A stretch of DNA of 63,616 bases, counting the filler. It is 6 parts of 6 records of this genome, joined end to end, with 100 filler letters (N's around TTAATTAATTAA, not from the genome) between each part and the next. Parts side by side here need not be neighbours in the genome. Positions count along the whole stretch, not along the records: positions 24,723 to 49,357 come from SRR31156797_45522; 5 more parts are not named here. One strand, given 5' to 3'. The translations under genes and the position numbers were made by a program. The notes under the pieces were generated by a model that was not told the origin of the DNA, searched no databases, and saw only the letters and a program-made list of their open reading frames with translations. Positions 1 to 63,616 of this stretch are shown here, piece after piece (position 1 is the first letter of the stretch; each line of letters opens with the position of its first letter).

Positions 1-1201
1 TGGCGCACAACAGCAGAACGGTCGGGATGAGATAGCTTTTGCGGATGCGCAGCACGTAGACGAACACCGGCGTCGTAAGAATGCCGAGGATCAGCAGGAA
101 GACGTTGGAGGCGAGGTATACGAGGAAAATGCCGCCGACGATCTGCGGTTCCTGTTCGAACAGGGTCGGACCCGGAAAAAAGCCCAGGATCAGCAGGGCG
201 CCGATGAGGACCGCCGAAGACGCGTCGCCGGGAATGCCCAGCGCCAGCGACGGCACAAGCGTACCGCCGACGGTGGCGTTGTTGGCGCTTTCGGTGGCGA
301 CGACGCCGCCCTCGGCACCTTCGCCGTATTTTTCCTCCGGCTTGGCTGCGGCCTTGGCTGCGGCATAGGAGGTAAAAGAACTGATGACCCCGCCGGCTCC
401 GGGCAACGATCCGAAAAAGGCACCGATGGCCGAAGATCGAAGCAGATTTTTCCAATGGCGAAGGGTGATGACGACGGAACCGAAGCTGGGCCGGACGACG
501 GCAATGTTGGGGCGGTCGAGCAGCCCCTTTTTCATGACCTGAAGGGCCATTTCGGATATGGCAAACAGGCCGACAACGACGGCGACGATGTGAAATCCGT
601 TGAGCATGTGATAGGAGCCGAACGTAAACCGGTAGCCGGTCGAAAATTCGTCCGTGCCGATGGTCGCCAGAAGCAGACCGAAGCAGCCGGTGATCAGGCC
701 TTTCAGCAGGGATCCTTCGGAAATGACGGCGATGGCGATCAGGCCGGTGATCGCCAGGGCGGTGTATTCGGGCGGCGCGAAACCACTGGCGAAATGAGCC
801 AGCAACGGAGCACACAGGATCAGCACCAAACCGCCGAACAACCCGCCCAGTGCGGATGCCGAAATGGCGATGCCGATGGCGTCCTTGGCGCGCCCCTTCT
901 GGGCCATTGGATAGCCGTCGAAAAGGGTCGCGGCGGCCAACGGCGTTCCCGGAATGCGCAGCAGGATGGCCGAGATCGACCCGCCGCAGGACCCGCCGAC
1001 GAATATGGCGATGAGGAAACCCATGGCGGCGATCGGCGGCAAGGTGATGGCCACCGGCAGCAACAGGATGATGCCCATGAGCGGGCCCAGCCCCGGCAAG
1101 GCACCAACCAGCAGGCCGAACAGGACACCGATCAGGGTCAGGCCGATCGCCTGTGGCGTGAAAAAAAGCTCGAAACCGGCGCCGAGAGAGTCAACCAACA
1201 T
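1..1201 (-). CDS. tctA: Tripartite tricarboxylate transporter large permease TctA (3' end outside window)
   Basis: Not in the ORF track because it has no stop in the window. Read by hand from ATG at 1201: MLVDSLGAGFELFFTPQAIGLTLIGVLFGLLVGALPGLG...GGSISAILLRIPGTPLAAATLFDGYPMAQKG, the TctA signature. Lies downstream of tctB and tctC. Confidence 0.93.
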   Translation of the reverse strand, partial: MLVDSLGAGFELFFTPQAIGLTLIGVLFGLLVGALPGLGPLMGIILLLPVAITLPPIAAMGFLIAIFVGGSCGGSISAILLRIPGTPLAAATLFDGYPMAQKGRAKDAIGIAISASALGGLFGGLVLILCAPLLAHFASGFAPPEYTALAITGLIAIAVISEGSLLKGLITGCFGLLLATIGTDEFSTGYRFTFGSYHMLNGFHIVAVVVGLFAISEMALQVMKKGLLDRPNIAVVRPSFGSVVITLRHWKNLLRSSAIGAFFGSLPGAGGVISSFTSYAAAKAAAKPEEKYGEGAEGGVVATESANNATVGGTLVPSLALGIPGDASSAVLIGALLILGFFPGPTLFEQEPQIVGGIFLVYLASNVFLLILGILTTPVFVYVLRIRKSYLIPTVLLLCA

Positions 1202-1277
1202 GCGGCGTTACACCCGGCCCCGTCCCGGGGCCTTCCTGCTTACCAACGGTTACAAAGGATTTCGGGATCACGTCGAA

Positions 1278-1772
1278 TTACCAGGCGATGTTCAGACCGA
1301 ACATCCCGCTCGGCAGAACGATCTTCAGATAGGCCTCGAAAAAATATGCCAGGGTAAATGAGATGCCGAGGCCGGCGAGCACCATTTCCATCGGTTTGCG
1401 CATGCCGCACAGCAGCATGACGGCGACGATCATGAACGGCGTCGACAAGTGGTAACCCAGGGTTCCGAGGGCATACAGATAGGCCGCGAAGATGATCAGA
1501 AGCAGCGCCGGCCGGCGCAGCGCGGCGAATGCGTAAACTTCGTTGTCGCCATTCGACGCCCGCCGGAACACCTCTATCGCCGCCTGAAGGGCAATCATGA
1601 TGCCGATAAGGATGGCGACGGCCTTGGGATAGGCCGCCGCATTGTCGTAGGGAGTGCCGGAAGCGATCCCCTGTTCGGCCATATCGGTATTGATCTGTTG
1701 GAAAACGACCGCGATCAGAACCACAAAAAAGACAATCGCGAGCCAAGCGGCATGTCTTTGGGCGATGGTCAC
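1278..1772 (-). CDS. tctB: Tripartite tricarboxylate transporter small permease TctB
   Basis: 164 aa with about 4 TM segments, C-terminal YLKIVLPSG motif, between tctC and tctA. Confidence 0.85.
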   Translation of the reverse strand: MTIAQRHAAWLAIVFFVVLIAVVFQQINTDMAEQGIASGTPYDNAAAYPKAVAILIGIMIALQAAIEVFRRASNGDNEVYAFAALRRPALLLIIFAAYLYALGTLGYHLSTPFMIVAVMLLCGMRKPMEMVLAGLGISFTLAYFFEAYLKIVLPSGMFGLNIAW

Positions 1773-1788
1773 GGCCGGATCCCTTCCA

Positions 1789-2784
1789 TTACTTACGTAG
1801 TTTCTTCAGCTCGTTTTCTTCCCAGGCAAGGGCGTTGCCCATTTCCGAGAGTTGTCCGGATACTGGGCCGACGATTTCTTCATACTTCGTATGGTCCCAA
1901 TCGAGAGGCACGAACCCGACTTTCTCGATCTGTTTGCGCACATCGTCGCGGTTCATGGCCGCTTTCATGGCAACCCGCAGCTTGTCGGTAACGTCGTCCG
2001 GCGTGTCCTTGCGGACCAACCACCATGTCCAGCCCATCGGCGCGAGCCCCGACAAGCCGAGGTCGATGCCGAGGTCGGCGATGCTGGTGGCACCATCGTA
2101 AGACGCCTTTGCACCGGGCAATTCCGAGAGGACGAGCAGAATATCGAAGCCTTCCTTGTCCTGCAAGTAACCGCCAACATTGACGAATGCGAAGTCGAGC
2201 ACGCCCGCCTTCAGGTCCTTGCGGCCGTCGGCGTCGGTCTTGTAGGGGATGTTCTGGGCGACGACACCATAAGATTGCAGCACTTTCGCCATGACCATGT
2301 GGGGCAGGTTGTTGCGCGACCCCGAGGTGTAGCGAAGCTTTCCGGGATGGGCCTTGCCGTAGGCCATCATTTCTTCGAAATTGCTCCAGCGCGTCTCGCC
2401 CGGACGGCTACCGATGGAAAAGGCGTTGGAAACGCCGGCATGCAGCGGCTTGAAATCCTTGTATGTCCAATCGGCCTTGCCGAGAACCGGCTGCAGGACC
2501 AGCGGCGCCACATAGCCGTCGAAAATGGTGTAGCCGTCGGCCGTCCGGCTCATCGCCGTCTTGAAGGCTTTCATTCCGGCGGCACCGGGGGTCGAAATGA
2601 CGGTGACCGATACGCCGAGTTCCTCGCCCATCCCCTTGGCGATGATCTGGCTGACCGACATGGCGGTGCCGGCGGTCCATGGAAAGATGTTCTCGATGGT
2701 GCGTTCGGGAAATTCGGCGTTGGCTATTCCCGGCCCGAATGTCAAAGCCGCAAGCGCCGTTGCAACAAAGGCTCGTTTCAACAT
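1789..2784 (-). CDS. tctC: Tripartite tricarboxylate transporter substrate-binding protein (Bug/TctC family)
   Basis: Signal peptide, then FPERTI..PW.AG, PGAAG and ADGYTI motifs; 331 aa. Confidence 0.88.
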   Translation of the reverse strand: MLKRAFVATALAALTFGPGIANAEFPERTIENIFPWTAGTAMSVSQIIAKGMGEELGVSVTVISTPGAAGMKAFKTAMSRTADGYTIFDGYVAPLVLQPVLGKADWTYKDFKPLHAGVSNAFSIGSRPGETRWSNFEEMMAYGKAHPGKLRYTSGSRNNLPHMVMAKVLQSYGVVAQNIPYKTDADGRKDLKAGVLDFAFVNVGGYLQDKEGFDILLVLSELPGAKASYDGATSIADLGIDLGLSGLAPMGWTWWLVRKDTPDDVTDKLRVAMKAAMNRDDVRKQIEKVGFVPLDWDHTKYEEIVGPVSGQLSEMGNALAWEENELKKLRK

Positions 2785-2787
2785 TTC

Positions 2788-4413
2788 CTATTCTCCCTGT
2801 CTGATATTCCGTTCAACAGCCGCCTCGGCCGGGTCCGCGTGAGCGGAAGCGGATTGGCGGTTCTTCAGTCCATAGTGTTTGTAGATTTCCTCGGGCGCGT
2901 CGTGGCGGACCAGATGCTCGACGATCAGTCCGCACAAACGCTCAATCGTAACCGCATCGTCGATCGGATTTTGCTGTCTGGGATCGGTCGAAAGATCGAA
3001 CAGGCAGGAACCCTGTCCCCAGTTGGCGACGCAGTCCAGACCGGTTTCACCGACGTCGGGGCTCATGTCGATCTTCATCAAAGGGGCGCCCTTGGTGAAA
3101 TCGAACGGACCGGCCAATTGCACCGATTTCATTTCGTCGACGGTAAACATCGTCGACATGTGTGCCGGCATCTGCGTGTAAAGCGGGAGGGGCTCTCCGT
3201 CAGGCTCAACAGGAAACCGGTAGTAGGAATAACGCCCGTCGGTCACACAGATCGGCCCGGCGAACATGCCGAGTATCGCGCTTTGACGAGTGGAGAGCCC
3301 CCCCCTGAGTAGGTCGGAGAGGGTGTGGGCGGTAACTTCGCTTGGTGTTTCGATCCCGTAGAAATCGAGGATGGTCGGCATCAAATCGGTGGTCTGGGTC
3401 AGGGCTTCGGTCCGCGTTCCGCTGCGCGCACCCATTTCCGGGTGCCAGATCATCAGCGGAATGTGCGAGATCTCTTCGTAGTAGGGCATCCTGTTTTTCG
3501 CCCACCATTCATGCTCGCCCAGCATGTAGCCATGGTCGGTGGTCAGGATCACGGTCGTGTTCGACCAGGCGTCCTCGCGGTCTAGCCAGTCCAGGAGTCG
3601 CCCGAAATATTCGTCGCACATGGAAACCAGCGATGCGTAGTTGGCCCGGATTTCGGCGATTTCGGCAGGTGAATCCGATACCTTTTCATACAGCGGCCAA
3701 TCGAGAACCTTGCCGTTGTAGCCGGTCTGGTAGGGCTCCTTGAACCGGGCCGGGGCCGAGAACGGTTCGTGCGGATCGAAACATTCGATCTGCAGGAACC
3801 AGTCGTCGGCCGACTTGTTCAATTCCAGGAAATCGAATGCGGCGGAAAAACACTTCGCCGTCGGATAGCTGCCCTCGGATTCCATGAACAGCGTATTGAC
3901 AGCGTGGCGTGAACGCCGCCAGGCGGCCTTGTCCGTATTGCCGCGGGTGATCGTTCGGCCGTTGGCCAGATCCTCCATGGGATAATGACGCTCGTCGAAC
4001 TCCTGGCACAACCGGTCCACCGGCGGCCGGACCAAGGCCTTGACGGTGTCGTATTCCTGGCCGCGGATGAAGTCCCAACTGTCGAAGGCGTTGGCGTAGC
4101 CCCAGCCGCCGTTTTCGAAATAGTGCAGATGGTCGGAAACCAGGTGGGAATAGATGCCGTTCTCGCTCAGCAGACTGACAAACGAATTGTCGAACGGTTC
4201 AAGCGGCCCCCATGGGCGGTGCATGAAATTCAGCCGCCCCGTATGCATGTCGCGCCGCGCCGGCATGCACGGCAGCGAGCCGACATAGTGCCGGTCGAAG
4301 GTCATTGCCTTTTTCGCGAAGCGGTCGAAATTAGGCGTCGCCACCGAGGTGCCGCCATAACTTCCAAGCGCCTTGCGATTAAGCGAATCGAACAGGACGA
4401 AAATCGTTCTCAT
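2788..4413 (-). CDS. Cys-type (formylglycine) sulfatase / alkaline phosphatase superfamily hydrolase
   Basis: CMPAR (CxPxR) motif, DPHEP and TTDHG metal ligands. Probable start MRTIFVLFDS at 4413. No signal peptide. Confidence 0.9.
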   Translation of the reverse strand: MRTIFVLFDSLNRKALGSYGGTSVATPNFDRFAKKAMTFDRHYVGSLPCMPARRDMHTGRLNFMHRPWGPLEPFDNSFVSLLSENGIYSHLVSDHLHYFENGGWGYANAFDSWDFIRGQEYDTVKALVRPPVDRLCQEFDERHYPMEDLANGRTITRGNTDKAAWRRSRHAVNTLFMESEGSYPTAKCFSAAFDFLELNKSADDWFLQIECFDPHEPFSAPARFKEPYQTGYNGKVLDWPLYEKVSDSPAEIAEIRANYASLVSMCDEYFGRLLDWLDREDAWSNTTVILTTDHGYMLGEHEWWAKNRMPYYEEISHIPLMIWHPEMGARSGTRTEALTQTTDLMPTILDFYGIETPSEVTAHTLSDLLRGGLSTRQSAILGMFAGPICVTDGRYSYYRFPVEPDGEPLPLYTQMPAHMSTMFTVDEMKSVQLAGPFDFTKGAPLMKIDMSPDVGETGLDCVANWGQGSCLFDLSTDPRQQNPIDDAVTIERLCGLIVEHLVRHDAPEEIYKHYGLKNRQSASAHADPAEAAVERNIRQGE

Positions 4414-4501
4414 TGGCTTTGATGCGCCTTCCCGTGAATTATTTCGTTGAAAAAATAGACCCATTCCTAGAAATTCGAAAAATGAAAAATTACCCCTTTA
4501 T

Positions 4502-4520
4502 CCATAGAGGTTTTGAATGG
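4502..4520. promoter_or_regulatory. LysR-type T-N11-A recognition box overlapping the lysR start codon
   Basis: CCAT-AGAGGTTTTGA-ATGG interrupted palindrome between the divergent sulfatase and LysR genes. Confidence 0.55.
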
Positions 4521-5407
4521 ATAGAAACCTGCTCGCCTTGCTCGTGATCGCCGAGACCGAGAACATCACCGCCGCCGCCAACCGTCTCAACATCACCCAG
4601 CCGACCTTGACGAAACGGTTGCACCAACTTGAAGAAATCTTTGATTGCAGGCTGGTCGAACGCCTTCCGCGCGGCGTCAAGCTGACCCGGTTCGGCGATC
4701 GTCTTCTGCTGCACGCAAAACGCATCGAGCACGAATACCTTCAGGCCTTCGAGGACATAAAATCCATCAAATCCCGACACCTCGAAGAACTTCGGGTCGG
4801 CGCCGGGCCGCTCTATCACATGCGGTATCTGGGACCGGCGTTCAGCCAGCTCAAAAAGGAATTTCCCGATACCGCCCTGCAGTTGACGGCCGGCAACAAC
4901 CCGCAGAATTTACCGAGGCTGCGGGCCGGAGATCTGGATCTGTTTTTCGGGATCATGGAGCCCTTGGAAAGCGGCGATTCAATCCGGTTTCAACGCATCA
5001 CGACGGTCGAGCACGGCCTCGCCATCAATCACAAGAACCCCCTGGCGAAACGTGCCAGCATCGATGTCCGGGAGGTCGAGGGCACATCCTGGATCATCTA
5101 CAGCGATACGCTGGAGAGCGAACATCTGGTTCCGGCCTATTTCGAATCGCTGGGATTGCCGTTGCCGAAAATCGCCCTCATCACGTCGTCCTTTGCATTG
5201 GGTCTGCAACTGGTTGCGGAAAGCGACTTTGTCATGACCCTGCCGATCCAACTGGAAACGATCCTGAATGATGACAGGGTGCAGGTGGTCCGAACCGTTC
5301 CGCCGATCTCGCGCCGGCCGTCGGGGGCCTATATCCGGCATTCGTCGGTCGACTTTCCGGCGATCCGACGGCTGATCGAAATCGTCGACGAGGCGGCCGA
5401 CGAATAG
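4517..5407 (+). CDS. LysR-family transcriptional regulator
   Basis: N-terminal HTH (NITAAANRLNITQPTLTKRLHQLE...RGVKLT), 296 aa, divergent from the sulfatase-tct operon. Confidence 0.95.
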   Translation: MDRNLLALLVIAETENITAAANRLNITQPTLTKRLHQLEEIFDCRLVERLPRGVKLTRFGDRLLLHAKRIEHEYLQAFEDIKSIKSRHLEELRVGAGPLYHMRYLGPAFSQLKKEFPDTALQLTAGNNPQNLPRLRAGDLDLFFGIMEPLESGDSIRFQRITTVEHGLAINHKNPLAKRASIDVREVEGTSWIIYSDTLESEHLVPAYFESLGLPLPKIALITSSFALGLQLVAESDFVMTLPIQLETILNDDRVQVVRTVPPISRRPSGAYIRHSSVDFPAIRRLIEIVDEAADE

Positions 5408-5436
5408 CCAGCACCGAAAGCGTCCGGATGGCGGCG

Positions 5437-6663
5437 CTAGGCGAAATCGTCGACGGCCGATTTCAGGATGTCGACGGCGAGGCCGAGATCGGCCTCGGAT
5501 ATGGTCAGCGGCGGCGACAGGCAAAGAAAGCGGCCTTCGGAAGTCCCGATATGCAGGCCCAGTTCGAAGCTGGCTTTTTTCAAAACGCCCAGGACGGACG
5601 GTGCGGCGACCTCGACGGCAATCAACAAACCGATGCCGTGTACGCCGATGAACGCCGGCGACGAGTCGGCTAAGTCGCGAAGTGCGCCGAGAATGGCGGC
5701 CCCCTTGCGAGCCGCGACTGCGACGAGATCTTCGTCGTCGATAATATCGAGGGTGACCAGCCCGGCGCGGGCGAGCAGCGGATTTTTCTGGTGCGTGTAA
5801 TGGCCGATGGCAAGATGTCCGGACAAGTTAAGGTCGTCGCGGGCGATCAGCGCCGATAGCGGGACGGCGCCGCCGCCCAGTGACTTGCCGAGCACGGTCA
5901 TATCCGGTGCCGCATCGAAATGCTGGCTGGCGAACAGCCGACCGGTTTTGCCAAGGCCGGTCGGCACCTCATCGAAAATCAGCAGGGTTCCGTTGGCATC
6001 GCAGAGGCGGCGCAAATCCGGCCAGAACCAGTCCGGCGGGATGTGTGGCGTCGAGCGGATCGGTTCGGCCAGGAAGCAGGCAAAATCACCCTCCTCAAGG
6101 TGGCGGCGGATCGCGGCCAGGGCGGTGCGAGCCGTTTGTTCCGGGTTCTCGTCCGGCCGGCGCGGCCAGAAGGGCGGGACGTGAAAACAACCGGAGAATT
6201 CCGGGAAGCCGAAACGTTCCGACGGTCGCCCGCCGGCCCAGACGGCACCCAGCGCCGCGCCGTGCCAGCTGTCCTCGAAGGCCAGGGTCTTTTTGCGGCC
6301 GGTTGCGACATAGGCCAGCTTGAGCGCCATTTCGATGGCATCCGCGCCGGACAGCCCGAACAGAACCCGCCCCCTGCCGTAGGGCCAAAGTTTGGACAGG
6401 CGTTCGGCCAAAGCGACGGCGGGTTCGTTGGTGAAGCCGCGCGGCACGAAGGGCAGGCAATCGAGCTGATCCTTGAGCGCCGCGATCAGGCGCGGGTGCC
6501 GGTATCCGATGTTGTGGCAGGTGTTGCCCTGGAAATCCATGAACCGGTGGCCGTTCGCATCCTCGGCCCAAGCCCCGTCGACGGATTTGAAGGTCTTGTC
6601 GACCGGGGTCGATCCGACCTGATGCAGAAACGAAGACGCATCGCGTTCGATCAGTCCGCTCAT
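5437..6663 (-). CDS. Class III PLP-dependent enzyme, PbfA-like (possible 1-hydroxy-2-aminoethylphosphonate ammonia-lyase)
   Basis: DEVPTGLGKTG and LGKSLGGG (PLP Lys). FLHQ..STP, MDF.GN..H..GY.HP, LPF.PR.FTNE and GHYTH.K.P segments match my recollection of PbfA. ATGA overlap with the permease gene. Confidence 0.7.
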   Translation of the reverse strand: MSGLIERDASSFLHQVGSTPVDKTFKSVDGAWAEDANGHRFMDFQGNTCHNIGYRHPRLIAALKDQLDCLPFVPRGFTNEPAVALAERLSKLWPYGRGRVLFGLSGADAIEMALKLAYVATGRKKTLAFEDSWHGAALGAVWAGGRPSERFGFPEFSGCFHVPPFWPRRPDENPEQTARTALAAIRRHLEEGDFACFLAEPIRSTPHIPPDWFWPDLRRLCDANGTLLIFDEVPTGLGKTGRLFASQHFDAAPDMTVLGKSLGGGAVPLSALIARDDLNLSGHLAIGHYTHQKNPLLARAGLVTLDIIDDEDLVAVAARKGAAILGALRDLADSSPAFIGVHGIGLLIAVEVAAPSVLGVLKKASFELGLHIGTSEGRFLCLSPPLTISEADLGLAVDILKSAVDDFA

Positions 6664-8735
6664 GCCGCCACCGCCCGTCGTTGTCCGGGATCGCTAAGCG
6701 AGACGGGTCCATAGCGGTTGATCAGCGCCATACCGCCCATGACCGCGAAAACGATGAGCAGAATGGTGACGCTCATGGCGCAGGCGATGCCGTAGTAGGA
6801 AACGCTGGCGGTATGGAATATCGCCACCGAGGCGAGGTCGATATCGGGACCCTGCAAGAAGACCACCGCCGAAAAGGTGCACATGCCGTCGACGAAGACA
6901 TAGAGCGTGCCAAGCAAAGCGGCGCGGCGCATCATCGGCAGCGTCACCTGGGTGAAGCGCTGGGTCAGCGACGCCCCCAGAATTTCCGCCGCCTCGTCGA
7001 CCGAGCGGTCGAGTCGCCGAAGCATGGCGCGGCCGGCCAGCACGCCGACGAAAACATTGCCGAACAGGATATTGAGCACCAGGATCGAATGGGTGCCGTT
7101 GAGCGACAGCGACTTGACGCCGAACGGATTGTTGAAGGCAACCAGATAACCGATGCCGAAAACGACGCCGGGCAGGATGGCCGGCAAAAGAACGGTGAAG
7201 GTTATCGCTTCGCTGGCCCAACCGCGAGCCCGTTCGGCCAGATAGGCGATGGCGACGGCAAGCAGGCCGCCCAGCGGCGCCGCCACCAGCACCACGCGCA
7301 GACTGGTCCATACCGGTTCGACCCCAACATATTCGGAAACGAATCCGGCGACCGCGTCGACCGATGTGTAATGGTGTGGCGTGAAGGTGAAATCCTGGCC
7401 CCACAGGCGGACGAAGGAGCCGACCAGGATGGTGCCGTAGATGACCGCCGTGAAGCCGATGACCGACCAAGCGAAGGCGGTGAGGGCGACGCGGGCGCGG
7501 GCCGGCAGGGGAATTTCGGAGTGAACCGATTCGGCCGTTTCGAATCGTTTGCGGCGCCCCAGGCGACTGAGCATGGCATAGACGCACATCGCCGGCACGA
7601 TCAGCCAGACGGCGATGGCCGAGGACAACGGCGTATTGTGGAAGCCGATCATTTCGTCGTACAGCACACCGGCCAGCACCGGCATGTCCTTGCCGATGAC
7701 CAGGGGATTGCCGAAATCGGTCATCGACATGATGAAGACCAGGGTGGCGGCACGGATCAGGCCGGGCTGGGCCATCGGCAGGGTGACATGGACGAAGGTC
7801 TGCCAGGCGCTCGCGCCCTGCACCGCCGCCGCTTCTTCCAGGCGGCCGTCCTGTTTCGACAGCACGTTGTCGAGAACAATGAAGGCGGGCGGCAGGAAAG
7901 ACAGGATCTGCGCCAGGATGACGCCTGATACGCCATACATGTTGGTGATACCGGCGTCGATCAGGCCCATTTGATCGTCGAGCAGGCCCTTGGTAACGAT
8001 GCCGTTGCGGCCGAACAGAAGGATCGCGGCGGTGGCGATGACGACCGGCGGCGAGACCAGCGGAATCAATACGCCGTAGCGGGTCAGTTCGGCGCCGCGG
8101 ATACCGCGGCGGTTGACGCCAAACGCGATAAGAAACGCGATCAGCGGCGTCGTCGCGGTGGCAATGGAAGCCAGCATCAGGGAATTGCCGGCAGCGTTGC
8201 GCAGCCGTTCCTCGCCGAGCACGGCAAAATAATGATCGAAACCATAGGACTTTCGCTTGCCGGAGCGCAGGGCGTCGAATTTGGCCTTGCTCAAATGCGC
8301 CTTGACCTGAAACGCCAGGGGAATGCGTTTGTGCAGCATGACGAAGCAAACCGGCAAATCGGCATCAATGCGGGCCCGTTGATCGGCGGCGAGCGCGTCG
8401 CCGGCCGCCTCGGCGGCCAGGATCTGATCGTCGAACGACGCCGCACGGTCCCAGGGCACCGGCAGGCCGTTCAACTCCAGGGCCGCCGCGAAAGCCTCCA
8501 TGTTCTGCCGCGGATTGGCCTTCGCCACCCAGCGATCGACCATCGGCCGACGGCGTTCGGGCGGGATCAGGTCCAGAGCCGCCACGGTCATTTCGTGCAA
8601 GGCCGAAACCGGCGCCGGTTCGGTGACCTCGAGGCTGCGCAACAGCATGGCGCCGATCGGCACGGCAATGAAAACGAAGACCAGACCGCCGATTACCGCC
8701 ATCGCAAACCGGGTCGGCAGATGGCGCCTGCCCAT
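6660..8735 (-). CDS. ABC transporter permease, double-domain Fe3+/2-aminoethylphosphonate type, with a large extramembrane insertion
   Basis: Two EAA loops (LEEAAAVQGAS; VDEAAEILGAS), MTDFGNPLVIG. Probable start MGRRHL at 8735 (TGATG coupling with the ATPase stop). Confidence 0.9.
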   Translation of the reverse strand: MGRRHLPTRFAMAVIGGLVFVFIAVPIGAMLLRSLEVTEPAPVSALHEMTVAALDLIPPERRRPMVDRWVAKANPRQNMEAFAAALELNGLPVPWDRAASFDDQILAAEAAGDALAADQRARIDADLPVCFVMLHKRIPLAFQVKAHLSKAKFDALRSGKRKSYGFDHYFAVLGEERLRNAAGNSLMLASIATATTPLIAFLIAFGVNRRGIRGAELTRYGVLIPLVSPPVVIATAAILLFGRNGIVTKGLLDDQMGLIDAGITNMYGVSGVILAQILSFLPPAFIVLDNVLSKQDGRLEEAAAVQGASAWQTFVHVTLPMAQPGLIRAATLVFIMSMTDFGNPLVIGKDMPVLAGVLYDEMIGFHNTPLSSAIAVWLIVPAMCVYAMLSRLGRRKRFETAESVHSEIPLPARARVALTAFAWSVIGFTAVIYGTILVGSFVRLWGQDFTFTPHHYTSVDAVAGFVSEYVGVEPVWTSLRVVLVAAPLGGLLAVAIAYLAERARGWASEAITFTVLLPAILPGVVFGIGYLVAFNNPFGVKSLSLNGTHSILVLNILFGNVFVGVLAGRAMLRRLDRSVDEAAEILGASLTQRFTQVTLPMMRRAALLGTLYVFVDGMCTFSAVVFLQGPDIDLASVAIFHTASVSYYGIACAMSVTILLIVFAVMGGMALINRYGPVSLSDPGQRRAVAA

Positions 8736-9865
8736 CAGACCAACTCCCTGACCTTGGGTGCGACAGGGGCTGCCGGGACGTCGGGGATTTCGGAATCGCC
8801 GGAACCGTCGGGAGCGCCCGGAAACACCGAAGCCAGTCCGGCCCGAACGGTCCAGGCGACCGGAGCCCCCGGATCGAGCGGCCGGTTCAACCAATCGACG
8901 GTCGGCACATCGGCTGCCATGCTGCATTCGCCGAGGGTTCCCAGGGTCAGTCGCACCGTTTGCCCGAGGAAGGAAATGTCGCGCAGGACCGCCGGCACAC
9001 CGCCGTTGCCGGGCGCCACCAGATCGACATGTTCGGGCCGTAACGACAGGGTCGCATTTCCGCCGGTCATACCATTTCCCGGATTGCGCACCGGCAGCGA
9101 AACGCCACCGATTTCGACCCGACCGTTATCCAACACGGTGCACGGAAGGCTGTTGCTGGTGCCGACGAAATGGGCGACGAACCGGTGGGCCGGCTGCAGG
9201 TAGATTTCAATCGGCGAGCCGACCTGCAACAGACGGCCCTTTTCCATGATGGCGACGCGATCGGAGATCGACAGCGCCTCTTCCTGGTCATGGGTGACAT
9301 ATACCGCCGTAATGCCGAGGGTTTCGACGATGCGGCGGATTTCGACCCGAAGATGGGCACGGATCTTGGCATCCAGCGCCGACAGGGGTTCGTCCAGCAG
9401 CAGGATGGACGGGTGCGAGGCCAGCGCCCGGGCCAGGGCGACCCGCTGCTGCTGGCCGCCAGACAATTCGTGGGGGTAGCGTCCGGCCAGGCCGTCCAGG
9501 CCCATCATCGCGCACAGTTCGGCAACCCGGCCGGCGATCTCGGCCTTCGGCTTGCGCTTCAGTGCGAGCGAGAAACCAATGTTCTGGCCGACAGTCTTGG
9601 TCGGGAAAAGGGCGTAGCTCTGGAAGACGAAGCCGACGTTGCGCCGGTTCGGCCGCAGGTCGCCGACCGGTTTTCCGTCAAGGTGGACCTGTCCCTTGTC
9701 GGCATCGACGAAGCCGGCGGCGATGCGCAGCAGGGTCGTCTTGCCGCAACCGCTGGGACCGACCAGCGAGCAGAACTCGCCGGCGGCGATGTCGAGATCC
9801 ACCGCGTCGACGGCGATGGTCGAACCGAACCGTTTGTGGATATTGCGAAAGGCGATAGCGGCCAT
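8735..9865 (-). CDS. ABC transporter ATP-binding protein (PotA/FbpC-like)
   Basis: [24 protein letters not shown]-terminal TOBE-like region. Probable start MAAIAF at 9865. Confidence 0.95.
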   Translation of the reverse strand: MAAIAFRNIHKRFGSTIAVDAVDLDIAAGEFCSLVGPSGCGKTTLLRIAAGFVDADKGQVHLDGKPVGDLRPNRRNVGFVFQSYALFPTKTVGQNIGFSLALKRKPKAEIAGRVAELCAMMGLDGLAGRYPHELSGGQQQRVALARALASHPSILLLDEPLSALDAKIRAHLRVEIRRIVETLGITAVYVTHDQEEALSISDRVAIMEKGRLLQVGSPIEIYLQPAHRFVAHFVGTSNSLPCTVLDNGRVEIGGVSLPVRNPGNGMTGGNATLSLRPEHVDLVAPGNGGVPAVLRDISFLGQTVRLTLGTLGECSMAADVPTVDWLNRPLDPGAPVAWTVRAGLASVFPGAPDGSGDSEIPDVPAAPVAPKVRELV

Positions 9866-9914
9866 GATCGGAAAGGGGGCCGGCGGTGGCATCCCGCCGC
9901 CGGCCCGGCATCCT

Positions 9915-10701
9915 CTACTTTTCGTATTTCTTCGACCAATCACGTTTGAACTGGTCCTGGTCGATGGGGCGGCGCAGTTTCCACATATGAACCTGGGCCA
10001 AATCGACCTTGCCGTAGCCCGGTGCTGCACCGACACCGACGTGCGGGGCAAAGGCGGTCATACCGGCGTCGCTGAAAAGCCAATCGAGGAAGACCTTCCC
10101 TTCGGCTTCGTGCGGCGCACCGGCAACCAGTCCGGCGCCCTCGATGATGTTGGGCGACATGCGGCCAACGATCATCTCGACATCCTTGTTGGCGTCGACC
10201 TGCTGGATGATGGCGGTGTCATAGGACAGGCCGATCACCGTTTCGCCGCCGCCGACCTGGCGGGCCGCGGCGCTGCCCGAGGAATTGTACTGGAAGATGT
10301 TCTGGTGGATGTTGTCGACGAAGTTGTCGCCGAACAGATCCCACATGTTCGAGAAAATGGTGAAACCGGTTCCCGACTTGGTCGGCGCGGCAACCGTGAT
10401 GTGTCCCTTGTATACCGGCTTGACCAGATCGACCCAATCGGTCGGCATCGGCAGGCCCTTTTCACCGAGCAGCTTCTTGTTGACCGCCATCGCCATGATG
10501 GTGCCGTTATGGCCTAACCAGAAACCGTCCGGATCGACGAAATCCTCCAGGACGACGTTTTTTTTCGGCAAATAGGGCTGTAGGGCGCCGGCTTCCTTCA
10601 GCTTTTCCAGGGCGAAATTGTTGACCATCCAGATGACGTCAGCCTGTGGGTTGCCCATCTCGGCGATCGCCTTCTCGGTGATCGGGCCGGTCGACATATT
10701 G
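9915..10701 (-). CDS. ABC transporter substrate-binding protein (Fe3+/thiamine/2-AEP family), 5' truncated by contig end
   Basis: STG....K..AEMGNPQADVIW, P..W.DL.KP.YKG, P..SGTG motifs; the frame runs into the N spacer. Confidence 0.88.
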
Positions 10702-10801
10702 NNNNNNNNNNNNNNNNNNNNNNNNNNNNNNNNNNNNNNNNNNNNTTAATTAATTAANNNNNNNNNNNNNNNNNNNNNNNNNNNNNNNNNNNNNNNNNNN
10801 N
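10702..10801. other. Artificial contig spacer
   Basis: N44-TTAATTAATTAA-N44; stops in all six frames. Confidence 0.99.
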
Positions 10802-11010
10802 CCAGATTTACATGCGTTTACCCTACCCCTGAATTCTTTATATCCCAAGGACGGGAGAGAGGTGTCACAGGCGGGTAAAAGGGTTGTAAAAAAGTTGTAA
10901 AATTGAAGGGCAAGAAAAGGGAATGGCGTTCCATATAGCCCCCGGAGGGATTCTTTTACGGGCGAAGCAACCCAAAGAAAAAAGGCCCCGCCCGGAAGAG
11001 ATCGCCCCCC

Positions 11011-11331
11011 TCACTGCATGGTTGAACTGGCCGTGGGAATAAGGTTCATCACCCGTATCTCCTCCCTGATGAGCATGTCTTCCATGGCCTGCCGAACCGT
11101 GGTTTTCCAATAAGCACTGCCGTAAACCCGGTCGTAAAGTCGCTTACGTTCATCTTCGGATTCGAACCGCCGGATCCAGACATAGGTGTCGGGTTGGTCC
11201 CGGACCCGGAAACTGCCCGGTATCTCCATGCCCATGTCCCTCTGAAAAGGGATGATCATTTCGTCCATGAGCTTAGCCCAGCGCTCTCCCATTCCTTGTC
11301 TAATATGGTATTCCCTCAGTTCAAAAAGCAT
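11011..11331 (-). CDS. NIPSNAP-family protein
   Basis: MLFELREYHI...IIPFQ..MGM.I.GSF....YVWIRRF. Probable start 11331 after a GGGAAGGGG RBS. Confidence 0.85.
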   Translation of the reverse strand: MLFELREYHIRQGMGERWAKLMDEMIIPFQRDMGMEIPGSFRVRDQPDTYVWIRRFESEDERKRLYDRVYGSAYWKTTVRQAMEDMLIREEIRVMNLIPTASSTMQ

Positions 11332-11391
11332 GATCCCCTTCCCCATTGTAAAAAACCGACGTGATAACACCTTAAAAAGAAACCAGCGCCC

Positions 11392-12822
11392 CTATACTTC
11401 CCGGGACAACTCATGGGCCCGGGTGGTGTGGTAGGGACTGAACCCCGCTGGAATACCCCAGGCTTCATCCTTCTCTTCCCTGAAATTCTCCAGGGCCAGG
11501 ATCAGCTCAAAGGGATTGAGCCGGTTGAGGTCGATACCGGGGTTTCGGACCGGCGCCCCAAGAACATCCAGGAGAGAACCATGAACTCCCAGCCGGCCAA
11601 TGGAATAGTTCTCCAGCTCCTTCTCTCCGGTCTCGTCCGAATGGGGAAACGCACCATAATGGACCGGACTCAGATGCCCGAAGGGCGTGATGAAAATCTT
11701 GTGATCCGATTGCCTGACGGCATCGAACGCCCCTTCCCAGCCCCGCCAGAACAGGTTCTTTCCTGACAGGGAACCGGTAATGTGGACAGACAGGCCGCCT
11801 TCCTCCCCCCGCCGAATAATCCGCTCAGCCGACCCGGCCACGCTCGCTTCCACCTGGGGATCGTGGGGGGAAAAATAGTCGGGCTTGAAATCAATGTAAT
11901 CGATGCCAAGGTCCACGGCCATTTCAACCAGGTCGTCCAGCTGCCGGCAGTTTGACGGCATGAGAATGCTGTTAAACCCAATGCGGCAGTCGGGATTGAT
12001 CCTCTTTCGCTCCTCCACCAGAAGGGCCAGGTTCCGGCGCAGGCGCGCCAGGGCCCGGACCTTTCCTTTCCCCTTTCGAATGCCAAAGGCGATGGATTCG
12101 TAGACCTCGTCGTCCGCCGTGCTGACGCTGATACGGATATCCTGAACCTCAAGGGCCCTGCGCCGCCGCTCCCTGGTATTGAGAAGCAGCCCGTTGGTAA
12201 AAAGCTTGACCGGCACCCCCCGGCGATCCGCCTCCCGGGTAATCCAGGAAAGGGTCTCCACATCGGTGAGGGGTTCCAGGCCGCCGGAGACCTTCACCAG
12301 GATATCGCTTCCCCGTTCCCGGATGGTGGTGAGATCCTGGAAAACCAGCTCCACCTGTTCCCGGGAAACCTGGGAAGTGCTCCAGTTATCGTAACTTACC
12401 AGCCGGCGGTTACCGTTTTCGTCGACTTTGACATTGGGACAGAACAGGCACCTGGACGGACAGGAGAGGCCCACGAAAAAAACCAGGACAAAAAAGCGAT
12501 GGTTGAAATACTGATTGACCACATTGAAATAGTCCCGGTTAACCCCCTTTAGCCAGTTCTGATGGACCTCCGGGGTTCTCTGGATCACCTTGTAGCACCA
12601 CATGAGCCGCTCCCGGTCAAGGTCCAGCGCCCGGGACACCAGGGACGCCGCCTCATGCGGGTGCGCCTCCAGATGCTCCGCCACCTTGTAGCTCTCCTCC
12701 ACCAGACAACGCCGGGCGTCTTCCCGGGAAGTTTCCCCAACAGCGCCTGGAAAAAGGTCTGCCCCGTCCTTTTCCAGTTGAGACACAGCCTCGGACAAGG
12801 ATAATTTTAATAACCCTTTCAT
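11392..12822 (-). CDS. Radical SAM enzyme, DesII-like
   Basis: CPSRCLFC (CxxxCxxC), SGGLEPLT and TNG motifs. N- and C-terminal segments resemble DesII. Start 12822 after an AAGGGAGG RBS. Confidence 0.8.
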   Translation of the reverse strand: MKGLLKLSLSEAVSQLEKDGADLFPGAVGETSREDARRCLVEESYKVAEHLEAHPHEAASLVSRALDLDRERLMWCYKVIQRTPEVHQNWLKGVNRDYFNVVNQYFNHRFFVLVFFVGLSCPSRCLFCPNVKVDENGNRRLVSYDNWSTSQVSREQVELVFQDLTTIRERGSDILVKVSGGLEPLTDVETLSWITREADRRGVPVKLFTNGLLLNTRERRRRALEVQDIRISVSTADDEVYESIAFGIRKGKGKVRALARLRRNLALLVEERKRINPDCRIGFNSILMPSNCRQLDDLVEMAVDLGIDYIDFKPDYFSPHDPQVEASVAGSAERIIRRGEEGGLSVHITGSLSGKNLFWRGWEGAFDAVRQSDHKIFITPFGHLSPVHYGAFPHSDETGEKELENYSIGRLGVHGSLLDVLGAPVRNPGIDLNRLNPFELILALENFREEKDEAWGIPAGFSPYHTTRAHELSREV

Positions 12823-13059
12823 GGTATCCTCCCTTGAAAAATGAAATGATAAATAATCCCCCATGCGCCATGGCAGTAGGGATTAAACCACCTTCAACAG
12901 GATTGAAGCAGAGAACAGACTGGATTTTTGAAAAAAAAGAAGATTAGAATCAGCGAATTGTGATGTTGGACAGTATCAAGGATGGGAAAGGGAAAGTCAA
13001 TCGATTTTGACAGATTACGGTTCCCGGGTATTAGGGGGAATGCGGCAGGCCAAGGGACG

Positions 13060-13095
13060 GTCAGACCCCGCCCGGATCCCGGGCAGGGCCTGACA
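13060..13095. terminator. GC-rich inverted repeat downstream of the nitrite/sulfite-reductase-like gene
   Basis: GTCAG.CCC.GCCCGG-ATC-CCGGGC.GGG.CTGAC; no clear U tract. Confidence 0.45.
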
Positions 13096-13120
13096 GCTAC
13101 TTATCAAAAAAGGCGATGGA

Positions 13121-13777
13121 TCAGGCGATGGCCTGCTGGAAGGGCTCCATGCCCAGGCGCTCGATCATCTTGCCCAGGCGCTCGCCGGTCTTGGCATTCT
13201 CGTTGTAATACTCAATGACCTTATCCACGGCAACGAGCACTTCGTCGTCGGAAAGATCTGTGACCAGCTCCTTTGCAATGCGGGGGACAGCCCCCACGTT
13301 GCCGCCGATCACAAGCTTCCAGCCTTTCTTGTCCCCGATGAGTCCCACATCCCGGACCCAGGACTCAGAGCAGCTCAGACGGCAGCCGGAGACGGCCATC
13401 TTGAACTTTCCGGCCAGGTTGCGGCCATGGTAGCGCTCGTCCAGGATCGTGGCGATCTTCAGGGAGTCCTGGTTGGCCAGACGACAGAAGGTGGTTCCCG
13501 GGCAGGCCCGGACACTCCGGACGCACATTCCCACTGCAGCGCCCTGGTCCATGCCAAGATCCTCCCAGGCACGGTCAACGTCCTCTTCCTTCAATCCTAC
13601 GATGGCGATGCGGGTGGCGCCCGTAATCTTCAGGGCCTGAGCTTCGTACTTTTCGGCCACGTCGGCGATCTTCCGGAGCAGATCCGGGGTCACCACTCCA
13701 CAGGGAATGTGGGGTGCGATGGCATAGGTTTCCTTGTCTCTCTGGGGGATGGCCCCCTTTTCTCCTAATTTAAGCAT
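13121..13777 (-). CDS. Small nitrite/sulfite reductase family protein (ferredoxin-like half domain plus siroheme/4Fe-4S domain)
   Basis: RSVRACPGTTFC...KFKMAVSGCRLSC four-Cys signature; ERLGKMIERLG C-terminus. Probable start MLKLGEKG at 13777. Confidence 0.85.
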   Translation of the reverse strand: MLKLGEKGAIPQRDKETYAIAPHIPCGVVTPDLLRKIADVAEKYEAQALKITGATRIAIVGLKEEDVDRAWEDLGMDQGAAVGMCVRSVRACPGTTFCRLANQDSLKIATILDERYHGRNLAGKFKMAVSGCRLSCSESWVRDVGLIGDKKGWKLVIGGNVGAVPRIAKELVTDLSDDEVLVAVDKVIEYYNENAKTGERLGKMIERLGMEPFQQAIA

Positions 13778-13944
13778 GTATCGTCCTTTCCCGTCCGGGA
13801 CACAAGGGGCCCGACGGCGTTTGTTGTCATCATGGAATACGGCCGGACACAGGCCCGGCTCCAACAGGCCTTGTAAGACAGGAACTTACCCTTTGTCAAG
13901 GGAAGGATAAAAATCATGGGACAGGATCGGGTGCAGATGACGAA

Positions 13945-14126
13945 CGATGCGAATCCGCATCGCCCGTCGCCTGGGGGGGGGGGGCACGGGACAATCCACG
14001 GCACCCCTCCCCATGGAGGACATTTTGATGCATTGTCGCATCGCACCCTTTCAAGCCCGTTTTGAGGCATCCCTGGGCCATCTCCCGATTCACACCCCAC
14101 CCTCCAAACGATGCAAATCCGCATCG
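13945..14126. promoter_or_regulatory. Three palindromic sites YGATGC-N6-GCATCG (probable sigma54 enhancer sites)
   Basis: 13945-13962 CGATGCgaatccGCATCG; 14026-14043 TGATGCattgtcGCATCG; 14109-14126 CGATGCaaatccGCATCG. Spacing 81 and 83 bp. Confidence 0.75.
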
Positions 14127-14200
14127 CATCCGGGTAAAACCGACCCTTGAATTCGCCCATATTTTTCGTACGCCCGGGAACCGCGGGCATCTTCACCGCC

Positions 14201-14216
14201 TGGCACGCCGATTGCT
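14201..14216 (+). promoter_or_regulatory. sigma54 (-24/-12) promoter
   Basis: TGGCAC-GCCGA-TTGCT matches TGGCAC-N5-TTGCW; upstream of the aminomethyltransferase-family gene. Confidence 0.85.
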
Positions 14217-14361
14217 ACATTGTGGTACCGTACGATTGATGCAAGGGTGATCCGCAATGGCAGGACCGGCCGTACCGGTTTCCCCCAGCGGTTAATCACC
14301 TGAAGAAAGCCGCATGGAATGGCTTGAAACCAGAACGTATACAATTGAAGGAGTTTTCAGC

Positions 14362-15474
14362 ATGAGCACCGAAACCACATTGAGGCCCTCCGGTCTGACC
14401 GAACGTCACATCGCCCTTGGCGCCACCTTTGACGAATGGAACGGCATGAACGTGCCCCTGGAGTATGATCAGGACCTGAACGACGAACACAAGGCCGTGC
14501 GCACCACGGCCGGCCTGTTCGATGTATCAGGCCTGAAAAAGGTTTTTGTAACCGGTCCCGATGCCCTTGCCGTATGCAACTACACCGCAGCCCGGGACCT
14601 GACCAAAATCTACCCCGGCAAATCCTGCTACACCCTCATCCTCAACGACGACGGTAAGATCACCGACGACTGCATCATGTTCCACCTGTCCCCCGACAAC
14701 TGGATGGTGGTCCACAGCTCCGGCGCGACCATGGAGCAGCTGACCCAATCCGCGGCAGGCAAGGACGTTAAGATAGCCTTTGACGACGACCTGCACGATA
14801 TCTCGCTTCAAGGCCCAAAGGCGGTGGATTTCCTGGCCCCCCACACCCCCATGGACCTGTACGCCCTGCCCTACTTTCACCACATGCCCACAAGATTGTT
14901 CGGCTACGACTGCCTGATCTCCCGGACCGGCTACTCCGGGGAGCGGGGATACGAAATCTTCGCAAAATCCGCGGACATCGGTCCCATCTGGGACAACATT
15001 CTTGAAAAGGGCAAGCCCGAAGGCATCATCCCCTGCTCCTTCACCTGCCTGGACATGATCCGGGTTGAAGCCAACCTCATGTTCTTCGAATTTGACATGA
15101 CCGAGAACGACACCCCCTGGGACGTGGGACTGGCCTTCACCATCTCCAAAAAGAAAGAGGCCGACTACCGCGGCAAGGCCGCTGTCATGGCGTCCATGAA
15201 GGAGCAGAAGACCACCATCTACGGCCTGGTCTCCGACTGCGACAAGGCAATGGACCTGGATGCCGAGGTGTTTGTGAACGACAAGAAAGTGGGCTATGTG
15301 ACAGCGCCCCTGCTCTCCACCGTCATGAACAAGTCCATCGCCATGTTCCGGGTGGATCTCGAGTATGCCAAACCCGGCATCGAGGTTGAAGTCCGGGGCG
15401 AAAATGTAACCTGCAAGGCCGTTACCGCAGAGACACCCCTTTACGATTCAAAGAAAGACAAACGTACCGCCTGA
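14362..15474 (+). CDS. GcvT-family THF-dependent aminomethyltransferase/demethylase (DmmD-like)
   Basis: GLFDVS, LQGPKA, SRTGYSGERGYEIF. No gcvH or gcvP adjacent. Start 14362 after a GAAGGAG RBS. Confidence 0.85.
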   Translation: MSTETTLRPSGLTERHIALGATFDEWNGMNVPLEYDQDLNDEHKAVRTTAGLFDVSGLKKVFVTGPDALAVCNYTAARDLTKIYPGKSCYTLILNDDGKITDDCIMFHLSPDNWMVVHSSGATMEQLTQSAAGKDVKIAFDDDLHDISLQGPKAVDFLAPHTPMDLYALPYFHHMPTRLFGYDCLISRTGYSGERGYEIFAKSADIGPIWDNILEKGKPEGIIPCSFTCLDMIRVEANLMFFEFDMTENDTPWDVGLAFTISKKKEADYRGKAAVMASMKEQKTTIYGLVSDCDKAMDLDAEVFVNDKKVGYVTAPLLSTVMNKSIAMFRVDLEYAKPGIEVEVRGENVTCKAVTAETPLYDSKKDKRTA

Positions 15475-15512
15475 TCCGATTGCACGCACGCACCCATGAT
15501 CAGCTTCTGTCT

Positions 15513-15539
15513 CCCCACCCGGAAAGGCTCCGGGTGGGG
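15513..15539. terminator. Hairpin between convergent genes
   Basis: CCCCACCCGGA-AAGGC-TCCGGGTGGGG, a perfect 11-bp stem. Confidence 0.65.
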
Positions 15540-15562
15540 GAACGGAAGAACGGTAATACCCT

Positions 15563-17317
15563 CTATGATTCGATGGCCTGATAGGCAAGCTTTTGCCCGG
15601 GCGGTTGGAACAGTTTCAGGAACATGCCGAACGACAGGGCATTTCCCTTTTCATAATCAAATCCGGCAAGGGTTGTGACAGGGCTTTTCATTTTCGCCAG
15701 CATGGCCTTGAACGCCCCGGATTCGGCATTGACCAGCAGATCGGCATCATCGATGGCGGGCAACCCCTTTCGTATCTCCGCCACCCCCCGGCGCACATGG
15801 ATGGTGAACGCCTGATCCACATCGGTGAACCGAATTCCCACCTTTTTATCCATATCACAGGTTGCCGCCGCATCCAGGCTGACAGCCATCAATGTGAAAA
15901 AGCTCTCCAGATTGAACTGGGCCAGGAGCTCCGGCGATGGTTTTACATTTTCCGATGCCAGTATCCCGTCCCGGATCTCAATGGCTTCGGTGAGGTAGTA
16001 GTGACGGGCATTGGGATTTTCCTCCTTCCGGCCCAGGGCCATCAGGGCCTGGATGCGAAGATTCCTGGCAACACGATTGTTTGCGTCCAGTCTCAACAGG
16101 TGCCCGGTGAGCTGGAGCACGGTCTGGTGCTCCCCGTTTTCAGCATAGGTGACCGCTTTGGCCAGCAGGTTCTCCTCCCCCCCGGCAAGCTCGGCCATCA
16201 ACCGGTCCTGCCGTTTCCTGGACAGGGGCTGAAGGTCTGCGGAATCTCCGTTAAACCAGCCGAGGTTCCCGGCAAACAAGGCCCTCAACGACCAGCTCAC
16301 CTTGCCGTAGAATTCCTGGAGATAGGGAGAACGCGCCAGGTGCTCCGGCAGTTTGATATATTCCACTAGTTCGTCCGGGGTCATCCCCTGGTTGATGCCC
16401 CGAATGCCCTGGTCGTGAACAAATTGGATGGCATCCCGGTAATCGGTCAGGATGCTGTAAATTTTATCGGCACCTGCAATGGGCCGGCTGTGGCAGGGTA
16501 CCAGGTGCTCCGGCCTGAGATCCCGAATGATATCGATGCTTTCATACCAGTTTTTCAGACTTCGAAAAGGGGTGCCGCGAATGGTGTACAGATTGGGAAA
16601 GGTGCGATAGTAATTGTCTCCGCATATCAAAAGATTCCGGTCCACGACAAAAACGTAGATCTGGTCGTTTGTCTCTCCGGGGGCGTGGATCAGCTTGAGC
16701 TTCACACCGGCCAGGGTGACATCCAATTCATGGGAAAAGGTATGGGTGGGTTTCAGGTACCCGGCGGTGGTTTCCGCCCCAACCCCGAGAAACGGACCGA
16801 TGCCCGCGTTAACAAGGCCGTTCTGATCCAGGTAATTGCCGAACATTCTCATGCTCCGGGTGCCGATGATCGGGCGCATCTTGTTCACAATGCGCTGGAC
16901 ATAATAATCGGTGGTTTCATGGGCATAAACCGCCGGGTTGCCGCCGTCGGCCAGGGTGCTTGCACCCATGACATGGTCCGCATGGTTGTGGGTATAGATG
17001 ATCGCCTTGACCGGCTTGGAAGAAATCTTTCGGAATTCTTCAAGAACCTTTGCCGCCTCCTCGTTGGTTTCCATGGTATCCACGATGATCAGTCCGTCGT
17101 CTCCCTCGATCATGATGGAATTGGCCAGGCCGAACCCCACGGCGGAATAGATGTTTTCCGTCACCTGATAAACCTTCTTTTCAAATTCCAGGGTATGCCG
17201 GGACAGTTTTTCCGAGGTTGTTACGCCTTTTGTCGTTCTTTTAGTCTGGAGCTCCAGGCTTTTGCACCCAAACAGCACAAGCGTGACGCAGAAACAAAAC
17301 AATAATTTTTTAACCAC
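15563..17317 (-). CDS. Alkyl/aryl-sulfatase (SdsA1/BDS1 type, metallo-beta-lactamase fold plus dimerisation and SCP2 domains), predicted lipoprotein
   Basis: THNHADH, HAPGETND, FPNLYTIRGT, GWFNGD motifs; lipobox LFGC; GTG start with a GGAGG RBS. Confidence 0.9.
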   Translation of the reverse strand: MVKKLLFCFCVTLVLFGCKSLELQTKRTTKGVTTSEKLSRHTLEFEKKVYQVTENIYSAVGFGLANSIMIEGDDGLIIVDTMETNEEAAKVLEEFRKISSKPVKAIIYTHNHADHVMGASTLADGGNPAVYAHETTDYYVQRIVNKMRPIIGTRSMRMFGNYLDQNGLVNAGIGPFLGVGAETTAGYLKPTHTFSHELDVTLAGVKLKLIHAPGETNDQIYVFVVDRNLLICGDNYYRTFPNLYTIRGTPFRSLKNWYESIDIIRDLRPEHLVPCHSRPIAGADKIYSILTDYRDAIQFVHDQGIRGINQGMTPDELVEYIKLPEHLARSPYLQEFYGKVSWSLRALFAGNLGWFNGDSADLQPLSRKRQDRLMAELAGGEENLLAKAVTYAENGEHQTVLQLTGHLLRLDANNRVARNLRIQALMALGRKEENPNARHYYLTEAIEIRDGILASENVKPSPELLAQFNLESFFTLMAVSLDAAATCDMDKKVGIRFTDVDQAFTIHVRRGVAEIRKGLPAIDDADLLVNAESGAFKAMLAKMKSPVTTLAGFDYEKGNALSFGMFLKLFQPPGQKLAYQAIES

Positions 17318-17491
17318 CGTTATTACCTCCCTTAAAAGTTAATATGTAAACCCGGTTTACAGGCTGACACCCGGTATCGCGATAGTGGATTGAAAAGTTT
17401 GCACTTATACTATATGTAATGAGAAAACATAGATATGATCAAAAGAGGCAATTTTGTTACATTTGGTGGCACAAATTATCGGATTTGATTG

Positions 17492-18523
17492 ATGAACTCT
17501 CCAGGAACAACTTCAGCGGTTGCGGTCATCGCCCTGTTTGATGTGATCAGGGACCATGGCATGCCTGTTGCCGAACTTGAGACCGCCACGGGCATCAGCC
17601 GGAGCAAAATGGACGATCCCGATGCCCGGATCACCCTTTCCCAGTTCCTGGGCCTCTGGCGGATTGCTGAAAATTTGACAAAAGACCCGGCTATCGGGCT
17701 TCACCTGCGATACCAGTATGGAAAAGACCTCATGCACTTTGTGGTGAATCTCGCCCTGAACAGCGCCAACCTGCTCGAGGCACTGCAACACTGGATCCGG
17801 TATGAAAAGCTAATCAGTGACACCGATCGCACCGAACTGTTTGAAAAAGAGGATCTGTGCATCATTACCTACACCAACCTTTCTCCCGAACATGAAAACC
17901 GGTGGATCCCTGAGCATAATCTTTCCCTGGCCATGGAATACGGACGTCAAATCACCGGGTGCGACCTGAATCCGGTGGAAGTGGGATTTCGCCATGTGGA
18001 TCCCGGCTATGCGGAAGAATACGCAAAGATCTTTCGCTGCCCGGTATGGTTTGAGCGGCCGGAGACATCCGTTGTGATGAAAAAAAAGGACCTTTTGCGT
18101 CCGCCGGTCACACGGGACCCCTATCTCCAGGCGGTGCTCAAAAAACATGCGGATGCGGCAATGGTGATGCTCAAGGATCAGGAATCGTTCCAGGCCCGGG
18201 TGAACGACCACATCATGAAACACCTTCCCAAGGGAACCGTTGATATGGAATCGGTATCCGAGGCCTTTGACATGGACAGGAGCACCCTTCACCGGTGTTT
18301 GAAAAAAGAGGGGGTCACCTTCAGGGATCTCGTCGCCGGAACTAGGAAAAAACTTGCACAAAATTACCTGGGCCAGGGACTGACCGCCACCCAGATATCT
18401 TACCTGCTAGGCTTTTCCGATCCAAGCACATTTCAGCGGGCCTTCAAGCGCTGGTTCGGCTTGAGCCCGGGAGAATTCAGGAAAACCGGCCCCTGGGAAA
18501 ACCGGCCGGCGCCCCCGCCTTAG
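17492..18523 (+). CDS. AraC-family regulator (long N-terminal ligand-binding domain)
   Basis: DPAIGL N-terminal motif; C-terminal ISYLLGFSDPSTFQRAFKRWFGLSPGEFR; divergent from the sulfatase. Confidence 0.93.
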   Translation: MNSPGTTSAVAVIALFDVIRDHGMPVAELETATGISRSKMDDPDARITLSQFLGLWRIAENLTKDPAIGLHLRYQYGKDLMHFVVNLALNSANLLEALQHWIRYEKLISDTDRTELFEKEDLCIITYTNLSPEHENRWIPEHNLSLAMEYGRQITGCDLNPVEVGFRHVDPGYAEEYAKIFRCPVWFERPETSVVMKKKDLLRPPVTRDPYLQAVLKKHADAAMVMLKDQESFQARVNDHIMKHLPKGTVDMESVSEAFDMDRSTLHRCLKKEGVTFRDLVAGTRKKLAQNYLGQGLTATQISYLLGFSDPSTFQRAFKRWFGLSPGEFRKTGPWENRPAPPP

Positions 18524-18637
18524 AAACAGCCGTCTGTTTCACTTTTCAACGCAATCGACCTTTCTTCTCCCCCTGATACGCCGGCAGATCCAGCCGACGA
18601 TGCTTATTTTAACATGCCCTTCTCTCTCCACGGTTCG

Positions 18638-18737
18638 NNNNNNNNNNNNNNNNNNNNNNNNNNNNNNNNNNNNNNNNNNNNTTAATTAATTAANNNNNNN
18701 NNNNNNNNNNNNNNNNNNNNNNNNNNNNNNNNNNNNN
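18638..18737. other. Artificial contig spacer
   Basis: N44-TTAATTAATTAA-N44. Confidence 0.99.
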
Positions 18738-19463
18738 GTCCAGGGGATAAAGGGTGCGGGGATCCACCACTTCCACGTCCATACCGTCAGCTGAGAGTTG
18801 TTCCGCCGCCTCAAGGGCCGTATGAACCATCCTGGCCGTGGCCACAACGGTCACGTCCTTCCCTTCCCGTTTGAGATCGGCTTCACCCAATGAAATGGCA
18901 TAATCCCCTTCCGGGACATCGCCTTCCACCGCATAAAGCATTTTATGCTCCAGGAATACCACCGGGTTGTCGTCGCGGATCGATTGGATCAAAAGGCCCT
19001 TGGCGTCATAGGGTGTGCTGGGCATCACCACCTTCAAACCGGGCAGGTGCATAAACATGGCTTCCAGACACTGGGAATGCTGGGCCGCGGCCCCGATGCC
19101 GGCCCCGCAACTGGTTCGCATCACCATGGGGATTTTGGCCTTGCCGCCGAACATATATTTCATCTTAGCCGCCTGGTTATAGAGTTGGTCCAGGGCCACG
19201 CCGATAAAATCAACAAACATCATTTCCACAACGGGCCTGAGACCCGCGGTTGCTGCTCCCACCGCCGTCCCCACGATGGCGCTTTCCGTTATGGGAGTGT
19301 CTTTTACCCGCTTTTCACCGAACCGGTCCAGCAGGCCGGCCGTTACACCGAAACATCCACCAAAAACCCCCACGTCCTCACCCGCCACATAAATATTCGG
19401 GTCACGCTCCATTTCAACCACGTGAGCGTCATTTATCGCTTGCGCAAAATTCATATTCGGCAT
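18738..19463 (-). CDS. acoB: Acetoin/2-oxoacid dehydrogenase E1 beta subunit (3' truncated)
   Basis: DTPITES, NQAAKMKYMFGG, AAQHSQ, PSTPYDAKGLL; runs into the spacer. Confidence 0.85.
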
Positions 19464-19522
19464 TTTTCAATCCTCCTCCTCGGTTTTGGCTATTCTATTT
19501 CCATGTCGCGCCGTAAACGCTT

Positions 19523-20482
19523 TTAGGTGTATACATCCTCCATGAGTTCAGAGACTTGGGGAAAGGGGCTTTCTTCGGCGAATTGTTCGGCTGCCGCCAG
19601 ATCGTCCTGAAGCGCTTTTTGGATCTTTTCAATTTTGCTCCGGGTCAACACATCCATCTCCAGCAGTTTTTCCTCAAACCGTGGAATCGGATCTTTTCCC
19701 TTCCACTCCTGAAGTTCCGCATCTTCACGATAGGCACAGGGGTCCCCTTCAAAATGCCCCCGGTGGCGGTAGGTTTTGCATTCAAGCAGAGACGGCCCCC
19801 TGCCCAGGCGTGCGCGGTTGATGGCTTCGGAGGCCGCTTCACAAACGGCAACCACATCATTTCCGTCCACCACCATGCCGGGGATGTCATATCCCGCGGC
19901 CCGGTCCGCCACGTTGGGAACGCACATGGAGTTGAGGGTACAGGAGGAGATGCCGTACATGTTGTTTTCGTTTACAAACACCACCGGCAATTTCCAGCAG
20001 CTGGCCAGGTTCATGGCCTCATGGGTGGTTCCCTGGTTGGAAGCGCCGTCGCCGAAAAAACAAATGGCCACACCGTCACTTTCCTGATACTGGCAGGCCA
20101 ATGCGGCGCCTGAAGCCAAAGGGGGACCGCCTCCCACTATACCGTTGGCCCCCATAATGCCCAGATCAAGATCGGCGATATGCATGGAACCGCCTTTCCC
20201 CTTACAGTATCCGGTATTTTTGCCGTACAGTTCGGCCATCATGGGCTTGATATCGGCGCCTTTAGCGATCATATGTCCGTGCCCGCGATGGGTGCTGGTG
20301 ATATAATCCTTGTGGGTCAAATTGGCGCAAACCCCGGTGGCAACGGCTTCTTCGCCCACATAAAGATGCACAAAGCCCGGAATTTTACCGTCTGCAAAAA
20401 GCTCGGCCACCCGATTTTCAAAGGTTCGAATCTTGACCATGGTGGAATACATCTCAATTAATTGTTCATGGGTCAGGTCCAT
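19523..20482 (-). CDS. acoA: Acetoin/2-oxoacid dehydrogenase E1 alpha subunit (TPP-dependent)
   Basis: GFVHLYVGEEA, THRGHGH, GKGGSMH, GDG...ENN TPP motif, GHFEGD. Confidence 0.88.
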   Translation of the reverse strand: MDLTHEQLIEMYSTMVKIRTFENRVAELFADGKIPGFVHLYVGEEAVATGVCANLTHKDYITSTHRGHGHMIAKGADIKPMMAELYGKNTGYCKGKGGSMHIADLDLGIMGANGIVGGGPPLASGAALACQYQESDGVAICFFGDGASNQGTTHEAMNLASCWKLPVVFVNENNMYGISSCTLNSMCVPNVADRAAGYDIPGMVVDGNDVVAVCEAASEAINRARLGRGPSLLECKTYRHRGHFEGDPCAYREDAELQEWKGKDPIPRFEEKLLEMDVLTRSKIEKIQKALQDDLAAAEQFAEESPFPQVSELMEDVYT

Positions 20483-20542
20483 TGGTTTCCTCCTTAATGT
20501 TTTGGATAAGAATCTCTTTTGCCTACATACATGCCTTATTAA

Positions 20543-21913
20543 TTACCCCCGGGGCAAAAACAAAGCCCAATTGCCGGCATCACGGGCAGCGTCCACAACG
20601 GCCTCGGAAAAGGACGGGTGAACGCGGATACCGCGGGCCAACTCCTGCACCGTGGATTCCAACTGCATGGCCACCACCGCTTCTCCGATGATTTCGGTGG
20701 CATGGGTTCCTACGATATGAACACCCAATATTTCTCCATAACGGCTATCTGAAACTATTTTGACGGCGCCGTCCACTTCATTGTGAACCATTGCCAGCCC
20801 GTTTATGGAATAGGGGAAACTGCCCGTTTCCACGTCAAACCCCTGATCTTCGGCTTCATCTTCGCTTAATCCCACCGATGCCATCTGGGGAGTGGTCCAC
20901 AGGCACCGGGGAATTAGCCCAAAAGGGAATTTGCGTGACTGTCCCATGGCGTTTTCAGCCGCAAATACCGCCATGGAGGACGCCCCGTGGCTGAGCATCC
21001 ACCCCCCCGAGGCATCACCGATGGCGTAAATGCCTTCCACCGACGTCTGCAGGTATTCGTCAACCCGAATACCGGCATCGTCATTCAGCGCCACCCCCAC
21101 CGTTTCCAGGCCCATATGGGAAGTATTGGGCACGCGTTTGGACGCAAGGATCTTTTCCACCGTAAGGGTTTGGGCTTTTTTTCCGCCGATGGTACATTGA
21201 ACACCGTTTTCGACCTCTTTCATGGTCTCCACAGGGCCGCGTAAAATGATTTCCATCCCCGCGGCCCTAAGTATCTGAGCCATCCGCTGGCTGGTTTCGG
21301 CGTCCTCCCTGGGAAGAATCCGCCCGGTTTCGGCCGCCATGGTGACCTTGCAGCCGAAGGTATTGAGCAGATGCGCCATTTCCACTTCGATATACCCTGC
21401 ACCGACAATCAAAACCGACTCCGGCGGCCGGGACATGTCCAGCACCTGGTCGGTGGTCAGCATGGCTTTTTCCGGAATCATCTCACCCGGTGCGGCCAGG
21501 GAACTGCCGGTGGCCACAATGATCTTCCCGGCTTCCATGTTCCGGCCTTCCACATGAACGGTCCGGGGGTCTTTCAAATCCGCCCGCCCGTTAACGACTT
21601 CAACGCCGTTGTTTTGCAGCAAAGCCTCCATGCCCATTCGAATGTCGGCAGCCACACCGTTTTTACGGTCCACAACCGCTGTAAAATCGGTTTTCGGGTC
21701 GGTGACCTTAAGCCCGAAGTCAGCTCCGGACCGGACCCTTTGCAACAATTCCGCGGCCCTCAGCCACACCTTGCTGGGAATACACCCCCGGTTAACGCAT
21801 GTGCCGCCCAACTCGGAAGCTTCCATCAACAAGACTTTGGCCCCCAATTGGGCCCCCCTAATGGCGGCCGCATAGCCGCCGGATCCGCCTCCCACTACCG
21901 CGATGTCATACAT
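20543..21913 (-). CDS. lpdA: Dihydrolipoamide dehydrogenase (E3)
   Basis: GGGSGG FAD motif, GGTCVNRGCIPSK redox disulfide, HPSFSE C-terminus. Confidence 0.92.
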   Translation of the reverse strand: MYDIAVVGGGSGGYAAAIRGAQLGAKVLLMEASELGGTCVNRGCIPSKVWLRAAELLQRVRSGADFGLKVTDPKTDFTAVVDRKNGVAADIRMGMEALLQNNGVEVVNGRADLKDPRTVHVEGRNMEAGKIIVATGSSLAAPGEMIPEKAMLTTDQVLDMSRPPESVLIVGAGYIEVEMAHLLNTFGCKVTMAAETGRILPREDAETSQRMAQILRAAGMEIILRGPVETMKEVENGVQCTIGGKKAQTLTVEKILASKRVPNTSHMGLETVGVALNDDAGIRVDEYLQTSVEGIYAIGDASGGWMLSHGASSMAVFAAENAMGQSRKFPFGLIPRCLWTTPQMASVGLSEDEAEDQGFDVETGSFPYSINGLAMVHNEVDGAVKIVSDSRYGEILGVHIVGTHATEIIGEAVVAMQLESTVQELARGIRVHPSFSEAVVDAARDAGNWALFLPRG

Positions 21914-21943
21914 GGTATTGTTTTTGTCCTTTCCAAAAGTGTT

Positions 21944-23272
21944 TTAGCCCAGCATCAGCATCGGTTCCTTCAGGTTCCCGGCCAGATCCCGCAAAAAAAT
22001 CATTGCCGGGGCTCCGTCCACAACTTTGTGATCAAAGGTGAGACTGAGGGTCATCATGTGTCGAACGGCAATTTCACCATCCACCACCGCCGGCTTCGCC
22101 ACAACCCGGCCCACGCCCAAAATACCGGTTTCCGGCGGGTTCAATACCGGTGTAAAGCCATCCATGTCCAGCATGCTCACATTGGTGATGGTAAAGGTGC
22201 CGCCCGTGGCTTCGTCCATGGCAAGGGTGCCCTTGCGGGCCCTGCCTGCCAGATCCCGGGCTTCCCCGGCGATCTGCAGCAGGCTCTTTTTCTCCGCATT
22301 GCGCAGCTTGGGCACGATCAGACCTTCTTCGAGGGCCACGGCAATTCCCATGTGCACGGCGTCATGAAGAATGATCTCTTCGCCCACGAGGGTTGAGTTC
22401 ATGATGGGATGTTGTTTCAATGCCCGTACGGTTGCCAGGATAATGATGTCGTTGTAGGAAATTTTAAATTCCGCCTTCTTGTATTTCTCCCGCATCAGAT
22501 CCCTGAAGCGAACCATTTCAGTGACATCCACCTCGGTAAAGGCGGTCAATTGCGCCGCATTTTGCAGGCTGGCATGCATATTGTCGGCGATGACCTTGCG
22601 GATCCCCTTCATGGGGATCACCTTCACCTCGGAAGGCGCCGGATCCACCTCCGGCTGCCCCTTTCCGGCCCCTAGGACACGCGTCACGTCTTCTTTGGTG
22701 ATTTTCCCCCCTTCACCGGTTCCGGTGATTTCGCTCAAGTCCAAACCTTCCTGTTTGACCATCTCCGCCGCCAGGGGGGTGATGCCGGGCATGGGCGGTC
22801 CTTCCTCATGAAACTTCAAGACATCGGCTTCCTTCACTTTGCCGTTTGGACCGGTCCCCGGTACCAGACTGATATCAATTCCCAATTGGCGCGCCACCCG
22901 CCGTGCGGACGGTGTGGACAATATGCGGGGTTTGGGGGCCGGCGGTTCTTCTTCGGGGGACGTGCCACCGGATGACGCTTCCCCTTCCACCGCCTCCCCC
23001 AATTGGACCCCTTCCATAGGTTCGGGCTGTTCCCCCGGTTCGGCAATCACCGCCACAATGGCACCCACCGGCACGGTGGTACCCGTGGGAACCACGATCT
23101 GGAAAAGGATGCCCCCTGCCGAAGATTCAATCTGGTTGGTTATTTTTTCGGTTTCCACCTCGAACAGGACCTCGCCTTTTAGAACGGTATCGCCCTCGTT
23201 TTTATACCATTTTGACAAGGTTCCTTCCTTCATGGTCATGCCCATCTTGGGCATGGTAACATTGACACTCAA
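21944..23272 (-). CDS. acoC: Dihydrolipoamide acetyltransferase (E2) with one lipoyl and two E3-binding domains
   Basis: ETEKI lipoyl Lys; GTGPNGKV and GTGEGGKI binding domains; DHKVVDG catalytic motif; TTG start. Confidence 0.9.
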   Translation of the reverse strand: MSVNVTMPKMGMTMKEGTLSKWYKNEGDTVLKGEVLFEVETEKITNQIESSAGGILFQIVVPTGTTVPVGAIVAVIAEPGEQPEPMEGVQLGEAVEGEASSGGTSPEEEPPAPKPRILSTPSARRVARQLGIDISLVPGTGPNGKVKEADVLKFHEEGPPMPGITPLAAEMVKQEGLDLSEITGTGEGGKITKEDVTRVLGAGKGQPEVDPAPSEVKVIPMKGIRKVIADNMHASLQNAAQLTAFTEVDVTEMVRFRDLMREKYKKAEFKISYNDIIILATVRALKQHPIMNSTLVGEEIILHDAVHMGIAVALEEGLIVPKLRNAEKKSLLQIAGEARDLAGRARKGTLAMDEATGGTFTITNVSMLDMDGFTPVLNPPETGILGVGRVVAKPAVVDGEIAVRHMMTLSLTFDHKVVDGAPAMIFLRDLAGNLKEPMLMLG

Positions 23273-23404
23273 AACTCACCTCCGTCATTGAAAGGATTTA
23301 TTCATGGATGCGAAAAGGCCAAGCGGAAGGCGCATCAGGAAATCGCGGTTCGCCGGCCATGCCGGCGTTGGCGGCCGGCAAAACAGTGATGTGCGGATTC
23401 AATG

Positions 23405-23420
23405 AGCAAATGACGTGCCA
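23405..23420 (-). promoter_or_regulatory. sigma54 (-24/-12) promoter of the dehydrogenase operon
   Basis: Reverse complement TGGCAC-GTCAT-TTGCT, about 130 bp upstream of the E2 start. Confidence 0.85.
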
Positions 23421-23573
23421 TGAAAAGACAAATGGAACCGAATCTCTGCTTCTCATGGAGAAAAGTCTTAAATTTCTTATTAAAACAGATATTTTTGAAC
23501 ATTATAAAAACATGGGGGGCACCGTTTTACGGTCCGCCGAAAATACTGAAGTTTAGGTGCGGCGAGGGAGATA

Positions 23574-23679
23574 TGTTCGATTCTCGAACATCCGAAAACA
23601 GGGTGGCGACGCAAAGCCTTTAAGGCGGATTAACCGGAAGGATTTGTGCGATTTTTTGGCACTGTTAGATTTTCGAACA
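23574..23679. promoter_or_regulatory. Two palindromic enhancer-like sites TGTTMGA-N3-TCGAACA
   Basis: 23574-23590 TGTTCGAttcTCGAACA (perfect) and 23663-23679 TGTTAGAtttTCGAACA, upstream of the sigma54 promoter. Confidence 0.65.
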
Positions 23680-23783
23680 GCAGCGGCCGGCCCGGATAAG
23701 GTCATTGAAGGGATTTAGGGTTTCAGAATGAAAGCTGTAAAACCTTGTCATTCAGGCAGGGACATGGGGTGCTGCTTTTCCTT

Positions 23784-23812
23784 TTGACTCACAACATTTG
23801 TTTATGTATACT
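23784..23812 (+). promoter_or_regulatory. sigma70-type promoter for the SPFH gene
   Basis: TTGACT-17 bp-TATACT. Confidence 0.6.
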
Positions 23813-23940
23813 GGAACACATATATTGAATTTCATGCACTTTTTTTCATTTGATCCTGATTCCAAAACCAACATTCAAACATTAAGCTTAATGCGATTTA
23901 ACAATTCTTTATCAACACATGGTGTTGGTTCAAAGGAGGA

Positions 23941-24622
23941 ATGACCATGAAGGATCCCCCCTCTGATGTATTTCTTCGACGCGCAAGGATAAAAAATCTT
24001 ATCCGGAGAACCGCGTTTGTCTGTATTATCGTGGCATTGGTTTATTCTCTGGCAGCCATTGTTTACTCCACCAAGGTTATTTACAAGGTCAAGCTCAACT
24101 ATGCCGTCATTCTTGAACAATTCGGCGGCAAGCGCCAGGCAATCACTGAGGTGGGCTGGCATTACCGGCTGCCTTTTTTCACCCGCCTTGAAAAAGAAGT
24201 CCCCCTGATGAATCAAAACCTGTACCTGGGGGGAAGTCCTGATCCCCTGAAAATCATTTCCAGGGAAAATGTCGCCCTGTGGACTTCCGCGCTTATGACA
24301 TTCAAAATCAAGGATTTAAAAGTCTGGGGAATTGAAAACCTGACCCCTGAAATCCTATTGCAGGGTGATTTTGACGGTATTGCCAAAGACACGCTCCAGG
24401 CGCAGGAAGTCAACAAACTCATCAGTGAAAGAGAAAAAATCAAAGAAGAGATTTTTCAGGCACTCAAGGACCGTCCCATCAATAAAGACGGGCCCACCAT
24501 CGAAGACAAGTATGGCATCGAGGTGGTCAGTTTTGTACTCAATGAAACACGATTCGGCGATAAACTGGTGGAAGCCACCGAGGAAAAAAAGAGGCGCCAG
24601 CTCATTGCCGAGGCGGAAAACT
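23941..24622 (+). CDS. SPFH/band 7 domain membrane protein (3' truncated)
   Basis: N-terminal TM, VILEQFG...GWHYRLPF, YGIEV, coiled-coil tail; runs into the spacer. Confidence 0.8.
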
Positions 24623-24722
24623 NNNNNNNNNNNNNNNNNNNNNNNNNNNNNNNNNNNNNNNNNNNNTTAATTAATTAANNNNNNNNNNNNNNNNNNNNNN
24701 NNNNNNNNNNNNNNNNNNNNNN
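24623..24722. other. Artificial contig spacer
   Basis: N44-TTAATTAATTAA-N44. Confidence 0.99.
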
Positions 24723-24782
24723 AACCCTTTTCAAAGGGTTCTCTGGTCCCGCCGAAGGCGCCCCCGGAGGGTCACCAAAGGC
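24723..24782. repeat. Right part of a REP-like palindromic intergenic element at the contig start
   Basis: AACCCTTT-TC-AAAGGGTT-CTCTGG; the matching CCAGAG arm is at the other end of the same contig (49352-49357). Confidence 0.55.
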
Positions 24783-25937
24783 TTATGTAAGTTTTTCGAA
24801 TGCCTGACGCATAGCGACTGCAGCCAGAATGGTGCGTTCGGTCAGCGAGGCAGTGATCATGTATTCATTGTGCGAGTGGTCCTTGCCACCAGTGGGACCA
24901 AGGCCGTCGATAACCGGAGTCCCTGCATTGGCTATGAAGTTGGCGTCTGAAACACCACCTCGTGCGCTTTCCTGAACCGGGATGCCTAGTTCGGTACCGG
25001 TAGAGGCCACGATTTCGTATAGGCTCGCAATAGCCGGACTGTTTTCCATGGTCGGCCTGCCCGGTATGACTTCCAATTGGCAGTTCGTGCCGGGAATGGT
25101 CGGAGAAGCCGCTGAATTTTCAATGGCCTCACGCAGAATAACGCCTTCCAATTCATTCCAGTACCGACATTCGATTTTGGCTTTGGCCGAGGGGGCGACA
25201 GTGTTTGGCCCCACACCGCCTTCGACCAAACCAACGTTGACGGAGACACCCTTTGCTGCATCATTGAGTGCTTCAAGGGTAATGGTCTGATGCGCCATTT
25301 CAAGGATGGCACTGGGTTTTGGTCCCGTCAGATTGCCGGAATGACCTGCTTGACCTTGAATTTCCAAAGAAAAGGATATTTTACCTTTTCGCGCGGTGAC
25401 GATTTTTCCGCCCGGGCTGGAACATTCAAAGACAAAGGCCATGGCCACTTTTTTAGCTTCTTCAATGATGAGGTCTTGTGAATGAGGTGAGCCTATTTCT
25501 TCGTCTGAATTGAAGACAAAAGTAATAGGCATGTCATCAAGAAGGCCTGCGGCATTAAGTGCTTTGAGCGCATAAATGCCGACAACCAACCCTCCTTTCA
25601 TATCCACCACGCCGGGTCCGATGATGGTGTCACCATCCGGGCGAAAACAATCAAATCCATCTTCGGGTGGAAAAACCGTGTCCATATGACCACAAAGCAA
25701 GAGACCGTTGTTGTCGGGTTGAGTTGCGTTTTGTGCGACCAGATTGTCGCCAACCTCGTCACGCTTTTCGCGTCGAACAGTGAATCCCATGTCGGTCATC
25801 ACGCTCTCAAGGACCGAAGCGACTGCATCGGTTCCCGGTTTATTGGGCGTGTAACTGTTGATGCACACGATCTTTTCGAGCAGGTCCATCATTTCCTGCT
25901 CATGATTCGTGATATATGTGCGAATGGACTCAAGCAT
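24783..25937 (-). CDS. M20 metallopeptidase (carboxypeptidase G2-like)
   Basis: GHMDTV, GPGVVDMKGG, DEEIGS, GGVSDAN and distal His ligand. Start overlaps the aminomutase stop (TAATG). Confidence 0.9.
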   Translation of the reverse strand: MLESIRTYITNHEQEMMDLLEKIVCINSYTPNKPGTDAVASVLESVMTDMGFTVRREKRDEVGDNLVAQNATQPDNNGLLLCGHMDTVFPPEDGFDCFRPDGDTIIGPGVVDMKGGLVVGIYALKALNAAGLLDDMPITFVFNSDEEIGSPHSQDLIIEEAKKVAMAFVFECSSPGGKIVTARKGKISFSLEIQGQAGHSGNLTGPKPSAILEMAHQTITLEALNDAAKGVSVNVGLVEGGVGPNTVAPSAKAKIECRYWNELEGVILREAIENSAASPTIPGTNCQLEVIPGRPTMENSPAIASLYEIVASTGTELGIPVQESARGGVSDANFIANAGTPVIDGLGPTGGKDHSHNEYMITASLTERTILAAVAMRQAFEKLT

Positions 25938-27487
25938 TATTTTTTGCCGTACTGGTTGAAGGCAAAATTGGTGTCATTGCCGTATCCTTCCGGGGCGGCG
26001 TCCGGGTAACGGACTTCGCCGCCCCACGGTTTCTGGAGGATGACAACTCCGTCCTCGCGGCCTTGAACATTGTCGCGGTGGAGCGGAATCTTGCCGCCGG
26101 CAGCCGCAATGTAGCGCGGGATGGCATCACCGGAAATGTTGCCGTACATGCCTTCCACGATGTCCCGACCTTTCTGGATGGGGACGCGCATGTGATAGTA
26201 CTGGGGGTTTCGATAGGAGCAGTTAAAGATGTAGTAGGGGCGTATGTATGATTCTTGAATGGTCTCACACAGATGCCACATCTTGACCTTGGAATCATTG
26301 ATGCCGCGCAAAAGAACGGCCTGATTGAGAACTGCGGAGACACGTTTGGAAATCTCCTTGAATGCCTGACGGGAAACAGGAGTGATCTCTTGAGCCGTGT
26401 TGATCTGTGTGACCACGCGGACGGGTTTCTTGTCATTGCTTTCTTCCAGAATGTCGAGAAGCTCTGCATCCACTCGCTGTGGAGTGGTGACGGGGACACG
26501 TGTGCCGAGGCGTTTCATCTTGATGTGGTCGATGTCATCCAGTTTGCCGAGCAGCCAACGAAGTGAGCTGTTGGACAACATGAATGCGTCTCCACCGGTA
26601 ATTAACACGTCACGAATGGCCGGTTTTGAGGCGATGTAGTCGAGGGCTTCTTGATATGCAGCTTTTGAAAAGGTGCGGTCAGATCCACCGATATGAGCAA
26701 TGCGCAAACAGTGTGTGCAATACATGGCGCAGATGTTGGTGGATTTGAGGGCCACCACACGTGGGTAGAATTGATCGACAAGACGAACCGGAGAATGATC
26801 CGAGGCTACGGGCGGGATTTCTTCACCCACGGTGTCGACCATCTCAGCGGTGGGGACAGCCTGAAGGATGACAGGGTCATTGGGTACAGGTTGGATGAGG
26901 CTGGCATAATACGGTGTCATGCGCATGCGGTATTTTTGAGTGATGCGCGCTACGTCCTGAATACAGTCCTCGGGAAGATCGAGACACTTTTGCAGGGTTT
27001 CGGTATTGTCGATACAGTTACCGAGTTGGCCGGAGAAGGAATTCCAGTCGTCGTCTGTCATGCCCAGAACTGATTTAATGCGTGCCTGATTCTCAAGGAT
27101 TTTGTCCCAGAGTTGAATGCCACTAGGGGCTTCAGTATCCTTGCGTGCCAGATAATCCTTCACACGCAGGCCAGCGTCGGTGATGATTTCAAGGGCTCGG
27201 CCCACGCGGCCACCTATGGTCACAGAGTGCTCGTCGATTTTGACATGCTTGGCGCACAGTTCGATAAGATTTTCGCGGGTCAGGCCGTATGCTTCATAGC
27301 CGGGACCGTTTGCGGTTTTGGCATTTTTGAGAGCGTGAAATAGAGCCACGATAGGCGCTGTGCCTTCAGTCTCTTTAGCGTCGGCGTAAAGCTGTTGCAT
27401 GTTGGTGGAATCGGCTTCGGTTGCAGTACCGTTACCGGAAATCTGTTCAAGCAAGTCCGTCGTAAAACCATCCAATTGAAAAGCCAT
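25937..27487 (-). CDS. KamA-family PLP/radical SAM 2,3-aminomutase, divergent (glutamate 2,3-aminomutase-like scaffold)
   Basis: CAMYCTHC, RDVLITGGD, RLGTRVPVT.PQR, NQAVLLRGIND, RPYY, GGKIP (PLP Lys). Probable start MAFQLDG at 27487. Confidence 0.9.
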   Translation of the reverse strand: MAFQLDGFTTDLLEQISGNGTATEADSTNMQQLYADAKETEGTAPIVALFHALKNAKTANGPGYEAYGLTRENLIELCAKHVKIDEHSVTIGGRVGRALEIITDAGLRVKDYLARKDTEAPSGIQLWDKILENQARIKSVLGMTDDDWNSFSGQLGNCIDNTETLQKCLDLPEDCIQDVARITQKYRMRMTPYYASLIQPVPNDPVILQAVPTAEMVDTVGEEIPPVASDHSPVRLVDQFYPRVVALKSTNICAMYCTHCLRIAHIGGSDRTFSKAAYQEALDYIASKPAIRDVLITGGDAFMLSNSSLRWLLGKLDDIDHIKMKRLGTRVPVTTPQRVDAELLDILEESNDKKPVRVVTQINTAQEITPVSRQAFKEISKRVSAVLNQAVLLRGINDSKVKMWHLCETIQESYIRPYYIFNCSYRNPQYYHMRVPIQKGRDIVEGMYGNISGDAIPRYIAAAGGKIPLHRDNVQGREDGVVILQKPWGGEVRYPDAAPEGYGNDTNFAFNQYGKK

Positions 27488-27488
27488 G

Positions 27489-28889
27489 TCAGTACCTGTT
27501 TGTTTCGTGGTCGACGATGGATTCCGCCAACCTGTTTGTTCCTTTTTCCAGTTCATGAAGCATATCTTTGCGTGTGGCTGCTACAGCGGCCACGCGCCCT
27601 AGAAAAGTTCCGGCTTTTACCAGAACATCTTCTCCTGTGTGTTCAAGGATGATGTGCCCGCGAAGTCCGTCGATGGCCGCCTGAGTGAAAAGAGTGCGCT
27701 CTGGAAGACTTTGTTTGATTTCGCTAGTGGTGACAACATCCGTTTCTACTTTGTGATTGAAGGTTCCCCAGTGAAGGTCACCGTTGATGATGGCGTCAAA
27801 GTCGGGTGTCTCCTTGTCTGTGGGGAGTTTGTCATGGAGTACAGCATGTGCTTCCATGTCAAACAGGTTGGGAGATCCTTCTGGAAGCAGTTGCTCCAAT
27901 GCGCTGCAAAATTCCATGGTCGTCCCCTGTTTGCGCGCGTTGACTTCGATGAAAAAGATGTCTTCGTTTTCGGTGACGATGTAGTCGCATCCATAGATGC
28001 CTCGGAAACCCAGCTTCCCGAGTTCTCGACCTATGGCCGCGGTGTAATTTCGAAGATCTGTCTGTACGTTAGCAGGCAGTATGGATGGGAACGTTGAACC
28101 TCGGAATTTATTGCCATCCACAATATTCATGTCCGCAACACCGGCCACATATACTTCGTTTTCATTGCCGACAACGGCTAAAACAGTCGGGTCGTGTGTG
28201 TGCGGCGCGTATCCGCTTATAAGGTAATGTGTCTCCGGGCAGGAGAAACGACCGAGCGCGTCTTCGGCGCATTGGCAAACCATGCTTTGAGCACCGCCCG
28301 CACTGTGACTTGCCGAAACGAACATGCCGTGAGGCGAACGACTCCCAAGTTCCTTGAGGCCTTGTTCCAGAGCCTCGGCGCCGCAGCAAATCATGAAGTC
28401 AACCACTGGGGCTACTTTGGAAAAGGTCTCGTACTGCCACGTTTTATCGTTGAGGTGTTCAATTAGGTCAGCTCTTGGGCCGAGCAGAGTGATTTTCCCC
28501 TCATGGCCAAGGTTCAGCTCTGGGCGGCTTTCAAACATCCAGACAAAAACATGATCCTGTTGCTTAAGTAGGGTCTGCAGCAATTCTTTTATGTATGTCG
28601 ATTCTGATAGTTCTCTAGAAAATGTCGACATGGGGGTACGATAAGCGACCTTTTGCCCAGCGGTCTCTATTTCTTTTTTTGCGGTCGGATTGAATACTGC
28701 GAGGTTACTGAATGCCGTAGTATCGATAAGATCGGGAGCGATTGAAATGGCTTTAAAAGGGGTGTCGAACTCACGCTCAAGCGCTTTGGCGACAAAGTCG
28801 TTGAGTCCGTAAGCTTTTAACTCTCCGATAAAAATGAAATATGTGACGCTAGGGTCCAGATGAATATTCGTAAAATGCAGTTCGTCCAT
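27489..28889 (-). CDS. ATP-grasp domain protein (putative amide/peptide ligase)
   Basis: NDK, HSAGG loop, GFRGIYGCDYIV...FFIEVNAR (D...ExNxR). The stop is 1 nt before the aminomutase start. Confidence 0.82.
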   Translation of the reverse strand: MDELHFTNIHLDPSVTYFIFIGELKAYGLNDFVAKALEREFDTPFKAISIAPDLIDTTAFSNLAVFNPTAKKEIETAGQKVAYRTPMSTFSRELSESTYIKELLQTLLKQQDHVFVWMFESRPELNLGHEGKITLLGPRADLIEHLNDKTWQYETFSKVAPVVDFMICCGAEALEQGLKELGSRSPHGMFVSASHSAGGAQSMVCQCAEDALGRFSCPETHYLISGYAPHTHDPTVLAVVGNENEVYVAGVADMNIVDGNKFRGSTFPSILPANVQTDLRNYTAAIGRELGKLGFRGIYGCDYIVTENEDIFFIEVNARKQGTTMEFCSALEQLLPEGSPNLFDMEAHAVLHDKLPTDKETPDFDAIINGDLHWGTFNHKVETDVVTTSEIKQSLPERTLFTQAAIDGLRGHIILEHTGEDVLVKAGTFLGRVAAVAATRKDMLHELEKGTNRLAESIVDHETNRY

Positions 28890-29191
28890 GTCTGGTCAGT
28901 GCTTTTTTATACGTTCTACAGGTATATTCTTTCAATTTAGCTACAAAAGCTGATATGCGATTAACAGAAAACCATCGGTCTGTCTCTAATTTTGGAATAA
29001 CCCGTTGCGAAAAAAAACGTTTTTTGGTAAATCGTTATGTCGGCTAGTAATTTTATTCGTCTCGTTTGACGGAAGTGGAAAACTGGCTGTTATTGTGTTT
29101 TTGTGGAAAATTTTGTGTTTTTATTATGGGTCGGGCTTTGAGAGGGGCTTGATCGATTGGGTTAACTTTTTTTGTTCTGGAGGAACTGAGA

Positions 29192-30160
29192 ATGAAAAAA
29201 ATTCTGTACGTGGCCATGCTGCTTTGCTTGGGTTACATGCTCACCGTTGTCCCCGCTTCGGCTGGTAAAACCAAATTTGTGACCATCGGTACCGGCGGTA
29301 TCACTGGCGTTTACTACCCGACTGGTGGCGCTATCGCCAAAATAGTGAACAAGAAAAAAGATGTCTACGGCATCCGTGCTACAGTTGAGTCCACCGGCGG
29401 TTCCGTGTTCAATGTCAACGCCGTCATGGCTGGTGATCTTGAATTTGGTGTTGTGCAGTCCGACCGCCAGTACCAGGCCTTCGAAGGTATTGCAGAATGG
29501 GATGGCAAGCCTCAGAAGAAACTGCGTGCAGTTTTCTCCATTCATCCCGAGTCCGTGACTCTGGTCGCCGGTGCTGACACTGGTATCAAGGGCATCAAGG
29601 ACCTCAAGGGCAAGAAAGTCAATATCGGTAACCCCGGTTCCGGTCAGCTTCAGAACTCCAAAGATGCTTTGGCTGCTGCCGGTTTGACTCTTGATGACAT
29701 TGACGCTGAAAAGGTCAAAGCTGCGGAGGCCCCTGGCCTGCTGCAAGATGGTCGTATTGATGCATTTTTCTACACCGTTGGTCATCCCTCCGGCGCGATT
29801 AAGGAAGCATGTGCTGGCGCTCGTAAGGTGAACATCGTGCCTATTACTGGCGTGGATTCCCTGTATGAAAAGTTCCCTTACTATGCTCCTTCCGTTATTC
29901 CCATGAAGAATTACCCCAGCGCAGCCAATGCCGGTGCCGATGTGCCTAGCTTTGGTGTGAAAGCGACCTTCGTGACCTCCTCTGATGTCCCTGATGAGAT
30001 TGTGTATGCTATCACCAAGGAAGTCTTTGAGAACTTTGAAGAATTCAAGAAGTTGCATCCCGCCTATGCTGTCCTGACCAAGGAAGGCATGCTGCAGGGT
30101 CTGTCCGCTCCGATTCATCCCGGCGCAATGAAGTACTACAAGGAAGCAGGCCTCAAATAG
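29192..30160 (+). CDS. TAXI-family TRAP substrate-binding protein
   Basis: IGTGGITGVYYPTGG, STGGSVFN, GNPGSG, PIHPGA.KYYKE; signal peptide. Confidence 0.95.
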   Translation: MKKILYVAMLLCLGYMLTVVPASAGKTKFVTIGTGGITGVYYPTGGAIAKIVNKKKDVYGIRATVESTGGSVFNVNAVMAGDLEFGVVQSDRQYQAFEGIAEWDGKPQKKLRAVFSIHPESVTLVAGADTGIKGIKDLKGKKVNIGNPGSGQLQNSKDALAAAGLTLDDIDAEKVKAAEAPGLLQDGRIDAFFYTVGHPSGAIKEACAGARKVNIVPITGVDSLYEKFPYYAPSVIPMKNYPSAANAGADVPSFGVKATFVTSSDVPDEIVYAITKEVFENFEEFKKLHPAYAVLTKEGMLQGLSAPIHPGAMKYYKEAGLK

Positions 30161-30182
30161 GTCATTCTTCTTACGCATTATC

Positions 30183-30210
30183 GCGACCGGGCGGCTTGCT
30201 GCCCGGTCGC
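30183..30210 (+). other. Intercistronic stem-loop after the TAXI binding-protein gene
   Basis: GCGACCGGGCGGC-TT-GCTGCCCGGTCGC. Confidence 0.55.
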
Positions 30211-30307
30211 ATCTTGCGCAGGCCGAACCCGGCCGTGCTGCCGCCGTTTGCAGGGGAGCTTGCAAGCGGTTCTTTGATTTTTCGCCACAATAGCGACCGA
30301 GGGAGAA

Positions 30308-32389
30308 ATGGAAGATAAGACTTTAGACGACAACAATGTAAAAGGGGTGGAATACGCCCGCGAGCTGGCCGAGGCCGAACATGGTCTGCAAGGCGATAGC
30401 GTTGGTGTGACCAGAACATTGACTATTGCCATTGCTATCATGTGGTCATTGTTTCAGCTTTCCATCGCCAGCTGGCTGATTATGGATACGCTGTATATTA
30501 GAGCTTTCCATTTGGCGTTCGCAATTTTGCTCGTCTTTTTAAATGTACCCATGATGAAGGGGAATCCCAAATGGCGGCCTGACCTTCGGTTCCTCATGGT
30601 CATGAATCGCGTGACTATTCTCGACTATATTTTTGGTATATTGGCTGCTTTTGCGGCTTTGTATATATTTATTGATTATGACGGTATTTCCATGCGCTAT
30701 GGCGCGCCGACCACCAGAGATATCCTTTTCGGGTTGATGCTGGTCGGTTTGCTGCTTGAAGCCACACGGCGTGTCATCGGGCCTGCATTGCCTGTGATTG
30801 CCATTCTGTTTTGCGTGTATGCGTTTCTCGGGCCATATATGCCTGACGTCATTGCGTTTAAAGGGGTGTCCCTGAATCGATTTATCGGCCAGATGTCCAT
30901 GAGTTCGGAAGGTATCTACGGTATTCCGTTAGATGTTTCAGCGACCATTGTTTTTCTGTTCGTGTTGTTCGGGACCATGCTGGAAAAAGCAGGGGCCGGT
31001 CATTTCTTCATTCAGTTGGCTCTGTGTGTTCTCGGTGGGTTCAAGGGTGGACCGGCCAAGGCCGCAATTCTTGGTTCCGGTTTGACCGGGATGGTTTCCG
31101 GTTCATCGATCGCCAATATTGTGACCACGGGTACTTTTACCATCCCGCTGATGAAGAAGGTGGGCTACCCGCCGACCAAGGCTGGTGCTATCGAAGTTGC
31201 TGCATCCACTGATGGACAGCTTGCTCCGCCTATTATGGGCGCTGCTGCTTTTATTATCGCCGAATATGTGAACGTGCCATATATCGAAGTCGTTAAAGCG
31301 GCTGCAGTTCCTGCCTTTGCTTCATACGCAGCGTTGATTTACATCTCGCATATTGAGGCATCGAAGCTCGGATTGTCCGGCATACCGCGTGCTGAATTGC
31401 CGAAGTTTATCCCGACGCTTATGTCTGGACTACATTTTCTCTTGCCACTCGGCATGCTTCTCTACGAACTGATTGCCTTGCGTCATTCCCCGGAATTGGC
31501 TGCTTTTCGGGCGATTCTCGTGCTTATGGGGATCATGTTGTTGCAAAAGCCGATCAAGGCGAAACTTGCCGGACAGCCGCTTTTCCCAGCCATCAAACAA
31601 AGTGTGAAGGATATTTTTCTTTCCATGGCTGAAGGAGCGCGGAATATGGCCGGTGTTGCCATGGCAACCGCTGCGGCCGGTATTATTGTCGGTGTTGTGG
31701 CCCTTGGACTTGGCGGATTGATCACACAGATCATCGACGTCTTGTCCGGTGGCAACATCTTCCTGATGCTTGTCATTACGGCCATGGCGAGTTTGCTTAT
31801 CGGTATGGGGCTGCCTACCACAGCTACTTATATTGTCATGGCTTCGCTTACGGCGCCGGCCATTGTCAGTATCGGTGGTTTACAGGGCTTTCTCGTGCCG
31901 CTTATGGCAGCGCATTTGTTCTGTTTCTACTTTGGTATTCTGGCGGACGATACTCCGCCGGTTGGTCTGGCTGCGTATGCTGCTGCGGCCATTGCCGAGG
32001 CGCCGCCCATACCAACGGGATTGCAGGGATTCATGTATGATATTCGTACGGCCATTTTACCGTTCATGTTCATATTCAACCATGATCTGATTCTGCATAA
32101 CGTGGACAGTTGGCCTCAAGGTCTGCTGATCTTTGGTATGGCGTGTGTCGGAAACTTTGCGTTTGCTTCGGCGACACAAGGGTGGTTCATTGCCAAGAAC
32201 AGGTTCTACGAGATACCTATTCTGCTTGCCATTACCATGGTTATGTTCAGGCCGGATCTTATTTCCAGATTGGTTGGTCTGCCATATGACATGCGCTACT
32301 GGGTCTATCCGGTTGGTTTGATTCTGTGGGGTGTGATGTGGGTGATGCAACGTCCCAGACAACAGAAGGCCGACGCCGTCGCGGCGTAA
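30308..32389 (+). CDS. TRAP transporter fused 4TM/12TM permease (TAXI type)
   Basis: GGPAKAA, SGSSIANIVTTGTFTIPLMK, GMGLPTT, ADDTPPVGLAAY. Confidence 0.95.
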   Translation: MEDKTLDDNNVKGVEYARELAEAEHGLQGDSVGVTRTLTIAIAIMWSLFQLSIASWLIMDTLYIRAFHLAFAILLVFLNVPMMKGNPKWRPDLRFLMVMNRVTILDYIFGILAAFAALYIFIDYDGISMRYGAPTTRDILFGLMLVGLLLEATRRVIGPALPVIAILFCVYAFLGPYMPDVIAFKGVSLNRFIGQMSMSSEGIYGIPLDVSATIVFLFVLFGTMLEKAGAGHFFIQLALCVLGGFKGGPAKAAILGSGLTGMVSGSSIANIVTTGTFTIPLMKKVGYPPTKAGAIEVAASTDGQLAPPIMGAAAFIIAEYVNVPYIEVVKAAAVPAFASYAALIYISHIEASKLGLSGIPRAELPKFIPTLMSGLHFLLPLGMLLYELIALRHSPELAAFRAILVLMGIMLLQKPIKAKLAGQPLFPAIKQSVKDIFLSMAEGARNMAGVAMATAAAGIIVGVVALGLGGLITQIIDVLSGGNIFLMLVITAMASLLIGMGLPTTATYIVMASLTAPAIVSIGGLQGFLVPLMAAHLFCFYFGILADDTPPVGLAAYAAAAIAEAPPIPTGLQGFMYDIRTAILPFMFIFNHDLILHNVDSWPQGLLIFGMACVGNFAFASATQGWFIAKNRFYEIPILLAITMVMFRPDLISRLVGLPYDMRYWVYPVGLILWGVMWVMQRPRQQKADAVAA

Positions 32390-32407
32390 GCGTACAAGGA
32401 GACTCTT

Positions 32408-32806
32408 ATGCCTGAGCTTGATGATTACAGGAAAATGGTTCAATGCGAGCGGTGCCTTGAAACCTTCTCGGCTGATCTGGAAAAATGTCCTGTTTGTGGA
32501 TGTGACGATTTGATTGGTTATAAGGTTCAAAATCCTTTTTCACGGTTGCCTATGGAAAGGGTTTTGCCTGCCACTGGTCATTTGATGTGGATAGTGGGCC
32601 TTATCGCCTGTTTCGTTTTGTTGTGGAATACCAATACGGACGACTCAACGCGGAATTGGATGTTTGCTTTGGCCGGTTTCGGGGTGCTGTTATTCAGCAC
32701 TGTCGTTTCCGTAACTCTGTTCGGACTCGGAGAATTGCTTAAGCGAGTGATTCGGATTCAGCGAAGGGTGCGTGCGTTTATGCAGGACCAAGCAAATCAC
32801 GAATAG
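32408..32806 (+). CDS. Hypothetical membrane protein with N-terminal zinc ribbon
   Basis: CERC...CPVC plus two TM helices; AAGGAG RBS. Confidence 0.7.
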   Translation: MPELDDYRKMVQCERCLETFSADLEKCPVCGCDDLIGYKVQNPFSRLPMERVLPATGHLMWIVGLIACFVLLWNTNTDDSTRNWMFALAGFGVLLFSTVVSVTLFGLGELLKRVIRIQRRVRAFMQDQANHE

Positions 32807-32827
32807 TCATTATTGAGTGTTAATGAA

Positions 32828-32856
32828 GGGGAGCCTCTGTGGGCTCCCCTTTTTTT
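32828..32856 (+). terminator. Rho-independent terminator
   Basis: GGGGAGCC-TCTGTG-GGCTCCCC followed by a T run. Confidence 0.85.
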
Positions 32857-33065
32857 GTGGGAAAGTGAAATGAAGTGAAAGTGACAAAGATGTGAGAGGG
32901 CCTTGGAGTAAGTGTCATGAAAGCAACTGTATCTTGACTTTTTTCGTTTTTTGGACAATATTTTCTTTCTGTTCAAGAAGCTCTGCCCGACTGTCGGGAT
33001 ACGTGACATGTCGGCGGACTTTTTTTGTTTTTTCCCCAAAATTTACTCTGAGGAGCAATCTTCAA

Positions 33066-33794
33066 ATGGCAATGATAGAAGTGCAGAAACTGCACAAGTG
33101 GTATGGCGATTTTCATGTATTACAAGGTATTACAGAGTCCGTGAATAAGGGCGAGGTGCTGGTAATCTGTGGTCCCTCTGGCTCCGGTAAATCCACCTTT
33201 ATCCGCTGTATCAATCGGTTGGAGGAGTATCAGAAAGGTCAAATCCTTTTTGACGGCAAAGATATCCTGGATAAGGACGTCAACGTCAACGATTTGCGAG
33301 CTGAGATCGGTATCGTGTTTCAGCAGTTTAATCTGTATCCCCATCTGACAGTCCTGAAAAATGTGACCTTGGCACCTATCAAGGTCAAGAACGTTCCTAA
33401 GGAAGAGGCCGAAAAAGTCGCCCTCAGCCTGCTTGAACGCGTTGGTATTCACGATCAGGCACATAAATACCCCGCTGAGCTTTCCGGTGGTCAGCAGCAG
33501 CGTGTGGCTATCGCCCGCTCTTTGGCCATGAAGCCAAAGGTTATGCTTTTTGACGAGCCGACCTCTGCTTTGGACCCGGAAATGATCAATGAGGTCCTCA
33601 ACGTCATGAAGGATTTGGCCCGCGAAGGCATGACCATGCTGTGCGTTACCCACGAAATGGGTTTTGCCCGTGAAGTGTGCGACCGTGTGCTGTTCATGGA
33701 CGGCGGTGTCGTGGTGGAGCAGGCTCCGCCGGATGAATTCTTTAAGAATCCCCAGCACGAGCGTACGAAGAACTTCCTGAAGGAAATTCTTTAA
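33066..33794 (+). CDS. Polar amino acid ABC transporter ATP-binding protein (GlnQ-like)
   Basis: [28 protein letters not shown]. Probable start MAMIEV at 33066. Confidence 0.95.
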
Positions 33795-33835
33795 TCGGTA
33801 TATACATTGAAACTCTAAGAGAGAGGAGAGGGTTA

Positions 33836-34642
33836 ATGAAACGGTTGGTAATTATTCTGGCTTTGGTGCTGTCATTCATGTTTGCCGCGAGCATTGCTTC
33901 CGCAGGCAAGATTGAAGATGTAAAAGCAAAAGGTGTGCTGACGTGTGGCGTCAAGGACTCCGTAAACCTGTTTGGTTTTATTGATGCCGATTCCAAGGAA
34001 TTGGTCGGTTTTGACATTGATATTTGCAAATACATTGCTTCCAAACTTGGCGTGAAGACTGAGTTCAAGGTCGTCACCTCCAAGAACCGTATTCCTATGC
34101 TGGTTCAGGGTTCCGTGGACATGGTCGCCGCTACCATGACCCATAAGTTTTCCCGTGATGAGCAGATTGACTTTTCTATCACCTACTTCATGGATGGTCA
34201 GAAAATTCTCGTGAAGAAAGGCTCCGGTATTGCTTCCGCTGCTGATCTTGCGAACAAGAAAGTTGGTACCGTCAAGGGTTCCACCTCTGAAAAGAACATC
34301 AAGAATGCACAGCCCAAGGCACACGTCATTTCCTATGATGAATACCCCCAGGCTTTCATGGCTTTGAAGCAGGGCAAGGTCAAAGCTGTGACCACCGATT
34401 CCGGTATTCTTGCTGGCCTCAAGGCCGGTGATGACAATCCTGAAAAGTGGGAAATCACTGGCGAATTCATCGCCTCTGAGCCTTATGGTCTTGGTTTGCC
34501 CCAGAACGATTCCGCTTTCCGCGATTTCGTTAATAAGTGTCTCAATGAGATGTGGTTGGACGGTACTTACCAGAAGCTGTTCAAGAAGTGGATGGGTTAC
34601 GACCTTCCTGAAGGTTGGACCATCGAACTCTGGCCTATGTAA
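33836..34642 (+). CDS. Amino acid ABC transporter substrate-binding protein (Glu/Asp PEB1-like)
   Basis: Signal peptide, GFDIDI, NRIPML..G.VD, YF.DGQ, EPYG motifs. Confidence 0.93.
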   Translation: MKRLVIILALVLSFMFAASIASAGKIEDVKAKGVLTCGVKDSVNLFGFIDADSKELVGFDIDICKYIASKLGVKTEFKVVTSKNRIPMLVQGSVDMVAATMTHKFSRDEQIDFSITYFMDGQKILVKKGSGIASAADLANKKVGTVKGSTSEKNIKNAQPKAHVISYDEYPQAFMALKQGKVKAVTTDSGILAGLKAGDDNPEKWEITGEFIASEPYGLGLPQNDSAFRDFVNKCLNEMWLDGTYQKLFKKWMGYDLPEGWTIELWPM

Positions 34643-34723
34643 GGCTTAGATCGATTGATATGCCGGGAGTGCCAAGAGTGCTCCCGGCTTTCCCTTCTTT
34701 CAACAGCAACCCTGGATGGAATT

Positions 34724-35491
34724 TTGGATTATAATTTTCAATGGGCCAAAATGTTTTCCGGCGAACCAGCCCAGTGGATGTGGGAAGGTTTCACCACGAC
34801 TTTGCAGATATCGTCGATCGCTTTGGTCGGGGCGATGTTGCTTGGGATTTTTATTTGTGTTTTGCGGATGACACCCTTCAAGCCTCTGCAGTGGCTTGCT
34901 CTGGCTTATACAGAATTTTTCAGGAATACTCCGCTGCTTGTGCAGATATTTTTCTGGTACAATGCTTCGCATTTCGTCATCCCAGAGGGCATTAATGAGT
35001 GGATGAATGACCTTTACTACTGGTTTCCCGGGCCGTTTGCATTTCTTGGTCATGAGTTCGTTGGCGAGTGGGTTCTGTTCAACGTGGAGTTGATTACGGG
35101 TGTTATCGCTTTAACCGTCTACACGTCGGCTTTTATAGCTGAAGAGATTCGGGCAGGTATTTTTTCCATTCCCAAGAATCAGCTTGAGGCGTCCCGTGCG
35201 GTCGGCCTCTCCTTTTTGCAGGGCTATCGGTATGTAATTTTGCCTCAGGCTTTACGTATCGTTATTCCGCCGCTCATTTCACAGGCATTGAATCTGATCA
35301 AAAATTCATCGTTGTGCATGGTTATCGGTGTGACCGAAATGATGTTTCAGGCGACTCAGATTGAGTCCTACCATGCAATTCCGTTTGAGGCGTTTTCCGT
35401 AGCTTTGATGATCTATCTGGCTATCTCCCTGGTGGTTTCGTTCTGCATCACCATGTACAACAAGCACTTCATGATTCAGGTCATGTACTAG
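34724..35491 (+). CDS. Amino acid ABC transporter permease
   Basis: FRNTPLLVQ, AEEIRAGI, VILPQA, KNSSL. Probable TTG start at 34724. Confidence 0.92.
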   Translation: MDYNFQWAKMFSGEPAQWMWEGFTTTLQISSIALVGAMLLGIFICVLRMTPFKPLQWLALAYTEFFRNTPLLVQIFFWYNASHFVIPEGINEWMNDLYYWFPGPFAFLGHEFVGEWVLFNVELITGVIALTVYTSAFIAEEIRAGIFSIPKNQLEASRAVGLSFLQGYRYVILPQALRIVIPPLISQALNLIKNSSLCMVIGVTEMMFQATQIESYHAIPFEAFSVALMIYLAISLVVSFCITMYNKHFMIQVMY

Positions 35492-35500
35492 GGGGCGGGC

Positions 35501-36217
35501 ATGCATTGGGATATCGTCATAGACAACTTTGATTACTTTTTGTGGGGGCAGACCAAGTTCGATCTGGTCTTTCCATTCATTCATGATGTGGGCGGCATGT
35601 TGTCCGCTATTATCATGGCTGGTTTGGGTATTTTCGGTGCGTTTTGGATCGGCATGGCCGCGGGGCTTATGCGCCTTTCCAAGCGTTGGTGGCTTAAATT
35701 TCCCGCTGTCGCTTATATAGAAATGGTTCGCGGCATGCCGTTATTGCTGCTTATCTTTTGGTTCTTTTTTCTGGCTCCGGTCCTTATTGGTCAGTCCTTA
35801 CCTGCATTTTCGACGACCGTATTCTGTTTTATGATCTTTACCGGTGCCTATGTTGGTGAAATTGTACGTGCTGGAGTACTGGCTTTACCAAAAGGCCAAC
35901 TTGAAGCGGCGCGTGGTTCGGGTTTGTCTCAAGTGCAGGCTATGAGGTTTGTCATTTTGCCTCAAGCTCTTAGAAATATGATTCCCTCTTTTGTGAATCA
36001 GTTCGTTTCTTTGACCAAAGATACGTCTTTGGCCGCTATTCTGGGTGTAAACGAGTTGACTCGTACAGGTGTTCAGGTGGATAATCGAGAAATGGTCGCT
36101 TCATTTGAAGTGTGGATTACCATTGCCGGTTTGTATTTCCTGTTGTGTTATATCCTGACTTCCTACAGCCGACGTCTGGAGGCTCAGTTGTCTCGTTATC
36201 AGGCAAGGGATCGTTAA
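35501..36217 (+). CDS. Amino acid ABC transporter permease
   Basis: RGMPLL, EIVRAG, QLEAA, VILPQA, KDTSL. Confidence 0.92.
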   Translation: MHWDIVIDNFDYFLWGQTKFDLVFPFIHDVGGMLSAIIMAGLGIFGAFWIGMAAGLMRLSKRWWLKFPAVAYIEMVRGMPLLLLIFWFFFLAPVLIGQSLPAFSTTVFCFMIFTGAYVGEIVRAGVLALPKGQLEAARGSGLSQVQAMRFVILPQALRNMIPSFVNQFVSLTKDTSLAAILGVNELTRTGVQVDNREMVASFEVWITIAGLYFLLCYILTSYSRRLEAQLSRYQARDR

Positions 36218-36360
36218 GGCTGTAAGGGCGATCGCCCGGAAATTTGTAAGAATCGTACTGAGACGGTCCGGGGATTGTGTAAAATATATTCCTGACCGTC
36301 TCTTTTTTCATAAAAAAAGATTTTAAAATGAGAAAAAATTGTACCTCAAGGGAGGCTGTT

Positions 36361-36999
36361 TTGGCAGAGATAAAAATTCAGAATTTTAAAAAACCGGAAG
36401 ATATAGAGTCAGAATCGTTTCGAATCATTGATTCGGAGGTTCCAAAGCCACGTCCATTTTCTGGTGCGAAATGGGAAATTGTTCGTAGAATGATCCATAC
36501 AACAGCGGATTTTGAACTTCTCAATTTGGTCAGATTCCAAGCTGGTGCTGTAGAATCAGGTGTCGCTGCGGTAAAGAATGGTGCCACGATTGTTACTGAT
36601 ACCGAAATGGCTAAACGAGGTATGCCGGTTCGGCGACTGGACCCGCTGGGTTGTACTGTTCATTGTTTAATCAATGATAAGCGGGTGGTAGAGCGCGCTC
36701 AACGTGAGGGTATTACTCGAGCAAAAGCTGCGGTTGATGTTGCCGTGGCTGAAGTGAAACCGGAAATATATGTAATTGGAAATGCGCCAACGGCGCTCAT
36801 TCGGCTTGTGGAACACGTTGATAAGGGGACAGTCTCTCCTGCGTTAGTGATAGGAATGCCTGTTGGATTTGTGAATGCAGCTGAATCCAAGGCGTTGCTT
36901 ATGAGTCGAAATATTCCCTATATTTCCATCGAAGGACGGAAAGGCGGGAGTGCTTTGGCGGCTTGTGTTATTAATGCAATGGCGGTTATGGCGTTGTAG
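36361..36999 (+). CDS. cbiC: Precorrin-8X methylmutase
   Basis: IE.ESF.II, RRMIHTTADF, IGNAPTAL, PVGFVNAAESK, GRKGGS. Probable TTG start at 36361. Confidence 0.95.
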   Translation: MAEIKIQNFKKPEDIESESFRIIDSEVPKPRPFSGAKWEIVRRMIHTTADFELLNLVRFQAGAVESGVAAVKNGATIVTDTEMAKRGMPVRRLDPLGCTVHCLINDKRVVERAQREGITRAKAAVDVAVAEVKPEIYVIGNAPTALIRLVEHVDKGTVSPALVIGMPVGFVNAAESKALLMSRNIPYISIEGRKGGSALAACVINAMAVMAL

Positions 37000-37020
37000 C
37001 TTTTTTGATTTTTAACTGAT

Positions 37021-37061
37021 AAAAAATGCGCTTTGGATGAAATCCTGAAGCGCTTTTTTTT
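37021..37061 (+). terminator. Rho-independent terminator
   Basis: GCGCTTTGGAT-GAA-ATCCTGAAGCGC followed by a T run. Confidence 0.7.
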
Positions 37062-37239
37062 GTTTTTTCATTTTAAGTTTGTAAAGGGTACTCAAGAATT
37101 TTTGAAAAACGCTGGACACGAGGGGAAATCCTGCTAGGAGTTCAATTGAGTATCTTGAAAAAGTGATACGTATGAGAATGACATTTTTGTAAATTCAGGG
37201 ATGCGACCTGAAAGAATCTTTCACGAGTTGGAAGGAGCT

Positions 37240-37527
37240 ATGGCTAGAAAAAACAAAGGGAAGAACAAAGTTACCGTGTACCCGGACTGGTGCAAAGGCT
37301 GCGGCATCTGTGTCGAGTTTTGTCCGGGTAAGGTACTTGAGTTGAATGATCAGGGGAAATCCACGGTTGTTCACGAAGAGAACTGTATTCGTTGTGGCTT
37401 TTGCGAGCTGCATTGTCCCGATTTTGCCATCGTGGTTAAAGACAAGGATCCCGACAGCGGTAAAAAAGCTGCCAAGGAAGCGGAATCCAAGGCTGCCAAA
37501 AAGAACGTAACCGGGAAGGGGGCGTAG
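37240..37527 (+). CDS. korD: 2-oxoacid:ferredoxin oxidoreductase delta subunit (2x4Fe-4S)
   Basis: CKGCGICVEFCP and CIRCGFCELHCP. Start 37240 after AAGGAG. Confidence 0.88.
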   Translation: MARKNKGKNKVTVYPDWCKGCGICVEFCPGKVLELNDQGKSTVVHEENCIRCGFCELHCPDFAIVVKDKDPDSGKKAAKEAESKAAKKNVTGKGA

Positions 37528-37530
37528 ACG

Positions 37531-38676
37531 ATGCCCAGACGTAAGAAACGCAAGGAAATTTTTGCCCTTGGCAACGAGGCTGTTGTTGAAGGGGCATTGT
37601 TGGCCGGGTGTTCGTTTTTCGGTGGATATCCAATTACTCCGTCATCTGAGATAATGGAGATAATGGCTGCTCGTCTGCCCAAGACTGAAGATGGTGTTTT
37701 TATTCAGCTTGAGGACGAAATCGCCAGTATGGGAGCCATTATTGGTGGTTCTTTGGCTGGTCGTAAGGCAATGACCGCCACAAGTGGACCTGGCTTTTCG
37801 CTTATGCAGGAGAATCTTGGGTACGCGATTATGGCGGAAGCTCCTTTGGTTCTGGTGAACGTCATGCGTGGTGGCCCATCAACAGGCTTACCTACCTGCC
37901 CGGCGCAGGGAGATGTTCAGCAGGCTCGTTGGGGAACGCATGGTGATCATCCGATTATCGTGTTGTCAGCCTCTAACGTGCAAGAATGTCTTGATATGAC
38001 AATTACTGCATTCAACATGGCTGAGAAATACCGAACTCCGGTTATCCTGTTGTTGGATGAGGTGACTGCGCACACTCGTGAAAAAATCGAATTGCCCAAT
38101 GAAGGCGAGTACGAAGTCTTTTCTCGCACTGTTCCGTCCATGCCGCCTGAGTGGTACAAGCCGTATGAAGAGACCGTACGGGGTGTACCGCCCATGCCTG
38201 CCATTGGCTCTGGTTATCGTTTTCATGTGACTGGTCTGACACATGATCGGAATGGATTTCCTACGCAGCGTCCGGAAGAGGTCGTTGAGCTTATGGATCG
38301 TATCCATCGAAAGATTGACCAGTTCTTCTATGACATCCAGTTGGTGGACGAGGTCCAGACTGATGACGCGGAAGTTGTGGTTATCGCTTACGGTAGTGTG
38401 GCCCGTTCTGCTGAACTGGCTGTGCAGCAGGCCCGCGAAAACGGTGTGAAAGCCGGATTGCTCAAATTGAAAACCCTGTTCCCGTACCCCAGAAGGCATA
38501 CCGAAAAGGTGCTTGCCAAGGCCAAGACACTGGTGGTGCCTGAAATGAATATGGGTCAGATGTCTCGCGAGGTGAAGCGTGTAAATATGGGCCAGGCTGC
38601 GGTCAGGACCATCAATCGCGTGGACGGACAAATCGTCACTCCCGCGGAAATCCTCAAGGTCATCATGCAGGGGTAG
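37531..38676 (+). CDS. korA: 2-oxoglutarate/2-oxoacid:ferredoxin oxidoreductase alpha subunit
   Basis: GYPITPSSE, TATSGPG, RGGPSTG, PEMN.GQ. Confidence 0.92.
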   Translation: MPRRKKRKEIFALGNEAVVEGALLAGCSFFGGYPITPSSEIMEIMAARLPKTEDGVFIQLEDEIASMGAIIGGSLAGRKAMTATSGPGFSLMQENLGYAIMAEAPLVLVNVMRGGPSTGLPTCPAQGDVQQARWGTHGDHPIIVLSASNVQECLDMTITAFNMAEKYRTPVILLLDEVTAHTREKIELPNEGEYEVFSRTVPSMPPEWYKPYEETVRGVPPMPAIGSGYRFHVTGLTHDRNGFPTQRPEEVVELMDRIHRKIDQFFYDIQLVDEVQTDDAEVVVIAYGSVARSAELAVQQARENGVKAGLLKLKTLFPYPRRHTEKVLAKAKTLVVPEMNMGQMSREVKRVNMGQAAVRTINRVDGQIVTPAEILKVIMQG

Positions 38677-38680
38677 TGAC

Positions 38681-39532
38681 ATGAGTAATTTTACCGGAAA
38701 TGAAATCATCCATCAGTATTTGAGGCATAACAAGAAATTCCCGCATGTTTTGTGCGCTGGTTGCGGACATGGCATCGTGCTGGGAACCTTGATTCGTTCA
38801 ATTCACGCTTTGGAAATACCCAAGGACGACGTGGTTGTCGTGGCAGGTATTGGTTGCTCAGGTCGTCTGGCTGTGTACGTGGACTTCAATACCGTTCATA
38901 CCACTCATGGTCGCGCCTTGAGCTTTGCTACGGGCATCAAAATGGCTAATCCGAAACTCAACGTCATTACCATTATGGGTGATGGCGATGCATTGTCCAT
39001 CGGTGGCAATCATCTTATCCATGCGGCTCGTCGCAATATTGGCGTCACTGCATTGGTGTTGAATAACAATATCTATGGCATGACTGGCGGACAGAGTTCT
39101 CCGGCCACGCCTGTCGGTTCCACAACCATGACCAATCCATACGGGCAGCTTGATAGCAGTTTTGATACTGTGGAATTGGCCAAGGGCGCGGGTGCCAACT
39201 ATGTGGCGCGTGGTACGGTTTTTCATGTGAACAAACTGGAAAAGATTATGACCGAGGCCATAGAACGTCCCGGTTTCAGTGTGGTGGAAGCTATCACGCC
39301 GTGTCATACCCAGTATGGTCGCAAGAACAAGTACAAGAGTCCCGTGGATATGTATAAGTGGATGAAGAAGAATGCCATCCCGATTGAGCGCTACAATGAA
39401 CTTTCTGAAGACAAGCGTAAAGATCGCATGCCCATTGGCGTATTTGTCGAACGGGATCGCCCCGGCTTTGAGGAGAGTTATCAGAAGTTGCAGTCGAACT
39501 TTCTGGCGCAGGCCGCCAAGGGAGGCAAATAA
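38681..39532 (+). CDS. korB: 2-oxoacid:ferredoxin oxidoreductase beta subunit
   Basis: CAGCG, GIGCS, HGRA, GDGD...NN..YGMTGGQ. Confidence 0.92.
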   Translation: MSNFTGNEIIHQYLRHNKKFPHVLCAGCGHGIVLGTLIRSIHALEIPKDDVVVVAGIGCSGRLAVYVDFNTVHTTHGRALSFATGIKMANPKLNVITIMGDGDALSIGGNHLIHAARRNIGVTALVLNNNIYGMTGGQSSPATPVGSTTMTNPYGQLDSSFDTVELAKGAGANYVARGTVFHVNKLEKIMTEAIERPGFSVVEAITPCHTQYGRKNKYKSPVDMYKWMKKNAIPIERYNELSEDKRKDRMPIGVFVERDRPGFEESYQKLQSNFLAQAAKGGK

Positions 39533-40119
39533 TGAAACCGCAGCAAGAACTTGAGCGTTTCGAAATTCGCTTTTCCGGTCTGGGCGGTCAGGGTATCATT
39601 ACGTTGGGCAAGATCATGGGACAGGGACTGGCTCTTGGCCATGGCTACAATGTCACCCAGACTCAAAGCTATGGCCCTGAGGCGCGTGGTGGGTCCAGTA
39701 AATGTGATCTGGTCATAAGCTCAAGTCCTATCAGCTATCCCAAAGCTGAGAATTTGGATTTGCTTGTGGCATTGTCTCAGGAAGCTTGCAACACGTATTA
39801 TCCCTATCTGAAGCCCGGAGGGGTGTTGGTGCTGGAGTCTGATTTGGTCAAGCAACCGCCGACCAATCAATTTCTTGGCTTGCCGTACACCGCGCTTGCC
39901 AAGGATAAAGTCGGTATCCTTCAGGCCATGAATACCGTTGTTCTGGGGTCTCTGTCCTTCCTGCTTCCCTTTGTCAATCAGGGGGCCATGCGCAAGAGCT
40001 TGGAATCCGTACTGCCACCCAAGATCAAGGCTATCAACACCAAGGCTTTCAATCTGGGACATCGTCTTGCCAAGAAAGAATGGGGTGATAATGTCGGCGA
40101 AGCATGGCGTGATGAATAG
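39532..40119 (+). CDS. korC: 2-oxoacid:ferredoxin oxidoreductase gamma subunit
   Basis: SGLGGQG, SYGPEARGG. Confidence 0.9.
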   Translation: MKPQQELERFEIRFSGLGGQGIITLGKIMGQGLALGHGYNVTQTQSYGPEARGGSSKCDLVISSSPISYPKAENLDLLVALSQEACNTYYPYLKPGGVLVLESDLVKQPPTNQFLGLPYTALAKDKVGILQAMNTVVLGSLSFLLPFVNQGAMRKSLESVLPPKIKAINTKAFNLGHRLAKKEWGDNVGEAWRDE

Positions 40120-40151
40120 CCAGCAAACGTAAAGCGTTTATAATAGATATG

Positions 40152-40185
40152 AAAAAAGGGTGCCGATTGTCCGGTACCCTTTTTT
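40152..40185. terminator. Bidirectional terminator between convergent genes
   Basis: AAAAAAGGGTGCCG-ATTGTC-CGGTACCCTTTTTT. Confidence 0.8.
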
Positions 40186-40199
40186 ATATTGAGATTTGT

Positions 40200-40859
40200 T
40201 TAGTCGAATTTGTTTTTGACTGTGGGAACCATGCCATCGTCACTCTTGAGTTGAGGCAGCATTTCTCGGATGTTGTCGGAGATGGGCAGTGTCCAGTTGT
40301 GAGCCGAGACAACAGCGGAGTCTACCAGTCGTATGACTTTGGAGGACATATAGACATAATTGTCGCCAATTACGTAATTGCCGGTGAGCATCCCGGATCT
40401 GGGAGGCAATTTGCCTGACATGGTGTCGGTGAGACTTTTGTAATCTTCGGCACTGGCTCCTTTGCTGTAGAGGTAGTCGGTAGCATTGGGAGTGCCGTCA
40501 GTGATGAGTACACCACGTTGGACTAGTCGGTCCGCGATTTGTTGAGTTATGACTGAGCCGAAAATGGCATTGTCGCCGGGGTCTTTTTGATTGGTGAATC
40601 GTTTGACAAACACGGCAGATTTTAGAGTTAATTCCCCTTTGCCTACGTTGGAGTATAGCACATCAGCTGCTCTGTAGTTCAGTTCGATAAGAGGAATTGA
40701 CGAGGTCTCATGGTAAGATTTCGCTGTAGGAGCGGTGTCAAAGACATAGTTGTATGTTTCTGAGGCAGTATCCTTACCGTCTTCCCACATGCGGTTGCCA
40801 CACCCAGTCATGAAGAGGGTGGTGGAGATCATGAGTAATATCAGTACAGGCTTGGTCAT
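40200..40859 (-). CDS. FlgO-family outer membrane lipoprotein
   Basis: Lipobox MTGC; FG..I..QIADRLVQRG...LTGNY...V......IRL.D..VVSA pattern. Probable start 40859. Confidence 0.6.
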   Translation of the reverse strand: MTKPVLILLMISTTLFMTGCGNRMWEDGKDTASETYNYVFDTAPTAKSYHETSSIPLIELNYRAADVLYSNVGKGELTLKSAVFVKRFTNQKDPGDNAIFGSVITQQIADRLVQRGVLITDGTPNATDYLYSKGASAEDYKSLTDTMSGKLPPRSGMLTGNYVIGDNYVYMSSKVIRLVDSAVVSAHNWTLPISDNIREMLPQLKSDDGMVPTVKNKFD

Positions 40860-40923
40860 CTGTTGCCGTCCCGGAGTCGCAGTTAAGCCGTCTGACGAAC
40901 CGTGCATATGGCTCGCCTAGGGT

Positions 40924-41763
40924 CTATTCGGCTGTTTGTGGAATTTCCTTTAGTATAGCGCGGATAAGATTTGTCATTGTTACCGAAGATTTTTTTGCCT
41001 GAGCGATGACGGTATCCAGCGATGCTTCCTTCATGCAGTCAGGTAGGTTCTTATTGGTCAGGCAGGATATACCGAGGATACGGATACCCATGTGATGAGC
41101 TGCGATGGCCTCCATACAAGTGGACATGCCAATGGCGTCTGCTCCCAGCCGTCGATACATGCGGGTTTCTGCAGGAGTTTCCATGTTTGGCCCCATGATC
41201 TGCATGAATACGCCACGCTCCAATCGGATGCCCAGTTCAAGAGCTTTGTTTATGGCCAATTGTCGTAGAGCTGGGTCGTATACAGCGCACATGTCCGGGA
41301 ACCGTTCTCCCCAAGAGTCGACGTTTTCGCCGCGGAGAGGTGTGTGACCCGTCATATTAATATGATCCTCTATAACCATGGGGGAGCCGGTTTCAAAGGA
41401 AGGGTTGAGCGCGCCTACAGCATTGGTCAGGATGAGGTTCTTCACGCCGAGTTCTCCCAACACACGGATATTATGAGTCGCTTCCTGAGCGGTGAATCCT
41501 TCATACAGGTGGAATCGGCCTTGCAAAGCCAGTACTGGAACGCCATCAATCGTGCCGGAAATCAATTGTCCGGCATGGCTCTTGACTGTTGATACGGGGA
41601 ACTCCTCAATCTCTTCATAAGGCAGCAAAATTGGGTTTTCAATAGCGTCAGTAAGTCCGCCAAGTCCTGTGCCTGTTACAAATGCGACAGTATCAGCTTG
41701 AACTTTGCCTAATTTTTCCTGTATGTATGCGACAGAATGTTGTATCTTTTTACGGTATTCCAT
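40924..41763 (-). CDS. punA: Purine nucleoside phosphorylase (trimeric type)
   Basis: GTGLG, QGRFHLYEG, LTNAVG, ETPAE, GADAIGMST..E. Confidence 0.93.
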   Translation of the reverse strand: MEYRKKIQHSVAYIQEKLGKVQADTVAFVTGTGLGGLTDAIENPILLPYEEIEEFPVSTVKSHAGQLISGTIDGVPVLALQGRFHLYEGFTAQEATHNIRVLGELGVKNLILTNAVGALNPSFETGSPMVIEDHINMTGHTPLRGENVDSWGERFPDMCAVYDPALRQLAINKALELGIRLERGVFMQIMGPNMETPAETRMYRRLGADAIGMSTCMEAIAAHHMGIRILGISCLTNKNLPDCMKEASLDTVIAQAKKSSVTMTNLIRAILKEIPQTAE

Positions 41764-41855
41764 GTTGACTCCTTGATTTCGCAGCAGTGATTGTCTCCGG
41801 CGGAGACTGAATTGTGAACGGAATAAATTGAACTCAGTAAGGACAGGTTCGTTTT

Positions 41856-42611
41856 ATGGATATTGTGACACTACTTGGTCTCACCGTTGGTTTTGCGCTC
41901 ATTATCGGGGCAATTGTCATAGGTGGGGCTGTTGATGTTTTTATCAATGTTCCCGGTATGATGATTGTCGTTGGCGGTACTTTGGCGTCTATTATGGTCG
42001 CCTTTCCTTTTGAAGAGGTTATACAGGCCTTCAAGGCCGCCTTCAAGATTTTCGTATCCCGTAAAACCAAAGTACGTGATGTTGTGAACATCATGGTAAA
42101 AGTGGCGGAAATCAGTCGTCGTGAAGGGCTGATCGCTTTGGAAAATGTTCAGACTGAAAATATGGTCCTCAAGAAATCCTGCCAGCTTATCGCGGATAAT
42201 GCGGACCCGGATCTTATTCGTTCCACACTTGCCATTGAAATTACTTCCATGCGCCGCCGTCATCAGGTCGGACAGGACGTGTTCAAGCGATTGGCAGCAC
42301 TTGCTCCCGCATTTGGTATGATGGGAACGCTCATTGGTCTCGTTCAGATGCTTTCTCAATTGGATAATCCAAAGTCTATTGGACCGGCCATGGCCGTTGC
42401 GTTGCTGACGACATTTTATGGTTCAGCAATGTCTACGTTGTTTTTCATCCCCATGGCGGCCAAGCTTAAGGCAAGGACGCTTCAGGAACAATTGCATCTT
42501 GAAGTTATATTCGAAGGTGCCAAGTCCATTTTGGAAAACAACAACCCGAGGCTTGTTTACGAAAAATTGTCCTCCTTCCTGGCCCCGGCAGAAAGGGATA
42601 CACAACGATGA
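41856..42611 (+). CDS. motA: Flagellar stator MotA/PomA
   Basis: RREGLIALE, APAFGMMGTLIGLV, MAVALLTTFYG. Confidence 0.93.
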   Translation: MDIVTLLGLTVGFALIIGAIVIGGAVDVFINVPGMMIVVGGTLASIMVAFPFEEVIQAFKAAFKIFVSRKTKVRDVVNIMVKVAEISRREGLIALENVQTENMVLKKSCQLIADNADPDLIRSTLAIEITSMRRRHQVGQDVFKRLAALAPAFGMMGTLIGLVQMLSQLDNPKSIGPAMAVALLTTFYGSAMSTLFFIPMAAKLKARTLQEQLHLEVIFEGAKSILENNNPRLVYEKLSSFLAPAERDTQR

Positions 42612-43348
42612 GAGACGATGATCGGTTGATTTCTTTGCCCGATGAAGAAGAAGAGGGCGGCGGCGAATGGCTGACGACGTTTGCCGACCTCTCTATGCTT
42701 TTATTGGTCTTTTTTGTGCTTCTCTATTCCATGTCGACCATTGATACACATAAGTTTTCCGAAACATTTTCTTCTGTGACCAAGGCGCTGCAGGGTAAGA
42801 TGCAGAAGGTGGCTACCAGTCGAATAACTCGAGAAGAAGCCGGTGTGCTTATTGATCAAGCCCTTATGCGTCGGCAAATTATCGAGTCTCAGCGTAAAGT
42901 ATATGCCGAGGTCAAGACTTTGCAGACCAAGAAAGGCGTGGAAGGGCTGGTCAGTGCGAATTTTGAGGATGGAGTTATTACCATACGGGTTCCGGGCGAT
43001 GTCATGTTTCCTTCAGGCAGGGTTAATTTGACACCGAAAGGAGTTCGATTGGTTGCCACGCTCAAGGATTTTTTTATCAAACACAAAGATCAGAATATCA
43101 AGATTGTTGGATACACGGATAATGTACGTCCCAGTCAAAGGTCACGCTTCAAGGATAATTGGGAAATTTCTGCTCTCCGAGCCGTCAATGTTTTGAGGGA
43201 ATTGCTCAAAATGGGGCTTGAGTCCACTCGGTTGACAGCCACTGGGCTTGCGTATTTGAACCCCTTGTTTCCGAACTCTTCAGCTGAGTATCGGGCCAAG
43301 AATCGTCGCGTTGAATTCATACTTGAAAAACGGGTGTCCGGTCAGTAA
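42608..43348 (+). CDS. motB: Flagellar stator MotB/PomB
   Basis: WLTTFADL TM Asp; OmpA-like domain (GYTD, NWEIS..RA, NRRVE). Confidence 0.93.
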   Translation: MRDDDRLISLPDEEEEGGGEWLTTFADLSMLLLVFFVLLYSMSTIDTHKFSETFSSVTKALQGKMQKVATSRITREEAGVLIDQALMRRQIIESQRKVYAEVKTLQTKKGVEGLVSANFEDGVITIRVPGDVMFPSGRVNLTPKGVRLVATLKDFFIKHKDQNIKIVGYTDNVRPSQRSRFKDNWEISALRAVNVLRELLKMGLESTRLTATGLAYLNPLFPNSSAEYRAKNRRVEFILEKRVSGQ

Positions 43349-43388
43349 TGTCACCCGGCGGTTTTATTGAATTCTATTTGGGGGAGTC

Positions 43389-43769
43389 ATGGATTTTGAA
43401 ATAAGTATACCTGAAGATGAAGAACAGTTGCGCAAGGCTTTTCGTACCAAGGTTCCCGGCCTCAAGGCCCGGTTCCCGGAGCAAAAGCGTCTGCTGGATG
43501 TCATGGATTTGAGTGCCACCGGATTTGCCGTACTCGATGCCGAAAAGAGCTTTTCAGAGAAGCAGACGGTTGAGGTGGAATTGTTGATTAACAAGAAGCT
43601 TTTTTTGAGCGGAATATTCGCGTTGGTCATGCGAGTCCTTGATAACGGCATTGTGGGGTTGAATTTCGTCGATCTGGAACGACAAAAACAAATCAAGTTG
43701 GATAAACTTGTTCTTGAAGTCCAGAAGCGACTCATTGCCCTGCGCAAGAAAAAACGGGAGCAAGGCTGA
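43389..43769 (+). CDS. PilZ domain protein
   Basis: RKAFR and DLSATG c-di-GMP binding motifs. Confidence 0.85.
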   Translation: MDFEISIPEDEEQLRKAFRTKVPGLKARFPEQKRLLDVMDLSATGFAVLDAEKSFSEKQTVEVELLINKKLFLSGIFALVMRVLDNGIVGLNFVDLERQKQIKLDKLVLEVQKRLIALRKKKREQG

Positions 43770-43771
43770 TA

Positions 43772-45199
43772 GTGTTTTCAACGAACGGTGATCGGCACAA
43801 GGTCCTCATAGCCAATCGCGGCGAAATCGCCATGCGGGTGATGAGGGCCTGTCAGCGTCTGGGGCTGGATTTCGTTTGTGTCTGTACGCCGGAAGATGAG
43901 GCGTCCGGGCACGTTGTGCTTGCCCGAAAATTGGCTGGCGACAGTGCTGTTTACACTATTACATCGTATCTGGATGCGAACGAATTGTTCTCGGTGGCCG
44001 ATGCCAGCGGAGCGACAGCGGTGCACCCCGGGTATGGCTTTTTTGCCGAAGATTTCCGGTTTGCTCGGCGTGTGGTGCGTCGAGATAGGCCCATGGAATT
44101 CATTGGTCCATCCTGGTGGGTTATTCGAGATCTGGGTGACAAGATTAACACCAAGCGTATTGCTCGGAGTCTGAATGTTCCGACAGTGCCGGGGTCTGAT
44201 CGTCCGGTCTATAGTGAACTTGAAGCGGACGAGATCGCGTCCAGCCTGTTTGATTTTCAAGCGAGTCAGGGCATTCTTAATGGCGTGATCATGGTCAAGG
44301 CTTCGGCTGGTGGCGGTGGTATGGGCATTGAGGAAGTCGGCGATCTTGATGAATTCCGTTCTGTTTTTCGTCGTATTCGCAATTATGCCAAACGGAACTT
44401 CGGCGATGAGGGAGTTCTCATCGAACAGCGAATTTTCGATTTTAACCACCTTGAAGTACAGGTGGTCAGCGAACGTAGCGGTAAGCGGCATGTGCATTTC
44501 GGGACTCGTAATTGTTCTGTACAGTCTACAGGTAAGCAGAAACGCATTGAAGTCGCACCGGGGTTTGCGCCGGGGGTTGTGCCATATACTTTTGATGCGG
44601 AAAAGGTGCTTGAGGAGATTACTCAGCACTCTTTGTCAATGGCCCGCGAATCCGGGTATGACAATGTCGGAACATGGGAATGGATTATTACACCGAAGGG
44701 TGAACCGTTTCTTATGGAAGTGAATACGCGGATTCAGGTGGAAAACGGTGTGTCCGCAATTATTTCCAAAGCTGATGGTAATTCTGTGGATATTATCACC
44801 GAACAGATTCGTTTGGCACTGGGACAGCCGCTTGGGTATAGTCAGGATGATATTGAACTCGACGGTGTCGGGATTGAGTATCGTATTGTTGCTGAAAACA
44901 CGGATAATTGGTTTACGCCGTGTGCTGGGCGAATTACTCGGTTTGAATGGGAAGAGCAGGACTGGCTGGATGTGTATACCCAAGTCCCAACTGATACGAC
45001 GTACGAAATTCCCATGGAATTTGATCCGAATCTTGCTTTGGCCATTATTTGGGGCAAGAATCTTGAAGAGGCCAAAGCGCGTGGTGTTCAGTTCCTCGAC
45101 TCTCTGGTTCTGGAGGGTGATATTAGCGGGAAATCTGAAGATTTTTACACCAATATCAAATATTTGAAAGCCAAGACTGATAGACTTCTGGAGTTTTAG
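43772..45199 (+). CDS. accC: Biotin carboxylase
   Basis: KVLIANRGEIA, HPGYGF, KASAGGGG.G, EVNTRIQVE. Confidence 0.9.
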   Translation: MFSTNGDRHKVLIANRGEIAMRVMRACQRLGLDFVCVCTPEDEASGHVVLARKLAGDSAVYTITSYLDANELFSVADASGATAVHPGYGFFAEDFRFARRVVRRDRPMEFIGPSWWVIRDLGDKINTKRIARSLNVPTVPGSDRPVYSELEADEIASSLFDFQASQGILNGVIMVKASAGGGGMGIEEVGDLDEFRSVFRRIRNYAKRNFGDEGVLIEQRIFDFNHLEVQVVSERSGKRHVHFGTRNCSVQSTGKQKRIEVAPGFAPGVVPYTFDAEKVLEEITQHSLSMARESGYDNVGTWEWIITPKGEPFLMEVNTRIQVENGVSAIISKADGNSVDIITEQIRLALGQPLGYSQDDIELDGVGIEYRIVAENTDNWFTPCAGRITRFEWEEQDWLDVYTQVPTDTTYEIPMEFDPNLALAIIWGKNLEEAKARGVQFLDSLVLEGDISGKSEDFYTNIKYLKAKTDRLLEF

Positions 45200-47467
45200 A
45201 TGGATACGACAAAAAAAGTCCAGAATCTCAAAGATCGTTTGAGTTATATCCGAGATATCTTCGCGGCCAAGGAAGATGACTCCATTCGTTTGCTTTCTGC
45301 CCGGTTGAATGAATTGTTGGAACGGCATCAATCACAACCCGGTGGCGTATCCAGCAGCCAATTGGCACGACTTGAGGATTTATTCGATTTTTCAGAACGT
45401 AAACTTGATTTGACCCTCACACCCATGGATCGGGTACGGATCGTGCGGCACCCGCAGCGTATTTGTCTCAAGGATATACTTGAGAACGTTTACGATAATT
45501 ATACTGAGATTGGTGGGCGTGGCGAATTCAATATCGATCCGTCCATGCTGATTGCCAGAGCTGTTTTTTCCCGCAGGGTCGGTGACAAAGTCATCAATCA
45601 GATGGTCATGGTCATCGGGCAGGAAAAAGGCCATGGTGAGGCTTTTCGTAATGGCGGCTCGGTCAAGCCTTCGGGGAATGCCAAGGCGTTGCATTACATG
45701 AAAGTCGCTGAAACTGAGAATATTCCGGTGCATACTTTTGTGTTTACCCCCGGAGCATATCCCGTGGAAGATTGGCCGGGAGCAGCCCAGCAAATTGCCA
45801 AGAATTTGTATGAATTGGCTGCGCTCAAAGTACCGGTTATATCCGTTTTTTCCGAAGGTGGTTCCGGTGGAGCTGAAGCTGTAGGCTTGGCTGACCGACG
45901 TATTATGCTTTCTCACGGGTACTATTCCGTTATTTCCCCCGAAGGTGCGGCAGCCATCGAAGGCGGCTTACGAGGTGGTACACGGGCAACACCTGAATTG
46001 ATTGAAAAATGTGCCAGGCAGCTTTGTATTACAGCCGAAGATAATCTTCAAAATGGGTACATTGATCGTATATTGCAGGAACCTCCTTTGGGTGCCAGAC
46101 CCAATCATTATGAATTTTTTCGAGAACTGCGGCGTGAGTTGATCCAAACCACCAACGAAGTGGTTAGCGGCGTCAAATCCATGAAATTGTATCGTGCTAT
46201 GGCTGTTCGCGGCAGTAAGACCGATGATGCTGAATCCATTTATATGCGGTGGACTTTGTCGAAATCTGCGTTGAATCGTTTGGTTGATCAACGGCAGCGA
46301 AAGTTCAGAAGTTTGAGTCGTCACGCTCGTTTGGATGGTACAGGAGTTGTTAACCGAGCAGTGACTGCGACTAAGGGAGCGGTCTGGGCGACACATTCCT
46401 TTTTACGATATGACCTTTTGGGACGGCAGAAAAAACGCCTTAATGCCATGTTTGAAGACATTGGTGCAGAAGCACATTTGGTTCGCCACAAGCTTCTTAT
46501 GCCGTTGAAAAAGACTATGGACAAAGTTTTGCCGGGTAATGGTTCCGATCGTCCTGTTGTGGGTGAAGAGGTCATGAACAGATTGACTCGGTTGTCTTGC
46601 CCTGAAGACGGCGCTTGTTTGGTTGGCAGCGAATGGAACTGGACCAGTCCTCGTAGTCATGAGGATCGGACTCTTACCTGTCCCAATGTGCGAACACAGC
46701 ACTGCCCTGATTTGTGGGTACCTGATCTTTTTGGTGATTTTGCTGGTGTATGTCCTTCCTGTGGCCACCATTTTCCCATGGAATATCGATGGTATCTGGA
46801 AAATGTTTTTGATTACAGCGAATCCAAGGAATTTAACCAACAGTTAGAATCCGTGAATCCACTGGGGTATGAGAAATTTGATTTCAAGCTCGACAAGGCC
46901 AAGGAAAAGACCGGGTTGAAATCAGCTTGCATTACCTTTGAAACTTCCATTGAAGAGGTCGATACCGTTGTCGCGGTGTTGTGTGCGCCTTTTCGGGGTG
47001 GCAGTGTAGGCGCGGCCGAGGGTGAAAAATTTATTCGTGCGGCGGAACGGGCTGGACGCAAACGGCAGCCGTTTATTGCCTACGTGCACGGCACAGCGGG
47101 AATTCGTATTCAGGAAGGCGTTAACGGCGTTATTCAGATGCCTCGGTGTACCATCGCTGTACGTCGTTATATCGATGCTGGTGGGCTATATCTCGTGCTG
47201 TATGATACCAATTCCTATGCCGGTCCCGTAGCTAGCTTTTTGGGATGTTCTCCTTATCAATTCGCCGTACAGTCATCAAACATCGGTTTTGCTGGTCCAG
47301 GTGTTATTACCGAGACCACAGGCATCACGACTCCACCGGATTATCATCGCGCGTACCATGCGCTTTCACGTGGTCATATCCACGGTATTTGGGATAGACG
47401 AGAGGTCAAAAAAAACCTCCATCAGTCGCTCTTGACCATGGGTGGTCGCAACCTATACTATCGATAG
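45200..47467 (+). CDS. Carboxyltransferase, fused alpha (AccA-like) plus beta (AccD-like, Zn finger)
   Basis: TPGAYP, GGSGGA, YYSVISPEG (alpha); CPN..C...CPSC, GGSVG..EGEK, G.RIQEG, IGFAGP.VI (beta). Confidence 0.88.
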   Translation: MDTTKKVQNLKDRLSYIRDIFAAKEDDSIRLLSARLNELLERHQSQPGGVSSSQLARLEDLFDFSERKLDLTLTPMDRVRIVRHPQRICLKDILENVYDNYTEIGGRGEFNIDPSMLIARAVFSRRVGDKVINQMVMVIGQEKGHGEAFRNGGSVKPSGNAKALHYMKVAETENIPVHTFVFTPGAYPVEDWPGAAQQIAKNLYELAALKVPVISVFSEGGSGGAEAVGLADRRIMLSHGYYSVISPEGAAAIEGGLRGGTRATPELIEKCARQLCITAEDNLQNGYIDRILQEPPLGARPNHYEFFRELRRELIQTTNEVVSGVKSMKLYRAMAVRGSKTDDAESIYMRWTLSKSALNRLVDQRQRKFRSLSRHARLDGTGVVNRAVTATKGAVWATHSFLRYDLLGRQKKRLNAMFEDIGAEAHLVRHKLLMPLKKTMDKVLPGNGSDRPVVGEEVMNRLTRLSCPEDGACLVGSEWNWTSPRSHEDRTLTCPNVRTQHCPDLWVPDLFGDFAGVCPSCGHHFPMEYRWYLENVFDYSESKEFNQQLESVNPLGYEKFDFKLDKAKEKTGLKSACITFETSIEEVDTVVAVLCAPFRGGSVGAAEGEKFIRAAERAGRKRQPFIAYVHGTAGIRIQEGVNGVIQMPRCTIAVRRYIDAGGLYLVLYDTNSYAGPVASFLGCSPYQFAVQSSNIGFAGPGVITETTGITTPPDYHRAYHALSRGHIHGIWDRREVKKNLHQSLLTMGGRNLYYR

Positions 47468-47552
47468 TCCAGAGTTCGTTACAGACGGACCAGATCTTTT
47501 GGACCTCCGGCGTCGGAGGCAGAAAGCAAAAACGAGAATACAAGGAAAGATA

Positions 47553-48203
47553 GTGCTGAATATCAAAGAGTTACTTGATAAGGTTAAAGCGTCCCCTTAC
47601 CGTGAAATCGTGGTTCGTGCTCCGCATACCGGCGTGGTTGAGTTTGCTGGTTTGAAGCAGGGCGATACTGTTCGTGGTCCCGGAGGCGATTATAAGGAAA
47701 AACCCGGCACTTTGCTGGCGAATTTGACCCGCGAAAAAAATAAGAAATCCATTCCGGCACCGGAGAAGGGTATTATTGAGGCTGTTCATCTGGAACACGA
47801 AGGCCAATTCGTGGAAGCCGGTGAACCGCTGGTAACCATCAAGCATTATTTGACCCGTAAGGAAGTTATTGAGCTTATTCTTCAGGAGGCCTTGTACCTG
47901 TTCCGTGCTCCTGAGCGCGCCAAGTATTACTTCGTTCCCGAAGTTGATCAAAAACTGAAGGTATCCGGCAAGCGTTCCGTTAAAGTGCATGATGGGATGG
48001 AAATTCTGATCGTTTCTCGTATGAAGCGTGAGACTCCTTTGGCCTACACCGGCCCTGATGGCATTATTTATTCCGTCTATTTCGGTCGTGGTGATAATGT
48101 GGACGAGGGCGGCCCGCTGATCGGTGTCTGTCCAGAAGATCAATTGACCGTCATTCAGGATGTGGTTGCTCGTATCCAGAGTGAATGGGAAGAGGAAGAG
48201 TAG
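47553..48203 (+). CDS. Biotinyl/lipoyl-domain protein (atypical biotin carboxyl carrier)
   Basis: Two tandem beta-hairpin carrier-like domains (V.APHTG...IPAPEKG..EGQFVE.GEPL; second with SRMKRE). Probable GTG start at 47553. Confidence 0.7.
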   Translation: MLNIKELLDKVKASPYREIVVRAPHTGVVEFAGLKQGDTVRGPGGDYKEKPGTLLANLTREKNKKSIPAPEKGIIEAVHLEHEGQFVEAGEPLVTIKHYLTRKEVIELILQEALYLFRAPERAKYYFVPEVDQKLKVSGKRSVKVHDGMEILIVSRMKRETPLAYTGPDGIIYSVYFGRGDNVDEGGPLIGVCPEDQLTVIQDVVARIQSEWEEEE

Positions 48204-48209
48204 GACACT

Positions 48210-48551
48210 ATGGGTAGACTCCTTCAGGTACGCGTCACAGCATGGACTTTCAGTGAAGAAGATGTCGAAAAGGCGTATCCTTCATTGTGGAAACTTGTTT
48301 GGCAAGATCCTAAAGTCATTCAGAAAAAAGGTGTACTTGAGCTGACAGGAGCTATTTTTGATGCGGTCCGTGTCGGATTGATAGATGATGACAAGGTTGA
48401 AGCCCTGAAAGACGGGGCAGAAAAAGCCGAAGAAATGCGGCTTGAGATCGAGAAGCTTCTGGGTGAATGGAAGGCCGGAGAAGCGGACAAGCTTATCTAC
48501 CAATTGGAAGATCAACTCGATGGTCTTGAAGACATAGCAGATAAATTTTAA
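48210..48551 (+). CDS. Hypothetical protein
   Basis: 113-aa ORF with RBS, co-oriented between the acc genes and ssb. Confidence 0.75.
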   Translation: MGRLLQVRVTAWTFSEEDVEKAYPSLWKLVWQDPKVIQKKGVLELTGAIFDAVRVGLIDDDKVEALKDGAEKAEEMRLEIEKLLGEWKAGEADKLIYQLEDQLDGLEDIADKF

Positions 48552-48584
48552 AATTGATGAATATATTGAAATTAAGGAGCTAAT

Positions 48585-49151
48585 ATGGCTGGCAGCATGA
48601 ACAAGGTTATTCTTATTGGCAGGTTGGGGCGTGACCCCGAGTTGTCTTATACGCCCGCCGGACAGGCTCGGGCAAAGTTTTCTATTGCCACCGATGAAGG
48701 GTACCGTGACAGACAAACCGGTCAGAAAGTCGAAAAAACCGAGTGGCACAATATTGTCGCTTGGAGACAGACCGCTGAATTCTGTGGCAACTATCTTGGC
48801 AAGGGCCGTTTGGTTATGGTCGAAGGTAAGTTGCAGACACGGAAATGGCAGGATCAGAATACTGGCCAAGACCGTTACATGACCGAGATCGTCGCTGACA
48901 GGGTTCAGGGACTTGATCGAGCGACTGATGGTGCCGGTGCTCCGACCGGTGGCGGATATCAAAAACAGCAGGGCGGCTACCAGCAGCAACAGCAGGGTGG
49001 TTACCAACAGCAACAACAGTCTCAGGGCGGTTATCAGCAGCAGGCTCCACAGCAGGGACAGGCTGCTCAGGGGCAACCTCAGCAGCAGGAAGAAGACCTC
49101 GGTCCCGCCTTCCCGTCTGAGGCCAGTGGTATGGATGATGTGCCTTTCTAG
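48585..49151 (+). CDS. ssb: Single-stranded DNA-binding protein
   Basis: NKVILIGRLGRDPE, TEWH, G/Q-rich linker, acidic tip DDVPF. Confidence 0.97.
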   Translation: MAGSMNKVILIGRLGRDPELSYTPAGQARAKFSIATDEGYRDRQTGQKVEKTEWHNIVAWRQTAEFCGNYLGKGRLVMVEGKLQTRKWQDQNTGQDRYMTEIVADRVQGLDRATDGAGAPTGGGYQKQQGGYQQQQQGGYQQQQQSQGGYQQQAPQQGQAAQGQPQQQEEDLGPAFPSEASGMDDVPF

Positions 49152-49164
49152 ACAATATTTGAAT

Positions 49165-49199
49165 AAAAAAAAGGGTGGCTTTTGCCACCCTTTTTTTTT
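49165..49199 (+). terminator. Rho-independent terminator
   Basis: AAAAAAAGGGTGGC-TTTT-GCCACCC followed by a T run. Confidence 0.88.
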
Positions 49200-49357
49200 G
49201 CCCAATTATTGCTACCCGGCTTGCGATAGCGGTTCGTTTTATCCTCAACGTAGCTAGGCTACGCCTTTGGTGAAACTGCGTCTGAGAAAATGCGAAGGAT
49301 TGTCATGGACAAAATATTTCGCTGAAGGCGACATAAAAAGTTTTGGAGAGTCCAGAG

Positions 49358-49457
49358 NNNNNNNNNNNNNNNNNNNNNNNNNNNNNNNNNNNNNNNNNNN
49401 NTTAATTAATTAANNNNNNNNNNNNNNNNNNNNNNNNNNNNNNNNNNNNNNNNNNNN
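49358..49457. other. Artificial contig spacer
   Basis: N44-TTAATTAATTAA-N44. Confidence 0.99.
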
Positions 49458-50955
49458 CAAAGCCCCTGACTCCTTCGAGGAATTCTGTGTCGCTTCGCTC
49501 GTTTTTGGCTACAATAATTTCCTTTTTACCGTCTTCATCCAGGTCTTCAATAATCAGCCTGGACGGGAGGTAGATTGTTTTCCACTTGGGGCCTTCCTTG
49601 CCCGTGTCGAGACCTTCGGTCCGGTCGCCCCATGGTTCGTACACATAGTTCATGGTGCCGGCGAAATTTTCGCGGCTTTTCCATATTTCGCCCCCGCCCC
49701 TGGAAGAAAGAACAAGCCTGCTGCCGGCGTTGATACCGACCAGGTGTTCCTTTCCGGTTTCTGACAGGCTGAACAGGGCGAAATTGAAAATGTTGTATTT
49801 TTTGGGCAGACGAATGCCCCGTTCGGCCATGTATTCTCCATTTGAATAGATCATGACCTTGGACCGGCCGTGGAACAACACCCCGGTTCCTCCCTGCTGC
49901 CCCATCAGGCGAGGCCCGGTGTTCAGGTAGACTACCCGGTAGTACCATTTCGATTCCTTGACCAGGGGCTTGAGTTCACCGTTTGAATATTCGAGAATAA
50001 GAGAACGGGCGTCGGTGCGTCTTTGGGCGCTGACGAAAATCTCAGCCTTGCCGTTATTATTGATATCGGCGACGTCGAGGGTCAGCAAGCGGTCGCCCCG
50101 AACGGTTTCATAAGCAGCAATTTTGCGGAAGCCGGCCGGTTCCTTGCGGGCCACGTAAATCCCGGTTCTGGTTGCATAGGCCATTTCATTCTGGCCGTCG
50201 CCGTCAATATCGCCCACATCCATTCCGATAATTGCTTCCGGCAGAGATGGACTGCGCCAGAAGGATCCTTCCCTTTCATCGCTGCCGACCGCGGATATGA
50301 AATTGGGATTAAGGGGGGATAAACTAGTCTGTCCTTCACGGCCGGTGAGGAGATAATCCGGGTGCCGGCGATGGGAGGGCAGAGGCGCGGATGAAGCGGC
50401 GCCCGCCCCGGCGGCGGCCGCGGTTCCGGCGGCGGCCGTCGCGGCCGAGGCCGCGGTTGAGGCTCCGCTGGTCCGGCCGAAGGCCTTGGCGTTTATTTGA
50501 TCTGCGAATTGATTTATTTTCGGAATCACGCCGTCGATGCTATCCGATTGTTCTATAACGGATATGGTTCTCTGTGGGTTGGCCAGGTCTATCATGGAGG
50601 CATCCAGGCTCACGTTTTGGCCGAGCATGGTTACGGATCCGAAGACGACATGGTCGGCGCCCAGGGACCGACCTATTTCACGGGCTTTGGCCGGATCGAT
50701 ATCGCCTCCGGCCTTTTTGAAAGCGGCCTTGGCATCCGCTTTGGGCAGAACTTCAACTTTATCCTGCCATCTTAACCTTGACGAGAGCATGTCTATAATG
50801 CCCTGCTGAAGATAGGTCGAATCCTGGGGAGAATTAATTTTAAAAGGCAGAACCAGGACTTTTTGGGCGGCGTCGGCCGAAGTTGCGCCGGCGGCCGCCA
50901 TGATAAATAAAACAGCCATTATCAGAGATACTGTTTTTAAACGTCTAAAAAACAT
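49458..50955 (-). CDS. Secreted FG-GAP/VCBS-repeat protein with N-terminal TolB-N/CsgG-like domain (3' truncated)
   Basis: Signal peptide; VLVLPF...LGAD.V..GS; repeats GDIDGDGQNE, ADINNNGKAEI, DLDEDGKKEI. Probable start 50955. Confidence 0.75.
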
Positions 50956-51407
50956 ACCATTCACCTTTTCTCTCCATATTATTGGAGGGAGCGACATATG
51001 CACAATCGATCTGGAATTCCTACCATTAAAGGAGACCCGGTGTCAAGGCGGGCGGCGGGGTGGGTCGGCATGAATTCCCCGGCCTTGACACTGCCTGTTA
51101 CATGCTATATGTCTTACAAAACGGGTAGTCAAAATAAAGGATAATTAATAATAAGGATAAAGCTGGATAAAAATTTATGATTTAGAACATTGAAATCCGT
51201 CCGGCCAAGTAATTATTATTAAAAAGTGAGATAAAGGTCGTAATTTATTGTATAATGATGTCGCTTCCCGGGGGCGGACCCGGAATGTAAGCGTAGATTT
51301 AAACAAAAACAGCCATTACGGGGAGGCGGCTCCCTGAAAGGGCGACATGGAAGTAGATTTATAGTATCACATAAGCTTATAGCGAACAGGGAGGCCAACC
51401 AGGCGTC

Positions 51408-54400
51408 ATGACTGAGAAATACTATTTGGGCCTTGACGTGGGCTCTATCAGTTTGAACACTGTTTTGTTGAATGAGAATCGAGAGATCGTTTTTGAAGAT
51501 TATACGCGAACCAAGGGGCAGCCTTACGACGTTGCAGTTGAAGTTCTGTCCGGGATGCTGGATAAATATGCGGCTGAAAAAATTTGCTCCGTATCGGTTA
51601 CCGGATCGGGCGGCAAGCTCATGGCCGACCTTTTGGAGGGAGTTTTTGTTAATGAGATAATCGCCCAGACAAGGGCGACGAATGAATATGTGCCTCAGGC
51701 CCGTTCCATAATCGATATGGGCGGGGAGGATTCAAAACTTATTCTGGTCAACAGCGAAGGGGAGAACGGCCCCCTGACGATCGCTGATTTTGCCATGAAC
51801 ACCATGTGCGCGGCCGGAACGGGATCCTTCCTTGACCAGCAGGCCCATCGTCTGGGTTACACAATAGAAGAATTCGGCGAAAACGCGTTAAAATCGGAAG
51901 TGCCGCCGCGTATTGCGGGCCGGTGCAGCGTTTTTGCAAAAAGCGACATGATTCATCTTCAGCAGGGGGCTACTCCGGACTACGAGATCATAGCCGGTCT
52001 TTGTTTCGCCATGATCCGGAATTTGAAGAGCAATATTGCCAAGGGCAAGAAGATTGCGCCTCCTTTGAGCTTCCAGGGCGGCGTGGCCGCCAACCAGGGC
52101 GTCCGCAAGGCCATAAAGGACATCATGGAGCTTGACGACGAGGATTTTATAGTTCCTGAACACTTCTATTCCATGGGCGCCATTGGCGCGGTGTTGAATA
52201 CCATGGACCAGGGGGCTGCCGGCGACGGGAGCTTTGTCGGCCTTGATAAAATCAGGCACTACCTGGCCCATGAAAAGCCTGAAGCCAAGAGAATGGATCC
52301 GTTAAAAGAGGCGGAATCCGTTCCTTCCACGGAGTACCGGATTCTGGACGACCTGGCCGAAGGCGAAACAGTGGATGTCTATTTGGGAATTGACGTGGGT
52401 TCAATAAGCACCAACGTGGTTCTTATAGACGGGGACATGAACGTCATTGACCGGGAATACCTGATGACGGCCGGCCGGCCATTGGAAGCCATAAAGATGG
52501 GGCTGAGCGCGGTGGGCAAACGCGTCGGGGATAAGGTCAAGGTTGTCGGCGCCGGAACCACCGGGTCTGGACGTTACCTGACCGGCGACTTTATCGGCGC
52601 GGATGTCGTGCGTAATGAGATCACGGCCCAGGCCACGGCCGCGGCGGCGATCGACCCCCGCGTCGACACCATATTCGAGATCGGCGGCCAGGATTCAAAG
52701 TTTATCAGCCTGGAAAACGGGGCTATTGTCGACTTCATGATGAACAAGGTTTGCGCGGCTGGAACCGGTTCTTTTCTTGAAGAGCAGGCGGAAAAGCTGG
52801 GCATTAACATCAAGGAGGAATTCGGCAAGATAGCGCTTTCGGCTGAAAACCCGGTGCAGTTGGGAGAACGCTGCACGGTATTTATGGAATCCGACCTGGT
52901 TCACTTCCAGCAACAGGGCGTAGAGCAGCCCGACCTGGTTGGCGGACTTTGTTATTCGATCGTGGTCAACTATATTAATAAGGTTGTGGAAGACCGCCGG
53001 ATAGGGGATCACATCTTCTACCAGGGCGCCACGGCTTTTAACAAGGGGATCGTGGCCGCGTTTGAAGCGGTTACCGGCAAGAAGATCACGGTTCCGAATC
53101 ATGCGGATGTAACAGGCGCCATCGGCGTGGCTTTACTGGCCCGCAACGAAAGAAATTGGAAGGAAAGTCTTTTTAAAGGATTTAATCTTTCGGAATTGGA
53201 TTATGAAATTTCATCGTTCGAGTGCAACGGCTGCGCCAATGCCTGTGAAATACGCAAGGTGCAGATAGAAGGGCAGAAGCCGCTGTTTTACGGTTCCCGT
53301 TGCGAAAAGTACGACGTGGCCAAAAAGAAGGCTTCGGAAGGAGATGTTCCCGATCTTTTCGCGGAGCGCACGGAAATGCTGTTAAATCCGCCCGAAGCCA
53401 AGCCTATGAACGGTTTGAACAGGGGGCAGATCGGCTTGCCGAGGGCCATGTTTTATCATGAGCTGATGCCCTTTTTTAAAACATTCTGGACAGCCTTGGG
53501 CTTTGAAACGGTTATATCTGAAAAATCCAATAAAAAGCTCATTCACCGCGGGTGCGAAGTAGTGATTAGCGAGCCTTGCTTCCCAACCAAGGTCGGCCAC
53601 GGCCATCTCCTTGATTTGGCTGACAAGGGAGTGGGGCGCATATTCCTGCCCAGCGTGGTCAACATGCTGCAGAACAATCCCGAGTTGAAGCACAGTACGG
53701 TTTGCCCGTATTCTCAGACCTTGACATATACGGTGCATTCGGCCATTAACTTTGAGGATTTGGGTGTGGAGCTGATCCAGGGGCCCATATATTTTGGAAA
53801 CGGTGAAAAGGTCTTGACCAAGTGCATGACCGATATTGCGGTTCCACTGGGAGTTAAGTCAAGTGAAGTCAAGAAGGCGGTGAAGCTGGCCCTTGAAGCC
53901 CAGAATAATTTCTACGACCGTTTGCTTAAGCGCGGCGAAGAAATTCTGGCAACGCTGAGCAAGGACAGGCTGGGTATGGTCGTGGTGGCCAGGCCGTATA
54001 ACGGTTTCGATCCCGGACTCAATTTGAACCTGTCCGCCAAGCTTCGCGACCTGGGCGTGGTCGGCATTCCCATGGATTTTCTGCAATTGGACGACCCGGC
54101 TCTTCATGGAGAGGCCAAGTACCATTACTGGAGGTACGGTCAGAAGATTTTGGCGGCCGGGGAATACATCCGGCAGGATGAGCGTCTTTATGGCATATTC
54201 ATCACTAATTTCGGCTGCGGCCCGGATTCGTTCATTCTGCATTTTTTCAGGGACCTGATGAGGGGCAAGCCTTATTTGGAGATTGAGATCGACGAGCACA
54301 GTTCCGACGTGGGCGCGGTTACCAGGTTGGAAGCTTTTCTTGACAGTCTTAAAAATGTGGATGTGCCCGAAGAAAGTCAGAGTTTGTTGTCTTTCCGCGG

Positions 54401-55622
54401 AAGGACCAAACTGGAAGGCAAGCGCAAGGTTTACCTGCCGCCCATGACGGATCATGCCCATGCGGCGGCCGCGGCTTTCAGGGCTTGCGGGGTTGATTCG
54501 GAAGTGCTGCCTCCATCTGATAATGAAACCCTTCAATTGGGACGCCAGCTCACTTCGGGTAAGGAATGCTATCCTTGCATTTTGACGACCGGCGACCTGG
54601 CAAAGCTTGTGCGAAGGCCGGATTTTGATCCCGACAAGACCGCGTTTTTCATGCCGGCCGCATACGGTCCTTGCCGCTTCGGCCAGTACCACCGTTTTCA
54701 GAGGCTGGCCCTGGACGAACTGGGTTATCCCCAGGTGCCCATTTATTCGCCCGACCAGAGCGAGGAAATGTACGCGGAATTGGACATGGCCACGGACGGG
54801 AATGTCGTCCGCCTGGCCTGGCAGGGCCTTGTGGCTGTGGATCTCTTACAGAAAGCCCTGTTGCAGACCAGGCCTTACGAAGTTAATGAGGGCGAGGCTG
54901 AAAAAGTGTACCAGGAGTGCCTGGATTATGTATGCAATGCGATTGAAAACAGGGAGGACATTTTCGCGACCCTGAAGCATTGCCGGAAAAGACAGGAGTC
55001 GGTGCCGGTGGAAAACCCGGCATCCAGGCCGACCATTGGAATAGTGGGCGAGATATACGTCCGCAACAATGAATATTCCAATGAGAACGCGGTGCGGTCC
55101 ATTGAAAACTTCGGAGGTGAGGCTTTGATGCCTCCATTTTCAGAATGGCTGCTTTATGTAAATGAGACCAATTTGGATGAAGCCAAGCGAAACGGCCGCT
55201 GGAAGGAAGTTGCCGGTTACAAGATCACTCACCATTTCCAGGTGAGGGAGCTGCACAAGATGGAGGCGACTTACAAGGGCTTTCTGCGCAATTTCCATGA
55301 GCCTAAAGTGTCCGAGCAATATGAGTGGGCGGCGCCTTACCTGCACCATTCATTTGAAGGCGAAGCCGTTTTGTCAATCGGCAAGTGCCGGGATTTTATT
55401 AACAAGGGGGCGTCCGGGCTGGTAAACATCATGCCTTTTACCTGCATGCCCGGGGTCATAGTAACCGCTTTATTAAAACGCTTCCGGGAAGATCATAACG
55501 GGATTCCCTTTTTAAACATGGCCTATGACGGTCAGGAACAGACCAACACTTTAACGAGACTTGAAGCATTCATGTACCAGGTCGACCAGTATCGTAAGGA
55601 AAATGAACGGAAAGAAGGATAA
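51408..55622 (+). CDS. Multidomain acyl-CoA dehydratase activase/reductase fusion (PlsA/Ger-like)
   Basis: Two ASKHA activase domains (LG.DVGSIS, D.GG.DSK, CAAGTGSFL, RC.VF) followed by two DUF2229/dehydratase-like domains (C.P.K..HGH, FGCGPD; GKECYP, GPCRFGQY, PFTCMP); 1404 aa. Confidence 0.88.
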   Translation: MTEKYYLGLDVGSISLNTVLLNENREIVFEDYTRTKGQPYDVAVEVLSGMLDKYAAEKICSVSVTGSGGKLMADLLEGVFVNEIIAQTRATNEYVPQARSIIDMGGEDSKLILVNSEGENGPLTIADFAMNTMCAAGTGSFLDQQAHRLGYTIEEFGENALKSEVPPRIAGRCSVFAKSDMIHLQQGATPDYEIIAGLCFAMIRNLKSNIAKGKKIAPPLSFQGGVAANQGVRKAIKDIMELDDEDFIVPEHFYSMGAIGAVLNTMDQGAAGDGSFVGLDKIRHYLAHEKPEAKRMDPLKEAESVPSTEYRILDDLAEGETVDVYLGIDVGSISTNVVLIDGDMNVIDREYLMTAGRPLEAIKMGLSAVGKRVGDKVKVVGAGTTGSGRYLTGDFIGADVVRNEITAQATAAAAIDPRVDTIFEIGGQDSKFISLENGAIVDFMMNKVCAAGTGSFLEEQAEKLGINIKEEFGKIALSAENPVQLGERCTVFMESDLVHFQQQGVEQPDLVGGLCYSIVVNYINKVVEDRRIGDHIFYQGATAFNKGIVAAFEAVTGKKITVPNHADVTGAIGVALLARNERNWKESLFKGFNLSELDYEISSFECNGCANACEIRKVQIEGQKPLFYGSRCEKYDVAKKKASEGDVPDLFAERTEMLLNPPEAKPMNGLNRGQIGLPRAMFYHELMPFFKTFWTALGFETVISEKSNKKLIHRGCEVVISEPCFPTKVGHGHLLDLADKGVGRIFLPSVVNMLQNNPELKHSTVCPYSQTLTYTVHSAINFEDLGVELIQGPIYFGNGEKVLTKCMTDIAVPLGVKSSEVKKAVKLALEAQNNFYDRLLKRGEEILATLSKDRLGMVVVARPYNGFDPGLNLNLSAKLRDLGVVGIPMDFLQLDDPALHGEAKYHYWRYGQKILAAGEYIRQDERLYGIFITNFGCGPDSFILHFFRDLMRGKPYLEIEIDEHSSDVGAVTRLEAFLDSLKNVDVPEESQSLLSFRGRTKLEGKRKVYLPPMTDHAHAAAAAFRACGVDSEVLPPSDNETLQLGRQLTSGKECYPCILTTGDLAKLVRRPDFDPDKTAFFMPAAYGPCRFGQYHRFQRLALDELGYPQVPIYSPDQSEEMYAELDMATDGNVVRLAWQGLVAVDLLQKALLQTRPYEVNEGEAEKVYQECLDYVCNAIENREDIFATLKHCRKRQESVPVENPASRPTIGIVGEIYVRNNEYSNENAVRSIENFGGEALMPPFSEWLLYVNETNLDEAKRNGRWKEVAGYKITHHFQVRELHKMEATYKGFLRNFHEPKVSEQYEWAAPYLHHSFEGEAVLSIGKCRDFINKGASGLVNIMPFTCMPGVIVTALLKRFREDHNGIPFLNMAYDGQEQTNTLTRLEAFMYQVDQYRKENERKEG

Positions 55623-55633
55623 GGAATACCAAC

Positions 55634-57154
55634 GTGAGTAAAATGATAATTAATGCCGTCGATCCGGAGGAGTGCCGTATAGCGGTCCTTGAAGACGGCC
55701 GCCTTGAGGAGTTCTATACGGACAGTTCCTTGAGGGAAATGACCTTGCACAACATCTACAAGGGAACCGTCCAGAACGTGGAGCCCAGCCTGCAGGCTGT
55801 GTTCATCAATTATGGTTCGGATCGCAACGGTTTCCTCCAGGTCAACGAAATCCACCCCGAATATTTTCACATAGAGCCTCCGGAACGGGGTCAGATAGAT
55901 CTGAAAAAGGCTTTGGTCAAGGGCCAGGAAATCCTGGTCCAGGTGACCAAGGAACAGACGGACATCAAGGGCTCGGCCCTGACGACGTACCTGTCCATTG
56001 CGGGCAGGTACGCCGTTTTGATGCCGGGACGCGAACATATCGGCGTATCCAGAAAAATCGAAAGCGATGACGAACGCAAAAGGTTGAAAACGATCGCCAA
56101 GGATATTCCGGTTTCGGAAGGGTGCGGATTTATTATGCGGACCGCGGCCGAAGGGCGAAACAAGAAAGAGATCGCCAAGGATTTAAGCCAGCTTGTCCGT
56201 TTGTGGGAAGATATAAGGAAAAGGGCCATGGAGCTTCCGGCCGGACCGGTGTTGCTGCATAAGGAGCAGGACCTGGCCCTGAAAACCCTGCGGGATCATT
56301 TCAATCCGAATATTAAAGAGATTCTGATTGATAATCCGGACGTGTACGAACACGCCCGGGAGTATATGAAGGTTATTTCTCCCCGCAATCAGAAGCTGGT
56401 CAAGCTGCACAAGGAAAAGCGGCCGATCTTTTCAAAGTTTCAGATAGAAGAACAGACGGAAAGCATATACAGCAACCAGGTGAAGCTCAAGTCCGGCGGT
56501 TCCATTGTAATAAATCCAACGGAAGCCCTGGTGTCTATCGATGTTAATTCCGGGCGGGCGACCAAGGAAGCGAGGCTGGAAACCACGGCCTTCAAGACCA
56601 ATATCGAGGCTTCTGAGGAAATCGCCCGACAATTAAGGCTCAGGGACCTGGGCGGCCTGATAGTGATAGATTTTATCGACATGCGCGATTTAAAAAACAA
56701 GCGCGAAGTTGAAAAGAAAATAAAAACTGAAACAAAGAAGGACAAGGCCAAGATCGATATCGGCCGGATATCCAAGTTCGGGCTTTTGGAGATGTCCAGG
56801 CAGAGAATCCGCCCTTCCATAGAGTACGGCACTTATCATGCCTGCGAACATTGCGGCGGCCGCGGGATAGTCCGGTCGGTGGAAGCTACGGGCCTGGCCG
56901 CGATCCGATTTATAACCCAGCGAATTTCCAAGGGCCAGGTTGTAAAGGTTGTGGGGCGGCTTCATCCGGACGTGGCCGGCTATCTGTTGAATAAAAAGCG
57001 GGCTGAACTTTTGAGCATAGAACAGCGTTTTGATTTGAGCATAGTATTGGAAAGCACGCTGGAAGCTATGCCGAGCCATCTTGATTTTGATTTTATCAAG
57101 CGCGGATCCGAAACAGCGGAAGTAGAAAACGCGACCCAATCCGAAGAGGCTTGA
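55634..57154 (+). CDS. Ribonuclease E/G family (catalytic domain only)
   Basis: NIYKG.V..VEPSLQA.F, TEALVSIDVNSG, QLRLRDLGGLIVIDFIDM, CEHC Zn link. Confidence 0.95.
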   Translation: MSKMIINAVDPEECRIAVLEDGRLEEFYTDSSLREMTLHNIYKGTVQNVEPSLQAVFINYGSDRNGFLQVNEIHPEYFHIEPPERGQIDLKKALVKGQEILVQVTKEQTDIKGSALTTYLSIAGRYAVLMPGREHIGVSRKIESDDERKRLKTIAKDIPVSEGCGFIMRTAAEGRNKKEIAKDLSQLVRLWEDIRKRAMELPAGPVLLHKEQDLALKTLRDHFNPNIKEILIDNPDVYEHAREYMKVISPRNQKLVKLHKEKRPIFSKFQIEEQTESIYSNQVKLKSGGSIVINPTEALVSIDVNSGRATKEARLETTAFKTNIEASEEIARQLRLRDLGGLIVIDFIDMRDLKNKREVEKKIKTETKKDKAKIDIGRISKFGLLEMSRQRIRPSIEYGTYHACEHCGGRGIVRSVEATGLAAIRFITQRISKGQVVKVVGRLHPDVAGYLLNKKRAELLSIEQRFDLSIVLESTLEAMPSHLDFDFIKRGSETAEVENATQSEEA

Positions 57155-57155
57155 T

Positions 57156-58181
57156 TTGTCCCGTCGGGGAATAGCTCTCGGGCTCCTGTTGATCCTGTTT
57201 TTCATCAATCCTGTGAAGGCGGGAGCAGCCTCGAACAGGATAACTCCACCCGCCCGGTATGTCCGGGAGATACAGATTATAGTCACAGACGCGGCCGGAC
57301 GCGGCTTGTCCGGAGTAAAGGCTGAAATCAAGGCAAAGTGGGGGCGGCTTGCCGGCGACGATCTTTTGTCTGATGAACAGGGAAGAATTAATATTTCATT
57401 TCAGCCGGTAATAGAAGATCCGTCCGAGGGATTGGACGTTCGGGACAGGTATCTGGTTTACAGGTCGGAATTTTGGTACAGACTTTCAAAGTCCGGATTT
57501 ATGAATTTATCGGGCGACTTTAAGGATGAGCAGGATTTTGCATCGTTTGAGGATCCTCTTTATTGGAGTCTGAACCGCATGCCTTCCGAAGATCCGGCAG
57601 TAATCCGGGTTAAGATGAACCGGTACCGGGATTTTATGGCCGGGGGGCGTAAGAACCCGGATTTGAAGGATGTGATCGAATCGGTTATGACCGGAAAAAG
57701 GAATTTCAGGTTTATTCCAGGGTCTGTGGGGATGTATGACGGCGGCATGATAAAGATGGCTATTGAATTCATTCCGCTATTTGATCCTTCGGAGTACGGT
57801 TTAAATGGAGCGGCCGCCATATTGCTGAAAAATCCGATCAGAGAGCTTTTGGATGTTTTGAAGGATGAATATCGGGCGGTCGGCGGGATTGCATCCTACG
57901 AAATAAAGGCCCGGGCAGGTTTTCAATATGCGGACGCCCCTTTTGCTCTTCCTGAAGAGCGGACGTTCACCTATGTTTTTTCATCAGCGGGCGCCGGGCA
58001 ATTATTGGATTGGTCGGAAGGCCGGCCGTTTCCCATTGATTTGTTTGAAGTTTCGTTGGGCGGCGAGATTATGGACTTGACGCCTGAATTGGCGCCGGAA
58101 AGAATACACGGCGCCCCGGGCAGCCTGTTGACCGGTCCCAAGCCGGATGGATCGAAGAAGCCGGTTGAAAAGGCGGAATAG
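57156..58181 (+). CDS. Hypothetical exported protein
   Basis: 341-aa ORF with signal peptide, starting 1 nt after the RNase stop. Confidence 0.7.
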   Translation: MSRRGIALGLLLILFFINPVKAGAASNRITPPARYVREIQIIVTDAAGRGLSGVKAEIKAKWGRLAGDDLLSDEQGRINISFQPVIEDPSEGLDVRDRYLVYRSEFWYRLSKSGFMNLSGDFKDEQDFASFEDPLYWSLNRMPSEDPAVIRVKMNRYRDFMAGGRKNPDLKDVIESVMTGKRNFRFIPGSVGMYDGGMIKMAIEFIPLFDPSEYGLNGAAAILLKNPIRELLDVLKDEYRAVGGIASYEIKARAGFQYADAPFALPEERTFTYVFSSAGAGQLLDWSEGRPFPIDLFEVSLGGEIMDLTPELAPERIHGAPGSLLTGPKPDGSKKPVEKAE

Positions 58182-58246
58182 GGGCGCGACCCTGTGCGCG
58201 CCCGAGCTTGGAATTGTAGCGTTTCTCATATTTAAATTCCGATGGC

Positions 58247-58346
58247 NNNNNNNNNNNNNNNNNNNNNNNNNNNNNNNNNNNNNNNNNNNNTTAATTAATT
58301 AANNNNNNNNNNNNNNNNNNNNNNNNNNNNNNNNNNNNNNNNNNNN
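58247..58346. other. Artificial contig spacer
   Basis: N44-TTAATTAATTAA-N44. Confidence 0.99.
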
Positions 58347-58348
58347 TA

Positions 58349-58963
58349 GAAGTTCTTCTATTTGAGCCTTCAAAAGCACCGGACGCTTCAGAAATGATTA
58401 ATCGAACTCAGCGACCAGACATGACAGTTGGCCGTGCTGCATTACTTGGTTTAATGGAGCGGTACCTGGCTGGGCTTATGGACGTTGCTGTGAGCCTTCT
58501 TGAACTTCATAAGCTGATGTATTTTATGCAGGAATCAGGTGAACCGTTACGGCTGAAGTTTTCGAAAGGACCCTATGGTCCCTATGCAGAAAACCTGAAG
58601 AATGTATTAAGTCATATAGAAGGACATTTTGTTACTGGTTACGGAGATGGCGGCGATGATCCGGGTAAACTCATTGAACCACAACCCGATGCCATTGAAG
58701 AGGCCAGACTGTTCCTGAAAAAACATCCGGCAACTTCTGCGCACTTTCAAAGGCTCTCTGATCTCATTGATGGATTTGAATCTCCCTATGCTATGGAGTT
58801 GCTTTCAACTGTCCATTGGGTTGTTGTTCATGAAGAAGCACAATCAAAAGAACATGTAATTGAAAGCGTCCATGGCTGGAATTCAAGAAAAAGCCAGATC
58901 CCCCGGGAACACATTCATATTGCATGGAACCGCTTGAAAGACGAAGGTTGGATTCCAGCCTGA
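58349..58963 (+). CDS. darG: DarG-type antitoxin C-terminal domain (5' truncated; macrodomain off-contig)
   Basis: Frame is open from the contig edge (EVLLFEP...). MT.GRAAL..LM.RY, SLLE.HKLMYF.QE.GE.L.L.F.KG.YGPYA.NL, GFESP..MELLSTVHWV and W..RK match the DarG C-terminal region. Confidence 0.78.
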   Translation, partial: EVLLFEPSKAPDASEMINRTQRPDMTVGRAALLGLMERYLAGLMDVAVSLLELHKLMYFMQESGEPLRLKFSKGPYGPYAENLKNVLSHIEGHFVTGYGDGGDDPGKLIEPQPDAIEEARLFLKKHPATSAHFQRLSDLIDGFESPYAMELLSTVHWVVVHEEAQSKEHVIESVHGWNSRKSQIPREHIHIAWNRLKDEGWIPA

Positions 58964-59002
58964 TCTCGTATGATCAGAGAAGCACTACCTGAATATTCTT
59001 CT

Positions 59003-59317
59003 TTATTCATTTTCCAGTCTTTCAGGATGGGGTGTTCCATACTCCAGGTAGTTCTTAATGTAGAATTCAATGGAATGTGCAGTTCCTGTTTTGAAATACT
59101 TGCCCGTGCTCTTTTCAACGATGACTGGAGAATTACCTCCAAACCGCCATTTTGGATCACCGGTTTCGAGAAATTTTCTACTTTCATAGAAAAACACCCA
59201 GGCATTTTCCAGCTCAATGGTAGATGAATCGACAATCCAGCATTTATATCTGGCCTCCTCCCGGCTCTTATTAAGTAGCTTTAAAACCAGTTGTTTTGCA
59301 GACTCTCTGTCGATCAT
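59003..59317 (-). CDS. YrhB/Imm35-like immunity protein
   Basis: TIE....WVFFY.S..FLETGD....GGN.P.IV.K.TG pattern; 104 aa. Confidence 0.75.
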   Translation of the reverse strand: MIDRESAKQLVLKLLNKSREEARYKCWIVDSSTIELENAWVFFYESRKFLETGDPKWRFGGNSPVIVEKSTGKYFKTGTAHSIEFYIKNYLEYGTPHPERLENE

Positions 59318-59334
59318 TTCTTTTATCCCAGCTG

Positions 59335-59931
59335 CTACTCTACTTCTGGATCACTGTGCTGAAGGATGTTAAAGAACCTCCTGGCGATGTCTACGAATGA
59401 CAACAGGGTTGCAAAGATCGACGTGATGATGATCGTGAATCCGATTTTCGCAAGCAGAGTGACCGACGACGAAGATAGCCATTCGCTATACCGGGTTGTC
59501 CGCACTATATATTCGTCTGGAGCCACGAGGAAAAACGCACAAGCTAGCATTGCGAGGAAATGAACCAGGAGTATCCAGGTGATCGCGACATGGATGTCCA
59601 TGTAGTTCAAAGCGCGAAATCGCGTGTTGCGGAATCTGACTTTCGCAACGTAATCTGATTCTAGATGGTATTTCAAAGAGCCAGAGATGAGATGCAGTAT
59701 AGCCAGAACAACCATTAATAAAGTGTCAATGATCATCAGCATCGTCAGGTAAGTCAGGCACGTATCCCTTGTAGGGATGACTCCATGGCAAATAAAAAGA
59801 ATTCCCAGAATCAATGGGATCAATAGAAGAACGATCAACCGCCGAAAACGGAAGTAACGGGTGATTCCATCGTTGTAGGGTGCAAAGTAGCTGTATGCGA
59901 TTCCAAGCAGGCTGGTGTAGGTGATGTCCAT
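59335..59931 (-). CDS. Hypothetical 4-TM membrane protein
   Basis: 198 aa, four hydrophobic segments, GAGGA RBS. Confidence 0.65.
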   Translation of the reverse strand: MDITYTSLLGIAYSYFAPYNDGITRYFRFRRLIVLLLIPLILGILFICHGVIPTRDTCLTYLTMLMIIDTLLMVVLAILHLISGSLKYHLESDYVAKVRFRNTRFRALNYMDIHVAITWILLVHFLAMLACAFFLVAPDEYIVRTTRYSEWLSSSSVTLLAKIGFTIIITSIFATLLSFVDIARRFFNILQHSDPEVE

Positions 59932-60000
59932 TAGTTCTTATGTTCCTCTTGTTCTGCAGTGTTTTCAGATCAATCAACAATTAAGGATTATCACATTCCA

Positions 60001-60465
60001 TTATGTATCTTTTGTCTGAAAGAAGAAATCTGAAAATGAGTCGTATTCTCTTTCTTTCTCCGGTTCTTCTTCAAGATAGAAGAATACACCTTGTTCCTTT
60101 TGGAAGAAAAATAACTGGTATCCCTGGTGCATGAAGAACACAAACGAGCCTTCTGGTAATGTCTTTCCGTTTTCTTCCAGAAGTTCCTTGCCCCATTCCT
60201 GCATCTGTATGAGAAGACTCCAGTCAAAATCACTTCCAACCCAGTAGTTCCGCGATCCTTTGCCCGCGTACTTCAGGAAAAGTCGATAGTCGTCTGGAAG
60301 GCATACGTTAAATTGTTCCTCCAGTGCCTGAATCTCCTCTTCCGTGCAGCATGGTTTGTGCCGCTTTTTCAGGTATTCGTACAATCTGCTGCAGGAATCA
60401 TCATCGTCGCAGGTTGCGTCGTGTTTATCCTGAAACAGGCTTTGGGAAAAACGTCGTATGTTCAT
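60001..60465 (-). CDS. SMI1/KNR4 (SUKH) family immunity protein
   Basis: CTEEEIQALEEQFNVCLPDDYRLFL...FFMHQGYQ...SFSDFF. Confidence 0.85.
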   Translation of the reverse strand: MNIRRFSQSLFQDKHDATCDDDDSCSRLYEYLKKRHKPCCTEEEIQALEEQFNVCLPDDYRLFLKYAGKGSRNYWVGSDFDWSLLIQMQEWGKELLEENGKTLPEGSFVFFMHQGYQLFFFQKEQGVFFYLEEEPEKEREYDSFSDFFFQTKDT

Positions 60466-60944
60466 TCGTCTCTACCGCTCTCCTGTTTGCAGGCTCGTTT
60501 GCGCAAAGCGTCATCCTGTTGAATAAGGTCATCAATCTGCCAGTACCAGACATATTCCAGTTGAGTGAATCCTTCGGGCGTGACGTAGATCAGGAGCCTG
60601 CTGAGTCCGAGTGACTTTGCGGGTTCAGGCTCAATGAACATAAGGTAGTGCACATCGAGGCAGTCGTCTTCAAGCGGCCTGAAGATCGGGCGTTTCCAGG
60701 GAGCGAGGGGAGGAATATCCCCCCTCGCTTCACCTGAGTTCATATACAGAGTTTCAAATTCCGCAATATCCGTTGAGAGTTTGATGTTGTTTTCATGACA
60801 ATACCAGCTTGCGTGAGCGTAGGGGGCATATATGTAAAACCGTCGGCCAATCCAGATATATTCGTACAAACCGATTCCGGTCAGAAAAACCAAACCTGCC
60901 AACAGGAGTACGAGGTATCGAAGGATTTTTCTACGTTTTCTCAT
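60462..60944 (-). CDS. Hypothetical membrane-anchored protein
   Basis: Basic N-terminus plus TM helix; ATGA overlap with the SUKH gene. Confidence 0.65.
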   Translation of the reverse strand: MRKRRKILRYLVLLLAGLVFLTGIGLYEYIWIGRRFYIYAPYAHASWYCHENNIKLSTDIAEFETLYMNSGEARGDIPPLAPWKRPIFRPLEDDCLDVHYLMFIEPEPAKSLGLSRLLIYVTPEGFTQLEYVWYWQIDDLIQQDDALRKRACKQESGRDE

Positions 60945-60947
60945 ACA

Positions 60948-61970
60948 TTACTTTCCGCCAGGTTTCGTGCACTTAGAACTTGTGCAACAGCCAACCCCTG
61001 TGTTCTCTTTCAGTTTTTCTATTTTTTCGCGATTGCCCTGTTCGTTGACATTGTACTGAATTTTCTGTTTGTAATCTAATACATAGGTAGCCGGCGGCGG
61101 TTCGATTGTCATATCCTGGTCACGGATGGTTGCGTCGCACTCTGCGGATTCCAGAAACCATTCTCGTAATCGGATCCCTGTTTCGGGACGATAAAGTGGC
61201 GCCAGGTAATAAACCGCTCTTGAAGGAATCGTAACTCCTTTCAGTAGTTGTGTTTCTTTCAGAATGTACACAAAATGATAGCCATTGCTTTTACCGGGTT
61301 GATAATCCATTCTGGCTTTTCGCACAACATAATGATGCTGTGGATCAACCCAGAGTTGAACCTGGTAATCATCCGGGGGACTGGCTAACCGGACACAGTT
61401 ATATCCTTCAACATCTTCTCTGCCCTGTATCGTCATCGGGTATTCGTCCATCAGGTTCCGGATATCGTTTGGCGTCTCGAAAAAACGGATTCCCATAGGA
61501 GTGAGAAAGTGCGAGTACGCCATCATCCCGTTCTTAAAGGTTCCTTCGGGTAAGATAATCACGGTCTGTCTTTCCGTTTCGATACCCCCCAGAGACCGGA
61601 ACTCCGAGTCATGCCAACTGTATTTGCTGTGTTTGAAAAAGCCGGTATTCCTCGTCTGCTTGACATCGATTTGCCAGGAATGGGGGGATGCGATGATTGC
61701 TTCAGTTTTATAGATCTGGTGAAGCTTGGGAACGATAGTCCAGTTCTTTCGATCGAGAGGATCTTTGTCCATATCCACTACGTACTTCTTCGTAGTCATT
61801 GCCAGGCGGGTCTGATCCCAGGTATGAATCCATTGATCGACACCCTCCTTGACGGTTTCCAGATCGACATCAGCATACTCCTTCAGGCTCACATGATTCT
61901 GGGAGCAGCCCGCGATGAGAATTCCAGTAAGACACAACAATCCGATTGCATTGCGCAACTTCGTGGCCAT
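60948..61970 (-). CDS. Hypothetical lipoprotein (beta-rich, possibly LolA-like fold)
   Basis: Lipobox IAGC; GREDVEGYNC..L......LWVD pattern. Probable start MATKLR at 61970 after AGGAG. Confidence 0.65.
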   Translation of the reverse strand: MATKLRNAIGLLCLTGILIAGCSQNHVSLKEYADVDLETVKEGVDQWIHTWDQTRLAMTTKKYVVDMDKDPLDRKNWTIVPKLHQIYKTEAIIASPHSWQIDVKQTRNTGFFKHSKYSWHDSEFRSLGGIETERQTVIILPEGTFKNGMMAYSHFLTPMGIRFFETPNDIRNLMDEYPMTIQGREDVEGYNCVRLASPPDDYQVQLWVDPQHHYVVRKARMDYQPGKSNGYHFVYILKETQLLKGVTIPSRAVYYLAPLYRPETGIRLREWFLESAECDATIRDQDMTIEPPPATYVLDYKQKIQYNVNEQGNREKIEKLKENTGVGCCTSSKCTKPGGK

Positions 61971-62489
61971 TTTCACTTCTCCTGATTTGTTTTTTCCAGC
62001 CCGCAAAACGTGACGTGCACAGGGTGAGACACTTGGTTCAACTGGTCGGATCTGAACCGCTGACCTGTCGTCTCATGCGCTCAATGAATATACAGTGGTC
62101 AGCAATCACTGGTTTCATGGAAAGTGATACAGTTTTCCCGGATTTCAGGACGCCCCTATGAATCGAAGCTTGTATTTCTCATATTTGACTTCAAATGTTA
62201 ATCTAGGGTGTCTTGTGTCTGCTAAGTTCAAGTCCACTTCTGACCATAATATATAGCTTCTCCTGTGACTTAGCGGATTGTGATCTTTTTCACATCGCGG
62301 CCTGTGAATAAACGCGGTAACCAATGTGTCACAAGAAAGTTCCATCAGTGGCTGATGGGGTGCATCCGTATTGACGAAGCGGTGTATATTGGCTACGATC
62401 CTCCCCCTGACCGACATGATGGGGATTCGGATCGACATCCAGATGGTTTAGGTTCGTTTTGTTACCACAGGATTAGTGGAGATTATTCG

Positions 62490-63401
62490 TTGGCTTACGA
62501 TAGCGTTGTATGCGTAAAACAGGTGCCGGATACCGCCAATGTTACTGGCGAGGCAATGCGCGAGAACGGAACCGTTAACCGGGCCGCTCTTCCGGCAATT
62601 TTCAATCCCGAAGATCTCAATGCACTCGAAGCTGCTCTCGAAGTCCGCGACCGGTTCGGTGGAACCGTTACCGTGCTGACGATGGGTCCGCTCAACGCGT
62701 GCGAAGTATTGCGGGAATGTCTCTACCGCGGTGCCGACAGGGCGATCCTGCTGACTGACCGCGGTGCAGCCGGTAGTGATACACTCGCTACGGGATACAT
62801 TCTCAACCAGGCAATCCGTAAAATGGATAAGGTCGACCTCGTCTTCTGTGGTCGCCAGGCCATCGACGGCGATACCGCACAGGTAGGACCGCAGACGGCC
62901 GAAAAGCTTGGGTTCCCGCAGATTACCTATCTTGAAGAAGTGATCTCCGTGAACAACGGAACGATCAAGGCAAAGCGCAACGTCGGCAACGGCTGGGAAA
63001 TTCTCGAGTCGCCGCTGCCTTGTCTGCTGACCGTGCTGGATTCCAATCTGCCGCGTCCGCAGGCCGCCCGTCTTGCCATGAAGTACAAGCAGGCACTGGC
63101 TCCGGACGAAGTTCGCCGCAAGGTCAATGCGGAGATGAAGGGTGCCGACGACGCGACGAAAGACGCCGAAGTCGAAAAGCGCGTTGCCGCCCTGAAAGAA
63201 AAGAATCTCCTGATCGACCAGTGGAACCTTGAACACGTCGAAGCCGACCTCGAATGGTGTGGCCTGAAAGGCTCACCCACCTGGGTGAACCGCATTCAGT
63301 CGATCGTTCTCACCAAGGAAGGTCACGTGCAGGTTGAGCCGACCGAAGATGGCGTCCGCGGCATGATCCGCGAACTCATCGTCGATCGTACTCTCGGCTA
63401 A
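62490..63401 (+). CDS. etfB: Electron transfer flavoprotein beta subunit
   Basis: VCVKQVPDT, NP.D..ALE.AL, MGP, GSDTLAT, CGRQAIDGDTAQVGP, GLKGSPT. Probable TTG start at 62490. Confidence 0.93.
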   Translation: MAYDSVVCVKQVPDTANVTGEAMRENGTVNRAALPAIFNPEDLNALEAALEVRDRFGGTVTVLTMGPLNACEVLRECLYRGADRAILLTDRGAAGSDTLATGYILNQAIRKMDKVDLVFCGRQAIDGDTAQVGPQTAEKLGFPQITYLEEVISVNNGTIKAKRNVGNGWEILESPLPCLLTVLDSNLPRPQAARLAMKYKQALAPDEVRRKVNAEMKGADDATKDAEVEKRVAALKEKNLLIDQWNLEHVEADLEWCGLKGSPTWVNRIQSIVLTKEGHVQVEPTEDGVRGMIRELIVDRTLG

Positions 63402-63607
63402 GCTATTGCAGTTGCGAAGGTTACGGACCTTTCACGACAGGTCCGGCAAGCAGACAGGATACTGAGAAGTCAGGGGCGGTCAGCATCACACAGGTTGCCG
63501 CAGCGAGTAGGAAGACAGGATCCCGCGGGCGCGGGCAGGATTCGACAAACGGCTTGAATCGCATTCTTCACCACCTGATTTCATAACTTTGAGCGAAGCG
63601 AAACAAC

Positions 63608-63616
63608 ATGATTGAA
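63608..63616 (+). CDS. Possible start of the next gene (etfA expected), cut by the window end
   Basis: ATG ATT GAA at the window end, downstream of etfB. Only three codons are visible. Confidence 0.25.

Follow-up and report, generated by a model that had tools for sequence, protein, structure and literature searches.

The gene at positions 25937..27487 of the minus strand encodes a predicted radical-SAM amino-acid aminomutase from an uncharacterised and widespread clade. The window, which is the whole 63,616-nucleotide stretch of DNA analysed, contains the gene as the middle member of a three-gene cassette, between the genes of an ATP-grasp amide ligase and an M20 metallo-amidohydrolase. The specificity of known 2,3-aminomutases is read from two pocket residues, and to our knowledge only lysine, glutamate, and arginine are established as substrates of PLP-dependent radical-SAM 2,3-aminomutases. 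Members of the clade have a different pocket and a new N-terminal domain and are obligately partnered by the ligase; the clade is common in one order and present in other phyla. The aminomutase gene is almost always paired with that of the amide-forming ligase, and therefore the enzyme probably helps anaerobic marine bacteria to make a small beta-amino-acid compound. We give an even chance to the reading that the cassette, by means of an active 2,3-aminomutase, produces and recycles a beta-amino-acid amide of the dipeptide type that derives from glutamate.

The open reading frame of the aminomutase (P0001) extends over 25937..27556 and has 539 codons, with its first ATG at 27556. Homologues are 510–539 residues long, mostly 514–526, and their alignments begin at residues 9–29 of P0001. 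The true start is probably Met24 at 27487, from which the gene coordinates are counted. All features of the aminomutase described below lie on the minus strand. The protein scores 238.6 bits with the KamA subfamily model TIGR00238, above the curated cut-off of 199.2, and passes no cut-off of the NCBIfam equivalog models scored, those for lysine, glutamate, and arginine aminomutases and EpmB. Its best equivalog score is that for glutamate 2,3-aminomutase (Eam, TIGR04368), 321.6 against a cut-off of 650. The scores are 271.3 against 525.4 for AblA (TIGR03820), 229.1 against 600 for the arginine 2,3-aminomutase BlsG (TIGR04468), and 176 against 369.3 for EpmB of EF-P beta-lysylation (TIGR03821), which was compared by score only. 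A first, sequence-only reading of this DNA had placed the enzyme outside the known specificity groups, and the missed cut-offs, the other pocket residues, and the separate clade agree with that placement. Public records call members of the clade 'lysine 2,3-aminomutase' or 'glutamate 2,3-aminomutase', and the clade flags a systematic misannotation in them. The genes to the left of position 24723 were ruled out as neighbours of the cassette, since the window consists of several contigs joined by linkers of the form N44-TTAATTAATTAA-N44.

The alignment-based structure prediction of the aminomutase has a pLDDT of 95.7 and was the model used; a single-sequence AlphaFold model of the orthologue P0004 (pLDDT 39.4) was discarded. 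Superposition of the model on lysine 2,3-aminomutase KAM (KamA/AblA, PDB 2a5h), its only solved relative, had been suggested earlier and gave a Z-score of 44.9 and an rmsd of 1.6 Å over 335 residues with 37% identity, the next entry having a Z-score of 15. Foldseek matched the model to the lysine 2,3-aminomutase fold with an E-value of 5.1e-31. Conservation was counted in 123 family sequences, and 69 non-family KamA rows supplied the comparison columns. The CxxxCxxC cluster motif with the arginine that follows it (C276, C280, C283, and R285, within 26702..26731) is invariant in all 123 sequences, and the phmmer alignment pairs these residues with C125, C129, C132, and R134 of KAM. Equally invariant are the PLP lysine, Lys489, and each residue of G321, G322, and D323 (26588..26596), a GGD sequence that we take to be the SAM-binding motif of the 'GGE type'. 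KAM has the same cofactor motifs, and Eam also shares the KamA fold, the cysteine triad, GGD, the carboxylate arginine, and the PLP lysine. The earlier observation that the cysteine motif, the carboxylate-binding arginine, and the PLP lysine are retained thus extends to the whole family. With these motifs, the confident model, and the close fit to KAM, the aminomutase looks catalytically competent, as had been proposed.

The model and alignments delimit a family-specific, all-helical N-terminal extension from residue 24 to about 129 of P0001 (27170..27487). It lies outside the superposition on KAM, in which model residues 131–489 are aligned, and outside the Eam-like profile too, the alignment to which begins at family residue 106–110. 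The extension was modelled as helices with pLDDT above 90, and the N-terminal 112 residues have no recognisable relative in the Atlas, where the best score, 0.75, is noise. Family residue 110 aligns with position 14 of the Eam profile in hhalign, and this offset, together with a start at Met24, gives an extension of about 95 residues past the Eam N-terminus. Eam and the cassette aminomutase share about 35 N-terminal residues that are absent from KAM. The N-terminus had been likened to that of Eam with an extra 85 residues; the likeness holds, and the length has to be raised.

The hhalign comparison of the family with the Eam-like profile has an E-value of 1.9e-80 and covers the N-terminal region of Eam as well. 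The aminomutase clade has a support of 100 and a stem of 0.84–0.94 in trees of 78 and 24 rows, and the scores of 50%-identity representatives drop from 427 to 230 bits on leaving it. The careful LG+C20 tree of 24 rows puts the family and the Eam-like rows on one side of a branch with support of 99/98.8, and in this tree the clade is placed as a separate sister of the glutamate 2,3-aminomutase clade. The join with Eam was not recovered in the quick 78-row tree, which set the clade beside one long-branch row on an unresolved backbone. Neither tree places the aminomutase inside the Eam clade; it is sister to that clade in the 24-row tree and outside it in the 78-row tree.

The specificity positions were located with three independent alignments, namely phmmer against KAM 2a5h, MAFFT with AblA, Eam, and BlsG sequences labelled by NCBIfam, and hhalign against the Eam-like profile. 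Asp293 and Asp330 of KAM hold the epsilon-ammonium group of lysine, and a Lys/Asn pair determines the specificity of Eam. Both pairs, named in the sequence-only reading, were seen in the labelled sequences. All five AblA-labelled rows of the MAFFT alignment have Asp at both positions, within YQCD and DAPGGGGK, and the Eam-labelled P0130 and six Eam-like rows have Lys and Asn, within FHxK and NAPxGLGK. The three alignments agree that the corresponding residues of the cassette aminomutase are Ser447, at the position of KAM Asp293 and the Eam Lys, and Ala485, at that of KAM Asp330 and the Eam Asn. The strings on which the original claim was built, YYIFNCSYRNPQY (residues 441–453) and PRYIAAAGGK (residues 480–489), are present between 26080 and 26790, as are QFYPRV (262–267), CAMYCTHCLR (276–285), and TQINT (383–387).

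Ser447 belongs to the loop FNCSYRNPQ (26201..26227), and the BlsG-labelled P0165 has YHCD where the cassette aminomutase has FNCS in the MAFFT alignment. Within the family, Ser447 and Arg449 occur in 123/123 sequences, Asn450 in 122/123, and Gln452 in 120/123. Asn450 is a one-residue insertion after Ser447 in all three alignments, with a gap at that place in 69/69 non-family rows; it had previously been missed. Gln452 takes the place of a near-universal Gly, found in 99% of the 69 non-family rows. The second position lies in IAAAGGK (26090..26110), ahead of whose lysine, Lys489, the loop had been judged about three residues shorter than usual, and all three alignments have a three-residue gap before GGK. 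Residue 485 is Thr in 88 of the 123 sequences, Ala in 34, and Pro in one; Ala is therefore the minority state, which amends the earlier assignment of Ser and Ala. Since Ser447, Arg449, Lys489, the cysteine triad, and Arg285 are all invariant in the 123 sequences, the pocket features are due neither to chance nor to sequencing error.

The replacements extend beyond the specificity positions. QFYPRV (26756..26773) stands in place of HRYPDR and TQINT (26396..26410) in place of THFNH in the phmmer and MAFFT alignments, as had been read from the sequence by eye. The family conserves Q (123/123), F (122/123), R (119/123), and V (123/123) of QFYPRV, and the columns of HRYPDR in the 69 non-family rows contain H in 75%, R in 77%, D in 77%, and R in 91%. 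Thr387 is present in 122/123 family sequences at a column that is His in 99% of the non-family rows. A near-universal Glu (99% of the 69 rows) is replaced by Met239 and a near-universal Gly (96%) by Val406. Relative to KAM, not only are Asp293 and Asp330 exchanged for Ser and Ala, but also E86, H111, R112, D115, R116, H233, G252, and G297 are all replaced in the phmmer alignment. Several near-universal KamA residues are thus exchanged, and therefore the active site is remodelled beyond the two specificity positions. Given the remodelled site, the chemistry of the aminomutase could differ from that of other KamA enzymes. Compared with Eam, the enzyme has Ser447 for Lys, Ala485 (mostly Thr in the clade) for Asn, the one-residue insertion, the three-residue deletion, QFYPRV, TQINT, about 95 additional N-terminal residues, and an obligate linkage to the ligase.

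The first gene of the cassette (P0002; 27489..28889, minus strand) encodes the 466-residue ATP-grasp amide ligase, which was identified by profile matches. Its score with Pfam ATP-grasp_3 is 20.4 bits, below the cut-off. A profile of 11 ligase orthologues matched best to BesA (8yi6, E-value 1.9e-7), then to the LdmS-type 7r8p and to PGM1-type peptide ligases. The match to BesA spans only about 100 residues, and the NCBIfam equivalog scores are far from the cut-offs (19.8 against 750 for BesA and 18.7 against 475 for LdmS). The Mg/ATP residues of these closest solved relatives are conserved, and D302, E315, N317, R319, and K320 are invariant in 11/11 orthologue rows. Queried with the ligase, the Atlas gave unnamed ATP-grasp_3 clusters and nothing else. 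The last gene (P0003; 24783..25937, minus strand) encodes the 384-residue M20 metallo-amidohydrolase with Pfam Peptidase_M20 and M20_dimer matches (PF01546, 100 bits against a gathering score of 24.6). Its closest solved relative is carboxypeptidase G2 (CPG2, 1cg2; E-value 5.5e-41), an M20 glutamate carboxypeptidase, with whose metal and catalytic motifs HxD, D, EE, E, and H its own line up. In contrast to CPG2, the M20 protein of the cassette is cytoplasmic and operon-linked, and its score of 212.2 with the NCBIfam 'glutamate carboxypeptidase' model is below the cut-off of 349.

Met24 of the aminomutase is located one nucleotide after the stop codon TGA of the ligase, and the aminomutase stop codon TAA shares one base with the ATG of the M20 gene. 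This spacing indicates that the three genes are translationally coupled. The ligase gene is immediately upstream of the aminomutase gene in 13/13 loci with upstream flank, and the M20 gene is downstream of it in 12/14 loci with enough flank; loci with the cassette span Desulfobacterota, Deferribacterota, and Aquificota. In a sample of 201 genomes of one order, the aminomutase is present in 50. The ligase was found in 47 of these 50 genomes and in 3 of the 151 aminomutase-negative ones, the latter three matches being 32–33% identical, and is directly adjacent to the aminomutase in 45 of the 47 genomes that carry both. The M20 gene is present in 47 of the 50 aminomutase-positive genomes; in one whole genome, G003, no M20 orthologue was found at E ≤ 1e-50. 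In another genome, G005, the whole cassette occurs a second time, with all three genes and unrelated neighbours. The loci compared have beside the cassette no conserved aminotransferase, dehydrogenase, or lyase for a beta-amino acid, and no conserved small ORF or target-protein gene. A scan for promoters and terminators between 24723 and 29300 gave counts near those of shuffled sequence, with none in the intergenic region 28890–29191. No Rfam family reaches its gathering score anywhere in the window, which therefore provides no riboswitch clue. A literature search on aminomutases with ATP-grasp enzymes returned nothing on this cassette, as judged by title, and none when Desulfovibrio was added. 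In AblA–AblB, too, the gene of a KamA-family aminomutase lies beside that of an amide-capping enzyme, and the product, N-epsilon-acetyl-beta-lysine, is an osmolyte of methanogens and some bacteria (excerpts of PMC1224877 and PMC9337991). Unlike AblA–AblB, the cassette has an ATP-grasp ligase instead of a GNAT acetyltransferase, an added M20 gene, and no lysine-binding residues.

Divergent from the cassette, a TAXI-family TRAP solute-binding protein is encoded at 29192..30160 on the plus strand (TIGR02122, 347.8 bits), and a TRAP fused permease at 30308..32389 on the plus strand (TIGR02123, 632.4 bits). The TAXI protein matches VcGluP (8s4j) with an E-value of 2.7e-91, and Y45, S75, Q93, H123, E125, and Y200 of VcGluP are conserved in the pairwise alignment. 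VcGluP binds L-glutamate with a Kd of 65 nM (PMC11574862, excerpt). A homologue of the TRAP permease is encoded beside the cassette at 7 of the 16 places compared, these seven being the window and loci L003, L005, L008, L009, L011, and L015.

Based on these observations, a function of the cassette can be proposed. Ligase, aminomutase, and M20 would form a self-contained module in that gene order. On an acidic substrate, the aminomutase would shift the alpha-amino group to C-beta; free L-glutamate and a gamma-glutamyl amide produced by the ligase are about equally probable as that substrate. Arg285 would hold the alpha-carboxylate, and the loop Ser447-Tyr-Arg449-Asn450-Pro-Gln452 would hold the distal carboxylate or amide in place of the Lys/Asn pair of Eam; within it, the invariant Arg449 may bind the distal acid group. 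The M20 protein would recycle the amide product, and the neighbouring TAXI–TRAP system would supply glutamate. Four clues, each weak alone, point to glutamate: the sister clade is Eam, the closest solved relative of the ligase is an L-propargylglycine–L-glutamate ligase, that of the M20 protein is the glutamate carboxypeptidase CPG2, and the TAXI protein is near the glutamate-specific VcGluP with key ligand residues kept. The sequence-only reading had suggested a neutral or bulkier substrate, possibly an amide conjugate. The amide part gains indirect support from the amide ligase and amidohydrolase linked to the gene. The neutral part, as worded, runs against the four clues and against the invariant Arg449, the arginine of SYR that the same reading had named as a possible refuter and that aligns two residues past the canonical position.

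A cassette of the same kind acting on a substrate not derived from glutamate, whether neutral, bulky, or basic, such as side-chain-acylated lysine or ornithine, methionine, or leucine, is unlikely, yet it retains an appreciable probability. The ligase would then make a carnosine-like beta-aminoacyl dipeptide that the M20 protein degrades, which is in essence the original reading. The pairing of an ATP-grasp enzyme with an M20 protein recalls carnosine synthase and carnosinase, the small Ser and Ala/Thr and the loop shortened by three residues occur where KAM and Eam hold a distal charge, and the clues to glutamate are all indirect. However, with the invariant or near-invariant Arg449, Asn450, and Gln452 the loop is polar and cationic, the sister clade is that of Eam and not of the lysine enzymes, and three neighbours resemble glutamate-handling proteins. 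If Arg449 instead stood in for the Eam Lys, the enzyme might be a second, non-orthologous glutamate 2,3-aminomutase with free beta-glutamate, a known osmolyte (PMC1224877, excerpt), as its end product, on which the neighbours do not act. The invariant Arg beside the specificity position and the closeness of Eam among the families fit such an enzyme; one record also names an orthologue 'glutamate 2,3-aminomutase', which is an automatic name and not evidence. Nevertheless, the gene almost never occurs apart from the ligase, its translation is coupled to that of both neighbours, and the duplicated copy retains all three genes, all of which makes this alternative improbable.

More fundamental departures concern the direction of the pathway and the reaction itself. 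KamA is catabolic in clostridia, and the cassette might likewise begin a fermentation, with an imported peptide or N-acyl amino acid hydrolysed by the M20 protein before the aminomutase acts, as KamA does for lysine. The hydrolase in the operon and the uptake system in 7 of 16 places speak for such a module, which we nevertheless consider very improbable, as the most tightly linked partner is an ATP-consuming ligase, the M20 gene is the dispensable member (G003), and enzymes for further conversion of a beta-amino acid are not conserved nearby. There is little probability, too, that the enzyme is not an aminomutase at all and carries out other PLP/radical chemistry, or modifies a protein or peptide together with the ligase like EpmA/EpmB or RimK. 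Residues conserved in 96–99% of other KamA rows are replaced, the N-terminal domain peculiar to the family, about 105 residues long, calls for an explanation, and peptides are the substrates of PGM1-type relatives of the ligase; against this, the enzyme keeps every cofactor motif and the alpha-carboxylate Arg, the core superposes on KAM at 1.6 Å, and the loci have no conserved gene for a small ORF or target protein. Counted against the glutamate-derived amide, for its part, were the replaced KamA residues, the 78-row tree, the short ligase match, the presence of TRAP in only 7 of 16 places, and the osmolyte literature.

A more specific form of the glutamate-derived amide pathway can be put forward tentatively, and we regard it as doubtful. 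The ligase would act first, the aminomutase would work on a side-chain gamma-glutamyl conjugate and turn it into a beta-glutamyl dipeptide-type compatible solute, and the N-terminal domain would dock the ligase. If so, the enzyme would be the first PLP/radical-SAM aminomutase with a substrate other than a free proteinogenic amino acid, and the product an undescribed solute that is used in Deferribacteres, some Aquificota, and roughly one in four species of the Desulfovibrionales type. Identification of the product would add a fourth specificity class, establish a new enzymatic route to beta-amino-acid amides, and bring to light a metabolite, probably abundant but so far overlooked, in vent bacteria and marine sulfate reducers.

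The most plausible physiology would be that the cassette supplies a compatible solute to anaerobes of marine or saline habitats. Halophilic sulfate reducers have been studied in few cases, and those covered in an excerpt of PMC1224877 use trehalose, betaine, or salts as osmolytes, not beta-amino acids. Marine, hydrothermal, or saline taxa make up the named carriers of the cassette, namely Deferribacter, Desulfonatronovibrio, Desulfohalobiaceae, Desulfobaculum, and Desulfolithobacter.

The aminomutase open reading frame (25937..27556, minus strand; 539 codons) encloses the whole region described in the sequence-only reading. The protein probably starts at Met24 (position 27487), because the 120 listed homologues are 510–539 residues long (most 514–526) and cover 89–97% of the query, tblastn matches at 15 genome loci begin at query residues 1–56, mostly 22–29, and the Met24 codon lies one base past the TGA of the upstream ligase gene. 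The TAA stop of the aminomutase and the ATG of the downstream M20 hydrolase gene have one base in common. The window is interrupted at 10702–10801, 18638–18737, 24623–24722, 49358–49457 and 58247–58346 by the segment N44-TTAATTAATTAA-N44, a six-frame stop spacer of the type used for concatenating contigs. The five linkers mean that the window comprises at least six contigs and that synteny across them is not real. The contig bearing the aminomutase spans 24723 to 49357, and genes to the left of 24723 were rejected as its neighbours, since a linker separates them from it.

The only match to the aminomutase among all PDB sequences was lysine 2,3-aminomutase (KAM) 2a5h (phmmer, E 3.8e-67). In this alignment, YIYQCD of KAM corresponds to YIFNCS, VVDAPGGGGK to IAAA---GGK, HRYPDR to QFYPRV, and THFNH to TQINT. 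All strings quoted in the sequence-only reading are present in the protein, and its HRYPDR and THFNH replacements are both visible here, as is the three-residue shortening of the loop before the PLP lysine, which recurs in the hhalign comparison with an Eam-like (glutamate 2,3-aminomutase-like) profile. The specificity residues it names, two Asp in KAM and Lys with Asn in Eam, agree with rows labelled by NCBIfam. Labelling covered 116 of the 150 representatives at 50% identity, fragments and three long rows being left out; one scored above the Eam cut-off, five above AblA, one above BlsG (arginine 2,3-aminomutase) and four above AblA_like_2. A MAFFT alignment of 41 rows gave YQCD with DAPGGGGK for AblA, FHxK with NAPxGLGK for Eam and six Eam-like sequences, YHCD with LTTR--IGK for BlsG, and FNCS[YF]R[ND]xx with I[AV][AT]A---GGK for 14 full rows of the aminomutase family. 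Alignment of 12-row family and 7-row Eam-like profiles (hhalign; probability 100, E 1.9e-80) paired Ser447 with the Eam Lys and Ala485 with the Eam Asn, with Asn450 inserted and a three-residue gap ahead of GK.

Conservation was counted in 123 sequences, comprising the window protein, all 120 listed homologues and the clade relatives P0124 and P0125, with the degenerate P0126 excluded. Ser447, Arg449, Lys489, Arg285, GGD and each of the three cysteines are present in all 123, so that the CxxxCxxC motif, the carboxylate-binding Arg and the PLP Lys are retained as previously proposed; Asn450 occurs in 122 and Gln452 in 120. The insertion beside Ser447 carries the invariant Arg449 two residues past the serine. 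The alignments bear out Ser and Ala at the specificity positions of the window protein, but Ala485 is the minority state in the family (Thr 88, Ala 34, Pro 1). The excluded P0126 (512 residues) lacks CxxxCxxC and the PLP lysine, with QGA for GGK in the 41-row alignment, and may be a degenerate, non-catalytic paralogue.

As judged from columns of 63 family rows and 69 other KamA rows, remodelling of the active site in the family extends well past the two specificity positions and includes the replacement of nearly invariant residues. Numbered along the phmmer alignment to 2a5h, KAM E86 (Glu in 99% of the other rows) is Met239 in the family, H111 (His, 75%) is Gln262, R112 (Arg, 77%) is Phe263, D115 (Asp, 77%) is Arg266, R116 (Arg, 91%) is Val267, H233 (His, 99%) is Thr387, G252 (Gly, 96%) is Val406, D293 (Asp, 77%) is Ser447, and G297 (Gly, 99%) is Gln452. 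The distal end of the pocket would be opened by Ser447, Ala/Thr485 and the shorter loop, and the invariant Arg449, Asn450 and Gln452 would supply a polar, cationic replacement.

The KamA subfamily model was the sole NCBIfam model above its cut-off (238.6 versus 199.2). The aminomutase scored below the equivalog cut-offs of Eam (321.6 versus 650), AblA (271.3 versus 525.4), BlsG (229.1 versus 600), AblA_like_2 (226.5 versus 396) and EpmB (176 versus 369), and no curated family in Pfam or NCBIfam covers its clade. An exhaustive search of 1.84 billion representatives placed P0124 (53% identity), P0125 (46%), P0126 (43%) and fragments in the clade, past whose edge the score drops from 427 to 230 bits. 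Eight family rows formed a clade in a 78-row quick tree (SH-aLRT 100, stem 0.94), outside the 7-row Eam-like clade and beside one long-branch row, the backbone being unresolved. A branch uniting family and Eam-like rows had support of 99 (LG+G4, quick) and 99/98.8 (LG+C20+F+G4, careful) in 24-row trees. We read the family as a putative sister to Eam, a join supported in the 24-row trees but not recovered in the 78-row tree.

The AlphaFold model of the aminomutase (132-row alignment; pLDDT 95.7, pTM 0.92) had 2a5h as its top Foldseek match (E 5.1e-31), the remaining radical-SAM structures being at E 2e-5 or weaker. Superposition on KAM, called for by the sequence-only reading, gave Z 44.9 and an rmsd of 1.6 Å over 335 residues (VIA-align; model 131–489 versus 2a5h chain 3–390), the next entry having Z 15. 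Residues 1 to about 130 are predicted to be helical and are without a match in 2a5h. Since the 2a5h match begins at residue 131 and the Eam-like profile alignment at family residues 106–110 (hhalign), about 95–105 residues are clade-specific. The previously noted extension beyond Eam is thus present, its size being about 95 residues from Met24 rather than roughly 85. An Atlas search with the clade-specific residues returned noise only. The fold and cofactors of the clade are already known from KamA enzymes, whereas its specificity pocket, N-terminal domain and fixed enzymatic partners are new.

The partners are an upstream ATP-grasp ligase (27489..28889; weak Pfam match) and a downstream M20 hydrolase (24783..25937; Pfam). 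A profile of 11 ligase orthologues best matched BesA 8yi6, an L-propargylglycine–L-glutamate ligase (E 1.9e-7), followed by LdmS-type 7r8p, biotin-carboxylase-type domains and PGM1-type peptide ligases. The closest solved relative of the hydrolase is carboxypeptidase G2 (E 5.5e-41), with metal and catalytic motifs aligned. Fifteen loci were surveyed, with named genome records from Desulfobacterota, Deferribacterota and one Aquificota MAG. The ligase is directly upstream in all 13 with upstream flank (L007 and L009 start at the aminomutase), and M20 is downstream in 12 of the 14 with sufficient flank (not found in L012 and L013; L014 is too short to tell). Among 201 genomes of the order containing the Desulfovibrionaceae MAG of locus L003, 50 carry the aminomutase, 50 the ligase and 56 M20. 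Of the 50 aminomutase-positive genomes, 47 have the ligase, as an immediate same-strand neighbour in 45 and split at contig ends in the remaining two; of the 151 negative genomes only 3 have it, at 32–33% identity. M20 occurs in 47 of the 50, just downstream in 46 of those 47, and is matched in 9 of the 151. Genome G003 (8.1 Mb) has the ligase–aminomutase pair and no M20 orthologue at E<=1e-50. From these distributions, the core of the cassette is the ligase with the aminomutase, and M20 is a frequent accessory. No account of this cassette was found in the literature searched, where papers combining aminomutases with ATP-grasp enzymes were unrelated to it and none also concerned Desulfovibrio.

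Divergent from the cassette is a TAXI-TRAP system (29192..30160 and 30308..32389). At 7 of 16 places, spread over three phyla and in varying orientation, a homologue of its fused permease adjoins the cassette. The binding protein matches VcGluP 8s4j (E 2.7e-91), which binds L-glutamate with a Kd of 65 nM according to PMC11574862, where the ligand residues are also named. Counted along the alignment, Y45, S75, Q93, H123, E125 and Y200 of those named there are kept, and D157 and M201 are replaced by Gln and Thr. The ligand-residue motifs are also kept in the four other loci with a binding-protein gene in range.

Four independent pointers weakly indicate glutamate: the sister clade Eam, the relatives of the ligase and of the hydrolase, and the transporter. 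The tight coupling of ligase and aminomutase implies that the β-amino acid ends up in, or begins from, an amide, and the ligase step would come either before or after the aminomutase step. Because of these pointers, the coupling and the opened pocket with its cationic replacement, we favour a glutamate-derived β-amino-acid amide as the putative product. That M20 is dispensable speaks against any obligatory "protect, then deprotect" scheme and favours the conjugate itself as the end product. Against the glutamate-derived amide stand the many substitutions at otherwise conserved positions, a ligase that resembles BesA only weakly and locally, a TRAP system adjacent in fewer than half of the places and the unresolved backbone of the 78-row tree. 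The fixed replacements at columns nearly invariant in the 69 other KamA rows also keep alive the alternative that the remodelled site performs chemistry other than the aminomutase reaction. Named carriers of the clade are marine, vent or saline organisms according to sequence and genome records, and the DNA runs containing at least a quarter of the stretch, metagenomes from aquaculture, marine sediment and seawater among them, hint at the same. For the favoured amide, these habitats suggest a role as a compatible solute, by analogy with AblA–AblB (PMC1224877, PMC9337991).

At the contig end (24723–24740), some 40 nt beyond the M20 stop codon, is a perfect inverted repeat able to form a hairpin, AACCCTTT..AAAGGGTT. 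It is a possible operon terminator whose tail is cut off by the linker, and the terminator scan did not list it. The same contig encodes a polar-amino-acid ABC transporter (GlnQ-like ATPase, binding protein and two permeases) and a 2-oxoacid/2-oxoglutarate:ferredoxin oxidoreductase alpha/beta pair (33072–36217 and 37531–39532); of the 15 loci, only 2 have a homologue of the ABC ATPase. On a separate contig, ORF translations from 18738–23272 (minus strand) read as a 2-oxoacid dehydrogenase-type operon with an E1 beta-like ORF truncated at the linker, an E1 alpha ORF, and dihydrolipoyl dehydrogenase-like and lipoyl-E2-like ORFs. The orthologue at L003 (6001–7558) aligns as two overlapping pieces, residues 22–235 and 174–538 (tblastn), which suggests a frameshift or assembly error, and a copy with seven in-frame stops (G137:C9:71928-72986) looks like a pseudogene. 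Genome G005 carries two complete three-gene cassettes with unrelated neighbours, L016 (6833..10994, minus strand; G005:C14) and L002 (G005:C9). At L006, the cassette is closely preceded, on the opposite strand, by a second KamA-family gene of ordinary length (597–1538, minus strand; 372 residues, 30% identity), and in other carrier genomes one to four additional KamA-family genes score above the family cut-off.
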